Shown piece after piece: positions 1 through 64,000 of a DNA stretch of 64,000 nt. The stretch lies in contig CM000430.1 in NCBI GenBank assembly GCA_000165345.1, forward strand, positions 384,001 through 448,000, given 5' to 3'. The notes under the pieces were generated by a model. That model did no database searches and was not told the DNA's origin. It saw only the letters and a program-made list of their open reading frames with translations. A program made the position numbers and the translations under genes. Each line of letters starts with the position of its first letter. Positions within the stretch are counted from its first letter, which is position 1.

Positions 1-1076
1 AAACAGATTCATTAGACAATGAACTATTCATTAATAGAAGCAATTTTGAACAGATCAAGAGTTCTGATGATATAAAGTTTATAGATAGTTTAAATTCTGA
101 ATCAATGCTTGCTTTAGATTTCTCTTCATTAGAAGCATTAAAATTAAATAAGTTTATTCAATACCATGAAGTTTCTAATACTCATAGTAATTCGTTCTTT
201 CAAGAAAACATGGATTTGTTGAAGAAAAATGATACTGGAAATCCAAGCTCGATCACGATAATTAAGGGGTTACTTGATACAATTGCAGCATTAATATCAC
301 ATATACCTAACATTGGCTTCCAACCTTGCTTAATAAATTATTTGTCCGTATTTTTGATGTATATGGACCCTCCTAGCGCATTTAAATGTATGTTAAATCT
401 GATAAATTCTTTTGATTTTCTTTTTATTTCAAGCGACATAACTTCAAATTCATTTGAAAGCATTGACAAATGTTCAATTGGATTGCTATCAGAACCTTCA
501 ACTGGAAGTCTCCTTTTAAATTCACATTATCATAATCAATTTTTATATAATGATAATATTTGGATTTTGTTTTCTCATATTTTCCAAAGCTTTGTATATT
601 CAAAATTACCACAGCTGTACCAGCACTTGTTATATACGATTGGTATACATTTCGAAAGTGTAGTTACTCCATGGTTCAGGCACATATTTATGGATACATT
701 ATCACTTCCTGTCGTACTTATCATTTGGGATAACTTTCTTTTACTTGGGTTACCTTTACTTTTTCAAGCTGGTCTTTCTTTATTAAAGCTTTGCGAACCA
801 CAACTTTTGAAGTGTGAAAACATTTTGGATACTTTGAATCTTTTATTAAATAACTGCGACTATAACTCATTCGTGATAAAGGCAGATTCATTTACAAATA
901 CATTGAGAGAAATGCAGAAAGTATGTGACATTACAGAGATCACGTCTATTACTTCACAATACAAGTTGATTGAACAAAAAAGATGGATATTGAGGAATCA
1001 ACAATCGGTTAGGAACTATCTTCTTAGTCAAGGCTATTACTGTACCTCGACTCCCAACACTCCGAAAGGAAGATAG
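1..1076 (+). CDS. TBC-domain Rab-GAP-like protein, C-terminal portion; 5' end lies outside the window
   Basis: Frame 3 is open from the window edge to the stop at 1074-1076. The region around GFQPCLINYLSVFLMYMD, then ...WFRHIFMDTLSLPVVLIIWDNFLLLG...LSLLKLCEPQLLKCE, resembles the second half of a TBC domain (YxQ finger region through the C-terminal helices). No arginine-finger motif is visible in the window. Confidence 0.4.
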   Translation, partial: TDSLDNELFINRSNFEQIKSSDDIKFIDSLNSESMLALDFSSLEALKLNKFIQYHEVSNTHSNSFFQENMDLLKKNDTGNPSSITIIKGLLDTIAALISHIPNIGFQPCLINYLSVFLMYMDPPSAFKCMLNLINSFDFLFISSDITSNSFESIDKCSIGLLSEPSTGSLLLNSHYHNQFLYNDNIWILFSHIFQSFVYSKLPQLYQHLLYTIGIHFESVVTPWFRHIFMDTLSLPVVLIIWDNFLLLGLPLLFQAGLSLLKLCEPQLLKCENILDTLNLLLNNCDYNSFVIKADSFTNTLREMQKVCDITEITSITSQYKLIEQKRWILRNQQSVRNYLLSQGYYCTSTPNTPKGR

Positions 1077-1317
1077 CTCGCAAAATATATCTCTGCTCAA
1101 ACTGCCATCCACTAGAAAATCTATGTTTGCAAAATAAAATAAGAAATCGCATGTTTACAAAATTAAAGGCCTCTCTATCCTTTCTAAAAAAAACTAAGCC
1201 AGATTAGCTTGATTAACCTAACTTATTCGACTAAAAAGTTCTTAGACTCTAAAAATGCTCATATAAAATTTCTATTATGAAACCATATCGAAGGTCATTA
1301 GGACTTGCCATAGGGGC

Positions 1318-2259
1318 TTAATTTTTAACTTTATATACGTAAATATTCGAGTCTGTTGAACCAGCAAATAGCGTTTTACCGTCATTTGACCAGGTTAGTG
1401 AGACGCACCATGGCAAACCATTCTTTATTGGAGCTGGTGGAGCGAATTCTGCAACTGGTAATTTGTGCTCCAATTCCCAGATACGTATGCACTTATCAGT
1501 TGCAGCGCATAACCAATAGTTACAAGGCGAGAAGCAAAGCGCATTTATTGAGTGGTTGGCATCCAATGAATACAGATGTTTACCTTCACTTACATCCCAT
1601 AGCATGACAACGCCATCTTTACCTCCAGAAGCGCATAAGGAACCATCCGGAGCAATAGTGACAGTGTATAATACAGAAGAGTGGCCCACTAGATTGCATG
1701 TTGGCTTGAATTCATGACTCCAAACCTTGACTATCTTATCCCATCCACAAGAAACAAACAAAGGCTGGCTTGTTGAAGGTGAAAAACGCACACATGATAC
1801 CCAGTCGTTGTGCTGACCATCTAGAAGAGTATACATACAAACTCCCATTGCATTCCAAACCTTAATAGTGTGATCGCGCGACCCTGAGATAATCTGTCTG
1901 TTATCTGGCGATAATGCAACAGAAAATACATCAGAAGTGTGACCAACGAAGTTACGGACTGATTTCCCTGCATTAACATCAAATAATCTTAGGGTTTTAT
2001 CGCAGGAGCCAGATACAACATAAGACCCATCGCTTGAAACTGCAACATCATTAACCGCTTGGTTGTGGCCTGTTAGACGAGTTTTGGCCGAACCTATCGA
2101 GTGCTGATCCTTATTAGCATCACTTAAGTTCCATACAAGGACGCTTTTGTCACGACTTGCAGAAACTACAATATCTGAGTTATCAGGAGGAGCTGCTATT
2201 GATGTTACCCAATCAGAATGACCTGATAGACACCCAATGTATTCTAACGAACTTTCCAT
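1318..2259 (-). CDS. RACK1: RACK1 / guanine nucleotide-binding protein beta-subunit-like (7 WD40 repeats)
   Basis: 313-aa intronless ORF with ATG at 2259-2257. Characteristic RACK1 strings are present: GHSDWVTSIA, SASRDKSVLVW, TRLTGHNQAVNDVAVSSDGSYVVSGSCDKTLRLFD, FSPSTSQPLFVSCGWDKIVKVW. Confidence 0.9.
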   Translation of the reverse strand: MESSLEYIGCLSGHSDWVTSIAAPPDNSDIVVSASRDKSVLVWNLSDANKDQHSIGSAKTRLTGHNQAVNDVAVSSDGSYVVSGSCDKTLRLFDVNAGKSVRNFVGHTSDVFSVALSPDNRQIISGSRDHTIKVWNAMGVCMYTLLDGQHNDWVSCVRFSPSTSQPLFVSCGWDKIVKVWSHEFKPTCNLVGHSSVLYTVTIAPDGSLCASGGKDGVVMLWDVSEGKHLYSLDANHSINALCFSPCNYWLCAATDKCIRIWELEHKLPVAEFAPPAPIKNGLPWCVSLTWSNDGKTLFAGSTDSNIYVYKVKN

Positions 2260-2706
2260 TGTAAAAACTTCACAAACTTAAACTTTGTGCTCCAGGCTCT
2301 ATTTACTACGTTAATAGACGATTCAGTCAATTTTCTTCTCAGCTCTTCAATGAGACGTCTTTGCAGTTTTATAAAGACACGACAAGTACAAACTTAAAAA
2401 ATGACTTGTCGAATAATAATATATTATAAAATCACTTTTATTATTGCTGTCTCAAAAGTACCCGCCATGGAGATTAAATAATGTTGCGCTATATTTTGAC
2501 TGAAGTTATCATAAAATTAATTAATAAGAAAATTCAACTCGTTTGAAAATGTAAATATTCTTACAAAAGAGAATTTTCAATATTCTTAGGCGGCAGCTAC
2601 ATGTATTTTATTTTTGCATGTATTTGCAAGTATTACAAAGTTTGAATTAATAGTTTTTTTAGTTGCAGAATTTAGATATATGATTTAGTACTTTCCTGAA
2701 AATACA

Positions 2707-4056
2707 ATGGATTTCAAAAAATACGAATTAATTAAAGAAATAGGGAGCGGAACTTTTGGTAAGTAGTTGTTTTGTGAAATTGTATCAAAGTTATTAGTTT
2801 AGGCCGCGTTTGGATGGCAAAAGATTTTGATAGCAATGAGTTTGTGGCAATAAAAAGAAGGCCGAAATGGCAAAATATCGTAAGGTATGTTTTGGAGTCG
2901 CTTTCTTAATTGATCAATCATTATTTTTATCAGCCGCGAAGTTGAGGCGATGGAGGCAGTTAAAGGAGAAAGGGGGATTGTACAAATTAAAGGATGTTTT
3001 TATAGTTTAACGCCAGGAGGAATAATAATGCAAAACATTGTAATGCCATTAATGACAAAAAGTTTAGGCGTTTTTATTAGAGAGAATAGGGCATTAAGAA
3101 AGCAAAACTCATCACATAGAATATCTCCAGAATTGGTGAAAAATCTTTCATTTCAAATTGTTAATGGCTTAGCTGCATTACATTCATCTGGATATACTCA
3201 CCGTGATTTCAAGCCAGACAATATTTTATTGATGGATACAGATGACAGTGAAAGAAAGTTTCCTACAATTAATATTTGCGATTTAGGTAAGTTGTAATTT
3301 GATTGGTTGCTATTAATTTTCCTTAGGGTCTTCAAAAAAACTGTTGAATAACAGTATTCACATGCCTTATGTGGTAAGCAGATTTTACAGAGTAAGTTTG
3401 CATCTGAAAAATAGTAAATGTAAATTCTTTCAAGGCACCAGAATTATTACTAGGAAGCTGCGATTACAATGAGAAAATTGATATTTGGGGTAGGTGCGGA
3501 TTATTTTTGTGATTAAATATCATTTTCTTTAGCTTTGGGTTGCATTCTTGCTGAACTATTGGCACTTGATCCTATTTTTGTTGGTAAGTATATGAAAATA
3601 GAATTGCATTAAAAATCAATTTCTTAGGCCGATGCCCAGACAAATATAGAGACAATAAAGTTAATTATAACAAACAAGGAGTTGATGAACCATTTCAAAT
3701 CCTGAAGATTATTGAAGTATTGGGGAGTCCCAACTCAAATGATATAGAATTAATTAAAAAAACGGTTCCTAAATCAATAATTAAGGTACTAGATGAATGC
3801 CTTCTTAAATCTGAAGTTTCCTCAATCTCATGGTTGGAAATATTTGAAGGATTTTTCACAGACGGGTATGTTTTAATCAATTATTTCTTTAATTTACATT
3901 TTTTTAGAGAAAGATTACTAGTAGAAATTATTTCGAATTGTATTCAATGGAATCCTACTAAAAGGCCATCAGTAAGTTGAATGATAAATATCTACAAATG
4001 AATTAAAGTTGCTTAAGGCCATTGAAATATTGAAGAGTAAATATTTTGAAAATTAA
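2707..4056 (+). CDS. CMGC-group cyclin-dependent-kinase-like Ser/Thr kinase, 9 exons
   Basis: Exons (my count): 2707-2758, 2803-2884, 2934-3286, 3327-3391, 3435-3489, 3533-3583, 3628-3865, 3908-3971, 4018-4056. All eight introns are GT(A/G)(A/G)GT...AG and 40-49 nt long. The phases join into one frame: MDFKKYELIKEIGSGTFG|RVWMAKD..FVAIKR..|..HRDFKPDNILL..ICDLG|GSS..YVVSRFYR|APELLLG..DIW|ALGCILAEL..|..NPTKRPS|AIEILKSKYFEN. This gives kinase subdomains I, II, VIb, VII, VIII, IX and a CDK-like C-terminus. The ORF-track fragments 2950-3297 and 3720-3980 are internal pieces of this gene. Confidence 0.75.
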
Positions 4057-4178
4057 ATTTATTTTTGGATTACTATTCTCGCATAATTGCATTGTGGGGT
4101 TTTAGTTTTGCGCTTTTTTATTTGCATGCCAAAAAAACTTGATTATTATTAAATTTAGAATAATAGTTTTTTAACAAC

Positions 4179-5063
4179 ATGGATTCAGAGTTAGAAGGTG
4201 TATTAGGAATTTCTGTTGAGAGTCGGAAACTACATTTAAGTAAGTTATGTTTCTTTTGCTTAATATATGCAGATTAAAAATTAGAAAAAATTTATAAGGA
4301 AATTGGCGAAATTTTGTTAAAAGTAAAGGAGCTTACTGAAATTGATAGTGCTGCAGAAATGTTTGATTATTCAAAGAGAATAGAACATTTGATGACAAAT
4401 TTTGAACAAATTAGCAGAATTAATGATGAAAATAAATTGGTGAAGAATATTTTAATTAAAGAAATATCCGGCATTGAAGGCAACATCGAAATGCTTAAAT
4501 TGGAGTTCTATAGGATTTCAAGCCGACTTTCTGATTCACTTAAAGAGAAGGATTACTTAGAGTATGAATTGAACAAACTCAAAAATAAGTACAAATCAAC
4601 CAACGATGAGTTGAACGAAATAAGAAATAAATTATCAGCAAGAAACGAAGAATACGATGAATTTAAAAAACTAAATGAATGCATGAGAAAGGAGGTCGAG
4701 GATTTAGAGCTGGCAATAACCTTGGAGGAGAACGCAATTTCTGAAAAGAGAAAGGAACTAAAAAACCTGGAAATGGTCAGCATCGGAAAGGAAACAGAAA
4801 TAAGAAAACTTGACAAATTGGCCTCCCAGACTATTTCGGAATTAAAAAGGAAAGTCAAGATAAGAGAGATAATTGAAGACAAAGTAAACGCCCCATCACG
4901 TTCCATCCCAGTAAAAGTTCGCCACGTAAATAAAGAAAGCAAAAATTCCAACCATAAAGATTTCAAAGATCAAAACAAAATACTGATAAATGAACGAGGA
5001 AAGTTGTGCAGTTCATTACAAAACATAAAAATAAAAAGAATAATGGCGCAACACATTATATGA
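4179..5063 (+). CDS. Coiled-coil protein of unknown function; the 5' exon is tentative
   Basis: The ORF 4314-5063 is Lys/Glu/Leu-rich with heptad-like periodicity (ELNKLKNKYKSTNDELNEIRNKL...). Upstream, ATG 4179 begins MDSELEGVLGISVESRKLHL, then GTAAGT at 4240 and an acceptor AG at 4283-4284, giving a 45-nt intron that joins in frame to KKIYKEIGEILLKVKELTE. The alternative is a start at the internal Met near 4359. Confidence 0.4.
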
Positions 5064-5070
5064 GGGATCA

Positions 5071-6078
5071 TTAGCCACTTAATATCGGCTTAGCTTCCTT
5101 TTGATGCAAAACTTCTACTGACTTGTTATTTTCCAATCTTACTTTAAAATCCTTTATAGTTTCCTTGATTCCTGTTTTAATATCTACCGTTGGTTTCCAA
5201 TTTAAGATTCTAATTGCTCTGGAAATATCAGGTTGTCTTTTTTTAGGATCATCCATTGGAAACTTTCTGTGCGATATTTTTAAATTAGGGTCAACAAGTT
5301 CACGAATTATTTCGCCTAGTTCTAATATCGAGATTTCATTAGGATTTCCTAAATTAATTGGCATGTTGTCTAAAATCTTCTCCCTATCTAATTTCATTAG
5401 TTTATAGAGCCCATCAACCATATCAGTAATATAACAGAAACTCCTTGTCTGCGTTCCGTCCCCATAAATAGGCAATTCTTGATTGAGCAGTGATGAGAGA
5501 ATAAAGTTTGAGACTACCCTACCATCATTAAACAGCATTTTAGGACCATATGTATTAAAGATTCGAGCTATTCTTACATCAACACCATGATTTCTATAAT
5601 ATTCCATACAGAGAGTTTCCGCGATTCGTTTCCCCTCATCATAACAGCTTCTGGTTCCAACCGTGTTTACGTTTCCGTAATAAGATTCATTTTGGGGATG
5701 AACTAATGGGTCACCATAAATTTCTGATGTAGAAGCAAATACAACTTTTGAGTTTGTTCTTTTGGCTAACCCTAAAATATTCATAGTTCCAATAAAGCAT
5801 GTCTTTAACGTGTAGATCGGATCCTTTTGATAGTGAATGGGAGATGCCGGGCATGCAAGGTGATAGATTTCTTTGACTTCTAGCTTGATACTATCAATAA
5901 TATCGTGTCGAATAATTTCTAGCCTAGGGTTTTCTCTACACTGGCCAATATTAATCACATCCCCACTGAAGAAGTTATCCAGAGCAAGGACATAATAGCC
6001 CTTACTCAACAGATACTCAACTAGATGAGAGCCAATAAACCCAGAGGCTCCAGTTACAAGAACAGTAATATCTGACAT
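5071..6078 (-). CDS. UXS: UDP-glucuronate decarboxylase / UDP-xylose synthase-like NAD-dependent epimerase-dehydratase
   Basis: 335-aa intronless ORF. VLVTGASGFIGSHLV is the Rossmann GxxGxxG motif. LDNFFSG, YHLACPASP, KTCFIGTMNILGLAKR, YDEGKRIAETLCMEY (catalytic YxxxK), VRIARIFNTYGP and NDGRVVSNFI align closely with the UXS1 family. Confidence 0.85.
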   Translation of the reverse strand: MSDITVLVTGASGFIGSHLVEYLLSKGYYVLALDNFFSGDVINIGQCRENPRLEIIRHDIIDSIKLEVKEIYHLACPASPIHYQKDPIYTLKTCFIGTMNILGLAKRTNSKVVFASTSEIYGDPLVHPQNESYYGNVNTVGTRSCYDEGKRIAETLCMEYYRNHGVDVRIARIFNTYGPKMLFNDGRVVSNFILSSLLNQELPIYGDGTQTRSFCYITDMVDGLYKLMKLDREKILDNMPINLGNPNEISILELGEIIRELVDPNLKISHRKFPMDDPKKRQPDISRAIRILNWKPTVDIKTGIKETIKDFKVRLENNKSVEVLHQKEAKPILSG

Positions 6079-6146
6079 TTTTCTTTGTATTTAAATTTGG
6101 AATTTGAAAATAACTCTCCCAGAGCAAAAAAAATGGGAAATCAAAT

Positions 6147-6231
6147 AGCGCGCGCCCTCACCCACATGATACCATAGCGCCATAGGCGGCAAAATGTGTG
6201 TAGAGTGTGTGGGTATCTTTCGCGTTTCCCC
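6147..6231. promoter_or_regulatory. Cluster of GC-rich motifs in the divergent UXS / MORN promoter (AGCGCGCGCCC, AGCGCCATAGGCGGCAAAAT, TTTCGCGTTTCCCC)
   Basis: Three GC islands within 85 bp in an otherwise AT-rich intergenic region. GCGCCAT and GGCGGCAA recur in other promoters in the window. TTTCGCG is E2F-like. Confidence 0.4.
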
Positions 6232-6430
6232 ACATGTCGAAAAATTGTAATATTCAACTTTGTAGAACAATTTCAAGTAATATAAACTTTGAGTGGTGAG
6301 ACTTTTTCATCTGTAACCATAAATCATTTCTACTTCCCAGATTTTAAAGTTCTTATCACCATTCACAAGCTATTGAATATAAATAAGGTAACATTCTGAG
6401 TGAATTATTGATTGACTTGCATAATTTAAT

Positions 6431-8035
6431 ATGGGAGGTTGTAAATCAAAGGCCGATAAGCATATTGAAAATAGGGAGATTCCACAAGCCCCAGAATTGA
6501 GAGTTGAAAAACGGCCTTTAGTTGAACTTCAGGATAAGATTACATACGAGGGTGAATGGTTAGGGGACAATAAACATGGATATGGAATTCAGAAGTGGCC
6601 AGATGGTGCCGTTTTTGAGGGAAACTTTGTCAATGGAACAGCAAACGGATACGGAGTATTCATTCATACTGATGGCGATAAATATGAGGGCGAATGGCAG
6701 AATGATAGAGCTCATGGCCATGGCACATATACGCACTCTGATGGAAGTAAATATGTAGGCGAATGGAAAAATGACAAAAAACATGGTAGGGCTATTGAGA
6801 GCTGGGTTGATGGTAGTAATTTTGAAGGAAGTTATGCATATGGCCTTAAACAAGGTTTTGGGAAATTTTCATGGCATGATGGTTCAAAGTATATTGGTAA
6901 CTTCGACGCAAACCAAATTAATGGCTTTGGAATCTATCATTGGAATGATGGGAGAGTATATACGGGCTATTGGCTAAAAAATCATATGTTTGGTTATGGC
7001 AAATTTGATTGGACCGATCATAGATGCTATGAAGGACAATACATAAATGATAAAAAAGATGGTGATGGCAAGTTTACATGGCCAGACGGTCGAGCATATA
7101 TTGGTCAATGGAAGAATGGAAAACAACATGGAATTGGTATATTTTATAATATTAAAAAGGAAGGTAAGGTTGGAGAATGGAGAGATGGAAGTAGGTTGAG
7201 GTGGATAAAATCTTCTCTAGAGAATGGCGAGTTGGTCGGGGAGGGTTTGAGTTTAAGAGAAGAATATTCTAAGCAAAGGGAAGAGCTTTTGAAAGCAAAT
7301 GATTTGTATGAAAACTATAGAAAACTTCCAAAGAATGATTTGGAGCTCCAGCAAATGAGGATATTACAAAAATTCGATGAGTACCTACTCACTTTGAGTG
7401 ACTCAGAAAAGAGTTTGGAATCAAATAAACAAGCCGCATCAGATACTTTGGTAGATTCTAATAATATTGTTACACAATTGAAGAATAACGATTCTGCCCT
7501 TGAAAACAAACATCAGGAAATGGAGAACGCTGATGGCGGAAATGAGCAGTTGAATACGGAAAGTTTGCAGATAGAAGAAACAAAAAATGAACAAGAAAAT
7601 TGTGGTGGTTCAGAGAATGTTGTTGAATATACTGCTGACTTAAGCCTTGTTGAGGAAAGCAGTGACAAAGAGGAAAAGCCTATTAGCGCCCCTCTCATAC
7701 AAGAAGACGCTCAAATCAATACAGAATTAGTGGATCAAGTTCAGGTAGACAGTAACAAAGATCGTGGGATGACTGGTGGAAATTCTGCTTTAGACTTATT
7801 AGACTGTTCTGAGAATAAAGGAGAGATCTTGGAAAATTCTGGTGCAGATAGTTCTGACTCAAAATTGGATAACTTGGAGGTTAAACCTTGTAATAATGAA
7901 GATATACAAATATCGGAACAAGAGATCAAAGGAGATTTAGTAGAAAATATAGGTTCAGAATTGAAAGCTAATTCACTGACTGAAAAGGAATTGGAAGATA
8001 TAGCTGAAAATAAAGGGTTAGAAGATTCAAAATAG
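6431..8035 (+). CDS. MORN-repeat protein with an N-terminal dual-acylation motif and an acidic C-terminal tail
   Basis: Begins MGGCKSK (Gly2 / Cys4 / Ser6). There are about 10 tandem MORN repeats (YEGEWLGDNKHGYG, FEGNFVNGTANGYG, YEGEWQNDRAHGHG, YVGEWKNDKKHGRA ... YIGQWKNGKQHGIG). A roughly 260-aa Glu/Asp/Ser-rich tail follows. Confidence 0.85.
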   Translation: MGGCKSKADKHIENREIPQAPELRVEKRPLVELQDKITYEGEWLGDNKHGYGIQKWPDGAVFEGNFVNGTANGYGVFIHTDGDKYEGEWQNDRAHGHGTYTHSDGSKYVGEWKNDKKHGRAIESWVDGSNFEGSYAYGLKQGFGKFSWHDGSKYIGNFDANQINGFGIYHWNDGRVYTGYWLKNHMFGYGKFDWTDHRCYEGQYINDKKDGDGKFTWPDGRAYIGQWKNGKQHGIGIFYNIKKEGKVGEWRDGSRLRWIKSSLENGELVGEGLSLREEYSKQREELLKANDLYENYRKLPKNDLELQQMRILQKFDEYLLTLSDSEKSLESNKQAASDTLVDSNNIVTQLKNNDSALENKHQEMENADGGNEQLNTESLQIEETKNEQENCGGSENVVEYTADLSLVEESSDKEEKPISAPLIQEDAQINTELVDQVQVDSNKDRGMTGGNSALDLLDCSENKGEILENSGADSSDSKLDNLEVKPCNNEDIQISEQEIKGDLVENIGSELKANSLTEKELEDIAENKGLEDSK

Positions 8036-8208
8036 GATAAGAACAGGTAAATAGCGAAACAATAGATTTGAATTATATGTATATGAATTTAGTTTCGTTG
8101 TAGGAAGTTTTTTTGTAAATTTGAGATTAAAAGCATTAATACTAGTATTTTTTTTAACAATTTATTTGCGCGGATTTCTTTTTAGTTCAATTTAATAAAA
8201 TTTTATTC

Positions 8209-11200
8209 ATGTCATTTCATATTGAACAGAAGTCACTATCGTTTGAGTTGTGGGAATACTTCTATAATGACGGAGATGAAAGGCTCATTTCTAGTGATTG
8301 TTTTCAACAATCTACCGAAAACAAGTATTCTAGGCTTGTATTTGCACTTGTATCACTTTTGAATGGTAAAGATATGAAACAAAATTACTTAAAGGATTTC
8401 CACCTGGAAAAAAGTACAGCAGAGCTATATGAGATTTGTAAATACGATACTTTTTCAACAAAAAATTCAGATGATAAATGTATTTTCAATTTATTCAGCA
8501 AGCTCAAACAACATGTTGGCGATTTAAATACATGTTTTGTTGGAATAAATGAGTTCGAGTCTTTAATCAATTTTCCAGAAATTAATGAGAAATACATAGT
8601 ATATTTAATATTTTGGGTTGTAGTTAAATTTTTTGAAAGTATAAAGATTGTTGAAAGTGATAGAGAATTTAATCAAATTGTCACTTGTTATTTGAATTTA
8701 GCATACAATATTGATCATTTAATTTGGGATTTAATTGTATCAGATTATATACTTTCATTAAGAAAAAAAGGAATTATTGATGTTAATTCAATTACTATCG
8801 AGTTGAATGACGAAGTAGAATCACTTTTTTTTTTATTAGTGAGCCCATATAGTATTTGTCCGACTTTATGCAGCTTATTCTTATTGTTAAAATCAAAAGT
8901 AATCAGAAGCAGGTTTAAATATATTAATGAAAATTGCTTCTTTGTTTCAGTTATAAATCAAATTGTTAAATTGATCGCAAATACTTTGAAGGAGATTAGC
9001 CCAGATATGGCAGAGCTTTCTTTTACAATAACTGTATGCAGAATGATTTCAAATATATCGTACGATTTTAATAATGAGCTAATTCAGCAACTATATCTAT
9101 TAAGGGATTACCAAAAATGCATGATTCCAGGTTTAAAGAGAATAAATCCAATATTTGTCGACAGGTTCATTTTATATAGTTTCATTTCAATTGAACAATT
9201 TTGGATAAAAATTTCTAAGGATGAAGGATTTTTTTCATCAATAATAAACCACATTCCTCCATTAGAACTTTCAACTTCAATTATATCTCTCATGAATCCA
9301 TATAAAGAATTTTCCAAATACATAGTTATTTTAATTGTTCTTTTCTCATTGAATAATCAATTATCTAATACAGGTAATGTAAGTAAACACGCGATAGAGA
9401 TTATGAAAAAGTTAGTAGAAAATCCCAAAGAGCCTGTTGAAATACTATTAAAATATTTTCTATTCCCAGATTATACAAGAGATTCAAGCGCAAAATCAAA
9501 TTTATATATATTTTTCAGACTTTTATCAAATAATATTTGCAATTCTTCAGTTTCCTTGGGCATAGTGAAAAGCATCTGCAACTTGATTCAAATACACTAT
9601 TTTCCATTATCTGAAACATTTCTTTACAATTATTTGGAATCATTCCCCAAATTAGTTAAATTATGTAATGTAGACAAAGAAACCTCTAGATTTGATGATG
9701 AAATAAAATTAAATCTCTTGAGCTTAATGAATTTTGAAGGATGTATACTAATAGATGAAATGTACTGGCTTAATTCGAGCCTTGTACATGTATTATTAAA
9801 TGAGATTAATATTGAGTTTGAACATATTTTGCCATTTATTCATTCCATTTCTTTAAGTATAATGAATATACAATCTACCATAAACAATCAAATTTTTGCT
9901 AACTATGGTTATCCAATTAATAAAGTTAAAACTTCACAAAATAAAAGCAATTTCAAGGTTAATGAATTACATTGCCAGAAAATCATTAAATCTTCAAATT
10001 TTTTATTTAAAACGAAAAATATTGACATTATAATAATATTAATATTAGACCACATATCCGATTGGATTAAAAAGAATGATAAATGTATTTCTTTTGAATG
10101 GTTATTAAAGCAATCAACCTTATTCATTAATTTGAATATAAATAATGAATATGTGCAAGGATACTTCTCAATATTTTTTATTTATTTGTTTTCAAGAATA
10201 ATTGAAGCAGATAAATTAGATAGAAAGTTAATAACAATAAACTTTCATATTATCCCCTGGAAGGGGATATTAAGGTGGATTGATTCTTGGGAGGGAGTAT
10301 TTCTTCAGAGTGTATTAAACCCTAGAACCTGGAGGGTGATATTCTCTGAAATTACTGCAATAATTATCCCAGAATCTCTTATAATACCATCAATTCCAAA
10401 CAGTTTTTCTGAGATTCAGTCTCAGTATTTTTCTCTGAGTAATGTAAATCCTTTTAAAGAAAAAATAAATTTATGGTTAAAGGATCGTAAGAGTTTGTTA
10501 GAATCTCTAAAAAGTAAAGTAACAACATTAGGAAGCGTTAAGTCTACGTTAAAATGGCTTGAAATGTTTTATTTTGAACCAAATATGGCAGTTTATTTTA
10601 CACTAGAATGCATTTTTATACGCGAATCAGTTTATGTTAAAGAACAGCACTTTCAAGAATTATACTTTGAGATATGTTCAAATGAAGCAAAACTTAGAGA
10701 ATTTATTACAAATCCTGATACATATATCAAAAATATTAGTAACTATCTATCTGAAGAGAGTTCAATTGAAATAATTTGCAATATTTCGCTTATAATGCTT
10801 TATTTTCATGAAGTAATAAAACACAAAAACCCTATTATTAACCATTTTCAGAGTGTGGATTTTGATATTTTTTGTATTATCTGGAACAAATATGTAAATT
10901 ATAGTAGAACCGAAAGTCAATTAACAAGTAGACAGATTTCAATATTTTTTTCCAACATTTTCTGTAGAAATACAAATATTGCTCAGCAAATTGTAGAACA
11001 AGGATTTCAATATAAAAGTCTCAATAATCGTATTGATTTCAATGTTTATCTCGAAAGAACACGCTCATTTATTGATAGAATTTGCTATATTACACCACAA
11101 ATACTCTGTGAGCATACTATTCTACCAAAAATAGCAAATAAGTTGGACAAACTGCTGAATACAAGATCACTTATTGAATTGTGGGGAAAATACAACGTAA

Positions 11201-11631
11201 CCGATAGTAAAGTATTTTGTTTAGATTTTAAAATAGAAAACCAAATAATTCAGTGTGTTTCATTATTATCATGGCTCTCAAACATAATTATCTCCCCATC
11301 AAAGTCAGCCCATTATTCATCAGAAAGTTCTTCGAATGAAAAGTCAGCATTTTTACCTGTTGCAGAGAGATCTGTTGTTAGAGTTCTATGTATAACTCAG
11401 GATATAATAAATTCCAAACTTGATAGCCGAATTTACCACAATTTAATCATCAATTTTAACATCTTATTAAAACACTCTGCGCACTTTATTATTTCAGTAG
11501 CAAACTCATTTCCGCAACTAAATAAGGCATTAAAAGATACACTATCTGCATTAAAGCAATTTATGAGCGGCCACCCATTATCAAATTCTTCAATTCACCA
11601 CACTATTAATAACATTGATGAGATACTTTAA
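8209..11631 (+). CDS. Large hypothetical protein (1140 aa), Ile/Leu/Asn-rich, probably alpha-helical solenoid
   Basis: Single uninterrupted 3.4-kb ORF in 70%-AT DNA with ATG at 8209. No catalytic motif was recognised. Confidence 0.6.
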   Translation: MSFHIEQKSLSFELWEYFYNDGDERLISSDCFQQSTENKYSRLVFALVSLLNGKDMKQNYLKDFHLEKSTAELYEICKYDTFSTKNSDDKCIFNLFSKLKQHVGDLNTCFVGINEFESLINFPEINEKYIVYLIFWVVVKFFESIKIVESDREFNQIVTCYLNLAYNIDHLIWDLIVSDYILSLRKKGIIDVNSITIELNDEVESLFFLLVSPYSICPTLCSLFLLLKSKVIRSRFKYINENCFFVSVINQIVKLIANTLKEISPDMAELSFTITVCRMISNISYDFNNELIQQLYLLRDYQKCMIPGLKRINPIFVDRFILYSFISIEQFWIKISKDEGFFSSIINHIPPLELSTSIISLMNPYKEFSKYIVILIVLFSLNNQLSNTGNVSKHAIEIMKKLVENPKEPVEILLKYFLFPDYTRDSSAKSNLYIFFRLLSNNICNSSVSLGIVKSICNLIQIHYFPLSETFLYNYLESFPKLVKLCNVDKETSRFDDEIKLNLLSLMNFEGCILIDEMYWLNSSLVHVLLNEINIEFEHILPFIHSISLSIMNIQSTINNQIFANYGYPINKVKTSQNKSNFKVNELHCQKIIKSSNFLFKTKNIDIIIILILDHISDWIKKNDKCISFEWLLKQSTLFINLNINNEYVQGYFSIFFIYLFSRIIEADKLDRKLITINFHIIPWKGILRWIDSWEGVFLQSVLNPRTWRVIFSEITAIIIPESLIIPSIPNSFSEIQSQYFSLSNVNPFKEKINLWLKDRKSLLESLKSKVTTLGSVKSTLKWLEMFYFEPNMAVYFTLECIFIRESVYVKEQHFQELYFEICSNEAKLREFITNPDTYIKNISNYLSEESSIEIICNISLIMLYFHEVIKHKNPIINHFQSVDFDIFCIIWNKYVNYSRTESQLTSRQISIFFSNIFCRNTNIAQQIVEQGFQYKSLNNRIDFNVYLERTRSFIDRICYITPQILCEHTILPKIANKLDKLLNTRSLIELWGKYNVTDSKVFCLDFKIENQIIQCVSLLSWLSNIIISPSKSAHYSSESSSNEKSAFLPVAERSVVRVLCITQDIINSKLDSRIYHNLIINFNILLKHSAHFIISVANSFPQLNKALKDTLSALKQFMSGHPLSNSSIHHTINNIDEIL

Positions 11632-11831
11632 CAAAAGCGAATGGCGGTAATTTCAGCGCCTACTTTTTCTTAATGGTAATGTGTTGTTAGTTCTTTTTAT
11701 ACTCGATGATTTTGGGCAATGACCAAGCTTATTCTTCATAATTCAAGATTGTGTGCGTTATTTTTAAGATACCAAAATATTCTTTGAAGGTTTTGCTAGT
11801 CTGTGGGTTTTACAAATACAGGAACTTATAA

Positions 11832-12329
11832 ATGAGGAAAAAAAAGAGTTCTTCACATTTAAATAACGAAAACTCCATAGTAGAAAATATTGAACGGCTT
11901 CCTTCTCTTGGGAAGGTTCCCGAGCATGAAGGAGCAATTTTGATGAGTTCAGAAATTTCGAAAAGTATGAAGCGTTCTTCTTCTCAAATCACAGATGAAT
12001 TGGCTATCTCTTCTTTATTAAGTAATGCGAAGTTTACATTATCTGTTATAAAGATTGGTGGTAATACAAAGACCAAATATGAAAAAAATACTCATGGCTT
12101 TATCGTTGTTCATATTTTATCATGTAAAGCAGATTCCCTAATTTATTCACTGGATAACAAATACGAATTTGTAATGTCGAATGGAAGCTATGTGCATATT
12201 CCTCCTAACCATTTCTTCTCCTTCAAAAATTTATCTAATGAGTCTGCAAAGATATCTTTCGTTGTACTTCCAAAGAGAATTAGGGAAGTTGGTAGTGAAC
12301 CTGCATTTCATCGTCCTATTGTTGACTAA
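11832..12329 (+). CDS. Small protein with a cupin-like C-terminal domain resembling the CENP-C/Mif2 cupin
   Basis: 165-aa ORF. The C-terminal segment THGFIVVHILSCKADSLIYSLDNKYEFVMSNGSYVHIPPNHFFSFKNLSNESAKISFVVLP follows the beta-strand pattern of the CENP-C/Mif2 dimerisation cupin (G.xF.VP..N.Y...N.S...AKLFF). The N-terminus is Ser/Lys-rich and disordered. No CENP-C motif is present. Confidence 0.45.
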   Translation: MRKKKSSSHLNNENSIVENIERLPSLGKVPEHEGAILMSSEISKSMKRSSSQITDELAISSLLSNAKFTLSVIKIGGNTKTKYEKNTHGFIVVHILSCKADSLIYSLDNKYEFVMSNGSYVHIPPNHFFSFKNLSNESAKISFVVLPKRIREVGSEPAFHRPIVD

Positions 12330-13246
12330 ATTAAAAATTATATTTTATTGACTTTTTTTTGTTGCTTAGCGAGATTTCATCTGGTAAAATTCTTATTTCA
12401 ATTTGTCAAGAAAAACTATTTACAAAATTCATCAGTTTCAAAATTAAGAATATGCTTGGTTTTTATTGAGTAAAATATTATCCTCTAAAAGTAACTACTC
12501 GATATATTAATTTGTAGCTAAGTTTTAAATAATTTTAACATTTTTCAGAATAATATCTTCATTGGAAATTAGCCATCTCAGCGTAATAGTTAACTTGTTG
12601 CACGAGTAAATTTGAGTTCTTAATGATAATTATTATTTAAAATTCTCTATTTATTGATTATTGGGAATTATTATAACTGGAGTATATTTAGTTATTTTGA
12701 TTAATATTTTTAGAATTAAATTTAGCAGGTCTCAAACTCTTAATTACTATGAAATTTTGCTTTTCTAGCCTGTTATTTCTAATATCTCCGATCGTCCCTT
12801 TATCAAAAGAACAACTATAGTTTATTAATTGAAAATGCGATTAAAAAAAGATATAAATAGACTATTGTACAAGATTTGTTCAATAATCACAATTTTAAAA
12901 ATAATCGATAGATATTCTTTTAAATATTTTATGTATGAATTTTCCGGCTCCACACGATATTCGATATAAAAATGTTTTATGTCAATCAGTGATAGTTAAT
13001 TTGATTGGGGATTAAAGTTTATAGCGATCACTTCATCTCTTAATTATAATATAAAAATTTTAACAGCCTTGTCAAGTATTAAATTTAAAATGCCCCTCTT
13101 TAATCGTGCCACATTTGAAATAATTCGACCAAGCTGAATAAATATTAAAATTTATATATTAGCATAAAAATCAACAATATAGTCTTAAAATTCTATTTAA
13201 TCGCATTTATATCACTTTATCTTTCAAGTTTATGGTAATTCACTAA

Positions 13247-13953
<707 letters not shown>

Positions 13954-14179
13954 AGCAATTTTAACTACTCAAATTATTTAATCAAAATATTATATTCTAC
14001 TAGTTTTGTTATAAATTTCATTTTCTTTTATTTAACTTTTAGTCGGATTAATCATTTGTTTAAGATAGCGCCAATTAAAGTACGACGTGTAATTATTACT
14101 ATTTGTGCCATTAAAGTCGATGCACTTTGAAATAAACTGATTAGATAATTACTATTGTGTTTCTGAAATATGTAAAGAT

Positions 14180-16159
14180 ATGGACAGAAATGGTTGGAGT
14201 GAATATTTGAAGAAGCAAAGACTTCAGGACTTAAAATCCTTAGCAAAACAACTTGGTATTTACATTAAATCCAATACAAAAAAAAGTGATTGTATCGACA
14301 TCATTCTGAATAATTCCCCTGACACTCCTCTAAGTTCCAATAATCTTGATTTTATACTTAAAGAAAAAATATCAAATGATCAACACAATTTTCCTTCTGA
14401 AACATCAATTTTGTCCAATATTAGTGAGTCAACTAATTTAAATAACATTAAAATAAGTGAGTATTTTCATACTGCTTCGGATACTATTTGCGATTCATCT
14501 TGTTCCATGTGCCAAAAAAACCTTTCCGATAGTATAGTTAACTGCGATGCTTGTTACAGACCATTTCACTCTCGCTGTGTAGGTTTTGATATCAAAAGAG
14601 CTGAATTCAATAATAATCATATGATGGTTTTCATGGAAAGTATATCAAAAAAAGATGGCAAAAAATCCAAGGCTAATTTAATTAATTTTATTTGCCCGTT
14701 TTGTAGATTCTTTGTAATCGACCCATATAACAAAATAATCAAGCCACTTTTTTTTACGACTTTTTATTCTTACACAGCAATTCACAATATACATCCAAAG
14801 TATGGAAACATTAACTTTAATAACTCAAGCCATCTTCCTCACTTTACATCTAAGTATTCTTTCTCTCCAAATCTATTTTTGAATAATGATTTAGAATCTA
14901 ATGACCCGGATGCTTTCAATATTATGGTTTATTGTCTAAGACTTGATAGAATGGATCTTAATCATGAGTTCCCAAGAGTCCTATTTATTAAAGCTAATGG
15001 AAAGGTTATTCAAAACATTGAATCTCCGAGCTACGATCATATTAGAAGAGATTGTCCATTATATTTGAAGGATTATTTAGTTAATAATCAATTGATGACA
15101 AAGCAAAATGTCAATATTACGTTTAGCACATTAAATGCACTACTTAAAGACTCAGAAAATGGTGAGTTGTTGCCTATTCCTACGGCACCGTATATAATTG
15201 GCTTGTTTTTAACCAAAACAATAAGTTGCGATAATATTTTGGATACTATACTTTCTGAAGGCACATTATCCATTGAAATTTCAAAAGCTCACTTCAAAAA
15301 TATTTTAGAAAATAAGATCCAATCATCTATATATAACCAATTATATGATGACTCATCAGATGAGATAATCTGCTTGAATAAAGACCAGTATTTAAATACC
15401 TTATGCCCTTTAACTATGGATACCATTGAACTTCCTGGACGTGGCATATTTTGCCATCATATAAACTGTTTTGATATTAAAGCTTTTATTCAAATTAACT
15501 CTACAATTAAGGCATTTAACACCAGATGGAAATGCCCCTTATGTTACCAAATAATTAGACCAGGCATGCTCAAAATAGACAGCTTTGTCAAGATGATTAT
15601 TAAAAACCCCACTATACCCAGAGAAAACAATAAAATTCTGATAAATTCTGAAATTTTTGATCGAATTAAACAAAATGAAGATATACCCAGAGAAATGCTT
15701 TTAAAAACCTCGAATTCAATTAAATACGAGTTTCCAAAGGCCAACTCGTTAAATTCGCCAATTAACGAGCATCTAACTATAATAAAAGAAAAATCTTCTC
15801 AAAATTCAGATTTATCCTTGTCAAACAATATTAAAGATTGTTTTGATTTTCAAAACGAGGTAATTGACATATCTGATGATGATGATGAAAATGAGATGAT
15901 AGATGATCGTTTTATAGTTAACGATGATGAGCTCAATTCTTTGTTCAGCAACTCTGACTACATAGATATAAATAATGGAAATGCGAATTGTTCTGAACAA
16001 AGCAAAGAAACAGTATTTCAAAATTATAGCGAAGACTCAATTCTTCTAGATAATAAAAAAAAAAGAAAAGTTTCAGAGGGCCAATTTCTTAGTCAAAGTT
16101 CTGGAAGGCTAGAAAACACTTCTAATGGTGACAAGACATCGATTTCACTTAGATTATAG
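14180..16159 (+). CDS. PIAS/Siz-type SUMO E3 ligase (SAP - PHD-like - SP-RING/MIZ - acidic SIM)
   Basis: N-terminal SAP motif (LQDLKSLAKQLGIYIKSNTKKSDCIDIIL). PHD-like Cys cluster (CSMCQKN...CDACYRPFHSRCVGFD). SP-RING (LCPLTMDTIELPGRGIFCHHINCFDIKAFIQIN...WKCPLCYQII). C-terminal VIDISDDDDENEMIDD hydrophobic-acidic SIM-like stretch. Confidence 0.8.
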   Translation: MDRNGWSEYLKKQRLQDLKSLAKQLGIYIKSNTKKSDCIDIILNNSPDTPLSSNNLDFILKEKISNDQHNFPSETSILSNISESTNLNNIKISEYFHTASDTICDSSCSMCQKNLSDSIVNCDACYRPFHSRCVGFDIKRAEFNNNHMMVFMESISKKDGKKSKANLINFICPFCRFFVIDPYNKIIKPLFFTTFYSYTAIHNIHPKYGNINFNNSSHLPHFTSKYSFSPNLFLNNDLESNDPDAFNIMVYCLRLDRMDLNHEFPRVLFIKANGKVIQNIESPSYDHIRRDCPLYLKDYLVNNQLMTKQNVNITFSTLNALLKDSENGELLPIPTAPYIIGLFLTKTISCDNILDTILSEGTLSIEISKAHFKNILENKIQSSIYNQLYDDSSDEIICLNKDQYLNTLCPLTMDTIELPGRGIFCHHINCFDIKAFIQINSTIKAFNTRWKCPLCYQIIRPGMLKIDSFVKMIIKNPTIPRENNKILINSEIFDRIKQNEDIPREMLLKTSNSIKYEFPKANSLNSPINEHLTIIKEKSSQNSDLSLSNNIKDCFDFQNEVIDISDDDDENEMIDDRFIVNDDELNSLFSNSDYIDINNGNANCSEQSKETVFQNYSEDSILLDNKKKRKVSEGQFLSQSSGRLENTSNGDKTSISLRL

Positions 16160-16201
16160 TTTCAAGTTTATAGGCAGTTCTAATATCTATATTAATATAA
16201 A

Positions 16202-18334
16202 CTAATATTTATATAAATAATTCTTGTTAACGTTTTTGTTTTGCTGAGATGTATAAAATGGAGGAGGATGGTGTAACGTATTCACTCCAACTCCAGACGA
16301 AGTACTTTTTCTACCGACCATATCGTTTAACTTAGAATTTGGTTCAATATTAGGTTCATTATAATATGTTATTTTGCTCGTATTGCTCCGATTTTGTTGC
16401 ATTTGTAGATTAATTATGCTAGTTTGATTGGAACCATGGCAATTCAATTTGAATTGGTTTGAAAGTTCTGGATTATTCGAGTATTTTAGATTCGAGGTAT
16501 TTTTACCCAAAAGTGAATTGCTCGACTCTGAGTTCGGAATTAGAGAGTAATCTGGCAGATTGTGCTTGATATTATTGTACATATATGCTCTTGGATAGTA
16601 AACGTGCGAATTTCCACCACAATTTGTACTTACTGAAAATGTGGAGTTGGCATTTTTTATTACTGCGCCTGTTGATATATACTTGGAGTTTTTAGTGCTA
16701 CTATTGGTTGCTTTCGTCGTATTATCATTTGTAGAGCTTAAATTATTTCCTATGAATCCTCCCCCTTTCTTTATTGGGTTGCTATTATTAATTGAGCTAG
16801 AGTAGTACGAAGCTGCAGATCTCATTTGCTGTATGTGTTTCTCATCAACCTTACCATTGGAAAAATTGGAAATGGCTGGGCTATTACCAAAAGAAGTCGT
16901 TTTATTAGTTGCTGAGCCAGAAATAAAGGTATTATATACTTGTGAGAAAAAGTTTCCCAGTATACCTCCTTTTTTCGAGTTATCTGCTGGTGGGTTTTTA
17001 TTAATGGAAGATCTTTTGTTTGATTGTAGTTCACTCTGGAATTTACTATAAATCGGCTCGTTGGACTTATTTGAAGTAATGTTATCGGGATTGCATTCTG
17101 GAGTAGCAAATTCAACAGCTCCAGATACTCTATTAACTCTAGGATTACTCACTGCAGTATTTGGGTTTTGAACATTTTGGTGTTTGTTACTGATCAATTC
17201 TCGTTTGCGTCTTGATATTTCTGAATATACCAAGTTTCTATAGTCATCAATCGAATGCTTAACATTATCGTTTATTGGTATAGTAATTATATGATCACAA
17301 TTTGGTTCTTCATTTGGATTGTGAAAAATTGAAACAAATGGGTGTTTTAATGCATCGTTTGCAGAAATCCTCTTATTTGGATTAAATTGTAGCAATTTAT
17401 CTAATAAGTCCAATGCTTCTTCGTTACAGTCAGCTTTTGGGTTTATTTTTAGTAGTAAATTCTTCCATTTAGTAAATATATCTCTTTTATTTGATTGTCT
17501 TATCTCAACTTTTTCTTTGAGCGACTCTATCATTGTTTTGGCAAAGGGTGATTGGATCGACTCGACATCTTCGTTAGAAGGGAAATCTATCACACCTATG
17601 ATTCTTTCAAGTTGATTCATAGTTGATGAACCTGGAAAAATTGGTTTTCCACACAATATCTCTCCCAAAATACAGCCCAAAGACCACATGTCAATCCCCT
17701 TTGTATACTTAGTTGATCCTAAAAGTATTTCTGGAGCCCTATACCATCTAGTTGCAACATAGTCTGTGAGAATAGGCTGATCATCATCGAAATTTTCAGT
17801 ATTTTCGTTAATACTTAATGGAATATTATTTGTAACACGCCTTATGTTGACAAAGCTTCTAGATAATCCAAAGTCTGCCACTTTTACATGGCATTCAGCA
17901 TTTAGAAGTATATTTGATGGTTTCATATCACGATGTAATAACCCACCACTATGTAAATATTTAATTACCTTAATAAGTTGATAAACTACATATTGTTTAT
18001 GAACAGGCTCCAAAATATTTGCTCTAATGACTGCATGTAGGTCCGTCTCCATATAGTCAAAAACCAAGTAGACATCTCTATCATTGTCTGCTCTTAAGAC
18101 ATTTAGTAAATTTACAATATTCTCGTGACCAGATAGCTCTGTCAATATCATAATCTCTCTAAATGTTCTTTGAGCATCTGTTGAATTTTGAAATGCATCG
18201 AAGATTTTCTTGACTGCAACTACTTCTCCAGTCCTACGATCAATAGATTTCCAAACTATGCCATACGCACCCTTCCCCAACTTTTTTACCAGTTCATATT
18301 TCCTCAATACATGTCTGTCAACTCTATCACACAT
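16202..18334 (-). CDS. MAP kinase, ERK7/MAPK15-like (TDY activation loop) with a long Asn/Ser-rich C-terminal tail
   Basis: KYELVKKLGKGAYGIVWKSIDRRTGEVVAVKKIFDAFQNSTDAQRTFREI..., HRDMKPSNILL, DFGLSRS, TDYVATRWYRAPE and DMWSLGCIL are present. The first 340 or so residues align with MAPK15/ERK7. About 370 residues of low-complexity N/S/T-rich tail follow. Confidence 0.85.
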   Translation of the reverse strand: MCDRVDRHVLRKYELVKKLGKGAYGIVWKSIDRRTGEVVAVKKIFDAFQNSTDAQRTFREIMILTELSGHENIVNLLNVLRADNDRDVYLVFDYMETDLHAVIRANILEPVHKQYVVYQLIKVIKYLHSGGLLHRDMKPSNILLNAECHVKVADFGLSRSFVNIRRVTNNIPLSINENTENFDDDQPILTDYVATRWYRAPEILLGSTKYTKGIDMWSLGCILGEILCGKPIFPGSSTMNQLERIIGVIDFPSNEDVESIQSPFAKTMIESLKEKVEIRQSNKRDIFTKWKNLLLKINPKADCNEEALDLLDKLLQFNPNKRISANDALKHPFVSIFHNPNEEPNCDHIITIPINDNVKHSIDDYRNLVYSEISRRKRELISNKHQNVQNPNTAVSNPRVNRVSGAVEFATPECNPDNITSNKSNEPIYSKFQSELQSNKRSSINKNPPADNSKKGGILGNFFSQVYNTFISGSATNKTTSFGNSPAISNFSNGKVDEKHIQQMRSAASYYSSSINNSNPIKKGGGFIGNNLSSTNDNTTKATNSSTKNSKYISTGAVIKNANSTFSVSTNCGGNSHVYYPRAYMYNNIKHNLPDYSLIPNSESSNSLLGKNTSNLKYSNNPELSNQFKLNCHGSNQTSIINLQMQQNRSNTSKITYYNEPNIEPNSKLNDMVGRKSTSSGVGVNTLHHPPPFYTSQQNKNVNKNYLYKY

Positions 18335-19169
18335 GTTTTTTTATTTTTCAATTATTTCTTAATGTAATTTTTACCAAAGGAATTCAATTGAGTTAAAAAT
18401 ATGGCAATAACATTTAGTTTAATAATCCAAGCCAATAATAATATCACCTATTCACACAAAAAGGATATCAAGTATTCTTGGAAAGTAATTCATAATAATA
18501 GAATTAACCAAATTTGAGATAACCTTTAAAAATAAACCCAATTTGAGCTTATTCTCTGTACGGATTCATGAAATAATAGTTATTCTCACGCCAGTAATTT
18601 ATGAGAAACTTTGGATTATTCCAAATTATTTAAACTTTGAAATTTGATCAATTTAGTTTGGAATTATTTTGCTTTTTCACGAATGCCTTATTCTAGAATA
18701 TAATAAATTTGTCAACGGCTCACAATAGGGATTCACACGCTCCAGCGCCCATGGTTATACGTAATAATATTATACAAAAATGCATAATTTTTATTTTAGA
18801 TCAAAACAAATCAGTTTTTTCTTACTAGTTTGTGTTAAGACTTGTTTTCTTCAGCTCGTTAAGCATATAAAAGCATGCAATAATAAATTGCCAGACTAAC
18901 TACTTTAACAACCTAACTATGCAATGTAAATATTACCTTTATGAATTTATAACCTAGATATTCCTACAGAATACTAATGACCTATATATATCAATCGTTT
19001 TTTTGGGCTGAAGAGCATAATTTTATCTGCCTCTTTCGAGTTTCCCGAATTTTTTTGCTTTCCTCTAGCGGAAGAACAGGAAAATTCGGAATTCCAGTCG
19101 AACAATTTTTTTCAATCTTCAACTTGTTGAGAACATTGCAAAATGACCATTTTGGGCACTCACAGTTTT

Positions 19170-19484
19170 NGNCANTACATTNAATANATCAACNNTACTT
19201 NNAGNNNNNNANNTNNNGNNANTTTNNCGNNGGAGATNGATTGTNNAGNTAGNANTNANCTNGTTNNNTTAATNNAAANNTCAATTNNGGAATCTGANTN
19301 NTNTTNNNANTANNANTANNNNTAANNGNANAANATTTNNANGNNNTTNNTNGAAGTTNANTANNTAAATCNNCAGNNNTTGAAAATGANTTNNNANNAT
19401 CGCTTNNTNNNTTTNGNNNNTNNTNGCTNGATTTGCAAGCNCNTGAAANNTNNNANNNCNANATANNNNTGCNAATNNGGANAN
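19170..19484. other. Block of interspersed ambiguous bases (N), probably low-quality or unresolved consensus
   Basis: About half of the positions are n, mixed base by base with called bases. Isolated n also occur at 19889 and 20087-20088. The block overlaps the 3' end of the 990-aa minus-strand gene. Confidence 0.9.
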
Positions 19485-22253
19485 TTTCTGTGGATCCATA
19501 TCTATTGGGCTTTCAAATTCGATTTTTTCACTGTCTTGCGACAAATAATTTATTTCAAATTCACTTTTTATTAACAAGCCTAACATCTCCATAGCTTCAT
19601 CATCTATTTTACTATAGTTATTCAATTGAGAAAATATAACATTTTTAATCACTTCATAAATATAAGGATTGTATGGCACAATAATTTTCAAAAAATTGTT
19701 GTAAATTTGTTCCAAAACAATAAACAAATTGTAAATTGAACCAAAAACTCTTCTTATTCTTTTGCCCGTTTTCTTATTTACAAACTCTCTCTCTTCTATT
19801 AAATTGCCATCTAGATCAGTCCCATCATAAATAAATTTCGACACCTTGTCAACCAGTTTGACTTTATTGAACAAATTCTCCAATGTTGAATATGACCCNA
19901 ATCTGATTCCTAATTCAAAAATAGTTTTACACTGAACTGAAATGTGGCTATTTTCTCTTCTCTTTATGAATACATCTAAAAGCCATACCCAAAATTCAGT
20001 ATTCAAATAATTAATTAATTCATGCTTTTCGTCATAAAGTAATGTTGTTTTAATTATCGTTAATAACGAAACCATATATGCTGTTTNTTTACTGTTTGTA
20101 TCAATCTCAAATTTTGAGATAATAAACTCGCAAAACTTAGTTAAATACGGCTTGATAGCGTTAATAATTTTGGTTTTCAGGCACCCTATGACATTAATGT
20201 TCACAGAAAAAGCAAGATTTATTACTTCTTCCAATATACCGAGAGATCTCAATTTCAATATGTAAATATTTTCGTTTATTATGTTATTAGAATTGTGAAC
20301 TGATAATTCACAAAAAATCTTTAGCATTGATGAATCAATTATTAGATTGTTCAAAAACTGCTTAGACTTTTCTAAAATTTGATAAATTGAGAAATTTTTA
20401 ATCATATCTCCATCATTTGTCGCTAATATCAAACAATTATTGACTTTAGTTCCATAAATTGTGTCATCTTTATTTTTTCCAATAAAATTTGTTTCTCCAT
20501 TCAGTATTTCATTTGAATTAAATCTTTTTCCAGAATTTTCATATTCAAAATTATTGTTCACGCCTATTTTTTTTTGAGAAGTTTTAAAACTTGAATTGTA
20601 CAATTGATTACCTTCTGTTATAGAATGTTCAATATCAACAAACTTGACTGAATTAGAAATTTCACATTCTGCTCCGCACGATAGATTTAGATTTTTGTTC
20701 AAGTCATTCTGAAAATATAAACTTCTTAGATTGTTTAACTCGCTAGAAAATGTGGGCCATTTTATTCCAATGCTAGTCATATTTAAAGGTAACCCAGTAT
20801 GCTCTGGCTTCAAATATTCTACTAATCTAAAAATAACCTCAATTATTCCGGAAGCTACATTTATAATATCGGGCCTAAACTTGAATTCTGGTTTCTCTAC
20901 AAAATCTTCTTGGTTATAACTCATTACATCCAAAAGGGGAGAAAGTAAATTCTGAATAAAGTCCGACTCAATAACCCATTCATATATTATTGGCGAAATC
21001 CCAACTTCTAAAAGATGTTCTTGAATATACGGCTTGTCTGTACTAAATTCGCTAATAAAGTTCACCCGGTTTGATTCCAAATACTCAAAATCCAGTATTG
21101 AGCTTGAATATTCTCCAAATTTTGATTCTTGTTGGCAATTATTCCCAATAATTCCAAAAAACCTTAAAAAAAAATCCTGTATAGAGGAATAATTAATGAA
21201 CGGTATAATTACCAAAGGCCCATTTAATTGAAGAAATATTGAAGTGAATTCTTTTTGATGTTTTGAAAAGCAAATTTCTAATAGTCTGCCTATATAGAAC
21301 GGAGTTTGGTTGCTGTCACAAACAATGGGATTATCCTTAAGCAAATATGAAATTGGATGCTCCTCTACTAAATTGTCACAGTTAGCAATTAAGCTCATAT
21401 TTTTTAAATAGTTTACTATCTTCATGATTAATTTCGGAATTTGTTCCTCTGAAAATATACTGATTATTTCCTTAGAACTCTCCAGTTTAGAACACCTGTT
21501 TGTATTGTTCGATTCTAGATTAAACTCAGGAAAATTCTGCCTTATTAACCAAGCATAATCAACTTCAGAAACGGCTCTCGAAATAGGCAGCAAAAATGAA
21601 CTTGCTTTTTCATTCAAATTGATATTTATAAATGGTTTTTCAGAGAATAATATGTTGTTTGGACTCACACCTAGTAAATAATAATAAAGTATCGATGAAA
21701 TTACATTGTAATTCTGGAAGTCGCACTCAAGTTCCTTTTCATAAAACAAATTACTCACAGGAAGTAAAATATCTATCATTGAATCTATAATAAGGCTTCC
21801 AAATCCTTCAATTAAGAAATTTGAAATGCAATCTTGAAATAGAGTATAAAAATATAATAGATTTTTGTTGCCCCCCCCAGAAGAATAATGAATTTCTGCT
21901 GCATGGTCTTTCAAGATATTCAATATTGATGAAATTATTTTTTTTTTAGTATCAATTTCGATATCAATTTTACTTAAATTTGGCCCATCAGCTACAATTA
22001 ATCGGTGGCTTTCTAATCCGGCATCATGTAAGTTTCTTGTACAAATAGTATTTGTTTGGCTATCCCTTGATGAATAAAAATTTATGGAACTGCCATTTAT
22101 TTTTGAGATGTTTATCTCGTTATGATATATGGAAGCTTCATCCAAATTATTATCGGAGGCATTTAAATTAAGTTCTTCTAAGCTCTGCCTTGATATTATT
22201 CGCATGTTTTCATTAATTTTACGTTTACCTACCATTTCATTATAAAACTCCAT
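19281..22253 (-). CDS. Large hypothetical protein (at least 990 aa); the 3' end is unresolved because of N bases
   Basis: Long minus-strand ORF with ATG at 22253. Its C-terminal 70 or so codons fall in the N block, so the true stop cannot be read. No recognised domain. Confidence 0.55.
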   Translation of the reverse strand: MEFYNEMVGKRKINENMRIISRQSLEELNLNASDNNLDEASIYHNEINISKINGSSINFYSSRDSQTNTICTRNLHDAGLESHRLIVADGPNLSKIDIEIDTKKKIISSILNILKDHAAEIHYSSGGGNKNLLYFYTLFQDCISNFLIEGFGSLIIDSMIDILLPVSNLFYEKELECDFQNYNVISSILYYYLLGVSPNNILFSEKPFININLNEKASSFLLPISRAVSEVDYAWLIRQNFPEFNLESNNTNRCSKLESSKEIISIFSEEQIPKLIMKIVNYLKNMSLIANCDNLVEEHPISYLLKDNPIVCDSNQTPFYIGRLLEICFSKHQKEFTSIFLQLNGPLVIIPFINYSSIQDFFLRFFGIIGNNCQQESKFGEYSSSILDFEYLESNRVNFISEFSTDKPYIQEHLLEVGISPIIYEWVIESDFIQNLLSPLLDVMSYNQEDFVEKPEFKFRPDIINVASGIIEVIFRLVEYLKPEHTGLPLNMTSIGIKWPTFSSELNNLRSLYFQNDLNKNLNLSCGAECEISNSVKFVDIEHSITEGNQLYNSSFKTSQKKIGVNNNFEYENSGKRFNSNEILNGETNFIGKNKDDTIYGTKVNNCLILATNDGDMIKNFSIYQILEKSKQFLNNLIIDSSMLKIFCELSVHNSNNIINENIYILKLRSLGILEEVINLAFSVNINVIGCLKTKIINAIKPYLTKFCEFIISKFEIDTNSKXTAYMVSLLTIIKTTLLYDEKHELINYLNTEFWVWLLDVFIKRRENSHISVQCKTIFELGIRXGSYSTLENLFNKVKLVDKVSKFIYDGTDLDGNLIEEREFVNKKTGKRIRRVFGSIYNLFIVLEQIYNNFLKIIVPYNPYIYEVIKNVIFSQLNNYSKIDDEAMEMLGLLIKSEFEINYLSQDSEKIEFESPIDMDPQKXSXXAXXXXXXXFXXLANXXXXXXXXXAXXXXHFQXLXIXXXNFXXXXXNXXXLXXXXXXXXXRFXN

Positions 22254-23025
22254 TCTTACTTCCTTTTAAGAATGGAATTATTATAAGGAATAAGTATTTC
22301 TAACCTTTTAAACTGTTTTTTATGCAAGCTGTGGAGTAAATGTTCCCTACTAACTTTTTATTAATAAAATGTTACCCCACACAGGAAATATTAAAAATAA
22401 AGTATGTTCAGCGCACTAAAATCAATGTTATATCGACACTTTCCTGGGTAGACTTAACTTCGTTCGCCACAACAATCTCTTCCATTAATCCGACAAGAAC
22501 ATCATTTTATCCTATTACCAATATTTACTCATGCAAAGAGACGAGACAGTTGATGGCGCCATATAAGGTTCGGAAATGTTTTCTTTTTCTTTTTTGCATT
22601 TGTGATAAACAATTTGATGGATTTGTAAGGTAATGGATATGTTAAATGCTAATGTCGTATAATGACCGCTAATCATCAAGCTGCTCACTAGCTTTTGAAT
22701 TGATACTTTTAAAAATGATTTAAGATCGTAATATAAGTTAATTTTAGATTAACCAAATCATCTACAAAAATATGTTTTCAACTATTTTACTTTATTATTT
22801 TTAATTTTAATTTATACGGTTCAAACAATGAAATAAATTTATTTAATGAAGTTGTCTGATAAGTCTGTGTCTCCACCATTATGTCGAAATTACATGATTA
22901 ATTGTAAAGTAATAAGCATCCTAAAATAAATAACCAGAATAAAATCTGCTAATTTTTGTTGAAATTCACGAGATGCAAACTCATTTCTAGATTAGTATAA
23001 ACACTTATTATATTTCATTTTAAAT

Positions 23026-24138
23026 ATGTTTAAAGGAAACGTAATTGATTTTAATCGTTATTCAACATTAATTGATGAAAGACTTAAAATTAAATCAAAA
23101 GAAAGGATGCGTCCAAATGACTTGTTCTCGGACCCTTATTATCAAAAATCTGACTTTGAAAAAAATTGTATTGATACAATTTCAGAAAATACAAGTAAAA
23201 ATATGTTAAAAAATATATGGAATCTTAGTCAAGAAAAAGCAAATATAAATCCATCTGAAACTTCCTCCAATTGTAATAAATTTTATAATTATGAAAATTA
23301 TTTGGGGATCAAAAGAAGTGGTTGCAAAAATACCACTGTTGAAAAGAAGTCAGAAAGTAAAATGGAAGAATTTATTAAAAATACTTCTGCAAGGAAGCAG
23401 AAACTATTTAGAGAATTTTCAACTGGAATTGTGCTAGGAGATGAGGGAGATTCGAGGGAGAAAATGTTTTCCTACGTTTCTAATATATTGAGCAATCAAA
23501 ACAACAAAGAGAAGGATGATAATGAAAATTTTAAGTTGGCTTACCCTTTTTATTCAAATATTTTCAACATTGAAAATCATACTTGTAAATCTGAGCTAAG
23601 TAAAAGATTCTTGCTTGAACGGCGAATAACGAATAACTCCGATATTGGAGACGAGTGCGCTGCAATGCTACTAACTCCTGGAACACTTAAATACTATAGT
23701 TTTGATAGAGAAACTAAAACTTACAACGCAATTAAAGATTTAAGCAACAATAACATATCTGATGAATACAATTTGGACAATGTTACTCCAAAATTTACTC
23801 CATTACAAAAAAATTTGAGTTCTAAACTACATGGAAGTGACTTCTATAATAATGCGGCAATTAGAAGTTCAGAAACAATGTACATAATTAGATTCCGCCT
23901 GAAAAACATTAGCTCTCAAATTAATGAGAAGATTATTAAAAATGCTGCTGCAAATTGTGGTGCGTTTGCCTATCAAATAATGTTTGAATTTGATCCAATT
24001 AAATGGTGTTCTAAAGGTATTGCAACAGGCATGCTTAGATATTCTGGCGATAGCTTAGATGCTTTTAAAAGAGAATTAATCGAATTATTCAAGATTGAAG
24101 TTGAGATCCTTAATGGAATTCAGGAAAGTTCAGAATAA
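23026..24138 (+). CDS. Hypothetical protein (370 aa)
   Basis: Intact ORF with ATG at 23026. Low-complexity N-terminal two-thirds and a more ordered C-terminal 110 aa (IIRFRLKNISSQ...KWCSKGIATGMLRYSGDSLDAFKRELIELF). Not recognised. Confidence 0.5.
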   Translation: MFKGNVIDFNRYSTLIDERLKIKSKERMRPNDLFSDPYYQKSDFEKNCIDTISENTSKNMLKNIWNLSQEKANINPSETSSNCNKFYNYENYLGIKRSGCKNTTVEKKSESKMEEFIKNTSARKQKLFREFSTGIVLGDEGDSREKMFSYVSNILSNQNNKEKDDNENFKLAYPFYSNIFNIENHTCKSELSKRFLLERRITNNSDIGDECAAMLLTPGTLKYYSFDRETKTYNAIKDLSNNNISDEYNLDNVTPKFTPLQKNLSSKLHGSDFYNNAAIRSSETMYIIRFRLKNISSQINEKIIKNAAANCGAFAYQIMFEFDPIKWCSKGIATGMLRYSGDSLDAFKRELIELFKIEVEILNGIQESSE

Positions 24139-24207
24139 AAACAAACCAAAATGTTAATTCGGCCTAATAATAGAATAATTGAGATAATATGCGAAATTCA
24201 GTAGTTT

Positions 24208-24909
24208 CTACTTCTTAATGTATATTATAATGACAACAAATAATATAAATAAGACTGAAACGACAAAATTTTGTCTCTTTTTCAAGTTGATAATTGAATT
24301 TACAACACTTTGAATATTGCTTATAGATTTCTTTCTCATTGTGCGCGTCTTATCAAAAATTAATTTTAAAGTATGATTTTGACCACTTAATGAATGAGTT
24401 GTATTCATTGCCTGATCTATCATTGAATTTAAATTTAAAACTGAATCTTTAATTATATTCTTTTCCCTATAAAACTGAGATCTTTCGAATGATTCAGTAC
24501 TTTTATCTATGTATAATTTCTGATACTTATTTCCGGACGGAGTGTTTGATTTTGAAAAAAGGTTCACCCTTTTTTTTCTAGAGTCGATATACTTGCAAAT
24601 ATTATTATAGTCGTGCTTCAAATTCTGAAGAAGTGAACTATACCTATCGGTATTCATACCATCATTATTTAGTATATCTACCTCTTTCTCAAATGAATCA
24701 AAAAGGCAGCAAATATCATTTTTTAAGCTCTGAACTTCAATCTCCCATTTATGTTCACTCATAATAATCCCTCCTTCTTTCGTTGTACCTTTTTCTTCTT
24801 CATCTAGAAATGCATCTATTTCTAGGTTCCAATCATGTGATTTTAGTGTATCTAACTCTCCTAGTTTAGTTTCAAGAGCATTCTGAATACCCCTTAAGCA
24901 AATACTCAT
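24208..24909 (-). CDS. GOS1: Qb-SNARE of the Gos1 / GOSR1 (GS28) family, tail-anchored
   Basis: 233 aa. The C-terminal SNARE heptads IDQAMNTTHSLSGQNHTLKLIFDKTRTMRKKSISNIQSVVNSIINLKKRQN are followed by the TM anchor FVVSVLFILFVVIIIY. The segment INLKKRQ plus TM matches the GOSR1 INLRKRRD-TM signature. N-terminal helical domain. Confidence 0.6.
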   Translation of the reverse strand: MSICLRGIQNALETKLGELDTLKSHDWNLEIDAFLDEEEKGTTKEGGIIMSEHKWEIEVQSLKNDICCLFDSFEKEVDILNNDGMNTDRYSSLLQNLKHDYNNICKYIDSRKKRVNLFSKSNTPSGNKYQKLYIDKSTESFERSQFYREKNIIKDSVLNLNSMIDQAMNTTHSLSGQNHTLKLIFDKTRTMRKKSISNIQSVVNSIINLKKRQNFVVSVLFILFVVIIIYIKK

Positions 24910-25174
24910 GTTTAAGTATTATAGTACCAGTTCATCTTATGTGGTAGACGTAAATACGAAATTAAAGATTTTTTTTTTGTGTAATCGTAATTTTTTAAGA
25001 AAAAAAATTCAAGAAAAAAAGTTTAACCGCATAATTAAAACAAAAAATTGCTTTTGAGAACTATTTAGAACGTTTCAACTACTACTACTAAATCCTGCTG
25101 GTAACATTGTTTTAATTAAATTGATCAGATTTATGTGGCAACGGATTATTAATAATAAGAATCGCATTGTACAT

Positions 25175-25944
25175 CTATAGATAAACAGTAGAGCCATTTA
25201 CCCACTCTGAAAATTCTCTTTCATTTATTCCACTCTTTTGGTTTTCGTCTAAAGCATTGTATATAATGCTTAAATCAGTAACTCCAAACTGTTGTCTTCC
25301 GTTAGTATAATCTGCTGCCATTCTACTAAATTCTTCAAATTGCATTCCGTACACTGGATCTGCGATCGCATATCTTCTATATACATCAGCTACAGTTGAT
25401 GTTTTTGTTGTGATAATATTTTTCCTAACTCTTTCAAGCCTTACACTTTTTTGCAAAGATATCAATAATCCAATAATTGCAACCCCAGCAACTGCAATAG
25501 AAGTCAGAAAGGCCAGAAGTGCTAGTACTCCTGCCCCTCTCCTTTGAGGCCAGAGTGTAGTGGATGTAAGGCAACTAAGAAATAAAAGGCAAAGGCTCTT
25601 TCCTGTTAAATGGGTTAAAAACCTTGCTTCTTTCCTAATCAATGCTCTACCTCTTGCCGACCAACGTGGGCTTCCAGGAACATCGAGAATCATCAATAAA
25701 ATTCCAAATAAGAGTTGGAATAGGGAATTGATCATATTTGCCGGCTGAATATTAAACAATGAATTTGTAGCAGCTAATACGCCTGCTGCAGAAGATGCAC
25801 CAGCTCCAATGAAAAATAGAGTCTGGTATCGACAATTCAAATCTTGGAGAGTCTTTTCTACTCTTGCCCCGCCTATAATTATTTGATCGGCCAAAGTTAC
25901 ATCCACTTTGGAAGAGCTCTTAACGCCAACTATAAACCTCTCGC
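25175..25944 (-). CDS. Four-TM membrane protein with a C-terminal EF-hand-like loop, paralog A; the 5' end is unresolved
   Basis: The ORF-track start is GTG, not ATG. The homologous region extends upstream to an acceptor AG at 25946-25945 (...FVGERFIVGVKSSSKVDVTLADQ aligns with paralog B IGVFQEKIEHSGEIVDATLAEF). A candidate micro-exon ATGAAAA sits at 26000-25994 with a weak GTACAT donor. Shared blocks with B are YQTLFFI, PRWSA, LTGKSL.LLFLSCL.STTL, GLLIS and LSIIYNALDENQKSGINEREF. Confidence 0.55.
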
Positions 25945-26462
25945 CTACAAAAAAAGTTTGTAAGTATTAACTTTTTCAACCAAATAGATGTACTTTTCAT
26001 TATAAATACAAAATGGTAATTAACTTTCAGAGTTGCATAAAATCAAAACAGTTAAACTTTTATTAGTAGATGTCACCATAGTATCTATAACATCTCCACA
26101 TGCAAAGTACTCTAACGACTAACTTACCTGAAATCCCACCTTGTGTTTCATACATTTTGTATCAAATCTATTCGCAATATCAAGTTAAATGTCCAAAGAA
26201 GTGGTATGATAACTATTGGTTAGTATAGCATTAAATACTAATTCCCTCGATTTCAATTCTATCACACATTCGCAAAGACTTTGTACTGGAAAAAATACCG
26301 CCTAAATTCATTCATATATTTACTAAAAAATAGGATTAAAATTCAAATAAAAATAATTAGATCTAGTCAAAAAAAAAAGCAAGCTATTGCCACAGAAATG
26401 TTCATAAAATATAATATAAGGATTTAGTAGCAAAACACCCTAATTTATTTCTACCAAACAAG

Positions 26463-27266
26463 CTACACTAGTGTAAATCTAGATGAAAAAAATTCAACAA
26501 ACTCCCTTTCATTAATTGATCCTTTTTGGTTGTCATCCAATGCATTAAAAATAATGCTCAGCTCATCTTGAGAAAATTGATAATTGTTATCTGTTCTGTC
26601 ACTTATTAATCTATTGAACTCATCGCCAAGCATTCCAAATAATGGATCAGAAAGAGCATAACTTCTATATATTTCAATAGTATTGCAAGCTCCAACACTT
26701 GTATAACTCGATATGACACTCTTCTTAATTCTATTCAGTCTTATTCCTTTCTCAAAAGAAATAAGGAGACCCAATACTGCAACGGATGAAGTAAGTAAAC
26801 AAACCAAGAATGTTAGTAAAAATAATCCAGGAGATTTTGACTTTGTTTTCGAAAACATAGAAATTATCATTGGGCCCCTATTATTTGTTCTCAGAGTGGT
26901 TGAGCATAGGCATGACAAAAACAAGAGGGAAAGAGATTTCCCTGTTAACTTTGATAAAATCCTTGCTTGACGTCTAATATCGCTTCTAAACTTTGCGCTC
27001 CATCTTGGTTGCCCAGGAATATCCAACAATAATAAAAGCACTCCTACAATTAACTGAAGGCAAGAATTTACAAAGTTTGTGATCCTTAACCCAAATAATG
27101 AATATATAGCAGAAAAAAATCCTGCTATAGACAGAACAAGAGTCGCAATAAAGAATAATGTTTGATATTTCACATTAAATTCCGCCAAAGTAGCATCCAC
27201 TATCTCCCCACTGTGCTCTATCTTCTCTTGAAATACTCCTATTTCCTTATCTCTATTTCCATACAT
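26463..27266 (-). CDS. Four-TM membrane protein with a C-terminal EF-hand-like loop, paralog B
   Basis: 267 aa with ATG at 27266. About 35% identical to paralog A over the whole length. EF-hand-like loop LDDNQKGSINEREF. Four predicted TM helices. Confidence 0.65.
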   Translation of the reverse strand: MYGNRDKEIGVFQEKIEHSGEIVDATLAEFNVKYQTLFFIATLVLSIAGFFSAIYSLFGLRITNFVNSCLQLIVGVLLLLLDIPGQPRWSAKFRSDIRRQARILSKLTGKSLSLLFLSCLCSTTLRTNNRGPMIISMFSKTKSKSPGLFLLTFLVCLLTSSVAVLGLLISFEKGIRLNRIKKSVISSYTSVGACNTIEIYRSYALSDPLFGMLGDEFNRLISDRTDNNYQFSQDELSIIFNALDDNQKGSINEREFVEFFSSRFTLV

Positions 27267-27284
27267 TTATATTCAAAATAAGTA

Positions 27285-27327
<43 letters not shown>

Positions 27328-27516
27328 AATTTAATACTCAGTTCAAGTATAATATATATCATGGAGCACGCCTTGCATCTCAATAATGTAATTCAGTGGG
27401 CTGAATACGTAAATAGCCATGCCGTATATGCCTACAATGATTGCTTCCGAGTAGGCAAAAGATCTGCCTGTAATAAATTTTATTTTTAGTCGAATTGAAA
27501 CATTTAAGTGAGTTTG

Positions 27517-28134
27517 CTAGCTAGATACAATGGCATGTTCCTTCCAAAACTCTACCGACTCTAAGTATTTTTCTCTTTTCAATGGGACCCCACTACCTCC
27601 CTCTTCTATTAAAGTATTTCTAAGAATTGTTATTGGCTCCATTGGGACTTCAAAGCTTTCATTTTGCGCCTTAATTGATATTATATACCAGTCCGGGTTC
27701 TTTTCCCTATCATCTAGAATATCTTGTAGACAACAGTTCATAATGCTTGATTCTTTCTCACACTGTTCTTTACTATAAAGAATGATATCTAAATACTTGC
27801 TTTTAATTAGTTGTGATGCGGGTGGGGAATCCTTTGGGAACCACCTTGACAATACTGGAATCTCTTCGTCTCTCCTCGAAATATACCCTGTCTTAATATA
27901 TTTTTCGTTTTCATTTGTGATCTTTACAATTGATTGCTTTGCTTCTGTAAAATTTGGAATAAAAATATGTTTGCAGAAATCTGCATACCCATCGACTAAT
28001 GTAGGATTATTCTCGATAATGTAATTATTTACGTTCCTCAAGAATTCATAAGGACTCATTCTTGGGATATAACTTCCTCTGTATCCCTCCACAAACTGTC
28101 TTAGAGCAAAACTATTAACTCCCAATAGTTTCAT
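27517..28134 (-). CDS. Conserved-looking hypothetical protein (205 aa)
   Basis: Intact ORF with ATG at 28134 and normal, not low-complexity composition (MKLLGVNSFALRQFVEGYRGSYIPRMSPYEFL...EEGGSGVPLKREKYLESVEFWKEHA). Family not recognised. Confidence 0.5.
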   Translation of the reverse strand: MKLLGVNSFALRQFVEGYRGSYIPRMSPYEFLRNVNNYIIENNPTLVDGYADFCKHIFIPNFTEAKQSIVKITNENEKYIKTGYISRRDEEIPVLSRWFPKDSPPASQLIKSKYLDIILYSKEQCEKESSIMNCCLQDILDDREKNPDWYIISIKAQNESFEVPMEPITILRNTLIEEGGSGVPLKREKYLESVEFWKEHAIVSS

Positions 28135-28232
28135 AATTCTTTATTTCTGGAAAAAAAAGTTGTTAAAAACCTATATCTTAATATTGCTTTAATTGCGCCG
28201 AAGGAAAAGAGAGTTGAATCTGAATAAATAAA

Positions 28233-28898
28233 ATGGGAAATATTCTTTATTATCTTATCGGCCAACGGAATTATCACTATTATGATGAGATTGCATTAGA
28301 TTGTGGAGTAAATATGTTTTCTATTCAAAAAAATGTCGAACAAACAAAGATCTTAAAATATAAAAGTTTATCAATGAAAATTTCCGAAGCAGAAAGTTTA
28401 TATAACAAACTAATGGACATGAGATATCATACAGAACAAATTATTGATAAGTACAACTCTCTTACAAGATTATTTGAAGGGATCCACTGTAAAATTTGTT
28501 ACCTGGACTTTGCTCAGAGATGGGTTTATCAGCAAGACTGCAATAAATTTTACAAGTACTGTATAGAATTAGAAGCTAGGATCGCTGAGCAAGATGAATC
28601 AATAAAAAGAAAGTACTTGGAATATTGTGATTTTGTCCAATTATACAGTATTAAGTCAGGAAAGATTAAGTATTTAAATAAATATCCAGGTCTAAAAACA
28701 TGCCTCTTATTAAGTAGAAAATGTCCGAAATGCTACGAATCTAAAAAAATATCTCATTCGCAAGCAAAAGTAAGTATCAATAATTAATACATTTCCCAAA
28801 CTAACTCACTATAGAATACAGCATTTATGGCCTTTAAAATTAGAGGCATACTTTCATTTTATGAATACCAATGGGATGAAATCAAATCTTGTAAATAA
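28233..28898 (+). CDS. Hypothetical Cys-rich protein; the second exon is tentative
   Basis: The ORF 28233-28787 begins MGNILYY. GTAAGT sits at 28770, immediately after ...SQAK, and an acceptor AG lies at 28813-28814, giving a 45-nt intron. A 28-codon open exon follows (NTAFMAFKIRGILSFYEYQWDEIKSCK, stop at 28896-28898). Confidence 0.4.
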
Positions 28899-28930
28899 TC
28901 CCTTAAAGATAAAATTTAGATTTATATTAG

Positions 28931-30151
28931 CTATGCATCTATAAAGCTATTATCTTGTTGTAGAAGCTCGTCCTCAGAGTATACTAATAAATGTATAATA
29001 TCTTCAATCCCACTAATTATTTCATCTTTTGATTCATATAAATGCCATACTCTCAAAACTTCATATGCTCCCAACTCTCGAAGGAAAGTCCTCCCATTAA
29101 CCGTTGAAATTAATACTAATATACAGTCAAATACATCTTGAGATATATTTTTATTAACAGGGCCGATTGCATTTTTTTTAATAAACTCGGAAACTTTGTC
29201 TTCTGCAGCAGAATCTGTGAATTCTTCATAATCACCCCCACAATTTTTTTTGGGATTCCCATTGTCAAATTCGTTAAATGAAATATTATCAGAATTCGTT
29301 CCTTCGCGCTTTGAATCAAAAAAAATCGTCTTATTTTGGAGTTCGGATAATATATTACTGCTTTTCCTATACCTTAGATTTAGATGGCTTTCATTAGGGT
29401 AAACCAAACAACATAATGATGGAATTACATTACAATCTTTTTTTGATATAATTGTATGTAAGTTCTTATCTAGGCAAACGTGCGTAATAATACTCATTAC
29501 ACTCTTGGTCATTATCAAATCATCTTTTCTTGATGTTGCTAGCATTAGTTCCGAAACTTTGTTCAATAATTCAATACCTAAATTACTATCAAATAAAAAT
29601 ACTCGCCCTTGACTACAATATGTACAATTATTTAAAATACTAATGATCATCTCTTTCTCCTTCTCATCCCTAGAGTTAGAGAGGCATTCGAGTAAATAGG
29701 TTAAATAAAAACTTTTACTTTGTCTAGACTTATCAAAAAACTTTTCTCTCCCTTTTGAATAACGTGTCAAATTTGAAATAAGCATCAAGTTTAGAGATAA
29801 ATGATAGGGTACAGTAGAATTTGATTTGATCTGCTCTCTTAAGTTATCCATTGAATATTCGATTGCGCTCCAATTTCTACATAACTCTTCTCCTATTTCA
29901 GACTTTTGAGACAAATTTATCAAAATTTTCAAAGCACATTCTGATATGCTGGAAATATCGTTCCCAATAAGTAGAAGAATGCTTCTGAAATAGTTGGGGT
30001 TATTTGATAAAAATTCTGATAGTGATTCCATTTCACTCTGATCAAGGAGTAGCTCCATACTTCCTTTAATTACCTCATCTTTTCCATCACGTAAGAGATG
30101 AAATAATTCTTCATAAACCCCAAATAAATTTATTTTATCATCTTCTTCCAT
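28931..30151 (-). CDS. HGH1: HGH1 / FAM203-like armadillo-type protein (DUF383-DUF384)
   Basis: 406 aa. The C-terminal block GRTFLRELGAYEVLRVWHLYESKDEIISGIEDIIHLLV matches the HGH1 C-terminal domain signature (GR..LR..GAY.ILRE.H.WE.D..V...). The N-terminal portion is helical-repeat-like. Confidence 0.5.
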   Translation of the reverse strand: MEEDDKINLFGVYEELFHLLRDGKDEVIKGSMELLLDQSEMESLSEFLSNNPNYFRSILLLIGNDISSISECALKILINLSQKSEIGEELCRNWSAIEYSMDNLREQIKSNSTVPYHLSLNLMLISNLTRYSKGREKFFDKSRQSKSFYLTYLLECLSNSRDEKEKEMIISILNNCTYCSQGRVFLFDSNLGIELLNKVSELMLATSRKDDLIMTKSVMSIITHVCLDKNLHTIISKKDCNVIPSLCCLVYPNESHLNLRYRKSSNILSELQNKTIFFDSKREGTNSDNISFNEFDNGNPKKNCGGDYEEFTDSAAEDKVSEFIKKNAIGPVNKNISQDVFDCILVLISTVNGRTFLRELGAYEVLRVWHLYESKDEIISGIEDIIHLLVYSEDELLQQDNSFIDA

Positions 30152-30758
30152 TGATTACGATTTATTGGTTTTGAAGAAACTTAGACGCCGCCATGTTAAA
30201 AAAGACCTCGCATGCTTAAAAAATTAGATTGACGATGAAAAATAAATTAGTAATTAATTAAACATCAGAAAGTATTATATCGTTCACTAATTAGTTTGAT
30301 TTGATTATTATATTTTGTATTTAGTCTACTTCATTTTGTCGCCTTTGGAAATAGAAACTAATATATCGAGTTTCAGACTATTTAATTTTCTAATAGGTTA
30401 ACGAATTTAATAAGAATTCGTGCAAAAAGTACATTAAATTTGAAAATGATTATAGGAATGGCTCTCAACTATGATTTATCAAATTATCATTCTATGTGCC
30501 TCAAAAAATATTTCATGTAAGCCCAATTTAAAAAAAAATTTACCCAGCACAACAATTTGAAGAACTCATTCCGTGCGGAATGATCCAGCGATAAATTAAA
30601 ATATTAAATTATATCTTTGCAGAAAAAATTTTAATATAGAAGAAAAGCATTTATTTAATTGGTAATGTACTTAAAAGTTAACTACAGAAACCATACTTTA
30701 TACAGAGGCAATAATTATTGAAATCTACAAAAAAAACGTAAAAGCGAGCAATCAATCA

Positions 30759-31538
30759 TTAGTCTATTTGCATAGAGGAAGTTTCTTGAGATTCATTAAT
30801 TTGTTCTATAGTTGGCGGTTGCTCTTGGTTAATAATTTGAAGATATTTTATTTTTTCTTCTTCTAATAATTCATTATAAATGTCATTTCTTCCTAAAATT
30901 GCCACATCCACATTTTCTTGATTCATTTCTTGTTCAGATGACAAGCTTGATCTTAATGCTCTTAAAGTATGTAAAATCAATTGATCCTTGCTACAATTAG
31001 CAAATTCTTTAAAATGTTTTTCCAAATAAGTTTTGCTAGCTTGAGATCTTGACCCTATTGCAATCGAGTAATATTCAAAGCAATTCCCGGAAGGGCATGT
31101 TTCAAATAAATGCGGGCCGCTTTCATCAAATCCTGCCAAGAGCAATCCTACGCCAAATGGCCTTCTGCCGTATTCTTGTGTATTTACCTGGGATTTCAAT
31201 ACAAGCCTGTTAACCAAAGTGTTCAATGGTATTGGTGAATCATATGTGAATGAGTAGTTTAGACATTCTGATCTAAGGTAGTTACAAATTACTTTAGCGT
31301 CTGCAGTAATCCCTGAAACTGCTACGCCAATATGGTTGTCAATTTTGTATAGTTTCTTTTGGTACCCAGCGAGCCTGCTTGTACTTCTTTTTATGCAAGC
31401 AAGAACAACTATCTCATCGTTTCTTGCTCCAACTACTGCAGTGCCTTGTTTAACTGCTTCCATTGCGTATTCAATCTGGAAAACTCTTCCTTGTGGAGAC
31501 CAAGTAACAACGTCCGTATCATATTGGTTTCTATACAT
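30759..31538 (-). CDS. PSMA1: 20S proteasome alpha subunit, type-1 (alpha6 / PSMA1)
   Basis: MYRNQYDTDVVTWSPQGRVFQIEYAMEAVKQG...YGRRPFGVGLLLAGFDESGPHLFETCPSGN...IGSRSQASKTYLEKH aligns nearly collinearly with PSMA1. Confidence 0.9.
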   Translation of the reverse strand: MYRNQYDTDVVTWSPQGRVFQIEYAMEAVKQGTAVVGARNDEIVVLACIKRSTSRLAGYQKKLYKIDNHIGVAVSGITADAKVICNYLRSECLNYSFTYDSPIPLNTLVNRLVLKSQVNTQEYGRRPFGVGLLLAGFDESGPHLFETCPSGNCFEYYSIAIGSRSQASKTYLEKHFKEFANCSKDQLILHTLRALRSSLSSEQEMNQENVDVAILGRNDIYNELLEEEKIKYLQIINQEQPPTIEQINESQETSSMQID

Positions 31539-31676
31539 TATTGAAATACTTATTAAAAAAACTAAAGTAATAAAAAGGATGTATTCACAACTACTAAATT
31601 GTTGTAAGAGTGAACAGAAAAAGTATCAAATACTCTAGAAACCTATTCTAGTACAATTCTATTTTTAGAAAACTTA

Positions 31677-31701
31677 GGGGGGTGGCGGCAATATTCGCGG
31701 G
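31677..31701. promoter_or_regulatory. GC-rich element GGGGGGTGGCGGCAATATTCGCGGG in the divergent promoter between proteasome alpha-1 and TFIIH p52
   Basis: The only GC-rich island in a 590-bp AT-rich divergent intergenic region. It contains GGCGGCAA, also seen at 6186-6193, and an E2F-like TTCGCGGG. Confidence 0.35.
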
Positions 31702-32129
31702 TTAATAATTAATGAATAAAAAGTCTAATTAAAATAAGTATAGACTGGTGCCTAAACATTAAACTACCTTTTTGAACACCAGGACATTAGTTAATTAGAA
31801 ACTAGAATAAAACACAAAATTAACTAATTTGATTCATTTTGAAATATTGTGTGAATTAATCTTGAGAATGCACCTTCTTAAATTAGTTAATTTTGAAAAT
31901 TTTTATTTACTAAGTTCATGTAAAATTGATACTTCAATCAAATTATTCCTTATTTGGCTTTTAAAACAGATTTTATATATCTTCATAAGACATTCTTTTT
32001 TAAACAATGTGATAAATAGTTGTTTTTTTGATGCCGCCATTTATATGACCCTTAATTATTCATAAAAATTTCATTAATACGGAGATGAATTAGCTTTTGG
32101 CTCCGCAAAAAGTTGCGTTTGTAGTAATA

Positions 32130-34259
32130 ATGTCAATAGAGAGACCTTTTGATTATAAAACTTCATCTCTTTCATCATGGAATTTACAAGAATACATAGC
32201 AACTTTGTCTAGCACGAATACATGCCTATTATTTGAAGATATTTCTTGTGTAACTGAATTATTTTCGTCCCTTTCTGAGATACAACAGAATATTGTATCT
32301 AGACTTATGATTTTGGGAAATGGATATGGAAATTACATAGGAGAACAAGCTATGAATATATGGATACTTACAACAAAAAGAAATGAATTGGAATATGCAA
32401 TTAGGAAATTAAGATCATTAAAAATAATTAAAGTCAATGTACTAGATTCTAACTCCCAAAAAAGTTCATCTGATTCTATTTCTGTGCAATACCAATTAAA
32501 CCCAATATTTCAAAAAACTTTATCTAAATTTTTGTATGAAGGGGATATATCTATTGGATTTGAAATGCCAAAGAGAAAATCCGAGATAAAGATCTCGTAT
32601 GAATCTCTCACGAAGTTTGTAAGAAAACAATGGAGTAATATTTTGAATATTATTGTTCAATTAAGCGGGAGTCAAAATGTTCCAAAAAATAGTGCTAATA
32701 CATTTTATAAATTCAAATTAATTTCCCCGGACACAATAAAAGTTCTGGATAATATCCAATTAATTTCTTGCGATATTGGGAAATACAACAAAAGAAATTC
32801 TTCTAATTCAAAGGGACTTAGAATTCAAATTGATAGTAGTTTATCTCAAGAAAGTAATGAACAGTTATTTGATGGTTTTGATCAAGAGGATAGATTTGGA
32901 TCTCAAAATGACCAAAATGCACTAGACATATACAACGAGATAAAATATGGTATGGCTGGAAGCAATTCTAACAGTGAAGAAGAATATTTGCCAACCAATA
33001 ATTTAAAAATTAAACCAAAGAAGAGAGTTATTAGTGCCAAACATACCCTTGCAAAAAACCAAGTTGATAAAATATTTGAACAGAAGTTGACACCAAAAGC
33101 TTTTTGTTGGTTACTTTGTGATAGCTGTAATCAATTGTTAATGCTTCTTAATGGATTTATAAAATTAGTAGAGCTTGAGTCAAACATTGAAAATGGAGAA
33201 TACAATTTTAGTCAAATAAACAGTGAAAATATACTAAACCCAACAATTACAAATGTAATAAGTCTAATAATGCGTATTTCAAGTTCAAAAGTTGGCCAGC
33301 CAATTTCAATACATAAGAAAACGAATAATAATATTTTGATGCGATTTGTTTTGTTTGCATATGATTTAGGACTGCTCTATTTTGATGAATCTATTATTGA
33401 GAGTAGTCTATATTCTTTGAAAAATAGATTCGAAAATCTTCGTGATTTAAATATTGAATTATTGTACACTACTCCTTTTTCATTGTTGATTGGCTCTGAG
33501 GGTCTGAAACTTCAAAGTTTATACTCTGCATTTAAAATTGATGACAACTTGATTCAAAAAAGTGACCCCGAAAATATCCAAAATTTTCTTCTTCCATCAC
33601 ATTTTTATTTTGACGAAGAATTATGGCATAAATCAACAACTGAAACAAGCAATGTAAAAATAAACGAACCTAACTGTTTGAGTATGAACTCTACTCGTCT
33701 CGAGGCAGGAATTATTGTTCAAAGTAACTTTAGGATTTACTGTTATACAGCATCTCCATTACAAGCCAAGATTCTTAGACATCTATGTCAAGTTAAGGTT
33801 CGTGGCCCAAACATCATTTGTGGAATATTGACTAGGAAAGGCTTGTTATCCGCATATTCAATGGGAGTGTCAGCTGAACAAATACTTAGATTTTTTTCCA
33901 GCAACGCGCATCCAATAATATTAAGGCGATTTATGTTAGAAGGAACGAGTATTATACCTGTGAATGTAGAAACGCAGTTGAAACTATGGGAGAAAGACAA
34001 AAATAGACTCAAAATTTCCCATGCAAGCACCTTTTCAGACTGGGGAGCAAGCCCTAACGATATTCAGCTATTTAGACAAACGATACTCTATGCAAGAAGT
34101 AAAGACATATTACTTTACAATTCCCCCATTGAATTAACAGAAAAAGAACTAAACTTAAATGTTGAATTACAAAAAAAGATTATATTAGTTATAAAACAGG
34201 AATATGAAGATGATATTAAGACTTTTATTCGAACAAAAAGAGAAGTTATTAATAAATAA
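32130..34259 (+). CDS. TFB2: General transcription factor IIH subunit p52 / Tfb2
   Basis: The first ATG is at 32130 (the track M at 32097 is TTG). The N-terminal LQEYIATLS...CLLFEDISCVTELFSSLSEIQQNIVSRLMIL and the C-terminal GIIVQSNFRIYCYTASPLQAKIL...AEQILRFFSSNAHPIIL...QLKLWEKDKNRL match the p52/Tfb2 family. Confidence 0.75.
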   Translation: MSIERPFDYKTSSLSSWNLQEYIATLSSTNTCLLFEDISCVTELFSSLSEIQQNIVSRLMILGNGYGNYIGEQAMNIWILTTKRNELEYAIRKLRSLKIIKVNVLDSNSQKSSSDSISVQYQLNPIFQKTLSKFLYEGDISIGFEMPKRKSEIKISYESLTKFVRKQWSNILNIIVQLSGSQNVPKNSANTFYKFKLISPDTIKVLDNIQLISCDIGKYNKRNSSNSKGLRIQIDSSLSQESNEQLFDGFDQEDRFGSQNDQNALDIYNEIKYGMAGSNSNSEEEYLPTNNLKIKPKKRVISAKHTLAKNQVDKIFEQKLTPKAFCWLLCDSCNQLLMLLNGFIKLVELESNIENGEYNFSQINSENILNPTITNVISLIMRISSSKVGQPISIHKKTNNNILMRFVLFAYDLGLLYFDESIIESSLYSLKNRFENLRDLNIELLYTTPFSLLIGSEGLKLQSLYSAFKIDDNLIQKSDPENIQNFLLPSHFYFDEELWHKSTTETSNVKINEPNCLSMNSTRLEAGIIVQSNFRIYCYTASPLQAKILRHLCQVKVRGPNIICGILTRKGLLSAYSMGVSAEQILRFFSSNAHPIILRRFMLEGTSIIPVNVETQLKLWEKDKNRLKISHASTFSDWGASPNDIQLFRQTILYARSKDILLYNSPIELTEKELNLNVELQKKIILVIKQEYEDDIKTFIRTKREVINK

Positions 34260-34307
34260 TCCTTAAATTTTTGCTTTAAATCTATCGTATAGATGTAAAA
34301 TTTTTTT

Positions 34308-35885
34308 TCAAACGCTGTCTAATATTTCTAATACCTTACCAACTGCAATAGTTTTTCCCTCATCTCTCAATGTAAATCTTCCTAACTGAGGGCACTTAGC
34401 AAATTCTTCAATGCAAAGAGGATTGGTAAGGGACATGTTGCATGTCAACATATATTGAGATTTTACGAATGCAGGCCTACTCTTCTTTTTTTTCGTTGAT
34501 AATTCAACTCCTTCCAATAATTCCTCAATGCAGACCTCTTCACAAGATGTGTTACAGTGAATAATGCATTCATATCCACTTGTTATTAGCGGCCTTTGTT
34601 CTAACAGTTCAACAAGAAGCAATTGTGCCTTAAACTTCTTAACCACTGGGCATAAATCGCTTTGGGAGCATAAAACAAAACCTTTAGAAAGTGAGTCTTC
34701 ATCTATATTTAGTAACTTTATTCTTACATTTTCACCTGGGCCAGACCATGCATATTCATCCATTTCTTCTCCAAGACAAATGCTTTGTATTTTTGCCTTA
34801 GCACGATTAGGCATTACAACCAAATTATCGCCACATCTAATTGTTCCTAGTTCTATTTTACCCATTGCAATAACGCCATTATCTCTATAGCCGTCCAACA
34901 AAGGAATACGGATTATACCATTATCTTCATTACCTGACGAGCGATCAGGAACAGATAAATATTTATCTAGAATATCAAACAATGTAGGCTTTTCCATACT
35001 ATACCAAGATGCTCTATGATCAAAATACTTTGGATTAGATTGGTCCGAAACATGATATTTCAAATTTTGACCGAGCTGTCCTGAAATTGGGACAAAAAAT
35101 ATGTCTTTGGCAGGATTATAGCCACAAGTTTTCAAATATGGAGTTAGTTTTTTCTCAATTTCATTATAACGATTTTGATCCCACATGCATGTAGGATCAT
35201 CCATCTTGTTAATTGCAACAATTAATTGATTAACTCCTAGTGTTTTTGCAAGCATTGCGTGCTCTCTAGTCTGACCACCTCTTTCAAAACCAGTCTCAAA
35301 CTCACCTTTCCTAGCAGAAATTATTAATACGCCAATATCCGCTTGACTAGCTCCAGAGATCATATTTGGGACAAAACTTTTGTGGCCAGGGGCATCTAGA
35401 ATAGTGAATCTTCTGTTTTTCAAGTTGAATGCAGCCCTCCCCACTTCCACAGTCTTCCCCTTACTTCTTTCCTCTTCATTTGTATCCATAATAAACGCCA
35501 AAAACCACGACTCCCTATTCTTCTCCTTCGCCTCCCTTTCATACTTTTCCATAGTTCGCTGGTCTACTAATCCGCAAGTATACAAAATATTACCACAAGT
35601 AGTTGATTTACCTGCATCAACGTGCCCAATAAAAACGATATTCATATGAGGTCTTGGATCAGGCTCTAACAAAGAGGCATTTATAGATTTTCCTGATGTA
35701 TTATTAGTTGGTTGCGCTATACCAGAAGCTTGAAATTCATTGTTTGAAAGCGTAGAATTCTTATTATTTTCCGAATCAACGTCATTTTGTAAATTTAAAC
35801 TGGTTTCTAATTTTTGGGAAATCTCTTCGGCTTTTACATCTCCTCCAGAGCTACTGCCCCTTAAAGTGTCCTCCCAGCTATTCAT
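34308..35885 (-). CDS. ERF3: eRF3 / GSPT-like translation termination GTPase
   Basis: NIVFIGHVDAGKSTTCGNILY, TMEKYEREAKEKNRESW, LDAPGHKSFVPNMISGASQADIGVLIISARKGEFETGFERGGQTREHAMLAKTLGV and NKMD show near-identity to eRF3. A start at Met 35885 (MNSWEDT...) is preferred over the ORF-track upstream Met at 35951. The N-terminus is N/S-rich. Confidence 0.85.
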   Translation of the reverse strand: MNSWEDTLRGSSSGGDVKAEEISQKLETSLNLQNDVDSENNKNSTLSNNEFQASGIAQPTNNTSGKSINASLLEPDPRPHMNIVFIGHVDAGKSTTCGNILYTCGLVDQRTMEKYEREAKEKNRESWFLAFIMDTNEEERSKGKTVEVGRAAFNLKNRRFTILDAPGHKSFVPNMISGASQADIGVLIISARKGEFETGFERGGQTREHAMLAKTLGVNQLIVAINKMDDPTCMWDQNRYNEIEKKLTPYLKTCGYNPAKDIFFVPISGQLGQNLKYHVSDQSNPKYFDHRASWYSMEKPTLFDILDKYLSVPDRSSGNEDNGIIRIPLLDGYRDNGVIAMGKIELGTIRCGDNLVVMPNRAKAKIQSICLGEEMDEYAWSGPGENVRIKLLNIDEDSLSKGFVLCSQSDLCPVVKKFKAQLLLVELLEQRPLITSGYECIIHCNTSCEEVCIEELLEGVELSTKKKKSRPAFVKSQYMLTCNMSLTNPLCIEEFAKCPQLGRFTLRDEGKTIAVGKVLEILDSV

Positions 35886-36080
35886 GTTATATTCTAAGTA
35901 GCAACAATTTATGTCGATATTTGATTTTAAGACGCAAATCAATAGACACAAAATTCCAGCGCCAGATGATTAATTGTAAAGGAAATCATTGACCGAAGAT
36001 AATGCGATTGAAATTTTTTAGCAGTTCTGTTTTCTATTAGTGATATAAAGAATTTCACAATATGTAGAGGGAGAAATATC

Positions 36081-37127
36081 TTAAACTAATAATTTTTCAC
36101 ATTGAATAAGTGTAGAATATTCTGGTGAAATATCATCGTCCGGATGTAATTTGCAGTAATCAATTAGGAAAATCATGCGTTTGTTAACTTCTTCTCGGAT
36201 TTTGTCTTTTGATGAACTGCTAAGTTTAGGATTGAAGGCATTAATCAGTTCGAGTAAGGTCTCCGAGATCGTTTCGCCGTATTGAATATTTTGATATTCC
36301 TTGTTAGATATAGAGTTGTTTTTTGAAAGAGTTAAAATAGTATCTATGATCTTACTGTTATTATTTCCAATGATATATTCACTTTTGACTACTCCTTGTA
36401 TTAATAAGTGTCTTAATAGTGACAGTGCTCTTTCACGAACTCCTACATTTTCAGAATGAAGCCACAAAGCAATAAGTGGTATTCCATTATCGGAAATAAA
36501 TGAGCCTTCTAGGGTTTTATTATGGCGTACCAGTGATGATATCGCAGTAATTCCTTTTGATTTATTTGTTTCAGAATCTTCACCTTGAACGCTTTGTTTT
36601 AATAATGATAAAGCTCCTAATTTTGCAAATGAATTTTGTACAGGTAAGTTGTTTTGCATACTCTTTGAAAGTATTTGATATGTAATAGATCTGACTTCTT
36701 CTGAGCGAGACAAACAGCTCAATAATGGTTGAACTATTCCTAATTTCTCAAAGTTTAAGGCACAGTCAGGAAGTTCTACACAACGATCTATTACTGCAAG
36801 TGAGGCAAGCACTTCTTCATCTAAAAAATTTAAGTTTAGTTATTTCACTCCTATTACCAAACTTACCATTCGAAAGACTTAGTTTATCCTTCGCTTCTAA
36901 AATTAATTTATTTGGATCAACCACATTTTTCATAGCTTCTCTAACTGCTCCCTGAAGAAATTCCAATCTTTCTGGGTCAATGTGCCTAATATTAGAATTA
37001 GAATATGTATCCTCTATAAAAATATGTATTACAATTAATAAATAATAAATAGGGTACTTTTATACAGTAATTCGAACATACCAATGTATCTTGAAGACCA
37101 TTTCAAAAGTTGTGACCAGTCGAACAT
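36081..37127 (-). CDS. FES1: Hsp70 nucleotide-exchange factor Fes1 / HspBP1-like (armadillo repeats), 3 exons
   Basis: Exons on the minus strand: 37127-37082 (MFDWSQLLKWSSRYI, with donor GTATGT), 37013-36867 (EDTYSNSNIRHIDPERLEFLQGAVREAMKNVVDPNKLILEAKDKLSLSN) and 36820-36081. The introns are 68 and 46 nt. The body ALNFEKLGIVQPLLSCLSRSEEVR...KSKGITAISSLVRHN...GIPLIALWLHSENVGVRERALSLLRHLL aligns with HspBP1 ARM repeats. The ORF track shows only the last exon, and its M is a GTG. Confidence 0.7.
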
Positions 37128-37285
37128 TTTTATAAATAAAATGAAAAGCAAATAATACCATGGCGCGTTGAAGTTGCATAAATAATATCGTTCTTTTCCT
37201 CTTTATAAAAATTGACCAATAACTATATTAATTGAAAAAGCTATAAATGTTTAACTATAACTTTTAGTTAATATTCAGACAAAAT

Positions 37286-40200
37286 ATGAGTTTTAAAGTA
37301 GAAAGTAATCTTGTTCGCTCAAGTACCTTAAAAAGTTACAATAAATCTTATATCAAGAAAACTAGAAGAGGGAAGATTAGAAAAGTCTCAAATGAAATTT
37401 ATGTTAGAAACGAGATACTATGCGGACTTAATTTTTGCACTTTGTGTTACGGGAAATATTCGGGTATTTCAAACCAAAAAGCTCGGAATATTATTTTTCC
37501 TAACTTTGATATATTTAATAAATACAGCGACTTCATTTTAGAAGATGAATCTTTAAATCACGTGGTGATTCCGTATTCAATACTCGACTATTTGAATGAG
37601 ACAGATAGAACCGTTATTAATAAATTAAGAAATAAACTTAGAAACCAAAATGAATTACCAATATTTAAAGAAATTGAACTGACGAGTGAAAATAACTTGT
37701 TTGATTATAATGTTAATCAGTATATTCGATTTCCAGACACGCAATTCACTGAAACATGTTTGAATCACTCAATTAGTAGATTTAATTTTGAAGATTGTGC
37801 TGGAAATTCAATTATAAAAGTAGCTATCTGGTTTATTAATCATTTATCAAAATCCAATATAAATATTCGTTTCTATATTTTGACAGAAAATGAAGAATGG
37901 ATCAAAAAATTTACTTCTAATTTATCATTTGACTCAAAATGTTTTATTGTAAATCCATATGAATATATTAATTTTGTCTCAAACGAATATGTAAATTCTG
38001 GTGATAAACTTCCTTTCAAAACATCGTTGGTGAATGATAATAGCCAACCAGAAAATAATTGCATTTTCACAGAATATGCCTCAGAAAGAGAGATTTTACA
38101 AGGAATTGACAGAGGAGTTTTATTTAAAGGCATATTGCGAATGATTTCTAGAAATAGGGGCGAAATAGAAGTAACAAACAAAAATAGAAAAATGACCGTT
38201 AATATAATTGGGCACCTTAATTTAAATAGGTCTATAGATGGTGACTTAGTTGTTGTTAAACTTGATGAAACATTAAATTGTGATGAAAAGAACTTAAAAT
38301 CCAAAATCAAATCTGAATTGGAGCTTGATCAAATAGAGGATTTTGAACATAGTGAAATAGCGGGAATAGGAAGTATTTTATTAGGAGATGACGATTATGA
38401 CGAAAATTCAGCATTAAACATCCAAAATATTAGCATTCAGAGTATAGAGAATGAAGATAATAATTCATTAGCTTTTTCTGAAAATACCAATTTTTCTGGG
38501 AGGGTTATTGGGGTATTAAGTCGCAATTGGGGTGAGTATTGTGGCTCTTTGGTTCCGATTAATTCAAATGACGATCGATTTAATATTTGCAACAACACCT
38601 CCACAAGGCAACATCGGATTTTTGTTCCAATCGACCCGAAAATACCAAAGATTATAATTCATACAAAACTTTCATCCACTATTGAAAATCAGAGACTAGT
38701 TGTAGTAATTGATGAATGGGACTGCTCATCATTTTATCCCACTGGGCATATAGTAGGAGTATTGGGTAAAGCTGGAGATCTTGAAACAGAAACTTCCGTA
38801 ATTTTACGTATAAGAGATATAAATTCATCTGAATTTTCTCCATCTGTTTTGAAATGCCTTCCAAATAATGATAGAAACGATGATTGGAAGCCGAATGAAA
38901 TTGACTTTAGAGATAGAGTTGATCTAAGAAATAAGTTAGTTTTTTCTGTAGATCCCCCAGGATGCAAAGACATTGATGATGCTCTAAGTATTGAATTGAT
39001 CAACCCAAATGATGATAATTCTCAAGAAAAGTGGTATCTTGTTTCTGTTCATATTGCTGATGTAACGCATTTTGTTAAGCCTAACACTCCAATAGATGAT
39101 GAAGCATCCAGAAGATCTAATACATGTTATCTTGTAAACAAAAGGATAGATATGCTCCCAGAAGAACTCACAACAAATATATGTTCTTTAGTTTCAAATA
39201 AAGATAGATTATCCTTCACATGTAATTGGGAAATTAACGAGAACGCAGAAATTAGAAATGTATACTTTAATAAAACAATAATAAATTCCAAGTACTCTTT
39301 CACATATCTTCAAGCACAAAATATCATTGATGACAAGTGCAACAATTCAGAAATAGCAATTTCTCTAAGAAGACTAATGAAAATTTCTCAAGTTTTAAGG
39401 AAAAATAGAATTAGTCGTGGTGCGATTGAACTCTCTTCTTCAGAAGTAAAAGTTGATTTTGAGGAATCCAGAAACTTATATCAAGACTTAAATCACAATG
39501 ATTTGGGCAAAGAACAAATTTCATCAGTAATTTTGAATATAAAAAATGTATACGCATATAATTATTTGAATACGAACTCAATGGTTGAGGAGTTTATGTT
39601 ATTGGCAAATGTTTCTGTTGCAAGGCAAATCATTTCAAAATTTCCAAACTGTTGTTTATTAAGAAGGCATCCTGAACCAAAGTACGATCAATTAGAGAAG
39701 CTTAAATATGTCCTTTCAAAAGTTGGAATCAGTAATTTTACCTATGAAAATTCATTAAGCTTATCTAACAGTTTGAAAAATATTCTAGATTCAGAAATTA
39801 TAAAGAAAAATCCCATTATTGGAAAATTGGTTCGAATTTTGACAACGCGTACAATGAATCAAGCATTATACTTCACAACTTGCAAATCTGTGGAGGGAAC
39901 ATTTCATTATGGCCTTGCAGAGGAAATATATACTCACTTTACTTCTCCTATTAGAAGATATGCTGATATTATTGTTCATCGTCTACTTTCGGCTTCTATT
40001 GGACTAGAGCCACTATGCGAATTAATTTTTGACAAAGACTATGTAAGTTCATGATATTTTAAATTTATTTTTATTCATTATTATTTTAGATGTTTAAGTT
40101 ATCAAATACGCTCAATAAAAATAAAAGAAATGCTCAAATGGCTGGTAGAGATTCAACAAGACTATTTATTTACCTTTTTTGTAAGCAAAACGGTAATCAA

Positions 40201-40490
40201 GAAACTGAAGGCATTATTATTCAAGTAAGAAATGACTCATTACTAATTTTTGTACCTAAATTCGGCTTTGAAGGTAAGTTAATAATCATTTAAAGGTTTC
40301 TAAATAATTGTTGATAGGCATTGCACCAATTGACAAGAGCAAATATATATTTGATGCTAATGTTCCTTACTTGAAAAATCTAGAGAAAGAAACTGATACT
40401 CTTAAATTATTTGATAAAGTAAAGGTTTCTATATATGCATCAGATGAATACTTCCAAAATAAGGTAATGATTAATATTATTTCTGATTAA
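37286..40490 (+). CDS. DIS3: Exosome catalytic subunit Dis3 / Rrp44-like RNase II-family exoribonuclease (CR3-PIN-CSD-RNB-S1), at least 3 exons
   Basis: Exon 1 is about 37286-40042: CGLNFCTLCYGKYSG CR3-like cluster, PIN-like region, then the RNB signature VDPPGCKDIDDALSIE...VHIADVTHFV...YFTSPIRRYADIIVHR. GTAAGT...AG introns sit at about 40043-40089 and 40274-40317. Exon 2 40090-40273 encodes MFKLSNTLNKNKRNAQMAGRDSTRLFIYLFCK, and exon 3 starting at 40318 encodes ...LFDKVKVSIYASDEYFQNK; both match the Rrp44 S1 tail. A possible further 30-nt intron (40464-40493) with a terminal micro-exon 40494-40511 is an alternative to the read-through stop at 40490. There is a 1-nt inconsistency between my count and the ORF-track end near 40031-40054. 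Confidence 0.8.
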
Positions 40491-40606
40491 TAGATATCAA
40501 TCCTTTATTGACAAGTGATTTAAATTGAAAAATTTATTTCCCAATATTATGCAGTGTTAGACCTGAGGTTGAATAATAATGAATATTTACAATAGCACTT
40601 GTTAAC

Positions 40607-41267
40607 TTACGATTTTTGTTCAGCAATACTTTTATCTGCCCTATAGAACGCAAGTTCAGACTCTAATTCTCTAATTGAGTTTTTTATATTCCTTTTCATA
40701 ACCTTTTTGTCAACCGTTGATATCAACTTCTCAAGTTGAATAATTTTTTTCGCTAAAAATAATTAGAATGAAAATTAAATTTTTAATAAACTTACATTCA
40801 ATTTTTTTCCTCTGATGTACTGTTGCAGAAAGAGATGATAATAAGTTAGTCAAAGCATCTGGGCGTATAACAACTAATGGTATCGGATTAATGCTTGGGA
40901 CCGCATCACCATTTCCAGTTGCGGTGTTCCTTATTTCTTCTCGAAGCTTTCCTTGATTGATACTTACAGGAGCAGTGTTAGGGAACTTTAAAGTCATCTT
41001 TATTGTTGTAGTTGGAGCCCCTGGGGTGGAAAAATTATTCAATTCACTAAATATCGGTCTCTTCTTGCTGAAACTCAAAACATCTGCAGCTTCTCCAACC
41101 AAATTGCTTGTGGCTCCATGTAGATTTTCGAGTTCTTTTTCGTGCTGTAATATACTTTGTCTAAGTTCTAGTAAATTGTTGATTTTATTGTCGCATCTAG
41201 CAACGTTTAAACAGTAGAAAAATAAAAATAAATAAGCAATAAATTGAATTCCAATAAAACCTTTCAT
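40607..41267 (-). CDS. Small secreted protein (signal peptide), paralog 1; 2 exons, the second tentative
   Basis: ATG at 41267 followed by the hydrophobic signal FIAYLFLFFYCLNVARC. On the minus strand GTAAGT lies at 40795-40790 and the acceptor AG at 40754-40753, giving a 43-nt intron. The downstream exon 40752-40607 is open for 48 codons (SKKIIQLEKLISTVDKKVMKRNIKNSIRELESELAFYRADKSIAEQKS*). Confidence 0.45.
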
Positions 41268-41383
41268 TATTAAAGTATATAAAGCCTTTTATCAGGGTTA
41301 TTATCAACCTTTGAGTATTTGAATTTTTTATTTTTGCAAAATAATTTAGTCATGCATTTTATTAAATTCACTTTAAATTTAAT

Positions 41384-41395
41384 TGCATGCATGCA
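41384..41395. promoter_or_regulatory. TGCATGCATGCA motif, about 120 bp upstream of secreted-protein gene 1
   Basis: Overlapping copies of TGCATGCA. This octamer is a known ApiAP2-bound promoter motif in Plasmodium, with orthologous binding reported for Cryptosporidium AP2 domains. Confidence 0.4.
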
Positions 41396-41588
41396 TTCCC
41401 CACAAACTATTATCATTGTAAAAATTTAATTATTTTTTTAATATGAAGCCTGTTCCATTTAAAAAAAAAATGATTAATATAAAAATCCAATTTAGATTTT
41501 GAATCAAAGCAACTAATCAAAGTGTAAAATTAGGATAATATAAATTAATAAATAATTATTTGACTAAACCATTTAATAGTTAAATTTA

Positions 41589-42155
41589 TTATTTATAGAG
41601 TTCTGCATCAGCAGCAAAGTATGCAGCATTTTGCAAAGTACTTTTTAATGATACTGCTACTTGGTCAGAGTTCACTTTTGGATTTGTAACAGCTTGTGCG
41701 AGAGCCTGCTCATCTACATAAGCTGCACTTCCCGGAGTATTTGCTTCTTTTTGATAGCTTGCCGAGAGGCTTTCTATATCTAATATTGGCTGAGGTGAGG
41801 TTATAATTATCGGAACTTTTGGGCCAGTATTTCCAAAAAATGGCAACTCCCCTAAGCCTGATAATGGCCCATAACCAATTGAAAGCGCTATTGTATCTCT
41901 TCCGTGCCTCACTACAGTTGGAGCTGAACCACTTGATTGATTGTTTTTGTCTGTTATTGGGTCTCCAAATCTCGTTTTCCCTAATGCAGTATTTGATGAT
42001 AGTTCCTTTACCATTTCTTCAAGTGTTGCTTGCTGTTCGAGAAATGTTGAATATAAAGCTCTGTTTCCCAATAAATTCACTCTAATTGACCCAATGTAAC
42101 CGCATCCCATAAAGAGGAATATTAATCCAAAAAATAATCTATAATATTTATGCAT
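41589..42155 (-). CDS. Small secreted protein (signal peptide), paralog 2
   Basis: 188 aa. The N-terminal hydrophobic segment LFFGLIFLFMGCGYIGS looks like a signal peptide. Weak collinear similarity to paralog 1 (LEQQATLEEMVKELSSN versus LELRQSILQHEKELENL; VPIIITSPQPILDIESLSAS versus VPSINPIPLVVIRPDALTNLLSSLSA). Confidence 0.5.
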   Translation of the reverse strand: MHKYYRLFFGLIFLFMGCGYIGSIRVNLLGNRALYSTFLEQQATLEEMVKELSSNTALGKTRFGDPITDKNNQSSGSAPTVVRHGRDTIALSIGYGPLSGLGELPFFGNTGPKVPIIITSPQPILDIESLSASYQKEANTPGSAAYVDEQALAQAVTNPKVNSDQVAVSLKSTLQNAAYFAADAELYK

Positions 42156-42575
42156 TTTGTCTTAAAAAATGAATAATTCAAATAATATTATACTCAAGAA
42201 TTAAAATCCTATGTTCAATTTAAACAATATTGCTAGAACTTCCTGAAATAGGAAAAATGGCTGCATGCGGAAACAGATTGCATGAATAAAAATACATGTA
42301 AAACGATACTTGTCACAAGTGACATTCATACCGCCATGTGTACGCATGATGACCGCCGAGTGTACATGTGGCTGAATTTACAGGTAGATCATTGTGGGGT
42401 CATTTTTACGCCAGTAAATTCAAATAATTTATAATTTATGTGGAAAAAAATATTGCCAGTTATTACAATAAAGTATTTTTAAAAAATATAATAAAAAGTT
42501 GTATATCGCACAAATTCGTAAGTTTGAAAACATGAAGGAGTAGTTAGGCAATTTATTACATTTTAGAAATTGAAA

Positions 42576-42863
42576 ATGACTCAAAACATCAAAACTAAGA
42601 AAGCTACTAAGGTATCAAAGAAAGAAGCAAAAAAAAATAAACCTAAGAGAGCAATGACTGCGTTTATGTATTTTGCTAGCAGTAGAAGAGCAGAGATTAC
42701 AGCAGCAAATCCAAGTTTGAGGTCGCAAGTTGCTGAAGTTGCTAAGATTCTTGGTGAGGAGTGGAGAGGGATGAGTGAATCAGATAAGGCACCATTCCAG
42801 AAGCAGGCAGATGCAGACAAGAAAAGATACGAACGAGAAAAGGCACAAATGGCAGGACAGTAG
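42576..42863 (+). CDS. HMG-box (HMGB-type) chromatin protein
   Basis: ATG at 42576 (the track M at 42570 is TTG). A basic N-terminal stretch is followed by a single HMG box PKRAMTAFMYFASSRRAEITAANPSLRSQVAEVAKILGEEWRGMSESDKAPFQKQADADKKRYEREKAQ. Confidence 0.8.
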   Translation: MTQNIKTKKATKVSKKEAKKNKPKRAMTAFMYFASSRRAEITAANPSLRSQVAEVAKILGEEWRGMSESDKAPFQKQADADKKRYEREKAQMAGQ

Positions 42864-43030
42864 AAGTATTCGAGTCGTAATCATATCTACTGCAAATTAG
42901 TTTTAACTTATTCCCTACCTCGACTGATTTACGAAACTATACCTGAGTGGAGGGAAATTATGATAAAGGAACCTAGGCCCAATAAAAGTATTATTAGTTC
43001 TCCACTAATCTGTTCATTGTTAAAATCTAA

Positions 43031-46000
43031 TCATTTAGTTTTGTTCCATGGCCCCTCTTCTACTCCAGGACAGATCGACTGTGCCATGTGCAGGTTGTTT
43101 TGTGAAATATATTTTGACGTATGGAGATTGCTTGCAGCCTTGTTTGAGAGCTCACTGGCTATTGGTTCTATTGTTTCGCCTTGACCTGTAGGATTGTTTA
43201 ACATTCCCGAATTAGATTTCATTTGTAGTATAATCGGCCCAATATCTGGAAGCGACGAGAGTAGACTTCCATCACGATAGCGCAGATTAAGTAGGCCGTT
43301 CAGAGTTACAAACGCAGTTTTCAGAAATGACTCATTTACGCCAAATGTGCACGTTTCTCTAACCAACTCCGCGTAATTTTGCACATGCTTAAGCATCTCA
43401 TAGTACTCTGATTGTTGCTCATGAAGTGTTCTGAAATAAAAGTTTGCAGCAGCCCCATCAAATTGTATAGGCCCAGGGTTGCAAAAGCGGTCTTGCATTG
43501 CCCAATGTTCCTGAACGATTTTTAACCAACGATATGCTTTACCTTTCAGATCCACTTCACTAGAAGGAATTGTAGGAATGTTGCTTGGGAGTTCAGGATG
43601 GGTCTCATCGTTGGAAGGAACAATTTTCATTAGGCAATTAAATGGTATTGCTGTCATTCTCCAATCGGAAACATCGCCGCACAACCCTCTAATAGAACAA
43701 AGATGGCCTGTTAGTCCGCTCTCAACAACTATCGAAGCAAAATGCCCAAGCGCATACCCTAGCTTTGCATCAAACTGTGATGGCATAGCAGATCTACCCT
43801 GATATCCAAAAAAGTGTGTAAACGGCTGAAAATTGCCATTATATTTATTATCTTGTTTTCTTTTCTTAAGCTCCTTTTTTATCATTAAAACAAGAAGTGC
43901 CTCGGTCTCTATCGCGGAAAATGCAGAGTCAACATCTAATGAAAGTATTTCTCTTCTAATGAACCTAGGTAATGACTTAAATAATGCGAGACTCCAGGGA
44001 GTCATTTTAGAAGAGTATTTACTTCCATCAAAGCTATCTGTAGGGCTATGTTCCTGATTCGCAGCCGAACTTTTGTTATCAGCCACATCTACGCGAGAGC
44101 TTTTTTCTTGGCTATTTGTGTGATCGGACAATGTGGGGTGATCGCTGTGTCCCAAACTCATCATTTCAGACATAAATAATTTCATCTCGGAATGTTCTTC
44201 AGCGAATCTTCGTAATTCATTTATTTCAGAAATTAAAATCTTCATATCTGGTAAATGTGAAAGTAATGCATCTGGAATGAGTACAGTTCCGAAGTTCTTT
44301 CCAAACTCCGCTCTCTTACATATTACATCTGCCACATCTTCTACGATGTGAACAAGAGTTTTATCAGCTGCTCCATATTCTTCAGCAATTATTACAACAT
44401 TTGGATGTGTCTGTAGTGCGCACTCCAGAACTTCATTTGAAGGTTGCCTTCCCATTAATCTAATAAAATGCCAATATTTAGGCATTGAAGCAGCATCCGT
44501 TAATACATTTCCAATTAAGCTTGCATACAATTTAGTGCTTGAATCAAACCCTACGCATGCCTCTACTAGATCATTTGCTAAGTTGTTAGACGCAGTTGCT
44601 GGGACGCCAACAACCTTAGTATTACAGTTATTTTGTAGAAAATACTCTGCCAAGATTGCGCCCTGGGTCATTCCAAATGCAGAGCCACACAATACAAGGC
44701 CATCCAAATGTAAACTTTCACAAACCTTTCTAGCCTTTTCCAAATTCTCTTTCGAAACTAAACACTCTGTATACGTTCTTCCAATTAATTCCGATCCTCC
44801 TTGATTTGGCAAAAGATCTACATCTTTCTCAGTAAGTGTAATATGCTTCCCTTGCAAAAATCCTTTAACTCCATAAAAGCCCAAACATCTTCCCCTTACC
44901 ATTTTCAGACGGTGGTATAGTCCCCATACCACATTTGCAATTCCAGGTGCTTGTCTAGACATAAGCAATACTCCTATTCTCAACCCTACATTGGGCTCTT
45001 CAGATGAAATGTCAAGTTGCGCTTCTTGGCAATAAAAGTGATTTGAATTACATAAATGAGGATAACAGGTTGTAATCTGTCTTTTTATCAGAGGATCAGA
45101 TAAATTATATTGAGTAGTCGGTTTACATCTTGCTTTAAGGTGGGTAAGTAGCAGTGGCAACGGAGGTCTATATGTTGTGCGATAAAGTTGGAGAGAGGAG
45201 AGGGTTCCCTGAATTCTATTAAATACACCTCTTTTCCCTCCCCCATTATTTGGTTGTACAATATTTATATCAGTATCTGTAACTGAGGCATCCTCTCCGC
45301 ATAATAAATCTTGTAACTCCGGCGTTCTTACAATATAAGGGATAGTTTCAGAGCATGGGCCTTCGAATTGTAAAGGTCCAGGCGCCCTATATAAATCTTG
45401 AAACTTCCAAATATCTCGAACCTGTTTTAATAGTTTGAAAAGTGGCCCATTCAAATCGACTAACTGACGAGTAACTGCAGCATAGCACTGACCGTCTTGT
45501 CTGGATTTTTTAACTTCCATAATTCTAGTAATACTTATACCGCATGCTTGCCAACTAAGAGGATTCCCTTCTAATCCTCTTATAACTGCCAAGTAACCAT
45601 TCATACCTTTATAAACCAACGCTCCTGCGCAATGGCCCAGTGCGTAACAATAGTTAGAATCAAAATTAGATGGCATGGCGCATCTTCCTTCATAACCCAA
45701 ATAATGATGCATCATTGTAAATCCAAAAGGCATCAGTATTGAGCCATTTGACTTATTTGAAATTTCTACCTGATCTGAAATTGTTTCCTTGGTTTGGCCA
45801 TGTTCAAAATCATAATAGAAAGATGTTCCATGCCTCCTATGTAACTCTGCTTCAACAAGTAGTATAAGTAATCTCTCTGTTGCTATTTTTGCAACTTGTA
45901 TTTGGCCAGTAGCCTCTCTATCAAGTAACAATTGCTCTCTAATATTTTCTGGAAGGTACTCCCAAATTTTTGCAGAAGACTCCGAAAGACAACTGCATAT

Positions 46001-47311
46001 CTTTTTATCAAAGTCGTCAGGTGAAGCTTCCTGATCGCATTCAGACCCCTCATACTTTAACTTATCAAGGATTTCATTTAATTCTTGAATTAAAATTTTC
46101 ATTTCTGGGATAAACTCAATTAAGCCTTCAGGTATTAATATTATGCCATACATTTTGCCCATTTTTGAACGCTCTTCCATTAAATCTACAATATTCTTCA
46201 CTATTTCAAATAATGTTATTCCTTCTTGTTCAACTTCTTCTGCAATGAAAACAATATTTGGTCTTGTTTGCAATGCGACTTCCAGAGCCAAATGCGATGC
46301 TGATCTACCCATAACTCTTACGAAGTGATAGACATTTTGTGATGTACAAATGTCTGAGCAAAGATTACCTACGCACTCAGCGTAAGTCCTCGCAGCAGTA
46401 TCAAATCCAAAAGAGACTTCAATAGCAGGGTTTTTTAAATCTCCATCAATAGTTTTTGGGACCCCTACAATACAAAAATTTTTGTTTTTCTTTGCCATGT
46501 AATCCGCGATCAACGCAGCATTTGAATTTGAGCCATCACCTCCAATAACAATTAATCCATGTAATTGAAGCTGCTCGCAAACTTTTTCAACTCTTTCCAA
46601 ATCTTGCTCTCCATTAATTCTCCCTCTACCAGACCAAAGCATATCAAAACCTCCTTGGTTTCTAAATCGATCCATTAATTCATCTGAAATAACCTTATAA
46701 GTTGATTTGAAAAGACCATCTAACCCACCTAAAAATCCGAATAGCTGGCTATCAGGGTGATGATTCTTAATAAAATCATATACACCGCAAATGACATTAT
46801 GTCCGCCAGGTGCAGGACCACCTGATAATACAATTCCAACTCTAAGAGCATGGTCTGAATTCTCCGAGTTCTTTGATTCATCTCGAGTTATTTCAATGCA
46901 TGGTCTCCCAAATGTGTTCGGTAACAATTCTTTGAGTTTATTCTCATCTTTTTGGATCAAGTCAGGAATTTCAATCTCTTTTATTTTTATGCAGTTTGAA
47001 GATAAGGAATATGGCAATGTTGGCACCCATTTTTGTCTTTCTAATTGCACGGGACTAAAGTTTTCAAAGAGATCTGCTGAGTGCAAATGAGGTTTTCCAC
47101 CCATTGACAATTTAAATGAGTCTAACCTAGTTGCAATATTACGTTCTATTGAATCTCTTCTACGAATATGCTTTTGAGACGTTATCGCTTTAGAAATTAA
47201 TGGAATACTACGTTCTTTATCGATATGAGTGTCTTCAAGTATTACAGCCAAACTTCTAAGCCGGCGAATAGCATTTCTTTGGCTTCTGTTCATTTCTCCA
47301 TTCAAAAACAT
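43031..47311 (-). CDS. PFK: Pyrophosphate-dependent phosphofructokinase, fused tandem double-domain form (1426 aa)
   Basis: Single 4281-nt ORF with ATG at 47311. The N-terminal half has the catalytic motifs IVIGGDGSNSNAALIADYMAKK, KTIDGD and VMGRSASHLALE. The C-terminal half repeats the fold (VGVPATASNNL, LMGRQPSNEVLE) but has CGSAFG in place of GGDGS. The fused 1400-aa-class PPi-PFK architecture is typical of apicomplexans. Confidence 0.9.
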   Translation of the reverse strand: MFLNGEMNRSQRNAIRRLRSLAVILEDTHIDKERSIPLISKAITSQKHIRRRDSIERNIATRLDSFKLSMGGKPHLHSADLFENFSPVQLERQKWVPTLPYSLSSNCIKIKEIEIPDLIQKDENKLKELLPNTFGRPCIEITRDESKNSENSDHALRVGIVLSGGPAPGGHNVICGVYDFIKNHHPDSQLFGFLGGLDGLFKSTYKVISDELMDRFRNQGGFDMLWSGRGRINGEQDLERVEKVCEQLQLHGLIVIGGDGSNSNAALIADYMAKKNKNFCIVGVPKTIDGDLKNPAIEVSFGFDTAARTYAECVGNLCSDICTSQNVYHFVRVMGRSASHLALEVALQTRPNIVFIAEEVEQEGITLFEIVKNIVDLMEERSKMGKMYGIILIPEGLIEFIPEMKILIQELNEILDKLKYEGSECDQEASPDDFDKKICSCLSESSAKIWEYLPENIREQLLLDREATGQIQVAKIATERLLILLVEAELHRRHGTSFYYDFEHGQTKETISDQVEISNKSNGSILMPFGFTMMHHYLGYEGRCAMPSNFDSNYCYALGHCAGALVYKGMNGYLAVIRGLEGNPLSWQACGISITRIMEVKKSRQDGQCYAAVTRQLVDLNGPLFKLLKQVRDIWKFQDLYRAPGPLQFEGPCSETIPYIVRTPELQDLLCGEDASVTDTDINIVQPNNGGGKRGVFNRIQGTLSSLQLYRTTYRPPLPLLLTHLKARCKPTTQYNLSDPLIKRQITTCYPHLCNSNHFYCQEAQLDISSEEPNVGLRIGVLLMSRQAPGIANVVWGLYHRLKMVRGRCLGFYGVKGFLQGKHITLTEKDVDLLPNQGGSELIGRTYTECLVSKENLEKARKVCESLHLDGLVLCGSAFGMTQGAILAEYFLQNNCNTKVVGVPATASNNLANDLVEACVGFDSSTKLYASLIGNVLTDAASMPKYWHFIRLMGRQPSNEVLECALQTHPNVVIIAEEYGAADKTLVHIVEDVADVICKRAEFGKNFGTVLIPDALLSHLPDMKILISEINELRRFAEEHSEMKLFMSEMMSLGHSDHPTLSDHTNSQEKSSRVDVADNKSSAANQEHSPTDSFDGSKYSSKMTPWSLALFKSLPRFIRREILSLDVDSAFSAIETEALLVLMIKKELKKRKQDNKYNGNFQPFTHFFGYQGRSAMPSQFDAKLGYALGHFASIVVESGLTGHLCSIRGLCGDVSDWRMTAIPFNCLMKIVPSNDETHPELPSNIPTIPSSEVDLKGKAYRWLKIVQEHWAMQDRFCNPGPIQFDGAAANFYFRTLHEQQSEYYEMLKHVQNYAELVRETCTFGVNESFLKTAFVTLNGLLNLRYRDGSLLSSLPDIGPIILQMKSNSGMLNNPTGQGETIEPIASELSNKAASNLHTSKYISQNNLHMAQSICPGVEEGPWNKTK

Positions 47312-47888
47312 TGAATTAACAAAATATATATAATATATTTTAAAAAATGAGTATTAGAGCTTCTGGCTGTAATACCGATTATGGTAAAATAAACAACCAA
47401 TATTTAATTTTGTTACTTAGATTTGATTTTAATAAAAATAAACACAAAGAAATGATACTAATTACACACAAACCCTATTAATTTATATCGTCACTCATAT
47501 TGAAACATATGCATCAGGATAATCTCCCGCCAATGAATTGAATTCCTATTAAACTTTTTTATGTTTTTAAAGCCTACTCAGAAATTATTTTTCTAAAATA
47601 TATGATTAATCTTTTAATTGACAATATATGCTTGCTATTAATTCAATTATATTTATCTTCAGTTGAAGTAAATTACATTTTTCTATGTTAAAAATTATTT
47701 TTGGTTCCCATTTTTTAATATTATCGTTATATTTGAAAAATGTATACCCCTATGCCAAATTTGATCTTGAATAGCTTATTAAATGTGTAATTTAATGAAC
47801 TATCTTATTCTAAAATTTTTTTTTTTTTAGAGGGCAAATTTGCGCCATCTAGATATTACATTACATGTAAATATTAGGCTTTTAGATC

Positions 47889-50800
47889 ATGTATTTCCAA
47901 CGCCAAGAAGTAATTGGATCGCCACCTATTCTTGCATCAATAAGATCAATTTTTTCTAATGAATCTAAGAAAGACAAATTGGGTCCAACATACCAGCTTT
48001 TTGTTGGAATAGGATATATATTTTATTTAATTATTTTTATGATTGTCATTACTAAAGTAATTCAGCCTAATGAAGAATATTCGTCAATATATAGTATTCA
48101 GAATGTACTAAAATCTGCAAATTGGAACCCTGACTTATCAACACCTAAAAATTCTATGCTATATAATATTCAGACAAATGGAGATATTCAAAATTGGATA
48201 TATTATGTTTTGGGCCCACCACTTTTAAATGGTCATATTGCAGATCAAAACCAAATTATTGGAGCCTCTCTAACAAAATGTGTCGGAGAATATATCAGTA
48301 ATGCAGTAGAAAATCAATATATTCCTTCAGACTATGGTGTTGTCAAGGTTCTCAGCCAAAGTAATTGTAAAAAAACCAAATTAAACTTAGTTTCAAGGAT
48401 TGCTTCTCCATATAAATACATGGAAGCTTTTTTTGATTCTTCTAAGGATTACGTTATTCAAGAAATCGAATCCAATCCTGAATTGCCAGTATTACCAAAG
48501 TTATTTAATAAAACAGATATAATTTCCTATACAGCAGAACTATTATTTTATAATGGAAATATTGACACATACAGCGTTGTATCATTTTCGTTCAATCTTT
48601 CTATCTTCGGTACATTTATCGTTGATGTATTATCTCAAAGCGCTTCGCCTATCAAAAAATATATTGGGTTTCCATGCGATGGAAGTTGTAATATAAATAT
48701 TACTCAGATAACTAAATCTGCGCTTTTTTTTACATATTGTGTTGTTTTTATTCTTCATTTGATATCAGGAATTATACTGCTCATTTCTAGTGCATCAGGG
48801 TCCCCAAGTTATTCATCCAAAGAGTCTGAAAGAAACGGTTTGGGGATTGAATCTTGGTCAAATTACTTTAAAGAAAGGTCGCTTTCTATTGCAATTCGAA
48901 TTTCTCACTTTTCTGTAATTTTATTATGGATTTCATCCGCAGTTTTAGTACAACTACTTCCAAACCAATCCCTAAAAAATATTTTAGAGCAAAGTAACCA
49001 AGCAGCAGAAAAGATCAATTTAAACCAATCATCCGAAATGCCACTATTAAATTCCATTATCTATACAATTAAAATTGCTTCAATTATAAAATTTACTGGA
49101 ACCGTAATTGCATGTATTGCATCACTTTTAATGCTGTTTAGGATCTTTCAGATTTTTTCATCTCTTTTTTCTCAAGTTAACGTTCCGCTAAAGACAATAA
49201 TGTTATTTTTTAGAAAAATTATTGGAATATTTTTTCTTATCAACCTAATTATTTTGACATTGGCACTTGGAATTATTATTTATTTACATATTGACAAGTA
49301 TTCACCAAATATTAAAGGAATTAAAGAGTCTATAAGTACCTCAATTTTTTCTATTATGCTTGCACCAATTTCTATTAGCCTGCAGGAGGAAACTACCGAA
49401 GAGACAATCTATAAAGTTCCAACAGTTATTTTTTTATCAATCGTATTGGGGATTCTAACTTTATACCTCCTATTAATTCCACTATCAACTGCCACCATAA
49501 TGTTTATTTACAATGAAGTTGAAATTCTTCAATCTTTAAAACAAAACACAGATAATATTTACACGATCAAAACGACTCTTAGTGCTTGGATTCAACAAAT
49601 TTTTTTTCTTTCAACATTCTGGCAATCAAAAAAAGTCTGGTCATTTTCGTCTCAATCGAATGACAAGGCCATAAAAATAAATCATGATATACAAAATGAG
49701 ATTGAGGCACAACACCAACAAGAAAGTAACAGTTTTGCAAAAGAAATCATTTTGAACCAAGGGGTAAACAAAACTAATAAAATGGACGAAAAAGGCATAA
49801 ATCAAGTGATACAACAAAAAAAGAAACAGTTTAAAAAATTTTTTGAGTTGCCTCCAAAGCTTGAATATATTCCATACCATCTTTTTTTCTTAATTGTACT
49901 ATTTTCCATAGTTTCTATACTATGGATTATTAATATAGCAAACTACCAGCTTCATACTGAAACAGGCGAAGTTATTTGGAAGATTCTCGATTCGCCTTTT
50001 AGAGCAAGATCATTCTATACATTTGATCCAACTTTGGATTTCTTCCCATACATGTTTAAAGATTGTTCTAAAAAAGATGAAAATCTCAATTTCTTATATG
50101 ACAAAAACCAGTTATCTAAAATTCCAGGAGAACTTCTCTACGGGCTATATCAGTCATACAGGCTCACAAATATTACTTCATTAAGTCACCTAAATTCATG
50201 GATTCAAAAAATTTTTATTCCGTTGATAAAAACAAAAAATACTCAGATTTCAGAAAAAAAGAATTTTTTGATAGATCTTGGCCATCCAACACTCTATTCA
50301 ACAGTTAACCCAATGTTATTATTTAAACAACATTTTAGTCCCGTTAAATGCAATTCTAATCCAATTTCGTCTGGATTATATTTAAGTACAATCTCTAGAT
50401 CAAAAAGCTCATTAAGCATTAAAGACATTTCAAATTTCAATCCATTGTCAGTAAATAATGTCCCAACTTCATTATCTGTTCCAAAGACCCAAATTCAAAA
50501 AATCAGAAATATATTCGCACGTATTCTTAAATTAGTGAATTTTAATCAGGGAATATTCAGTAGAGAGTTAACTACTTCTGCGGAAAAGAGTTCTCATATG
50601 GAGTCAACTCTATCAAGCTCAGGAGTAGATAGAATATTTTTTTTATATGCAGGTAAAGAATCAGAAATTTCCGAACAGTTTAATAAATCTTTACATGGGA
50701 ATGATGAAGGAAACTTATTTTGGGTTATAAGGTCTTATTCTCTTTCTACTGGAAGCGATGTAAATGTCGACTTAATCACTTCATTAGATTCGTTTGCTTC

Positions 50801-53345
50801 AAATGAAGACTTTAACATTCCTTTTGATGGTTTGTTTGATTATAGTATGGATACTCTAGAAATTTACTTCCCGATTATTATTCCAAATCAAAATTCTGTT
50901 TCATTGATAAAGTTAAAATTTGAACTTCTACGTACTGGGAAAATTGAAATTGAATATTCTTTTGATTTTGTGAAACATGAATGGATCAAACAAACTCTTG
51001 ATCAAAATGGGATTTATATTGATTCAAAAAATCAAGAAATTTCAGAAGATGTTGATGGAAATGAAAATGGAAGTGAAAACCAAGTCAAAGACTCGAATTC
51101 AAATTCAGGAATCTGGGTTTTTTCATTTGTTCTGATTGGGATACAGTGTTTTATTTTCCTAATATTCCTTATATTGGTCATTTACAATTTTTATAGAAAA
51201 AGATTATTAAGAAAAAGACTAATGAATCAAATAAATTATAAAATGGATATTTCAGAATCAGAAAGTGAAAGTGAAATACAAAAAAAAAAGAAAATTCGAA
51301 AACTTGGAATCAGAAAAATTGCAAGAAAAATCGGTAGAAAAGAAATAGAAAACGAGCAAACAACAATCAAAAAACAAAAACTAGAAACATTTGGAAATGT
51401 ACACTTAAATGAAAAAAAAAATGTTTTAGAATTTAGGAAAAAAAAGTTAGCACACAAGAAACAGAACAAAGAAATTAAAGAGGAAATCACTGATTCCAAG
51501 CAAATAGTTGAGGAAGAATTATACGATGAAGATATATTAAGTTTGTACAAGCTAAGTAATTTTAACATTTTAATTATTGTAATAATGTTAATTGCATTTT
51601 TCGTATTATTTTTTTCTTCAATCGCATATTATATTTTAATAATATCCACAAAAATTTCGATTAACATTAATTCAATTGATATTGAGGGTGGTTTTAATTC
51701 GATTGCTTCATCACATGGAGATCCATTGCCCTGGGAGATAGAAATATCAAACTTGAATGATATCAATTCGAAACTAAATATGATCGGTTCTAGTTCAGGT
51801 TTTTATAACGACAACGTGTTTTCCTTCAGTAATTTATTTGAAACAATAAATAACATACAAGAAATAAGCGGATACTTTGAGATGTTTGAAATAATCGGAG
51901 TTTTTCTTATTATCACATATTTATCCATTATTTTTATATACTCCAGCTTACTTGTTGATCGTCATCGTCGTGCAAAAATATTAAAGATGAGGCGTTACAT
52001 GGAAAAAACTGGGAAGAAACTAACTGGAAATTCATTCGAATCCCTCTCAGTGTTTACATTCATGGATACAACATCCCAAAGAGGTTTTAGCTGGAATGAT
52101 GCAAATTACGCACTTTTTCCTATTTTTTGTGTTGTTGCTTCAATTATTCTGATTTTTTCTTTGACAGGATATTCGATATTAGGCTATCAGGAGGCAACAT
52201 ATTTTTCATATTACTATTCAGTAATAAGCTCCCTATTAATGATTTTTAATTATAACAGTGTAAAGCAAGTAATGATGACGTCAATTACTCCAGATATATC
52301 AATTAGATTTAAATCAAATATTATTACATTTATTTGGAAGCCATTATATTATTTATTAACGTTTTTTACCTTTAATTTTATTTTAAAGGCATTAATTCCT
52401 GCTTCCATAATTTTTTATATGCGTTCAGTTGCATCTAAGAACTTGCAAATTTCACAGGATACTCTACTTTCAAAGTTAAATAATGTTGCAGTTACAAGAC
52501 CATCAATTCCAGTATTCACAAATGATTGCATCTCATTAAGAATGAAATTTTTTATCAAGGCACTTTATAAAAAATTAGGAAAATTTAAAAAATTTGATAT
52601 GAATTTAATGAAAGGTAACACAATTGAAGAGCAAAATGAAACAGAAGTAAATTTAACGGAAGGGAATCCTGACTGGATCTTTGCAAAATTAATACCGGAG
52701 CTTTTTAATGAAATAATTCATTATAAACTAAATATTGCAGAGCTTGTCAACAAAGACCAGCAGGGAATACAGGAAATAAGAGATTATTTAGGTAATATAT
52801 CACTCCAATTATTGTTAATTCAAGAACATTTAGTGAAGATTGAGTTTTTGAGATGTAAACTTTCAATGATAAGACAAGAATTGATGAAAATTGAAGATGT
52901 TAAAAAAGATATATCAAGAGGAAATAGAGAGTCTCAACACTATATTGATCGACTTTTACAGCGATTAATGAGTATTAATGATGAAATCGAACATTTGGAT
53001 GAAAGTAACAGAGTTTTAGGGCAAGAAAAAGAAACTGTTAAACAAAAAACATCAAGCGTCGCTGCAAACTATACTCTTCAAAAAGAAAAAGAAAAATTCT
53101 CAACTAATTTCTTGTTTGAATACGGTAATTCATATGCCAAAACATTATTTGAAAATTCCAAAATTAACGATATTGTCAGTAGCGATGAATATTCCAACGA
53201 AGATTCAGATGAACGCAAAGATCTTGATGAAACAAATAGAAATAGGGTCTCTGCAAATAATAACACAAAAAAAAGTATAATTAATTACATCGATAAAAGC
53301 GACAAAGACGATAGCAAAGTCAAGAATATTTGGAAAAGAGACTAA
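47889..53345 (+). CDS. Very large multi-pass membrane protein (1818 aa) with C-terminal coiled-coil; possibly polycystin/TRP-like
   Basis: Continuous 5.4-kb ORF. TM1 LFVGIGYIFYLIIFMIVITKVI is followed by a 200-aa Cys- and N-glycosylation-site-rich loop, then a cluster of about 6 TM helices. A second TM cluster lies between about aa 1060 and 1420. The C-terminal coiled-coil (LQLLLIQEHLVKIEFLRCKLSMIRQELMKIEDVKKD...) and a Lys-rich linker (RKRLMNQ...KKKKIRKLGIRKIARKIGRKE) follow. No channel signature could be confirmed by eye. Confidence 0.6.
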   Translation: MYFQRQEVIGSPPILASIRSIFSNESKKDKLGPTYQLFVGIGYIFYLIIFMIVITKVIQPNEEYSSIYSIQNVLKSANWNPDLSTPKNSMLYNIQTNGDIQNWIYYVLGPPLLNGHIADQNQIIGASLTKCVGEYISNAVENQYIPSDYGVVKVLSQSNCKKTKLNLVSRIASPYKYMEAFFDSSKDYVIQEIESNPELPVLPKLFNKTDIISYTAELLFYNGNIDTYSVVSFSFNLSIFGTFIVDVLSQSASPIKKYIGFPCDGSCNINITQITKSALFFTYCVVFILHLISGIILLISSASGSPSYSSKESERNGLGIESWSNYFKERSLSIAIRISHFSVILLWISSAVLVQLLPNQSLKNILEQSNQAAEKINLNQSSEMPLLNSIIYTIKIASIIKFTGTVIACIASLLMLFRIFQIFSSLFSQVNVPLKTIMLFFRKIIGIFFLINLIILTLALGIIIYLHIDKYSPNIKGIKESISTSIFSIMLAPISISLQEETTEETIYKVPTVIFLSIVLGILTLYLLLIPLSTATIMFIYNEVEILQSLKQNTDNIYTIKTTLSAWIQQIFFLSTFWQSKKVWSFSSQSNDKAIKINHDIQNEIEAQHQQESNSFAKEIILNQGVNKTNKMDEKGINQVIQQKKKQFKKFFELPPKLEYIPYHLFFLIVLFSIVSILWIINIANYQLHTETGEVIWKILDSPFRARSFYTFDPTLDFFPYMFKDCSKKDENLNFLYDKNQLSKIPGELLYGLYQSYRLTNITSLSHLNSWIQKIFIPLIKTKNTQISEKKNFLIDLGHPTLYSTVNPMLLFKQHFSPVKCNSNPISSGLYLSTISRSKSSLSIKDISNFNPLSVNNVPTSLSVPKTQIQKIRNIFARILKLVNFNQGIFSRELTTSAEKSSHMESTLSSSGVDRIFFLYAGKESEISEQFNKSLHGNDEGNLFWVIRSYSLSTGSDVNVDLITSLDSFASNEDFNIPFDGLFDYSMDTLEIYFPIIIPNQNSVSLIKLKFELLRTGKIEIEYSFDFVKHEWIKQTLDQNGIYIDSKNQEISEDVDGNENGSENQVKDSNSNSGIWVFSFVLIGIQCFIFLIFLILVIYNFYRKRLLRKRLMNQINYKMDISESESESEIQKKKKIRKLGIRKIARKIGRKEIENEQTTIKKQKLETFGNVHLNEKKNVLEFRKKKLAHKKQNKEIKEEITDSKQIVEEELYDEDILSLYKLSNFNILIIVIMLIAFFVLFFSSIAYYILIISTKISININSIDIEGGFNSIASSHGDPLPWEIEISNLNDINSKLNMIGSSSGFYNDNVFSFSNLFETINNIQEISGYFEMFEIIGVFLIITYLSIIFIYSSLLVDRHRRAKILKMRRYMEKTGKKLTGNSFESLSVFTFMDTTSQRGFSWNDANYALFPIFCVVASIILIFSLTGYSILGYQEATYFSYYYSVISSLLMIFNYNSVKQVMMTSITPDISIRFKSNIITFIWKPLYYLLTFFTFNFILKALIPASIIFYMRSVASKNLQISQDTLLSKLNNVAVTRPSIPVFTNDCISLRMKFFIKALYKKLGKFKKFDMNLMKGNTIEEQNETEVNLTEGNPDWIFAKLIPELFNEIIHYKLNIAELVNKDQQGIQEIRDYLGNISLQLLLIQEHLVKIEFLRCKLSMIRQELMKIEDVKKDISRGNRESQHYIDRLLQRLMSINDEIEHLDESNRVLGQEKETVKQKTSSVAANYTLQKEKEKFSTNFLFEYGNSYAKTLFENSKINDIVSSDEYSNEDSDERKDLDETNRNRVSANNNTKKSIINYIDKSDKDDSKVKNIWKRD

Positions 53346-53379
53346 TAAATACTGGAAATTTGAAAGATATTTAATAAAA

Positions 53380-53787
53380 TTAAGAATATTCATATTTCGT
53401 TAATTTTTCTAGGGATTTGTCGATTATTTCAAAAATAAGTTTTTCTTTCTTTATTAAATTAAATTTTTTTCCGCATTTGACGAGTATTTGGTTTTCTGCG
53501 AGATGAGGAAAAAGAAATATTTGAGACGGATAATTCATAAAATAAAATAATGTATTCTGTGAATATCTTGAACATCGGGAATTGTTCCAGTTCTGAAGTG
53601 GAGTTAAACCAATTAAAATATCATCTCGAATCATTTTAGAAATTTTAATAAACCTGGATTTTTCAACGTCGCAAAGCATGTTCCATTTGCTCTCACACTC
53701 ATTCAAGGAGCGTAAATTTGAACTGTAGCCGAAAATGAGTTTTCCTGAGATATGAGGAACGCATGTGGCATTCCTAAGAGTTTCCAT
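53380..53787 (-). CDS. Hypothetical protein (135 aa)
   Basis: Intact ORF with ATG at 53787 and mixed composition (METLRNATCVPHISGKLIFGYSSNLRSLNECESKWNMLCDVEK...). Not recognised. It may be part of a multi-exon gene. Confidence 0.35.
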   Translation of the reverse strand: METLRNATCVPHISGKLIFGYSSNLRSLNECESKWNMLCDVEKSRFIKISKMIRDDILIGLTPLQNWNNSRCSRYSQNTLFYFMNYPSQIFLFPHLAENQILVKCGKKFNLIKKEKLIFEIIDKSLEKLTKYEYS

Positions 53788-53847
53788 TTTTTATTAATCG
53801 GATTTGTTAGCGCTCGATTAAAATAAAATTTTTATTTTTTGGCACCA

Positions 53848-56766
53848 TCAAATCCACTTTTTTAGCTGATTTCTCTTTGAGAAATAAATGGAAATAGCTG
53901 TGATAGTTAGTATTAAAAATACCGTATTGATTATATTATAATAATTGAAATCATAAGGTAAAAGATCGAATGATGTATTTGGATATATTTCAAATACCTC
54001 TAGGGAATTAAATCCAACTGAAAGTAATTTACTTTTTGATTCATATGTTTCATGTGGGAATGAAAATATTTTTTTGCTGTTGAATTTCGTTGAAAATTTA
54101 ATTCTTTCTGATAGAATGGATTGGTAGAAAGGTAGATTACTGTTATGGATCAAGTTTTTCTTTTTACTTTTGTTAGGTCTTAATGTAGAGAATAATCTCT
54201 CTGGGATGCATTCAAATACGTTGCTTTTCTCACTCCCAAAGAGTATTATTTTGGAAGCTAATGATTCTGATGTTTTACTTAATAATGAGTAATCAATTGG
54301 TAGTTCATAGTTGTACAAGAATGTGGTTTCTTGGACATGAACATGCTTTTCAGAGTATATTTTTGACTCTTTTACATTTTTTTTGCTGGAAACCAGGAAT
54401 ATAAATTTGTCTAGCATATTAATACCCGTAGAAGTTTCATCTTTAATGAATTGAAATAATTCAAGAATTAAAATAACCGGTACTTTGTAATTTGAATGAA
54501 ATGACGTAATCAAAATGATATTTTGAAAAATTTCAAGTGTAAATGGAGGTTCAAACATTTTAGGCAAAAAAGATGAATATATTAAATTTCCATTAATTTG
54601 ATTAAACAAGAGAACTTTCTTTTTACTCGTAATAACGCCTAGCAAATACGGATAGTCAAATCTATTAATAATATTATATTTTTCATCAACAATTACTGGA
54701 AAACTTTTGCAATAGCTGCACTCAGGTGTAGAATAAACTGAAATTGCTTCGTCAAGATCAAATACATATTGCCAATGCACTTCTGAATCATACCCAGAGA
54801 TCATTTTATAACATTTAATTATGTTAGATTCATTTGTAAAATAAAAATAAGATTGATCTTTGATATTTACAGTTTTGTTGTCTAAGCCCAAAAATTTTGT
54901 TTTATTATGTTTGTCTAACAATATTAGCAGTGGGTTAATATTTTGCTTATTTGAGGTAAAGGGAGGGGTAGAAACTATCAATTTTGATGACTCAATATAA
55001 CTTTCAATTGAAATAGTTTTCCCAGAAAGAATTTCTATTCTTAAAATACTGGATTGATCAACAATAACCAATTCAGGCAATATCTTTCTCAAAACAAATA
55101 GCTTTTTTTTATATAGCTTAAGATGATCCTTTTGTCTTAAACTATCATTTCTCCAAATTATCTGGTGGTTATCAATATTATAGGCAAAAACTGAAAAATA
55201 CTTATTTATCGTAAACATAATAGTCCCGAATATCATCATATTTAAATTAGTTTTTGAATAGTTCGAGTAATTGTATAAATGTGCTCCGTTAATAAAACTT
55301 GAATTTTCGTAATTAATAGTATTACCTAAATTATAAGTGTGATTTCCTCGATTAAGATAAAACAAAATATTATTTTTATAATAGTCAGGGTCTGCACTAG
55401 TTGAAATTACGCCTTCATATATGCCATTTATTTTTGGACTAAAGCATTTTAAGGTTGTCCCATCACAATTTAACGAAATTGAGACTAAAAGTGAGTCATC
55501 CCACTGTAATAATAAGCCCATATTAGTAGAATATATTAAGTTTACGATTGGGCCATGCACCATTTTATTGTTTTTATTGAAATATTCAATCTTTAAATTG
55601 TATCTAAAAATTTTGTTGTCTCTAATGGAGGTAAAATAATTGAAGATAGTTGTAATACTTAAAATATTTGTAAGATCATTGTAACTTATTATTACTATAA
55701 ACCTAGAGTCATTTTCTTCGTCTTGAATAATCATTGCATTAGAACTTTGAACATTATCATTAATTGAGGAAAATGATTCAAGTATATAACTTGGATTAGA
55801 TTCAAATATATGGAAAATTTGATATCCTTTATTATATTTTTTCTTTGTTAATGTGATACCCATTTCAGAATTTTTGACCTGTCTTAGAGTTAATTCCTCC
55901 AAAATTGAACTGCAAATATTATTAAATGAAGACATATTAACTTTTGAATAAAAGTAATTTTTATTATTCTCGTCAATATTATAAGTAAATAGTCCGATAC
56001 TTTCGTTAATTGTGAACAATAAATTCATTATTCGACTTTTACCATTTAATGTTATTATCCCAGAGTTATAAAGAATTTTTTTTTCAGGGTCTATTTTTAT
56101 TTCGCGTCTAGGGTACTCATTAAGATTCTTATCGAGTGGGATAAAATCATAAATTTCGATTTCATTTTTCAATTCATTATAAACAATAGTTAATTGTTTG
56201 TTCATTTCATCAGTGTGGAAAAATAGGAAGATTTTGTGGGTACTTAATGAAAATCGTTCAAGTATACGACCATTTGACTCGTCAATAACGAAGTAGTGAT
56301 TGCCTATTGTTAGGAGAAGTTTACCAGGCAAATAGAATAATTTTCTTGTAAACTTTGAAATTGAGACATCCAATTCCAAGTCCCAATTTAGATTAATTTT
56401 TCCAAGGTTGTTAACCTTTATTTTTCTTAATACTGCTCTGCTATTAAATTGTTTTACAAGAATAATAAATGATTCGTTCCCAATTTTGATAAAATCGATA
56501 AGCTGATCTTGAGGAGAGTATTCTTGAATATTTCCTAGAATATCGGAGTTTTTCGTAGATATCACTCTTCCATTTTCAAAAAAAAACAGATTATTTTCCG
56601 AATGGTCAATAACTGAATAAATTGAGTCAATTCCAACTTTACTAATTCTCTTTGTCGAATTTATCCTTTCAAAAAAATTGCAAAATAAAGTAGCTATTAA
56701 AAGAAAGGTAATTCGAAGACAAAACATTTGGTTACGAGTTAAAACTAAAATTTGTGATAAAAACAA
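53848..56766 (-). CDS. EMC1: ER membrane protein complex subunit 1 (EMC1)-like type I membrane protein
   Basis: 972 aa. The N-terminus is hydrophobic (signal peptide). The large lumenal domain is beta-rich. The C-terminus FDLLPYDFNYYNIINTVFLILTITAISIYFSKRNQLKKWI (single TM plus basic tail) matches the EMC1 DUF1620 end ...FDVLKDDYDYV...TM...KRLAQVKLLNRAW. Confidence 0.55.
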   Translation of the reverse strand: MFLSQILVLTRNQMFCLRITFLLIATLFCNFFERINSTKRISKVGIDSIYSVIDHSENNLFFFENGRVISTKNSDILGNIQEYSPQDQLIDFIKIGNESFIILVKQFNSRAVLRKIKVNNLGKINLNWDLELDVSISKFTRKLFYLPGKLLLTIGNHYFVIDESNGRILERFSLSTHKIFLFFHTDEMNKQLTIVYNELKNEIEIYDFIPLDKNLNEYPRREIKIDPEKKILYNSGIITLNGKSRIMNLLFTINESIGLFTYNIDENNKNYFYSKVNMSSFNNICSSILEELTLRQVKNSEMGITLTKKKYNKGYQIFHIFESNPSYILESFSSINDNVQSSNAMIIQDEENDSRFIVIISYNDLTNILSITTIFNYFTSIRDNKIFRYNLKIEYFNKNNKMVHGPIVNLIYSTNMGLLLQWDDSLLVSISLNCDGTTLKCFSPKINGIYEGVISTSADPDYYKNNILFYLNRGNHTYNLGNTINYENSSFINGAHLYNYSNYSKTNLNMMIFGTIMFTINKYFSVFAYNIDNHQIIWRNDSLRQKDHLKLYKKKLFVLRKILPELVIVDQSSILRIEILSGKTISIESYIESSKLIVSTPPFTSNKQNINPLLILLDKHNKTKFLGLDNKTVNIKDQSYFYFTNESNIIKCYKMISGYDSEVHWQYVFDLDEAISVYSTPECSYCKSFPVIVDEKYNIINRFDYPYLLGVITSKKKVLLFNQINGNLIYSSFLPKMFEPPFTLEIFQNIILITSFHSNYKVPVILILELFQFIKDETSTGINMLDKFIFLVSSKKNVKESKIYSEKHVHVQETTFLYNYELPIDYSLLSKTSESLASKIILFGSEKSNVFECIPERLFSTLRPNKSKKKNLIHNSNLPFYQSILSERIKFSTKFNSKKIFSFPHETYESKSKLLSVGFNSLEVFEIYPNTSFDLLPYDFNYYNIINTVFLILTITAISIYFSKRNQLKKWI

Positions 56767-56870
56767 AATATTATTTCCAAAATATGAATATTCTAAAATT
56801 TAGATACATCTATCGTGATAAATTAATTTATACAGTTTTTGGTAACCTTTTGGGGGGCAGCGGGATTAAA

Positions 56871-58559
56871 CTAGTCAAACTGGCAAACCACATCATCCCA
56901 CTTATTCAATTGTTTGCTACAGATAGCTTTTTGTTTTAAAGGTTTTTCATCTATGAAGTTCATATTTTCATTATTATACTCAAATTCCTTACATTTATTA
57001 ATTCTCTCAATATCTTGTGCCTTAAACTTGATCATATTTTCATCGGTAGATTCTTGAATTGCAAATTCAGAGGAACTTTGTGGAGGAGGAATAAAATATG
57101 GTATTTTCCCAACAATCCAATCATTAAGTATAATCTTTGCAGTTGTAATTAAGTCTATTTCTCCTCCACGTAAAACCTTCCCTAATCTTTTACCTACAAG
57201 AGTTAAAAATTCATCGGAATTTTTCCAATTATCTGTACTTTTTAGATTATATTTTTCTTTTATATGCCTTTCTTTAACAATATTTAATAATTGTTTTATA
57301 TAAATGCATGGGTCAGAAAGCTTTTCAGGTCTGACCGCTCCTCTCAGTACCACATTATAACTTGATGCATTTTCTGGTGGAACAATACCAGGGCAATCAA
57401 TTAGATATATTCTGTGAGTCAAGTGAATATACTGCCAGATCTTTGTTTCTCCTGCAATGGGAGCAACACTACAAACTTTACTCCCTCTTAAAGTATTGAT
57501 TATGCTAGATTTTCCTACGTTTGGATAGCCAATAAAGCCAACACTAACATGTTTTTTATCACTTAATAAGGATGCATATTGCCTCAAAACATGAAATAAA
57601 GTTCTTTTTCCAAATGAATTTGTAATACTTGAATGAAATGCAATAGTTGGTCTAATAGATCCATAAAAAGAAATCCACTTAGTAGCCACCCATTTAGGAA
57701 TTAAATCAACCTTATTTAATACAAACAAAATATGCTTGTTTTGATATTCTTTAGATATATATTCCTCTAAATATTTACACCTTGTACCTTCAGGATCCCT
57801 TGAATCCAAAACATGAATAATTATATCAGAACTATCAATAACCTTGTATAGTTCTTGCCAGATTCTCCTTGAAGTTCCTTTTCTTAACACTGAATCGTCA
57901 TTTAATAGGTCGAAACCTTCAAATTCACCTTTTCTTTCTGTTTTTTCAAGGTAAAAATCATTAGTTTCAAAACTATTGGGCTGCTCTTGGCTATAATTGT
58001 TATGAGTTTGTTCTATATTACTAGCTAATTCACTCAAGTTATCAAATTGAAAGATAATTTTAGGTTTTTTTCTTCTTTCATGCCCTTGGCCAAAAGTACG
58101 ATTATAAGGCTCTACATTTAATAAGTTAATTTTCTCACGAGTAAATTTCTCTGGACGAGAATTATTGTTCAAAAGAGAAGTTGGAAGTTTAGATCTTTTT
58201 AAAACGACAGAAAATGGATCTGATGATGCATTGGAGATTTCCTCGCGAAATGTTTCTAATTTATTTTGAGTGATTACTCTTGTATTTCCAAACCATTTTC
58301 TATCTGGCTCGATTCTGACCATAGTTCCTGAAGGCCGATCATTATTTGATAATTTTCCCCTTTCATTGTACATATTTAGCCTATTTATTGTATTTTTAGT
58401 TCTGTAAAAACCATTTTTCTTGTTTTCTCCTAACTTTCTATCTGGATTGGTGGACGCTGAGCTTTTTGAAATTGAAACTGTATTTTTTGATTTTTTAAGA
58501 GAGCGTATGGATTTTACACGCTCAATACCTGAACTTAGCCTTTTAGTTTTTTTTGTCAT
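56871..58559 (-). CDS. NOG2: Nucleolar GTPase Nog2 / GNL2 (circularly permuted GTPase)
   Basis: NRLNMYNERGKL and VRIEPDRKWFGNTRVITQNKLETFRE are present. The permuted order is G4-G1-G3: SRRIWQELYKVIDSSDIIIHVLDSRDPEGTRC...FVLNKVDLIP...TIAFHSS...VGFIGYPNVGKSSIINTL...IDCPGIV. The match to Nog2 is close. Confidence 0.85.
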   Translation of the reverse strand: MTKKTKRLSSGIERVKSIRSLKKSKNTVSISKSSASTNPDRKLGENKKNGFYRTKNTINRLNMYNERGKLSNNDRPSGTMVRIEPDRKWFGNTRVITQNKLETFREEISNASSDPFSVVLKRSKLPTSLLNNNSRPEKFTREKINLLNVEPYNRTFGQGHERRKKPKIIFQFDNLSELASNIEQTHNNYSQEQPNSFETNDFYLEKTERKGEFEGFDLLNDDSVLRKGTSRRIWQELYKVIDSSDIIIHVLDSRDPEGTRCKYLEEYISKEYQNKHILFVLNKVDLIPKWVATKWISFYGSIRPTIAFHSSITNSFGKRTLFHVLRQYASLLSDKKHVSVGFIGYPNVGKSSIINTLRGSKVCSVAPIAGETKIWQYIHLTHRIYLIDCPGIVPPENASSYNVVLRGAVRPEKLSDPCIYIKQLLNIVKERHIKEKYNLKSTDNWKNSDEFLTLVGKRLGKVLRGGEIDLITTAKIILNDWIVGKIPYFIPPPQSSSEFAIQESTDENMIKFKAQDIERINKCKEFEYNNENMNFIDEKPLKQKAICSKQLNKWDDVVCQFD

Positions 58560-58769
58560 TTTATAGTTAACTTAATATTTCTACTATTGAATCGCTGAAT
58601 CTTTTTGTCAAACATGACCGCTGTCGATTAATTATTAAAATATTTGGAAAAGGCGCCTATACATTCAAAAGTGAATTACAATATGAACATTCATGACATT
58701 ATAAAAGGGAGTAATACATATTCTTTCAAAAATAATCTAACTAATTGAGACAAATTTACTGAAATAGTG

Positions 58770-59120
58770 TTATTCATTTGAATCTTCAATAATTACCATT
58801 CCTTCGATCACATCAGTATCAATAATATGTATGATTGTATCCCAATCTAGATCATTATTTCCATTTTTCGAATTACTAGTTGAGTTAATAAATCCTTTTT
58901 TCATGTTTGAATTTTGAGTTTTGTGTTTTACTATTAAACTAAAGCTCTCGTTATCGCTGCATTCATCCAATTCTGATGAGCTAGTTTTCCTGATACTTGA
59001 ATTCTTTTTTACTGAATTTTTTAGTCCTATTGAAATATTTGATTTGATCTTGCTTTTGTTATTTTCAACTTCGGTGTTGATTTCTTTAGAATAATTCGTT
59101 TTTGATTGCTCATTACCCAT
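58770..59120 (-). CDS. Small acidic protein with an N-myristoylation consensus (MGNEQSK...), about 116 aa
   Basis: The ORF-track N-terminus (MYVDIYIYNCVFFFFFFF...) is read through a poly-A tract and is unlikely to be coding. The internal ATG at 59120 gives MGNEQSKTNYSKEIN... (Gly2 / Ser6). The protein is Ser/Asn/Lys-rich with an acidic C-terminal end. Confidence 0.4.
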   Translation of the reverse strand: MGNEQSKTNYSKEINTEVENNKSKIKSNISIGLKNSVKKNSSIRKTSSSELDECSDNESFSLIVKHKTQNSNMKKGFINSTSNSKNGNNDLDWDTIIHIIDTDVIEGMVIIEDSNE

Positions 59121-59180
59121 ATGCCTTGAATAAATTTCGAGAAGAGCTAATAAAATAACAAAGCGTTGCAGAGCGCATGC

Positions 59181-59201
59181 AAAAAAAAAAAAAAAAAAAA
59201 A
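59181..59201. repeat. Poly(A) tract (A21) in the 5' region of the small myristoylated-protein gene
   Basis: 21 consecutive A. GCGCATGC lies immediately 5' on the plus strand (59173-59180). Confidence 0.9.
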
Positions 59202-59307
59202 TACACAATTATAAATATATATATCTACGTACAAGAACGCACTTACATATTTTTATTAAAAATCAATAAATTAATATTTTAATAATTTATTTTTTAAAGT
59301 ATTAATA

Positions 59308-60516
59308 TCATCTGTGTAAATCATCCATTAGAATTTCTTTAAAACTAGGGTTGCTTGTGCCACCTTTTCTTCTTACTTCATTTTCAAAAATAGAGAAATC
59401 TTCTGAAACATTGGGAATCGACATATTTGATGAATCAATTCCCTCACAAATGAAACAACAACTTATTCTGTTTGATTTCATCCTTTTTAACAAAATTGAG
59501 CTATCGTCGCTTTGTATGTCTCGCTTTGATTGATCACAATCAAATCCAGCTTCAGGGTCAATGATAAGGTCTCCAAACTCAAAGTCAAGAAATTTGGATA
59601 TATCAAAGTTACTAGTTGTAAATGGTGGCCTTGTCATAGTAGGTAAAAACCATCTCCACGAAAACTTCGAGCCAAAAACCTGAATAAATAAGGAATATGC
59701 ACTTTTTTTTTTACTATATAAGTATTCTTGTTTTAAATGTTCAATTCCAGTTGTATTATTGATGATACAAACGACTTGATCAACAAACATTGCTATACAG
59801 AAAATTCCAAATATCAAGCCCTCAATAATCACACTAAAACCGAGTATAAACGATATTGGAGTGATGGTGCAGTCATAGTAGGGCGTTTCATTGGCTTTTT
59901 GGTTAAAATTTAATAATTCAGTTGTAGAGCTTAAAAGCTGAAAATCTAAATAAGAGTCATTAATATCGCTTGGATTTGGTAAAGGATATGAGATGCATTT
60001 ATAAAAACGAAGGCAAATAAGTATTAGCGAATAAGCACAAAAAAGGAACACATAAGCCAAAAATAGCAAAAAATGTTTTTGATTATTTATTCCAACACAA
60101 TTATTAATCCAGGGACAGTGGTGGTCCATTTTAAATATGCACCTTTTGCAAACCGAACAATGGTGCGTCCTTGGAGGTTTTAGATTATTACATTTCGCGC
60201 ATGAGCGAATAGAAACAGTTTGAGTCTGAAGTTCAATAGGTAATAAAATCTCGCCTTTATCACCATTGTTTGGCATCACTCCGGGATCAGTTGTGGTACA
60301 TGATAGATGACAAAATGAACAAATTATATATATAGAGTTACAAAGTATTAAATTAAATATAAATAAAATCCGTTCTCCTGAATCAAGAAATTTCTTTATG
60401 AAAAAGAAATTTAATATCAAAGCTGAATATAATAGTAGGAGTTCTGTAAGAATCATGCACAATATCCCGCAAATATCGTAAACAAACCAATTTGGTCTTG
60501 AGAAAATGTTCATCAT
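59308..60516 (-). CDS. DHHC-type protein S-acyltransferase (palmitoyltransferase)
   Basis: 402 aa with at least 4 TM helices. DHHC-CRD: [48 protein letters not shown]. Confidence 0.85.
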
Positions 60517-61056
60517 TCCATTATAATTGTTTCCATATAAATCTAAAAGTTATTTCAGAACCTTTAAGGATCGAAATTAACTAACTTGAACAATTTACTT
60601 GCATTCAAGTATAGCTTGACCGCCTTAAAGAACAACATAAAACATCGTCACGTTCGCCGCCATCATTGTCCAACAACACATCTGAAGAAGAATACAAATA
60701 GAAACAAAGAGAATATTAAAAATTCATTTGAATAACAAAAAGAATTATTAAAATACCTAAGGCGATTAAGTTAATATTCTATTTCAAATAAAGATCCAAG
60801 TACGGAAGTTTGTGCTTGAATGCATCGCAAACTCTAGCAGATCAAAGTTCAGAATGCAAGTTTATAACAACAAATCCGTAAATTATTAATAGTAGAATAT
60901 ATACGAAACTCCCAAGTGGCTCAAAAACTGCCTATGCTTAACCGATAAGATTGAATTCTGAGGGCATTTAAGCGTAAAAACAGTCAAAAGTTACCTTTTT
61001 TTTTATCCTTGGAGTTAAAGTAGGGTATCAGTAGCTTAAAATATGTCAAACACAAG

Positions 61057-61347
61057 TTACTTATGAGCTGCCATATTCAATGGTCTTGCTACAGTTCCCT
61101 CTCTAAATCCATTCTTAAAGCGTCTAGCCATGGTCTTGAGATGCCTCATTCTACCAGTTCCAGTTGTTCTACGTCTCTTCGCCTTTTGACCCCAGTTGTA
61201 TGACCTCATTTTCGCTGATGGATAACCACATGAAGCACATCGTTTCTTTTGAACCATATAGGATCTTTGGCCGCAACGTCGGCATAGGAAATGAGTCTTG
61301 CCATGGTGCTTACCACGACTACCTGTACCTTTTCCTGCCTTACCCAT
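61057..61347 (-). CDS. RPL37: 60S ribosomal protein L37e
   Basis: [71 protein letters not shown]... matches L37e: C4 zinc ribbon CRRCG...CASCG and the conserved [18 protein letters not shown]. Confidence 0.9.
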
Positions 61348-61693
61348 GTTTCTTGAACTACTCTAACTTAGTGTATTACACAGTCTTACTCTTAAGAATG
61401 AGGAAGTTTTGTACAGATGTTACTTTTATTCGATTTAGTAATTCGGCAGAGAAAACTGTCTTATTAATTTAAGGCCCACGTCTATGATGAAGACAAATAA
61501 TGGTAACGTAATATACATTAAATCGCGCTTTTAACTTATTTTTAGTTTACATTCATCTGAATAATAAGACAGGACAAAATGGGCGTGTCAATTGCTATCA
61601 ATTTAATCAATTACTTAGAAAAAAATCGTACACGTCTTCTAAGCGGGGAAAAAGCTGTTAAAAAAATTAAAAAATTATTAGGACTTAGACTAC

Positions 61694-62905
61694 CTAAACT
61701 TGAATAATACGCGTAAGTCTCTGCAATCTATTTAGCAATAAGTCACCTTTTTGAACGAGCTCGTTATATTGATTTATTTTTTTGTCATTTCTACTACAGA
61801 TTATTACTTGCTTAACTTTGTCAATTGTACATGAGAGTTTTGAAGAAGATATGAAAGTTACAATATCTTTTTCTAGAAACTCTTGAGTAATTCCAAAAGA
61901 TTCTGCCATACTCAAAATAGAAACGGATTCGTATGGCTCAAGATACTGTATGTATGCCTTAGACCTGACTATTCTCAAATAATACTTGTGGTGGCGATTA
62001 AAATAATAGTCCTTCTGTAGTATATAAGTGATGTTGACTAACCTTTCGAAGAATTGGCTATACCTTCCGTAGTAGAAACTCTCGATGAATTCAAGTAAAA
62101 ACTTGTTATCTGGTTGTAGCGCAATTTTTAATATATCAGGACTAGTTAGTAGCTTTGACTTAATGGTTCTCCTGTCTATGGAAATTATCGACGAAACTAT
62201 TGTATAAAATATTAGACGATCGAATGAAATTAGTTCAGCTGCTGTGAATGTAGTTAGCGAATCCAGAAATAGTTCTGAAGCGGCAGAGAAATTTCTAGTT
62301 ATAAGATAATATATTGCCTTATAGACTTTAAATCTATTTTTCCTTTCCCAGTCACTAGTAGTTTTGAAAAGGTCCTCTGCTCTCTTAATGTACTTGCTAA
62401 TTAGATTCAGATCATTCCAAAAAAAACCTGTTCTAATTCCAAGAAAAAGCAGTTCTAACTTGAATCCGCCTATTGTTTTCTCAATAGCGACTTCTAATTC
62501 TTGTAAACTCTTTTCTTTTGAACCAATTCTAGAATAAAATACTAATTTTTTATAGTGGCAGTTTCTTACTTCTACATCACCGTAGTTTTCTCTTGCATCT
62601 TTGATTTTTTCATTAATCTCATTTAATTCACTATTATTATCTTCTATTAATACATCCAAAAACTTTTCGTCATTATCTAGAATCTTAATATCTTTACTGA
62701 GAATTTTGAATAGTGGGGCCATACTATTTTTTTTAATATATGAAAGAATTTCATTTTTCATTGATTCCTTCTCACCAAATTTACAATATTTTGAATCCAG
62801 CTGGCAAATTTTTTCTGAAAGCTTTAGATCTGGGACTGATTGTAGCAACTCCTCGGGGTTCATAGATAAGTCCAACACTTCTTTTAACTTGTTTCCAATA
62901 CCCAT
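61694..62905 (-). CDS. RPN7: 26S proteasome regulatory subunit Rpn7 / PSMD6 (PCI domain)
   Basis: NSMAPLFKIL, DWERKNRFKVYKAIYYLITRNFSAASELFLDSLTTFTAAELISFDRLIFYTIVSSIISIDR and GDLLLNRLQRLTRIIQV align closely with PSMD6/Rpn7. Confidence 0.85.
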   Translation of the reverse strand: MGIGNKLKEVLDLSMNPEELLQSVPDLKLSEKICQLDSKYCKFGEKESMKNEILSYIKKNSMAPLFKILSKDIKILDNDEKFLDVLIEDNNSELNEINEKIKDARENYGDVEVRNCHYKKLVFYSRIGSKEKSLQELEVAIEKTIGGFKLELLFLGIRTGFFWNDLNLISKYIKRAEDLFKTTSDWERKNRFKVYKAIYYLITRNFSAASELFLDSLTTFTAAELISFDRLIFYTIVSSIISIDRRTIKSKLLTSPDILKIALQPDNKFLLEFIESFYYGRYSQFFERLVNITYILQKDYYFNRHHKYYLRIVRSKAYIQYLEPYESVSILSMAESFGITQEFLEKDIVTFISSSKLSCTIDKVKQVIICSRNDKKINQYNELVQKGDLLLNRLQRLTRIIQV

Positions 62906-63019
62906 ATCGATTCTTCAAATTAACGACATACAAATTCCAGTGTATGATCTAATACTGAGTTTTTTTCTTTTATAAAACTTATGAGTAATAAACCAATCCT
63001 ACCCCTCAGAATTAATCAT

Positions 63020-63041
63020 TTGGCGGCATGCAGAAGCGGCT
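63020..63041. promoter_or_regulatory. TTTGGCGGCATGCAGAAGCGGC element in the divergent Rpn7 / downstream-gene promoter
   Basis: E2F-like TTTGGCGG fused to GCATGC. It lies between the Rpn7 start (62905, minus) and ATG 63336 (plus). Confidence 0.35.
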
Positions 63042-63335
63042 ATTTTTTTAAATTTTTTTTATTTTACTAATTTCACCTTGAAAATTACAACACATTTACT
63101 TTGATAAATATAGGGCAATTTGATTGTTTGTTCCAAATACAGCAGATGATCGATTATTGCCATTTGTTGAATTTCGTATCTTTTTATTGTTAGCTTGACA
63201 AATAATGATATACTTCGTATTTATTAATCAGATTGGTAAATTATTTGACTTATATATATCTTATTAAGGAATTTAAAAATTTGATTATTCTTAGATCCCC
63301 ATCCCAAATTATTTGATGATACACATCTTTTGAGA

Positions 63336-64000
63336 ATGAACAAAACGATTTCTTCTGACAACCTTAAGGATGCAGTTAGAAAGTGGCATGCAAAGAGAAA
63401 AAAAGACTCAAATAACCAAGCAAATAGTGAAAACACGGGATCAGAACCTGAAGGTATATTTGGTACAAAGAAGCATGATGTTAGACACATTTCTGCATGG
63501 AGCCACAATAATTTTGTTGAATCAAACCAATTATCTCACTTCACAAATGAGCAAAAAAGACCAAGACCGACTGTAATAGAGAACAACATTAAATATATAT
63601 TTGATGGGCCTTTGTCTTTTGATACTATAATGGCATTGAAAAGGAAAAAATCAAATGTGATTTTTAGCAATAATGAAAAAATCCTCAATAACCCCAATAT
63701 TGAACAAAATGATTCTAAAAGCGCAATAAATCAATGCTACACACATCAAACAAATAACTCTCAGGTAATGGACAATTTTAAAGATGAAATTAATATTATA
63801 TACTCAAAGTCTATAAGCGCTGTTCAAAATTTTTTCAAGATCAGTTCAATGTCTGAGGTAATAAATTTACTAGAATACATTTTAAACTTTTTATCATTCA
63901 GCACTCAAGAGTTGATCAGTAGATATAATAAAAAAGCTTATTTTGACAGGCATGAGAAGTCACTAGGCATTTGCATTAATTTTATTTTAAACAAATCTAA
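63336..64000 (+). CDS. Hypothetical protein, 3' end outside the window
   Basis: ATG at 63336 opens a frame with no stop for 221 codons up to the window edge (MNKTISSDNLKDAVRKWHAKRKKDSNNQ...). The ORF track misses it because it has no stop. The ORFs 63224-63508(-) and 63370-63576(+) are shorter and in other frames. Confidence 0.5.
   Translation, partial: MNKTISSDNLKDAVRKWHAKRKKDSNNQANSENTGSEPEGIFGTKKHDVRHISAWSHNNFVESNQLSHFTNEQKRPRPTVIENNIKYIFDGPLSFDTIMALKRKKSNVIFSNNEKILNNPNIEQNDSKSAINQCYTHQTNNSQVMDNFKDEINIIYSKSISAVQNFFKISSMSEVINLLEYILNFLSFSTQELISRYNKKAYFDRHEKSLGICINFILNKS

What the first reader, a model, noticed from the sequence alone, without database searches (positions are those of the whole stretch)
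43031..47311. Fused double PPi-PFK whose C-terminal half has lost the GGDGS catalytic motif
The 1426-aa ORF contains two complete PFK folds. The N-terminal half keeps IVIGGDGS, KTIDGD and MGR. The C-terminal half keeps MGR and the overall fold but has CGSAFG where GGDGS should be. This mirrors the catalytic-beta / regulatory-alpha split of plant PPi-PFK subunits, fused into one chain. It bears on which half binds fructose-6-phosphate and PPi, and whether the degenerate half is allosteric. The fused architecture is a lineage marker for apicomplexans.
Basis: partly seen in the sequence, partly recalled or inferred. Interest (0 to 1): 0.5.

Follow-up and report, generated by a model that had tools for sequence, protein, structure and literature searches.

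The report
Known Cryptosporidium two-domain phosphofructokinase gene
This is the already annotated Cryptosporidium parvum phosphofructokinase gene cgd2_2130, a fused enzyme with an active-looking first half and a conserved second half that has lost its catalytic residues, as already described in Toxoplasma and Plasmodium.

Summary
It is 100% identical to C. parvum Iowa II EAK88781.1, and I infer it is gene cgd2_2130.

Both halves match the long Borrelia-type PFK over nearly its whole length. The N-half keeps GGPAPG, IVIGGDGS, KTIDGD and MGR. The C-half has SRQAPG, CGSAFG and ATASNN but keeps MGR and GYQGR. It has therefore lost the Mg-binding Asp, the general-base Asp and the Lys. It is nevertheless as conserved as the N-half.

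- The architecture is published: an inactive but essential pseudo-PFK domain in Toxoplasma PFK2, and beta/alpha domains in Plasmodium PFK9.
- The fusion is not an apicomplexan marker. Vitrella, ciliates and stramenopiles have it.
- 'PPi-PFK' is doubtful. The N-half has the ATP-type GGDG and groups (bootstrap 100%) with Plasmodium PFK9 and the Toxoplasma GGDG enzyme I equate with PFK1, both reported ATP-dependent. A second Cryptosporidium paralogue carries the PPi-type GGDD.

The C-half shares derived signatures with the plant alpha subunit.

Verdict: already known, low interest.

The parts
43031..47311 (-). Complete CDS, 1426 aa plus TGA stop. C. parvum phosphofructokinase, inferred to be cgd2_2130 ('PFK2'); no introns.
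   Evidence: ORF list and translation. Exact identity to EAK88781.1. The gene id is inferred from PMC1779779 Table 1: an upstream length of 575 bp against the 577-bp intergenic gap here.
47075..47311 (-). N-terminal extension, aa 1-79, before the PFK fold.
   Evidence: The domain match begins at aa 80 in all Cryptosporidium orthologues.
45272..47074 (-). N-half, aa 80-680: beta-like, catalytically intact long PFK domain.
   Evidence: Matches 1kzh residues 4-551. TIGR02477 and PF00365 hits.
46805..46822 (-). GGPAPG phosphate-binding loop of the N-half, aa 164-169 (E. coli G10-G15).
   Evidence: Alignment to E. coli PfkA.
46529..46552 (-). IVIGGDGS, aa 254-261. Contains the Asp equivalent to E. 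coli Asp103 and the Gly that marks ATP-type enzymes (GGDG rather than GGDD).
   Evidence: Signature meaning from PMC12203962 and PMC8836295.
46439..46456 (-). KTIDGD, aa 286-291. Contains the Lys203 equivalent, the general base (E. coli Asp127) and the Asp129 equivalent.
46304..46312 (-). MGR of the N-half, aa 334-336 (E. coli M169-R171).
45221..45271 (-). Short linker between the halves, aa 681-697.
   Evidence: Gap between the domain envelopes.
43382..45220 (-). C-half, aa 698-1310: alpha-like PFK domain with a complete fold and a degenerate active site.
   Evidence: 1kzh E 1e-88. AF2 pLDDT 86.4 and TM 0.91 to 1kzh_A.
44942..44959 (-). SRQAPG, aa 785-790, replacing GGPAPG. The same G-to-R-Q change is seen in the plant alpha subunit (CGRQSPG).
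44672..44689 (-). CGSAFG, aa 875-880, replacing IGGDGS. The Asp103 equivalent is Ala and the Gly104 equivalent is Phe.
44582..44599 (-). ATASNN, aa 905-910, replacing KTIDGD. Changes are Lys to Ala, general-base Asp to Ser and Asp129 to Asn; Thr125 is kept. The T-x-S-N-N box recurs in most class A C-halves; in piroplasms it is further altered (VAGSNS, VVSSNG).
44447..44455 (-). MGR retained in the C-half, aa 953-955.
44030..44143 (-). Ser/Asp-rich insert predicted to be disordered, aa 1057-1094. Absent from the Plasmodium, Neospora and Vitrella orthologues.
   Evidence: pLDDT below 50 for C-half residues 360-397. Alignment gap in other taxa.
43793..43807 (-). GYQGR, aa 1169-1173, for GYEGR. 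The Arg equivalent to E. coli Arg252 is kept, and the Glu-to-Gln change is shared with the plant alpha subunit.
   Evidence: The equivalence to E. coli H249/R252 was made by hand, because MAFFT misaligned this region.
43034..43381 (-). C-terminal tail, aa 1311-1426. It includes a CxFGV segment that is also conserved in class B proteins.
   Evidence: Consensus lines of alignments A1 and A2.
47312..47888 (.). 577-bp intergenic region, presumably a promoter region, shared with the divergently oriented 1818-aa ORF.
   Evidence: ORF list. The promoter role is inferred and was not tested.

Best explanation
The ORF is the Cryptosporidium parvum phosphofructokinase that I infer to be cgd2_2130. It is a member of the long, Borrelia/plant-PFP-like PFK clade in which a catalytic beta-type domain (N) and a non-catalytic alpha-type domain (C) are fused in one chain.

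Shown:
- Both halves have the complete fold.
- The N-half keeps every catalytic and substrate-binding motif examined.
- The C-half has lost the Mg-binding Asp, the general-base Asp, Asp129, the Lys and the Gly-Gly loop. It keeps Thr125, Met-Gly-Arg and the GY(Q)GR arginine.
- The C-half is as conserved as the N-half.

Inferred:
- Phosphoryl transfer to fructose 6-phosphate happens only in the N-half.
- The C-half acts as the built-in partner subunit, taking the place of the second protomer of the Borrelia homodimer or of the plant alpha subunit. Its remodelled but conserved pocket probably still binds a phosphorylated sugar or anion for regulation or stability.
- The phosphoryl donor is most likely ATP rather than PPi. 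The N-half has GGDG and is orthologous to Plasmodium PFK9 and to the Toxoplasma GGDG enzyme I equate with PFK1.
- The PPi-dependent activity reported for Cryptosporidium would then come from the second paralogue (cgd3_1400 type), which carries GGDD.
For: Identity:
- Exact match to EAK88781.1.
- The gene id is supported by the upstream length in PMC1779779.

Fold:
-.

Residue map against E. coli PfkA, read with the mechanism summarised in PMC12203962:
- Asp127 is the general base.
- GGDG and GGDD discriminate the donor.

Conservation of the C-half:
- It is 93.6, 91.1 and 87.8% identical to C. felis, C. bovis and C. andersoni. The N-half values are 90.5, 87.7 and 79.2%.
- Against Plasmodium the values are 54.1% (C) and 54.0% (N).

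Orthology:
- Class A N-halves form a clade with bootstrap 100% and class A C-halves with 99%.
- All class A members share the GGPAPGGHN / WSGRG / GGDGS / VMGRSASH signature.

Experimental anchors from the literature:
- TgPFK2-C is inactive but required in vivo, TgPFK2 (GGDD) uses PPi, and TgPFK1 (GGDG) uses only ATP (PMC8836295).
- That paper lists one C. hominis protein as a 'PFK' beside ATP-dependent PFKs and another as a 'PFP'.
- PfPFK9 is described as ATP-dependent and is assayed with ATP (PMC7733947).

Second Cryptosporidium paralogue:
- It has GGDDS and groups with class B (88.5% bootstrap).
Against: - No enzyme assay exists for this protein. Annotation and recent literature call both C. 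parvum isozymes PPi-dependent.
- The N-half keeps the PPi-type Lys (PKTIDGD) and the equivalent of BbuPFK Asn181. It also exceeds the TIGR02477 'PFKA_PPi' cut-off. That model is equally passed by a PfPFK9 orthologue and by the plant alpha subunit.
- Two Plasmodium studies report that the isolated alpha domain is catalytically active. That conflicts with a purely non-catalytic C-half.
- Ligand binding by the C-half pocket is inferred from retained residues only.
- The equation of Toxoplasma P0054 with TgPFK1 is inferred. P0054 has GGDG, the paper reports only two PFKs in Toxoplasma, and TgPFK2 has GGDD.
Confidence: 0.8

Rival explanations
1. The protein is a genuine PPi-dependent PFK, as annotated. 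The GGDG glycine would not switch the donor in this clade.
For: - GenBank names it a pyrophosphate-dependent PFK.
- The TIGR02477 score is 1081.8 bits against a cut-off of 588.
- The Lys of PKTIDGD is retained.
- A 2026 paper lists two PPi-PFK isozymes in C. parvum.
- PPi-PFK expression is reported for C. parvum (abstract of PMC8836295).
Against: - GGDD is the PPi signature and GGDG the ATP signature.
- The Lys is not diagnostic, because ATP-dependent T. brucei PFK has it.
- PfPFK9 and the Toxoplasma GGDG enzyme I equate with PFK1 have identical motifs and are reported ATP-dependent.
- TIGR02477 is also passed by a PfPFK9 orthologue and by the non-catalytic plant alpha subunit.
- The other Cryptosporidium paralogue has GGDD and can account for the PPi activity.
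Confidence: 0.2
2. The C-half is a second active site that works with substituted residues, so both halves would be catalytic, as claimed for the PfPFK9 alpha domain.
For: [quoted passage not shown]
- The C-half is under strong constraint.
- It keeps MGR, Thr125 and the GYQGR arginine.
Against: - The general base Asp127 is Ser, the Mg ligand Asp103 is Ala, Asp129 is Asn, and the Lys and the Gly-Gly loop are lost.
- The same losses occur in the Plasmodium alpha domain (PGSNIT, LTGSNN).
- The corresponding Toxoplasma PFK2 C domain had no detectable activity.
Confidence: 0.1
3. The C-half is only a structural scaffold. It would be a pseudo-dimer partner with no ligand-binding or regulatory role.
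For: - BbuPFK is a homodimer, so a fused partner could simply stabilise the active half.
- In the second Cryptosporidium paralogue and in Cyclospora the C-half has lost even MGR and GYQGR, yet it persists.
- The TgPFK2 N domain alone is as active in vitro as the full-length protein.
Against: - In class A the remodelled pocket residues are themselves largely conserved: SRQxPG, TxSNN, MGRxPS, IPDAL and GYQGRS. In piroplasms these boxes are variants such as SKQAPG, VAGSNS and ILGRYPSL.
- The phosphate-contacting Arg residues are retained.
- That is more constraint than an interface-only role predicts. No binding data exist either way.
Confidence: 0.3

Closest known systems
Plasmodium falciparum PFK9 (PF3D7_0915400) and its orthologues, including the Toxoplasma, Neospora and Besnoitia GGDG proteins of about 1400 aa that I equate with TgPFK1
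   Same: - Same beta(N)-alpha(C) order and similar length (1417 against 1426 aa).
- About 54% identity in each half.
- Identical GGPAPGGHN, GGDGS, PKTIDGD and VMGRSASH boxes.
- The C-half is degenerate in the same positions: SRQxPG and TxSNN.
- The clade is supported at 100% (N-halves) and 99% (C-halves).
   Different: - The Cryptosporidium protein has a 38-aa disordered insert in the C-half.
- It has no biochemical characterisation.
- GenBank labels it PPi-dependent, whereas PfPFK9 and TgPFK1 are reported ATP-dependent.
Toxoplasma gondii PFK2 (TGGT1_226960), the essential PPi-PFK
   Same: [quoted passage not shown] The C domain is inactive alone but required in vivo (PMC8836295).
   Different: - TgPFK2 has GGDD.
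- Its coccidian counterpart (Cyclospora P0174) groups with class B and with the other Cryptosporidium paralogue (P0166/P0168), at 75.5% bootstrap for the joint clade.
- The C-half of that lineage is far more degenerate, with MGR and GYQGR lost.
Plant PPi-PFK (PFP) alpha and beta subunits
   Same: - The N-half resembles beta (43.5% identity to Arabidopsis beta).
- The C-half shares derived alpha-type signatures with a Musa protein of 618 aa that I infer to be the alpha subunit from its length and its VGGVTS motif. These are GRQxPG for GG(Q/P)APG, LGR[ST] for SGR, VGFD for FGFD, GYQ[GA]R for GYEGR, and loss of the GGD aspartate and the general base.
   Different: - Plants encode the two as separate polypeptides, whereas here they are fused.
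- Plant beta has GGDD (PPi).
- The NJ tree does not resolve a joint alpha plus C-half clade (5.5% bootstrap).
- Regulation by fructose 2,6-bisphosphate is known for plants (my own knowledge) and is untested here.
Borrelia burgdorferi PPi-PFK (PDB 1KZH/2F48)
   Same: It is the best solved-structure match for both halves. The N-half matches residues 4-551. The C-half matches residues 71-539, and its model superposes with TM 0.91.
   Different: The Borrelia enzyme is a single-domain homodimer with GGDD and intact catalytic residues in every subunit.
Animal and yeast ATP-PFK (duplicated and fused PFK with a regulatory C-half)
   Same: The same evolutionary logic applies: a tandem PFK fusion in which the C-terminal half lost catalysis and serves stability and allostery (PMC12203962).
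   Different: It is an independent fusion of short bacterial-type PFK units and belongs to a different clade. TIGR02478 scores only 87 bits against a cut-off of 708.

Membership tests
PFK-A superfamily (Pfam PF00365) | Significant match to the PFK profile | tested here: met
   PF00365 scores 203.8 bits against a cut-off of 30.9, in two stretches.
Long PFP-like clade (TIGR02477 / BbuPFK type) | Full-length match, including the clade-specific insertion and extensions, in each half | tested here: met
   TIGR02477 scores 1081.8 bits against a cut-off of 588. The N-half matches 1kzh residues 4-551 and the C-half matches residues 71-539. The C-half model gives TM 0.91 to 1kzh_A.
PPi-dependent PFK (EC 2.7.1.90), functional class | GGDD motif (Asp177 of BbuPFK), which blocks the ATP alpha-phosphate site | tested here: not met
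   The N-half has GGDGS (aa 257-261) and the C-half has GSAFG. Signature meaning.
PPi-dependent PFK (EC 2.7.1.90), functional class | Lys in PKTIDxD (Lys203 of BbuPFK) | tested here: met
   PKTIDGD in the N-half. The review notes that this Lys is not diagnostic of the donor.
PPi-dependent PFK (EC 2.7.1.90), functional class | Uses PPi as phosphoryl donor in an assay | not testable with these tools
   The papers I searched gave no assay for cgd2_2130.
Class A long PFK of Myzozoa (PfPFK9 / TgPFK1 orthogroup; working name used in this report) | Monophyly of both halves with PfPFK9 and the coccidian GGDG proteins | tested here: met
   NJ bootstrap is 100% for the N-halves and 99% for the C-halves.
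Class A long PFK of Myzozoa (PfPFK9 / TgPFK1 orthogroup; working name used in this report) | Signature GGPAPGGHN / WSGRG / GGDGS / VMGRSASH in the N-half, and SRQxPG / TxSNN in the C-half | tested here: met
   Motif table.
Class A long PFK of Myzozoa (PfPFK9 / TgPFK1 orthogroup; working name used in this report) | ATP dependence | not testable with these tools
   Known only for PfPFK9 and TgPFK1, from the literature.
Alpha-type (non-catalytic) PFP subunit or domain | Loss of the Mg-binding Asp and the general-base Asp with the fold retained | tested here: met
   D103 to A, D127 to S and D129 to N. Fold retained.
Alpha-type (non-catalytic) PFP subunit or domain | Common ancestry with the plant alpha subunit | tested here: inconclusive
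   Four shared derived signatures. The joint clade has only 5.5% NJ bootstrap.
Alpha-type (non-catalytic) PFP subunit or domain | Regulatory function, such as effector binding or modulation of the catalytic half | not testable with these tools
   The only indirect evidence is that TgPFK2-C is required in vivo.

The most novel reading that the evidence does not exclude
Two readings remain open.

1. C. parvum, widely described as relying on two PPi-dependent PFKs, may really have one ATP-dependent enzyme (cgd2_2130, this gene) and one PPi-dependent enzyme (cgd3_1400 type). The conserved, remodelled pocket of the alpha-like half (SRQAPG / CGSAFG / ATASNN with MGR and GYQGR retained) could be a new allosteric ligand site and therefore a possible drug target.

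2. The alpha/beta split may predate the divergence of plants and SAR, and the beta-alpha fusion may have arisen before the class A / class B duplication. The fusion would then be an ancient SAR-wide character rather than an apicomplexan one.
Probability: 0.45. Interest if true: 0.35.

Novelty: already known. Interest (0 to 1): 0.15.

Why it matters
Cryptosporidium depends on glycolysis for ATP (PMC6114080), so PFK is a candidate drug target. Whether this isozyme spends ATP or PPi also changes the parasite's energy budget.

The practical value of this check is corrective:
- The gene and its half-dead architecture are already known.
- The fusion is not apicomplexan-specific.
- The 'PPi' label on this particular isozyme is probably a family name rather than a demonstrated donor.

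Two questions remain open and are directly testable. One is what the strongly conserved non-catalytic half binds or does. The other is the conflict between the reported activity of Plasmodium alpha domains and the inactivity of the Toxoplasma C domain.

Tried and rejected
- **Plus-strand reading.** Translating the given coordinates on the plus strand gives only stops. The gene is on the minus strand.
- **Finding the second Cryptosporidium PFK.** Two word-index homology searches listed only the best 120 hits, and neither list contained it or TgPFK2. It was recovered only through the exhaustive representative search plus cluster look-ups. Even then I obtained the orthologues from C. andersoni, muris, xiaoi and bovis, not the C. 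parvum cgd3_1400 sequence itself.
- **Plant alpha clade.** The NJ tree was meant to show plant alpha grouping with the C-halves. The clade is unresolved at 5.5% bootstrap, so the link rests on shared signatures only. No ML program was available.
- **E. coli alignment past residue ~225.** MAFFT against E. coli PfkA is unreliable there because of the PFP-specific insertion. I equated H249/R252 with GY(E/Q)GR by hand.
- **Arg72 equivalent in the C-half.** This is ambiguous. MAFFT places it two residues off register, while phmmer aligns GR with GR. I make no claim on it.
- **Sources not held.** The supplement of the 2026 phosphoproteome paper is not held. Mony et al. 2009 is not held either, so it is cited only through PMC6234871 and PMC7733947.
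- **Full-length structure.** I considered a full-length AlphaFold model to test N/C packing. I did not run it, because the tool returns no coordinates or interface data.

Full report
**Observation**

The coordinates 43031-47311 hold a single ORF of 1426 codons. It lies on the minus strand, runs from ATG to TGA, and has no interruption. The plus-strand translation is full of stops.

- N-half: IVIGGDGS at aa 254-261, KTIDGD at aa 286-291, MGR at aa 334-336.
- C-half: CGSAFG at aa 875-880, MGR at aa 953-955.

The KTIDGD box reads ATASNN (aa 905-910) and the GGPAPG loop reads SRQAPG (aa 785-790).

**Identity**

The protein is 100% identical to GenBank EAK88781.1, 'pyrophosphate-dependent phosphofructokinase [Cryptosporidium parvum Iowa II]'. 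UniRef names the same sequence 'Probable ATP-dependent 6-phosphofructokinase'. It lies on contigs of about 990 kb.

A 2007 paper lists two C. parvum PFK genes: PFK1 = cgd3_1400, and PFK2 = cgd2_2130 with an upstream region of 575 bp (PMC1779779). The gap between this ORF and the divergently oriented ORF at 47889 is 577 bp. I therefore infer that this gene is cgd2_2130. The window is ordinary C. parvum sequence, about 30% G+C, with the PFK gene its most G+C-rich part.

**Two complete folds**

- Pfam PF00365 matches in two stretches.
- TIGR02477 scores 1081.8 bits.
- With the whole protein as query, Borrelia burgdorferi PPi-PFK 1kzh is hit at E 1.5e-128, and both matched stretches lie in the N-half (1kzh residues 4-551). 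The C-half searched alone matches residues 71-539 at E 1e-88.
- The halves are 31.5% identical to each other, E 2e-90.
- An AlphaFold2 model of aa 698-1310, built with a 41-sequence alignment, has mean pLDDT 86.4 and pTM 0.85. Foldseek places 1kzh_A first (E 6e-49, TM 0.91 normalised to the target).
- The only long low-confidence stretch is a Ser/Asp-rich insert at aa 1057-1094. Plasmodium, Neospora and Vitrella lack it.

**Active-site map**

I aligned both halves to E. coli PfkA, taken from NC_000913.3.

| E. coli residue | N-half | C-half |
|---|---|---|
| Gly10-Gly11 | kept | Ser-Arg |
| Asp103 | kept | Ala |
| Gly104 | kept | Phe |
| position 124 | Lys | Ala |
| Thr125 | kept | kept |
| Asp127 | kept | Ser |
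| Asp129 | kept | Asn |
| Met169-Gly170-Arg171 | kept | kept |
| Glu222 | kept | Asp |
| Arg252 equivalent (GY[E/Q]GR motif) | kept | kept |

Asp127 is the general base of the reaction (PMC12203962). From my own knowledge of the E. coli structures, Asp103 ligates Mg, while Arg171, His249 and Arg252 contact the substrate phosphates.

That did not happen. The phosphoryl-transfer machinery is gone, while part of the sugar-phosphate binding set remains.

**The degenerate half is not decaying**

| Compared with C. parvum | C-half identity | N-half identity |
|---|---|---|
| C. felis | 93.6% | 90.5% |
| C. bovis | 91.1% | 87.7% |
| C. andersoni | 87.8% | 79.2% |
| Plasmodium | 54.1% | 54.0% |

. The substituted boxes SRQxPG, TxSNN, MGRxPS, IPDAL and GYQGRS recur in most of the orthogroup, with further-altered variants in piroplasms. 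This points to a selected, non-catalytic function.

**Relatives and distribution**

All 120 best homologues are themselves double PFKs in the same N-active / C-degenerate order. They fall into two classes, A and B, which are working names I use in this report.

- **Class A**, about 1300-1500 aa, with GGPAPGGHN / WSGRG / GGDGS / VMGRSASH. It contains this gene and its Cryptosporidium orthologues. It also contains Plasmodium PFK9, the roughly 1400-aa proteins of Toxoplasma, Neospora, Besnoitia and Eimeria, piroplasms, gregarines and one Vitrella protein.
- **Class B**, about 1150-1250 aa, with GGQAPGGHN / CSGRHKI / GGDDS / LMGRSASH. It contains the second Vitrella protein, gregarines and many ciliates (Paramecium, Blepharisma, Moneuplotes). 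It also contains the stramenopiles Tribonema and Pinguiococcus.

In NJ trees all N-halves group together and all C-halves group together, and the A/B split is mirrored in both. Class A has 100% bootstrap for the N-halves and 99% for the C-halves. The fusion therefore predates the A/B duplication and is at least alveolate-wide, probably SAR-wide. It is not an apicomplexan marker.

**The second Cryptosporidium paralogue**

The exhaustive representative search (5015 hits at E <= 1e-3) and cluster look-ups recovered two relevant clusters. P0166 comes from C. andersoni, C. muris and C. serpentis (1383 aa). P0168 comes from C. xiaoi and C. bovis (1310 aa). Sources name them pyrophosphate-dependent PFK.

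Their N-half has GGDDS, KTIDGD and MGR, and it groups with class B at 88.5% bootstrap. Their C-half is far more eroded, with no MGR or GYQGR. The Cyclospora protein P0174 (1176 aa, GGDDS) behaves the same way, and I take it to be the counterpart of TgPFK2.

**Phosphoryl donor**

- GGDD marks PPi enzymes and GGDG marks ATP enzymes. The Asp occupies the ATP alpha-phosphate site. The Lys of PKTIDxD is not diagnostic (PMC12203962).
- In Toxoplasma, PFK2 (GGDD) used only PPi, and PFK1 (GGDG) was active only with ATP (PMC8836295).
- The methods of that paper list one C. hominis protein (A0A0S4TBK3) as 'ChPFK' beside ATP-dependent PFKs, and another (A0A0S4TCQ1) as 'ChPFP'.
- PfPFK9 is described as ATP-dependent and is assayed with ATP (PMC7733947).

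This gene has GGDG and sits in the PfPFK9 clade, so ATP is the likelier donor. That is an inference, because no assay of this protein exists. A 2026 paper still lists two PPi-dependent isozymes.

The TIGR02477 'PFKA_PPi' hit does not decide the question. A PfPFK9 orthologue (1090 bits), a coccidian class A protein (1043 bits) and the plant alpha candidate (725 bits) all pass the same cut-off.

**Relation to plant alpha and beta**

The representative set contained an Arabidopsis beta subunit (P0190, GGDDS) and a Musa protein of 618 aa with VGGVTS (P0221). The source leaves P0221 unnamed, and I take it to be the alpha subunit from its length and motif.

The C-half and the SAR C-halves in general share four derived states with this alpha protein:
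- [GS]RQxPG in place of GG(Q/P)APG
- LGR[ST] in place of SGR
- VGFD in place of FGFD
- GYQ[GA]R in place of GYEGR

Pairwise identities lean the same way. The C-half is 37.8% identical to alpha and 34.8% to beta. The N-half is 40.3% identical to alpha and 43.5% to beta. The NJ tree does not resolve a joint clade (5.5% bootstrap). Common ancestry of the C-half and plant alpha is therefore suggested, not demonstrated. The beta/alpha naming is already used for PfPFK9.

**Mechanism proposed**

Shown:
- The N-half is intact.
- The C-half has lost its catalytic residues but is conserved.

From the literature on relatives:
- The Toxoplasma PFK2 C domain is inactive alone, yet neither domain alone rescues the knock-down.
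- BbuPFK works as a homodimer.

Inferred:
- The C-half is the built-in partner protomer of the N-half.
- Its remodelled pocket may bind a phosphorylated ligand.

The main conflict is that isolated Plasmodium alpha domains are reported to be active. Those domains lack the same catalytic residues. I rate a catalytic C-half at about 0.1.

**Verdict**

The gene, its two-domain architecture and the dead C-terminal domain are already in the literature and in the annotation. Novelty: already known. Interest is low.

Noticed in passing
Representative-search proteins P0185, P0206 (Digyalum oweni), P0245 (Gymnodinium smaydae), P0276, P0257, P0260, P0272, P0277, P0278, P0287: These are double-PFK proteins of 1220-1450 aa in which neither half has GGD[DG]S, KTIDGD or MGR, so both halves look catalytically dead. 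They could be relatives of the dispensable Plasmodium PFK11, but I did not test that.
   Followed up: partly
P0166 / P0168 (Cryptosporidium paralogue of the cgd3_1400 type) and P0174 (Cyclospora): In the GGDD paralogue the C-half has eroded much further than in this gene. MGR and GYQGR are lost, and the N-terminal part of the domain is not detected. The two paralogues thus keep their alpha-like halves under very different constraint.
   Followed up: partly
window 44030-44143 (-), aa 1057-1094: A Ser/Asp-rich insert predicted to be disordered, absent from the Plasmodium, Neospora and Vitrella orthologues. A 2026 phosphoproteome reports elevated relative phosphorylation of both C. parvum PFK isozymes. 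The site lists were not available to me.
   Followed up: partly
window 47889-53345 (+): An 1818-aa ORF with no Pfam match. It is oriented divergently from the PFK gene across a 577-bp intergenic region.
   Followed up: no
window 32097-40054 and 53848-58559: Neighbouring housekeeping genes by Pfam: TFIIH Tfb2/p52 (32097-34259, +), an eEF1A-like translational GTPase (34308-35951, -), an RNB/Dis3-like exoribonuclease (37286-40054, +), EMC1 (53848-56766, -) and an NGP1-type nucleolar GTPase (56871-58559, -).
   Followed up: partly
NCBIfam model TIGR02477 (PFKA_PPi, 'equivalog'): The model's cut-off is passed by a PfPFK9 orthologue (the enzyme is reported ATP-dependent), by a coccidian class A protein, by the Musa plant alpha candidate and by this protein. 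The name it transfers, diphosphate-dependent, is therefore not reliable for eukaryotic long PFKs.
   Followed up: yes
P0195 (Anaeramoeba flamelloides, 572 aa) and P0222: Single-domain long PFKs carrying GGDGS together with PKTIDGD. The GGDD-to-GGDG change therefore also occurs outside the fused alveolate class A. The grouping of Anaeramoeba with class A has only 38% bootstrap.
   Followed up: partly

Follow-up and report, generated by a model that had tools for sequence, protein, structure and literature searches.

Polycystin-2 (PKD2) and PKD2L1 are group-II TRP channels of animals, whose chain runs from S1 through a TOP ectodomain of ~215 aa (helices, then a beta-sheet) to S2-S4, S5, pore helix and S6 (PDB 5T4D, 5K47, 9DWQ, 5Z1W). 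PKD1 and PKD1L3 share the polycystin fold with TOP; in addition to the 6-TM core they have further transmembrane helices (TMs), their pore is non-canonical, and they assemble by means of a C-terminal coiled coil. PKD1 assembles with three PKD2 subunits. Two-pore channels (TPC1, TPC2) consist of two 6-TM P-loop repeats with a cytosolic linker between them, and two chains make up a four-domain pore; their repeats are Nav/Cav-like and lack a TOP ectodomain. In Apicomplexa, Toxoplasma gondii TgTRPPL-1 and TgTRPPL-2 as well as other TRP-like proteins are described as having a big TM1-TM2 loop and remote similarity to PC2. TgTRPPL-2 (TGGT1_310560) is a large protein of 2191 aa with 14 predicted TMs; other apicomplexan TRP homologues have 6-19 predicted TMs, and two TRP homologues are listed per Cryptosporidium species (Prole & Taylor 2011, PMC3194816).

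The window analyzed here (64,000 nucleotides) contains an intron-less gene at 47889..53345 (forward strand, as for all features below; coordinates are those of the window). It starts with ATG and encodes 1818 aa followed by a stop codon. The ORF coordinates and length in the earlier note were exact, and the reading frame is without interruption. The product has the same sequence as C. parvum Iowa II EAK88780.1 (UniProt Q5CTQ0), which bears the database label "hypothetical protein". One ortholog is present in each Cryptosporidium species sampled (identity 37-99%), e.g., XP_002141877 in C. muris and the fragment XP_665359 in C. hominis, and a full-length alignment was obtained across 10 Cryptosporidium species. 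The protein stands outside the published list of Cryptosporidium TRP homologues, as the accessions XP_002141877 and XP_665359 differ from those listed (PMC3194816). A literature search for the accession numbers or for Cryptosporidium polycystins revealed nothing specific to this protein. We propose, with a probability of about 0.6, that it is a channel subunit of the polycystin type (TRPP, group-II TRP), highly diverged, with 12 TMs and both termini in the cytosol.

Conventional sequence searches gave little. Pfam searches with the whole protein, both halves and all orthologs resulted in sub-threshold or spurious matches only. The gathering scores of PKD_channel (PF08016) and Polycystin_dom (PF20519) were not reached, and PF08016 gave no match at E<=1 or E<=10. 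The annotated PKD domains carried by the T. gondii TRPPLs (HHpred: PC2 for TgTRPPL-2) have no Pfam-detectable counterpart here. Matches to TMEM132_C, LURAP and MLANA fit a single TM plus a basic stretch and were discarded as spurious. No match to PDB sequences was found with single-sequence phmmer or profile hmmsearch even at E<=10. In an exhaustive HMM search of 1.84 billion representative proteins with aa 640-1720 as query, Cryptosporidium proteins and one compositional match were the only hits. No similarity to TPCs appeared in any search run.

The 12-TM model with N- and C-termini inside is compatible with the positive-inside rule: the inside flanks contain 36 Lys/Arg vs 11 in the outside flanks. 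All six invariant Cys of the TM-connecting loops are outside, and so are the best-conserved sequons of these loops (N761 in 10/10, N207 in 8/10 and N236 in 7/10 orthologs). The invariant C1656 and the sequon N1636 (7/10) are both in the cytosolic C-terminal region. The earlier note had proposed a single N-terminal TM with a loop of about 200 aa, a bundle of about six TMs, a Lys-rich linker, a second TM cluster and a C-terminal coiled coil. The first TM and its loop agree with this description (TM at aa 37-60, loop of 216 aa at aa 61-276). The bundle is real as well, but five TMs follow the loop, so the N-terminal module (module I) has six TMs in total. There are two Lys-rich linkers rather than one (aa 581-650, 19% Lys; aa 1101-1215, 21% Lys). 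The second cluster is indeed a later group of six TMs, although the 386-aa ectoloop between its first two helices had escaped notice.

In module I, six hydropathy peaks coincide with helices of the AlphaFold2 (AF2) model. S1 (aa 37-60, 47997..48068) is a hydropathy peak corresponding to the AF2 helix aa 33-58. The following ectoloop 1 (aa 61-276, 48069..48716) was assigned to the polycystin/TOP type from its AF2 secondary structure (2-3 helices, then ~5 beta-strands), the PKD2 matches in Foldseek, and the conservation of Cys and sequons. Cys 131, 160, 263 and 267 are invariant in 10 orthologs, and the sequons N207 and N236 are conserved. These are the only four Cys of the loop and its Asn content is 9.7% (7.5% in the whole protein), so it can hardly be called Cys- and Asn-rich, as had been suggested. 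Two motifs lie towards its beginning and end: a PKD2-like motif NIQTNGDIQNWIYYVLGPPLLNG (aa 93-122, 48165..48254), which gave the best window in the comparison of the two ectoloops and contains the third-best site of the PKD2 motif scan (aa 98), and TAELLFYNGNIDTYSVVSFSFNLSIFG (aa 215-249, 48531..48635), which matches the C-terminal beta-strand motif of the PKD2 polycystin domain in motif scan, hhalign and Pfam. S2-S6 (aa 277-539, 48717..49505) were delimited by hydropathy, AF2 and collinearity with PKD2 in Foldseek and hhalign, the TMs being located at aa 277-303, 334-357, 396-424 (S4), 436-468 (S5) and 507-539 (S6). S4 contains the invariant R418 and a stretch resembling IKLFKFINF of PKD2, and the module I motif FYNGNIDTYSVV has a PKD2 counterpart too. 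After S6, a conserved helix (aa 540-580, 49506..49628; 61% identity to C. muris), defined also by the hhalign alignment, contains IYNEVE, whose YNEVE resembles YSEVK in TYSEVK of PKD2. The Lys-rich cytosolic linker between the modules (aa 581-650, 49629..49838) is variable in sequence.

The earlier note had suggested a polycystin/TRP-like channel, to be refuted if a structure or profile comparison revealed no channel fold; the comparison made here pointed to such a fold instead. Foldseek searches against the PDB with the AF2 model of aa 1-600 returned group-II TRP channels, the model itself being of low confidence (pLDDT 46.9). All 48 matches at E<=1e-3 were PKD2, PKD2L1, PKD1 or TRPML, i.e., exclusively TOP-bearing channels. 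The best match was PKD2 (9dwq_A, E=5e-8), with ~570 aligned columns covering about the whole chain from S1 through TOP and S2 to S6; PKD2L1, TRPML1-3 and PKD1 (E 3.7e-4) followed. The TM-scores to PKD2 were just 0.28-0.37. At the sequence level, Polycystin_dom was hit at aa 216-251 in two of the 10 orthologs (C. bovis and C. ryanae), with sub-threshold E values of 0.016-0.023 (14.7-15.2 bits vs a cut-off of 23.6). The alignment covers profile positions 160-195 of 199, which corresponds to the end of the ectoloop. The same place was found with the PKD2 TOP-end motif, whose best site in the whole protein is aa 215 (0/300 shuffles reached its score); the local hhalign score was 22.8 vs 10.5+-2.4 for shuffles. 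Collinear hhalign of the whole N-terminal half to PKD2 was weak, as 6/100 shuffles reached its score. Note that the PKD2 profile comprised vertebrate sequences that are 68-100% identical, which limits the sensitivity of hhalign.

Module I thus has the six-TM core with cytosolic termini of a polycystin, and its S1-S2 loop combines an alpha-plus-beta organization, conserved Cys and sequons, and the TOP-end motif. The Foldseek matches, the Polycystin_dom hits and the PKD2 ectodomain motif just before TM2 support the polycystin reading proposed earlier for the N-terminal module, and a polycystin-2 layout of aa 1-560 (S1, TOP ectodomain, S2-S4, S5, pore helix, S6) is supported by the model. The differences from PKD2 are considerable. 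Sequence identity is 13-14%, the chain has double the length, six extra TMs and a second ectodomain, and no EF-hand was detected by Pfam. The candidate pore loop I (aa 469-506, 49293..49406), delimited by AF2 secondary structure, conservation and an hhalign register of low confidence, consists of a helix (aa 472-491) and an invariant L491-x-P493 that in this register occupies the place of L-G-D in PKD2. The candidate filter is therefore Leu-(Ala/Ser)-Pro, without Asp at the PKD2-aligned position; in most orthologs, an acidic residue is located ~5 positions downstream. Pore loop I shares just 24% identity with C. muris; few structured parts of the protein are less conserved, and a value this low is unusual where a filter is at work.

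The C-terminal half repeats this layout in aa 650-1515: a TM and a 386-aa ectoloop are followed by five TMs with a candidate pore loop of the re-entrant type, and the in/out parity in the 12-TM model is the same. S1' (aa 661-687, 49869..49949) was located by hydropathy and AF2, and aa 657 scores higher with the PKD2 S1 motif than any other site of the protein. Ectoloop 2 (aa 688-1073, 49950..51107), recognized by conservation and AF2 helices followed by strands (unreliable model), contains the invariant C726 and C821 and the invariant sequon N761, and is lengthened further by an insert in gastric species. We infer that it is an expanded, divergent polycystin-type domain. It, too, contains a motif near its beginning, NITSLSHLNSWIQKIFIPLIK (aa 761-790, 50169..50258), the counterpart of aa 93-122 in the ectoloop-by-ectoloop window comparison, and another one just upstream of S2', EIYFPIIIPNQNSVSLIKLKFELLRTGKIEIEYSF (aa 991-1025, 50859..50963), revealed by the PKD2 TOP-end motif scan and hhalign. 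S2' (aa 1074-1100, 51108..51188; hydropathy, AF2) leads into the second Lys-rich stretch, a Lys/Glu-rich cytosolic insert (aa 1101-1215, 51189..51533) with 15% identity to C. muris. S3'-S6' (51558..52421), assigned by hydropathy, AF2, topology and PKD2 motif scan, comprise TMs at aa 1224-1256, 1331-1356, 1404-1431 and 1489-1511, the connecting loops being conserved and outside at aa 1257-1330 (74 aa), basic and inside at aa 1357-1403. The putative pore loop II (aa 1432-1488, 52182..52352) was assigned from its invariant columns (G1432, Q1434, E1435, Y1442, Y1443, S1444, S1447, S1448, L1449, N1454, N1456, K1459), secondary structure and motif scan. In the unreliable AF2 model it has two short helices (aa 1437-1452 and 1455-1463), and F-N-Y-N occupies the place of L-G-D-I of PKD2.

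Since the AF2 model of the C-terminal half is unusable (pLDDT 34.5), no fold match was obtained and the homology of module II is unproven. The evidence comes from motifs. The second-best site of the PKD2 TOP-end motif in the whole protein is aa 991 (score 15.9 vs 5.1 for the third; whole-protein P about 0.05), and local hhalign at this site gave 16.3 vs 11.2+-1.5 for shuffles, with 0/20 reaching the score. The best window between the two ectoloops pairs aa 93 with aa 761 (P about 0.02-0.03 in the ectoloop-by-ectoloop space), and S1/S1' and S6/S6' are within the top six windows between the halves. Across the whole protein, the PKD2 motifs for S5, pore helix and S6 score best at aa 1408, 1435 and 1483, in the correct order, with scores not above the shuffle null. 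Collinear hhalign of the C-terminal half to PKD2 was reached by 3/100 shuffles (6/100 for the N-terminal half), whereas hhalign of the two halves or their sub-regions with each other was within shuffle noise. Taken together, aa 650-1515 are probably a second, degenerate copy of the module I layout; for this half, the duplicated channel that the earlier note had named as an equal possibility is the likeliest reading, though unproven.

Another register was considered for the same region, with helix 1331-1356 as S5, SLSVFTFMD as pore helix and helix 1404-1431 as S6. For the C-terminal half against PKD2, this arrangement scores best in local hhalign (24.9 vs 12.1+-2.4), the strongest local match (aa 1398-1430 vs PH2 and the start of S6) being in conflict with the topology. 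This register was rejected, because it places the Lys/Arg-rich loop aa 1357-1403 outside, orients S5 wrongly and makes the number of TMs preceding the C-terminus odd.

The cytosolic C-terminus begins with a conserved segment after S6' (aa 1512-1565, 52422..52583; 69% identity to C. muris), which ends in a basic amphipathic helix LRMKFFIKALYKKLGKFKK. Farther downstream, the conservation of the protein peaks in aa 1594-1705 (52668..53003), with 71% identity to C. muris and 95% to C. bovis. This helical, coiled-coil-like region was recognized by conservation and heptad periodicity and is a candidate assembly domain; the cytosolic C-terminus of PKD2 likewise contains a conserved helical region. 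A helical region is thus present where a coiled coil had been proposed. For the putative coiled coil itself, the heptad signal is modest, as 1-3.5% of shuffles equal the best windows, and the database matches are weak and all to coiled-coil families. The protein ends with a variable, low-complexity tail rich in acidic residues, Ser and Asn (aa 1706-1818, 53004..53342), defined by conservation and composition.

According to our proposal, aa 1-560 would provide S1, the TOP/polycystin ectodomain with predicted disulfides and glycans, S2-S4, S5, pore helix and S6, and aa 650-1515 would provide S1', an expanded ectodomain, S2', the Lys-rich insert, S3'-S5', a conserved re-entrant loop and S6'. Aa 1594-1705 may drive oligomerization, like the C-terminal coiled coil of PKD2. 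If the second module is real, two chains could form a four-domain pore in the style of two-pore channels; if module II is not pore-forming, four chains would assemble via module I. By analogy to Toxoplasma TgTRPPL-2, the assembly may conduct cations, possibly Ca2+, at the plasma membrane or an internal store.

Several other readings compete. In the boldest one, which we consider tentative, the protein is a tandem polycystin with two TOP-bearing 6-TM/P-loop repeats per chain. It would dimerize via the C-terminal helical domain into an asymmetric pseudo-tetrameric pore with a filter of Pro/Ala (repeat I) and Asn-Tyr-Asn (repeat II) in place of acidic residues, would be the TRP counterpart of two-pore channels, either restricted to Cryptosporidium or diverged beyond search, and would serve as a main cation/Ca2+ pathway. 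A reading that we likewise regard as possible but doubtful is a single polycystin module (aa 1-560) forming a homotetrameric pore, with an unrelated, genus-specific 6-TM appendage (aa 650-1565) of coincidentally similar layout. This would explain why the similarity between the halves is not significant in hhalign, why the C-terminal half has neither a fold match nor a Pfam signal, and why the exhaustive HMM search places it in Cryptosporidium only; furthermore, the supporting motif matches are each borderline (P about 0.02-0.05). However, each element of module I has its equivalent in module II, with the right in/out parity; two ectodomain motifs, independent of each other, match at equivalent places at the start and the end; the collinear PKD2 score of the C-terminal half is at least that of the N-terminal half; and AF2 predicts a pair of short helices in the stretch that separates the last two TMs.

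The fact that neither candidate filter has kept the acidic Leu-Gly-Asp of PKD2 would also suit a polycystin-1-like, non-conducting or regulatory subunit. Such a subunit would be a receptor or auxiliary partner co-assembling through its C-terminal helices with another Cryptosporidium TRP-like protein, for which two candidates exist (PMC3194816). The poor conservation of pore loop I next to well-conserved ectodomain motifs and C-terminal helices, the two large ectodomains with predicted glycans and disulfides, and the PKD1 chains among the significant Foldseek matches point in the same direction. Nevertheless, this seems rather improbable to us, as Foldseek favors PKD2/PKD2L1 (5e-8) over PKD1 (3.7e-4), Pfam detects no PLAT, GPS or REJ domain, and invariant residues are dense in the S5'-S6' loop, as expected of a functional pore loop. 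In PKD1, an extra five TMs and PLAT precede the core, whereas here the extra TMs follow it. It is very improbable that the protein is not a channel at all but a transporter, TMEM16-like scramblase or scaffold, with the polycystin match as an artefact of a poor AF2 model. The low pLDDT and the failure to reach curated sequence thresholds would fit this. However, the Foldseek matches at E<=1e-3 all belong to one family, the 50 matches listed for aa 1-600 include no transporter or TMEM16 structure, independent motifs in the sequence fall at consistent positions, and the six TMs, large S1-S2 loop and Cys/sequon pattern suit a polycystin. We therefore retain the diverged polycystin-type subunit as the preferred reading, its channel activity being inferred by analogy.

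In Apicomplexa, Ca2+ signalling drives motility, secretion, invasion and egress. Cryptosporidium has no recognizable IP3R/RyR, Cav or TPC homologue (PMC3194816). The gene described here is a third Cryptosporidium TRP-like candidate, conserved throughout the genus, and encodes a previously uncatalogued candidate calcium/cation channel, which was missed by BLAST- or Pfam-type surveys because it has diverged beyond sequence detection. Channel blockers of Toxoplasma TRPPL-2 inhibit parasite growth (PMC8216714). The Cryptosporidium protein is a plausible drug or antibody target, since it has two large ectodomains and lacks a close homologue in the host (identity to human PKD2, 13-14%). Should module II prove to be a true repeat, the protein would, as far as we know, provide the first described case of a polycystin/TRP architecture with two tandem repeats, and would bear on the question of how 6-TM channels become multi-repeat channels.

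The ORF at window positions 47889..53345 (+) encodes a protein of 1818 aa (100% match to C. parvum Iowa II EAK88780.1, UniProt Q5CTQ0; labelled 'hypothetical protein' in the databases). Every Cryptosporidium species sampled possesses one full-length ortholog, with identities from 99% (C. tyzzeri) down to 37-38% (gastric C. muris, C. andersoni and C. serpentis), so this is a genuine gene subject to selection. The window has a base composition of ~30% G+C and long, intron-less ORFs. The neighbours are housekeeping genes (double-length PFK, EMC1, NGP1-type GTPase, Dis3, DHHC palmitoyltransferase, RPN7) and provide no functional context for the 1818-aa protein. The PFK ORF (43031-47311 (-), 1426 aa, two PFK stretches), presumably a fused or duplicated enzyme, adjoins the gene upstream and is divergently transcribed. 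Three long ORFs without a Pfam family at E<=1e-4 (8209-11631 (+), 1140 aa; 19281-22253 (-), 990 aa; 23026-24138 (+), 370 aa) encode uncharacterised proteins that may be worth a study of their own. A gene for a MORN-repeat protein (6431-8035 (+)) lies inside the 2-kb block with the highest G+C (0.37) and GC skew (+0.26) of the window, probably owing to its Gly/Tyr-rich repeat codons.

Hydropathy analysis and AF2 secondary structure concur in 12 TM helices, six in the N-terminal half (module I: aa 37-60, 277-303, 334-357, 396-424, 436-468, 507-539) and six in the later one (module II: aa 661-687, 1074-1100, 1224-1256, 1331-1356, 1404-1431, 1489-1511). The layout proposed in the earlier note was broadly right and needs three corrections: the number of TMs after the first loop is five rather than about six, a second Lys-rich linker is present, and the second cluster comprises six more TMs, the first two of which are parted by an ectoloop of 386 aa, larger than the first. 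In a model with both termini inside, the flanks carry 36 Lys/Arg inside and 11 outside, and all six invariant Cys of the TM-connecting loops (131, 160, 263, 267, 726, 821) as well as their three best-conserved sequons (N207, N236, N761) are outside. A further invariant Cys, C1656, belongs to the cytosolic helical region. Both cytosolic linkers (49629-49838, aa 581-650, and 51189-51533, aa 1101-1215; about 20% Lys) are poorly conserved (14-15% identity to C. muris). Compared with intestinal species, the gastric C. muris, C. andersoni and C. serpentis have ~100 extra residues in two inserts in the second ectoloop (ortholog-alignment columns about 813-990, near window 50300-50700) and a longer C-terminal tail.

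Modelled by AF2 from 10 sequences, aa 1-600 gave a structure of low confidence (pLDDT 46.9). The Foldseek comparison of this structure with the PDB is unambiguous all the same: each of the 48 matches at E<=1e-3 is a group-II TRP channel, which supports the polycystin-like reading of the earlier note for module I. PKD2 is the best match (E=5e-8, about 570 aligned columns, 13-14% identity), followed by PKD2L1 (4.6e-7), TRPML3 (4.5e-5) and PKD1 (3.7e-4); the 50 matches listed include neither transporters nor TMEM16 structures nor any further 6-TM family. The TM-scores are low (0.28-0.37), which is expected for poorly predicted helix packing. At the sequence level, three independent findings coincide in position with the fold match. 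The Pfam Polycystin_dom is found sub-threshold at aa 216-251 in the C. bovis and C. ryanae orthologs (E 0.016-0.023), over the domain's final strands (profile positions 160-195 of 199). The motif ending the PKD2 TOP (the ectodomain between S1 and S2) has its best ungapped whole-protein match at aa 215 (TAELLFYNGNIDTYSVVSFSFNLSIFG), directly before TM2, with a score reached by none of 300 composition-preserving shuffles. Furthermore, local hhalign gives 22.8 for this region (shuffles 10.5+-2.4). Thus, aa 1-560 are identified as a predicted polycystin-type S1-TOP-S2...S6 module, at the level of fold prediction rather than curated family membership. Its TOP domain is extracellular and predicted to be disulfide-bonded and glycosylated.

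Module II has the same order of elements and in/out parity as module I. The second-best whole-protein match of the TOP-end motif, at aa 991 (EIYFPIIIPNQNSVSLIKLKFELLRTGKIEIEYSF), lies directly before S2' (score 15.9 vs 5.1 for the third-best site; whole-protein P about 0.05), and its local hhalign score was reached by none of 20 shuffles. The best window pair between the two ectoloops (aa 93-122 and 761-790, P about 0.02-0.03) is a helix of the 'D-I-Q-N-W-I...G-P-P-L-L' type, also resembling PKD2 'EDFWKF..GSLLDG', and S1/S1' and S6/S6' rank in the top six of 515,042 windows compared between the halves. Top whole-protein matches to the PKD2 motifs for S5, pore helix and S6 occur in the correct order (aa 1408, 1435 and 1483), with scores within the shuffle null. 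The stretch separating the last two TMs is predicted by AF2 to hold two short helices (aa 1437-1452, 1455-1463) and contains a dense cluster of invariant residues (G1432, Q1434, E1435, Y1442, Y1443, S1444, S1447, S1448, L1449, N1454, N1456, K1459). In collinear hhalign to PKD2, the score of the C-terminal half was reached by 3 of 100 shuffles and that of the structurally validated N-terminal half by 6 of 100, i.e., the former is no worse. This convergent, individually weak evidence suggests, with a probability of about 0.6, that module II is a second polycystin-like repeat in tandem. The start of TM5', 'NDANYALFPIF' (52080-52178, aa 1398-1430), is similar to the beginning of PKD2 PH2/S6, 'EEANRVLGPIYF' (24.9 in local hhalign, shuffles 12.1+-2.4); the similarity may be coincidental or the remnant of a rearrangement. 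The register equating helix 1404-1431 with PKD2 S6 gave the best local hhalign score and was rejected, as it violates topology; despite the resemblance, this helix is S5-like by topology.

Pfam searches with the whole protein, its halves and the orthologs gave no match above threshold, and PDB sequence and profile searches none even at E<=10. Scoring below the curated Pfam thresholds, the protein is not classed by sequence as an annotated member of the family. It appears genus-restricted at this level: exhaustive HMM searching of 1.84 billion representative proteins with aa 640-1720 returned Cryptosporidium only, apart from one 177-aa protein (E=2.7e-4) aligned to the Lys-rich linker aa 1101-1215 alone, a probably compositional match. 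A published inventory of Ca2+ channels in parasites gives, for each Cryptosporidium species, two TRP homologues (C. parvum XP_627518, XP_627866; C. muris XP_002140701, XP_002139610; C. hominis XP_668155, XP_667205; PMC3194816). The C. muris ortholog (XP_002141877) and C. hominis fragment (XP_665359) of our gene differ from these accessions, so it is not among the homologues listed, and we found no later description of it in the literature.

The helical segment aa 1594-1705 is the most conserved region of the protein (71% identical to C. muris), with modest heptad character and weak coiled-coil-type matches only. The segment following the last TM (52422-52583, aa 1512-1565) hardly varies within the genus (69% identical to C. 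muris); the basic amphipathic helix at its end, LRMKFFIKALYKKLGKFKK, is a possible calmodulin- or lipid-binding site. Oligomerisation would proceed through aa 1594-1705 and may yield a cation pore, made either by two chains with tandem repeats or by four chains through module I. The PKD2 filter Asp is retained in neither candidate filter (L-A/S-P in module I, F-N-Y-N in module II), and few structured parts are less conserved than pore loop I (24% identity to C. muris). Both features count against a simple channel reading and would fit a PKD1-like, non-conducting role, a less probable but serious alternative.

The protein is thus polycystin-type by fold and layout, with an unusual, probably tandem 12-TM design and a non-canonical filter. 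Among known proteins it is closest in fold to PKD2 and PKD2L1, and in biology to the Toxoplasma TRPPL proteins. TgTRPPL-2 contributes to Ca2+ or cation flux in Toxoplasma (PMC8216714), and by analogy the Cryptosporidium protein may make such a contribution as well.
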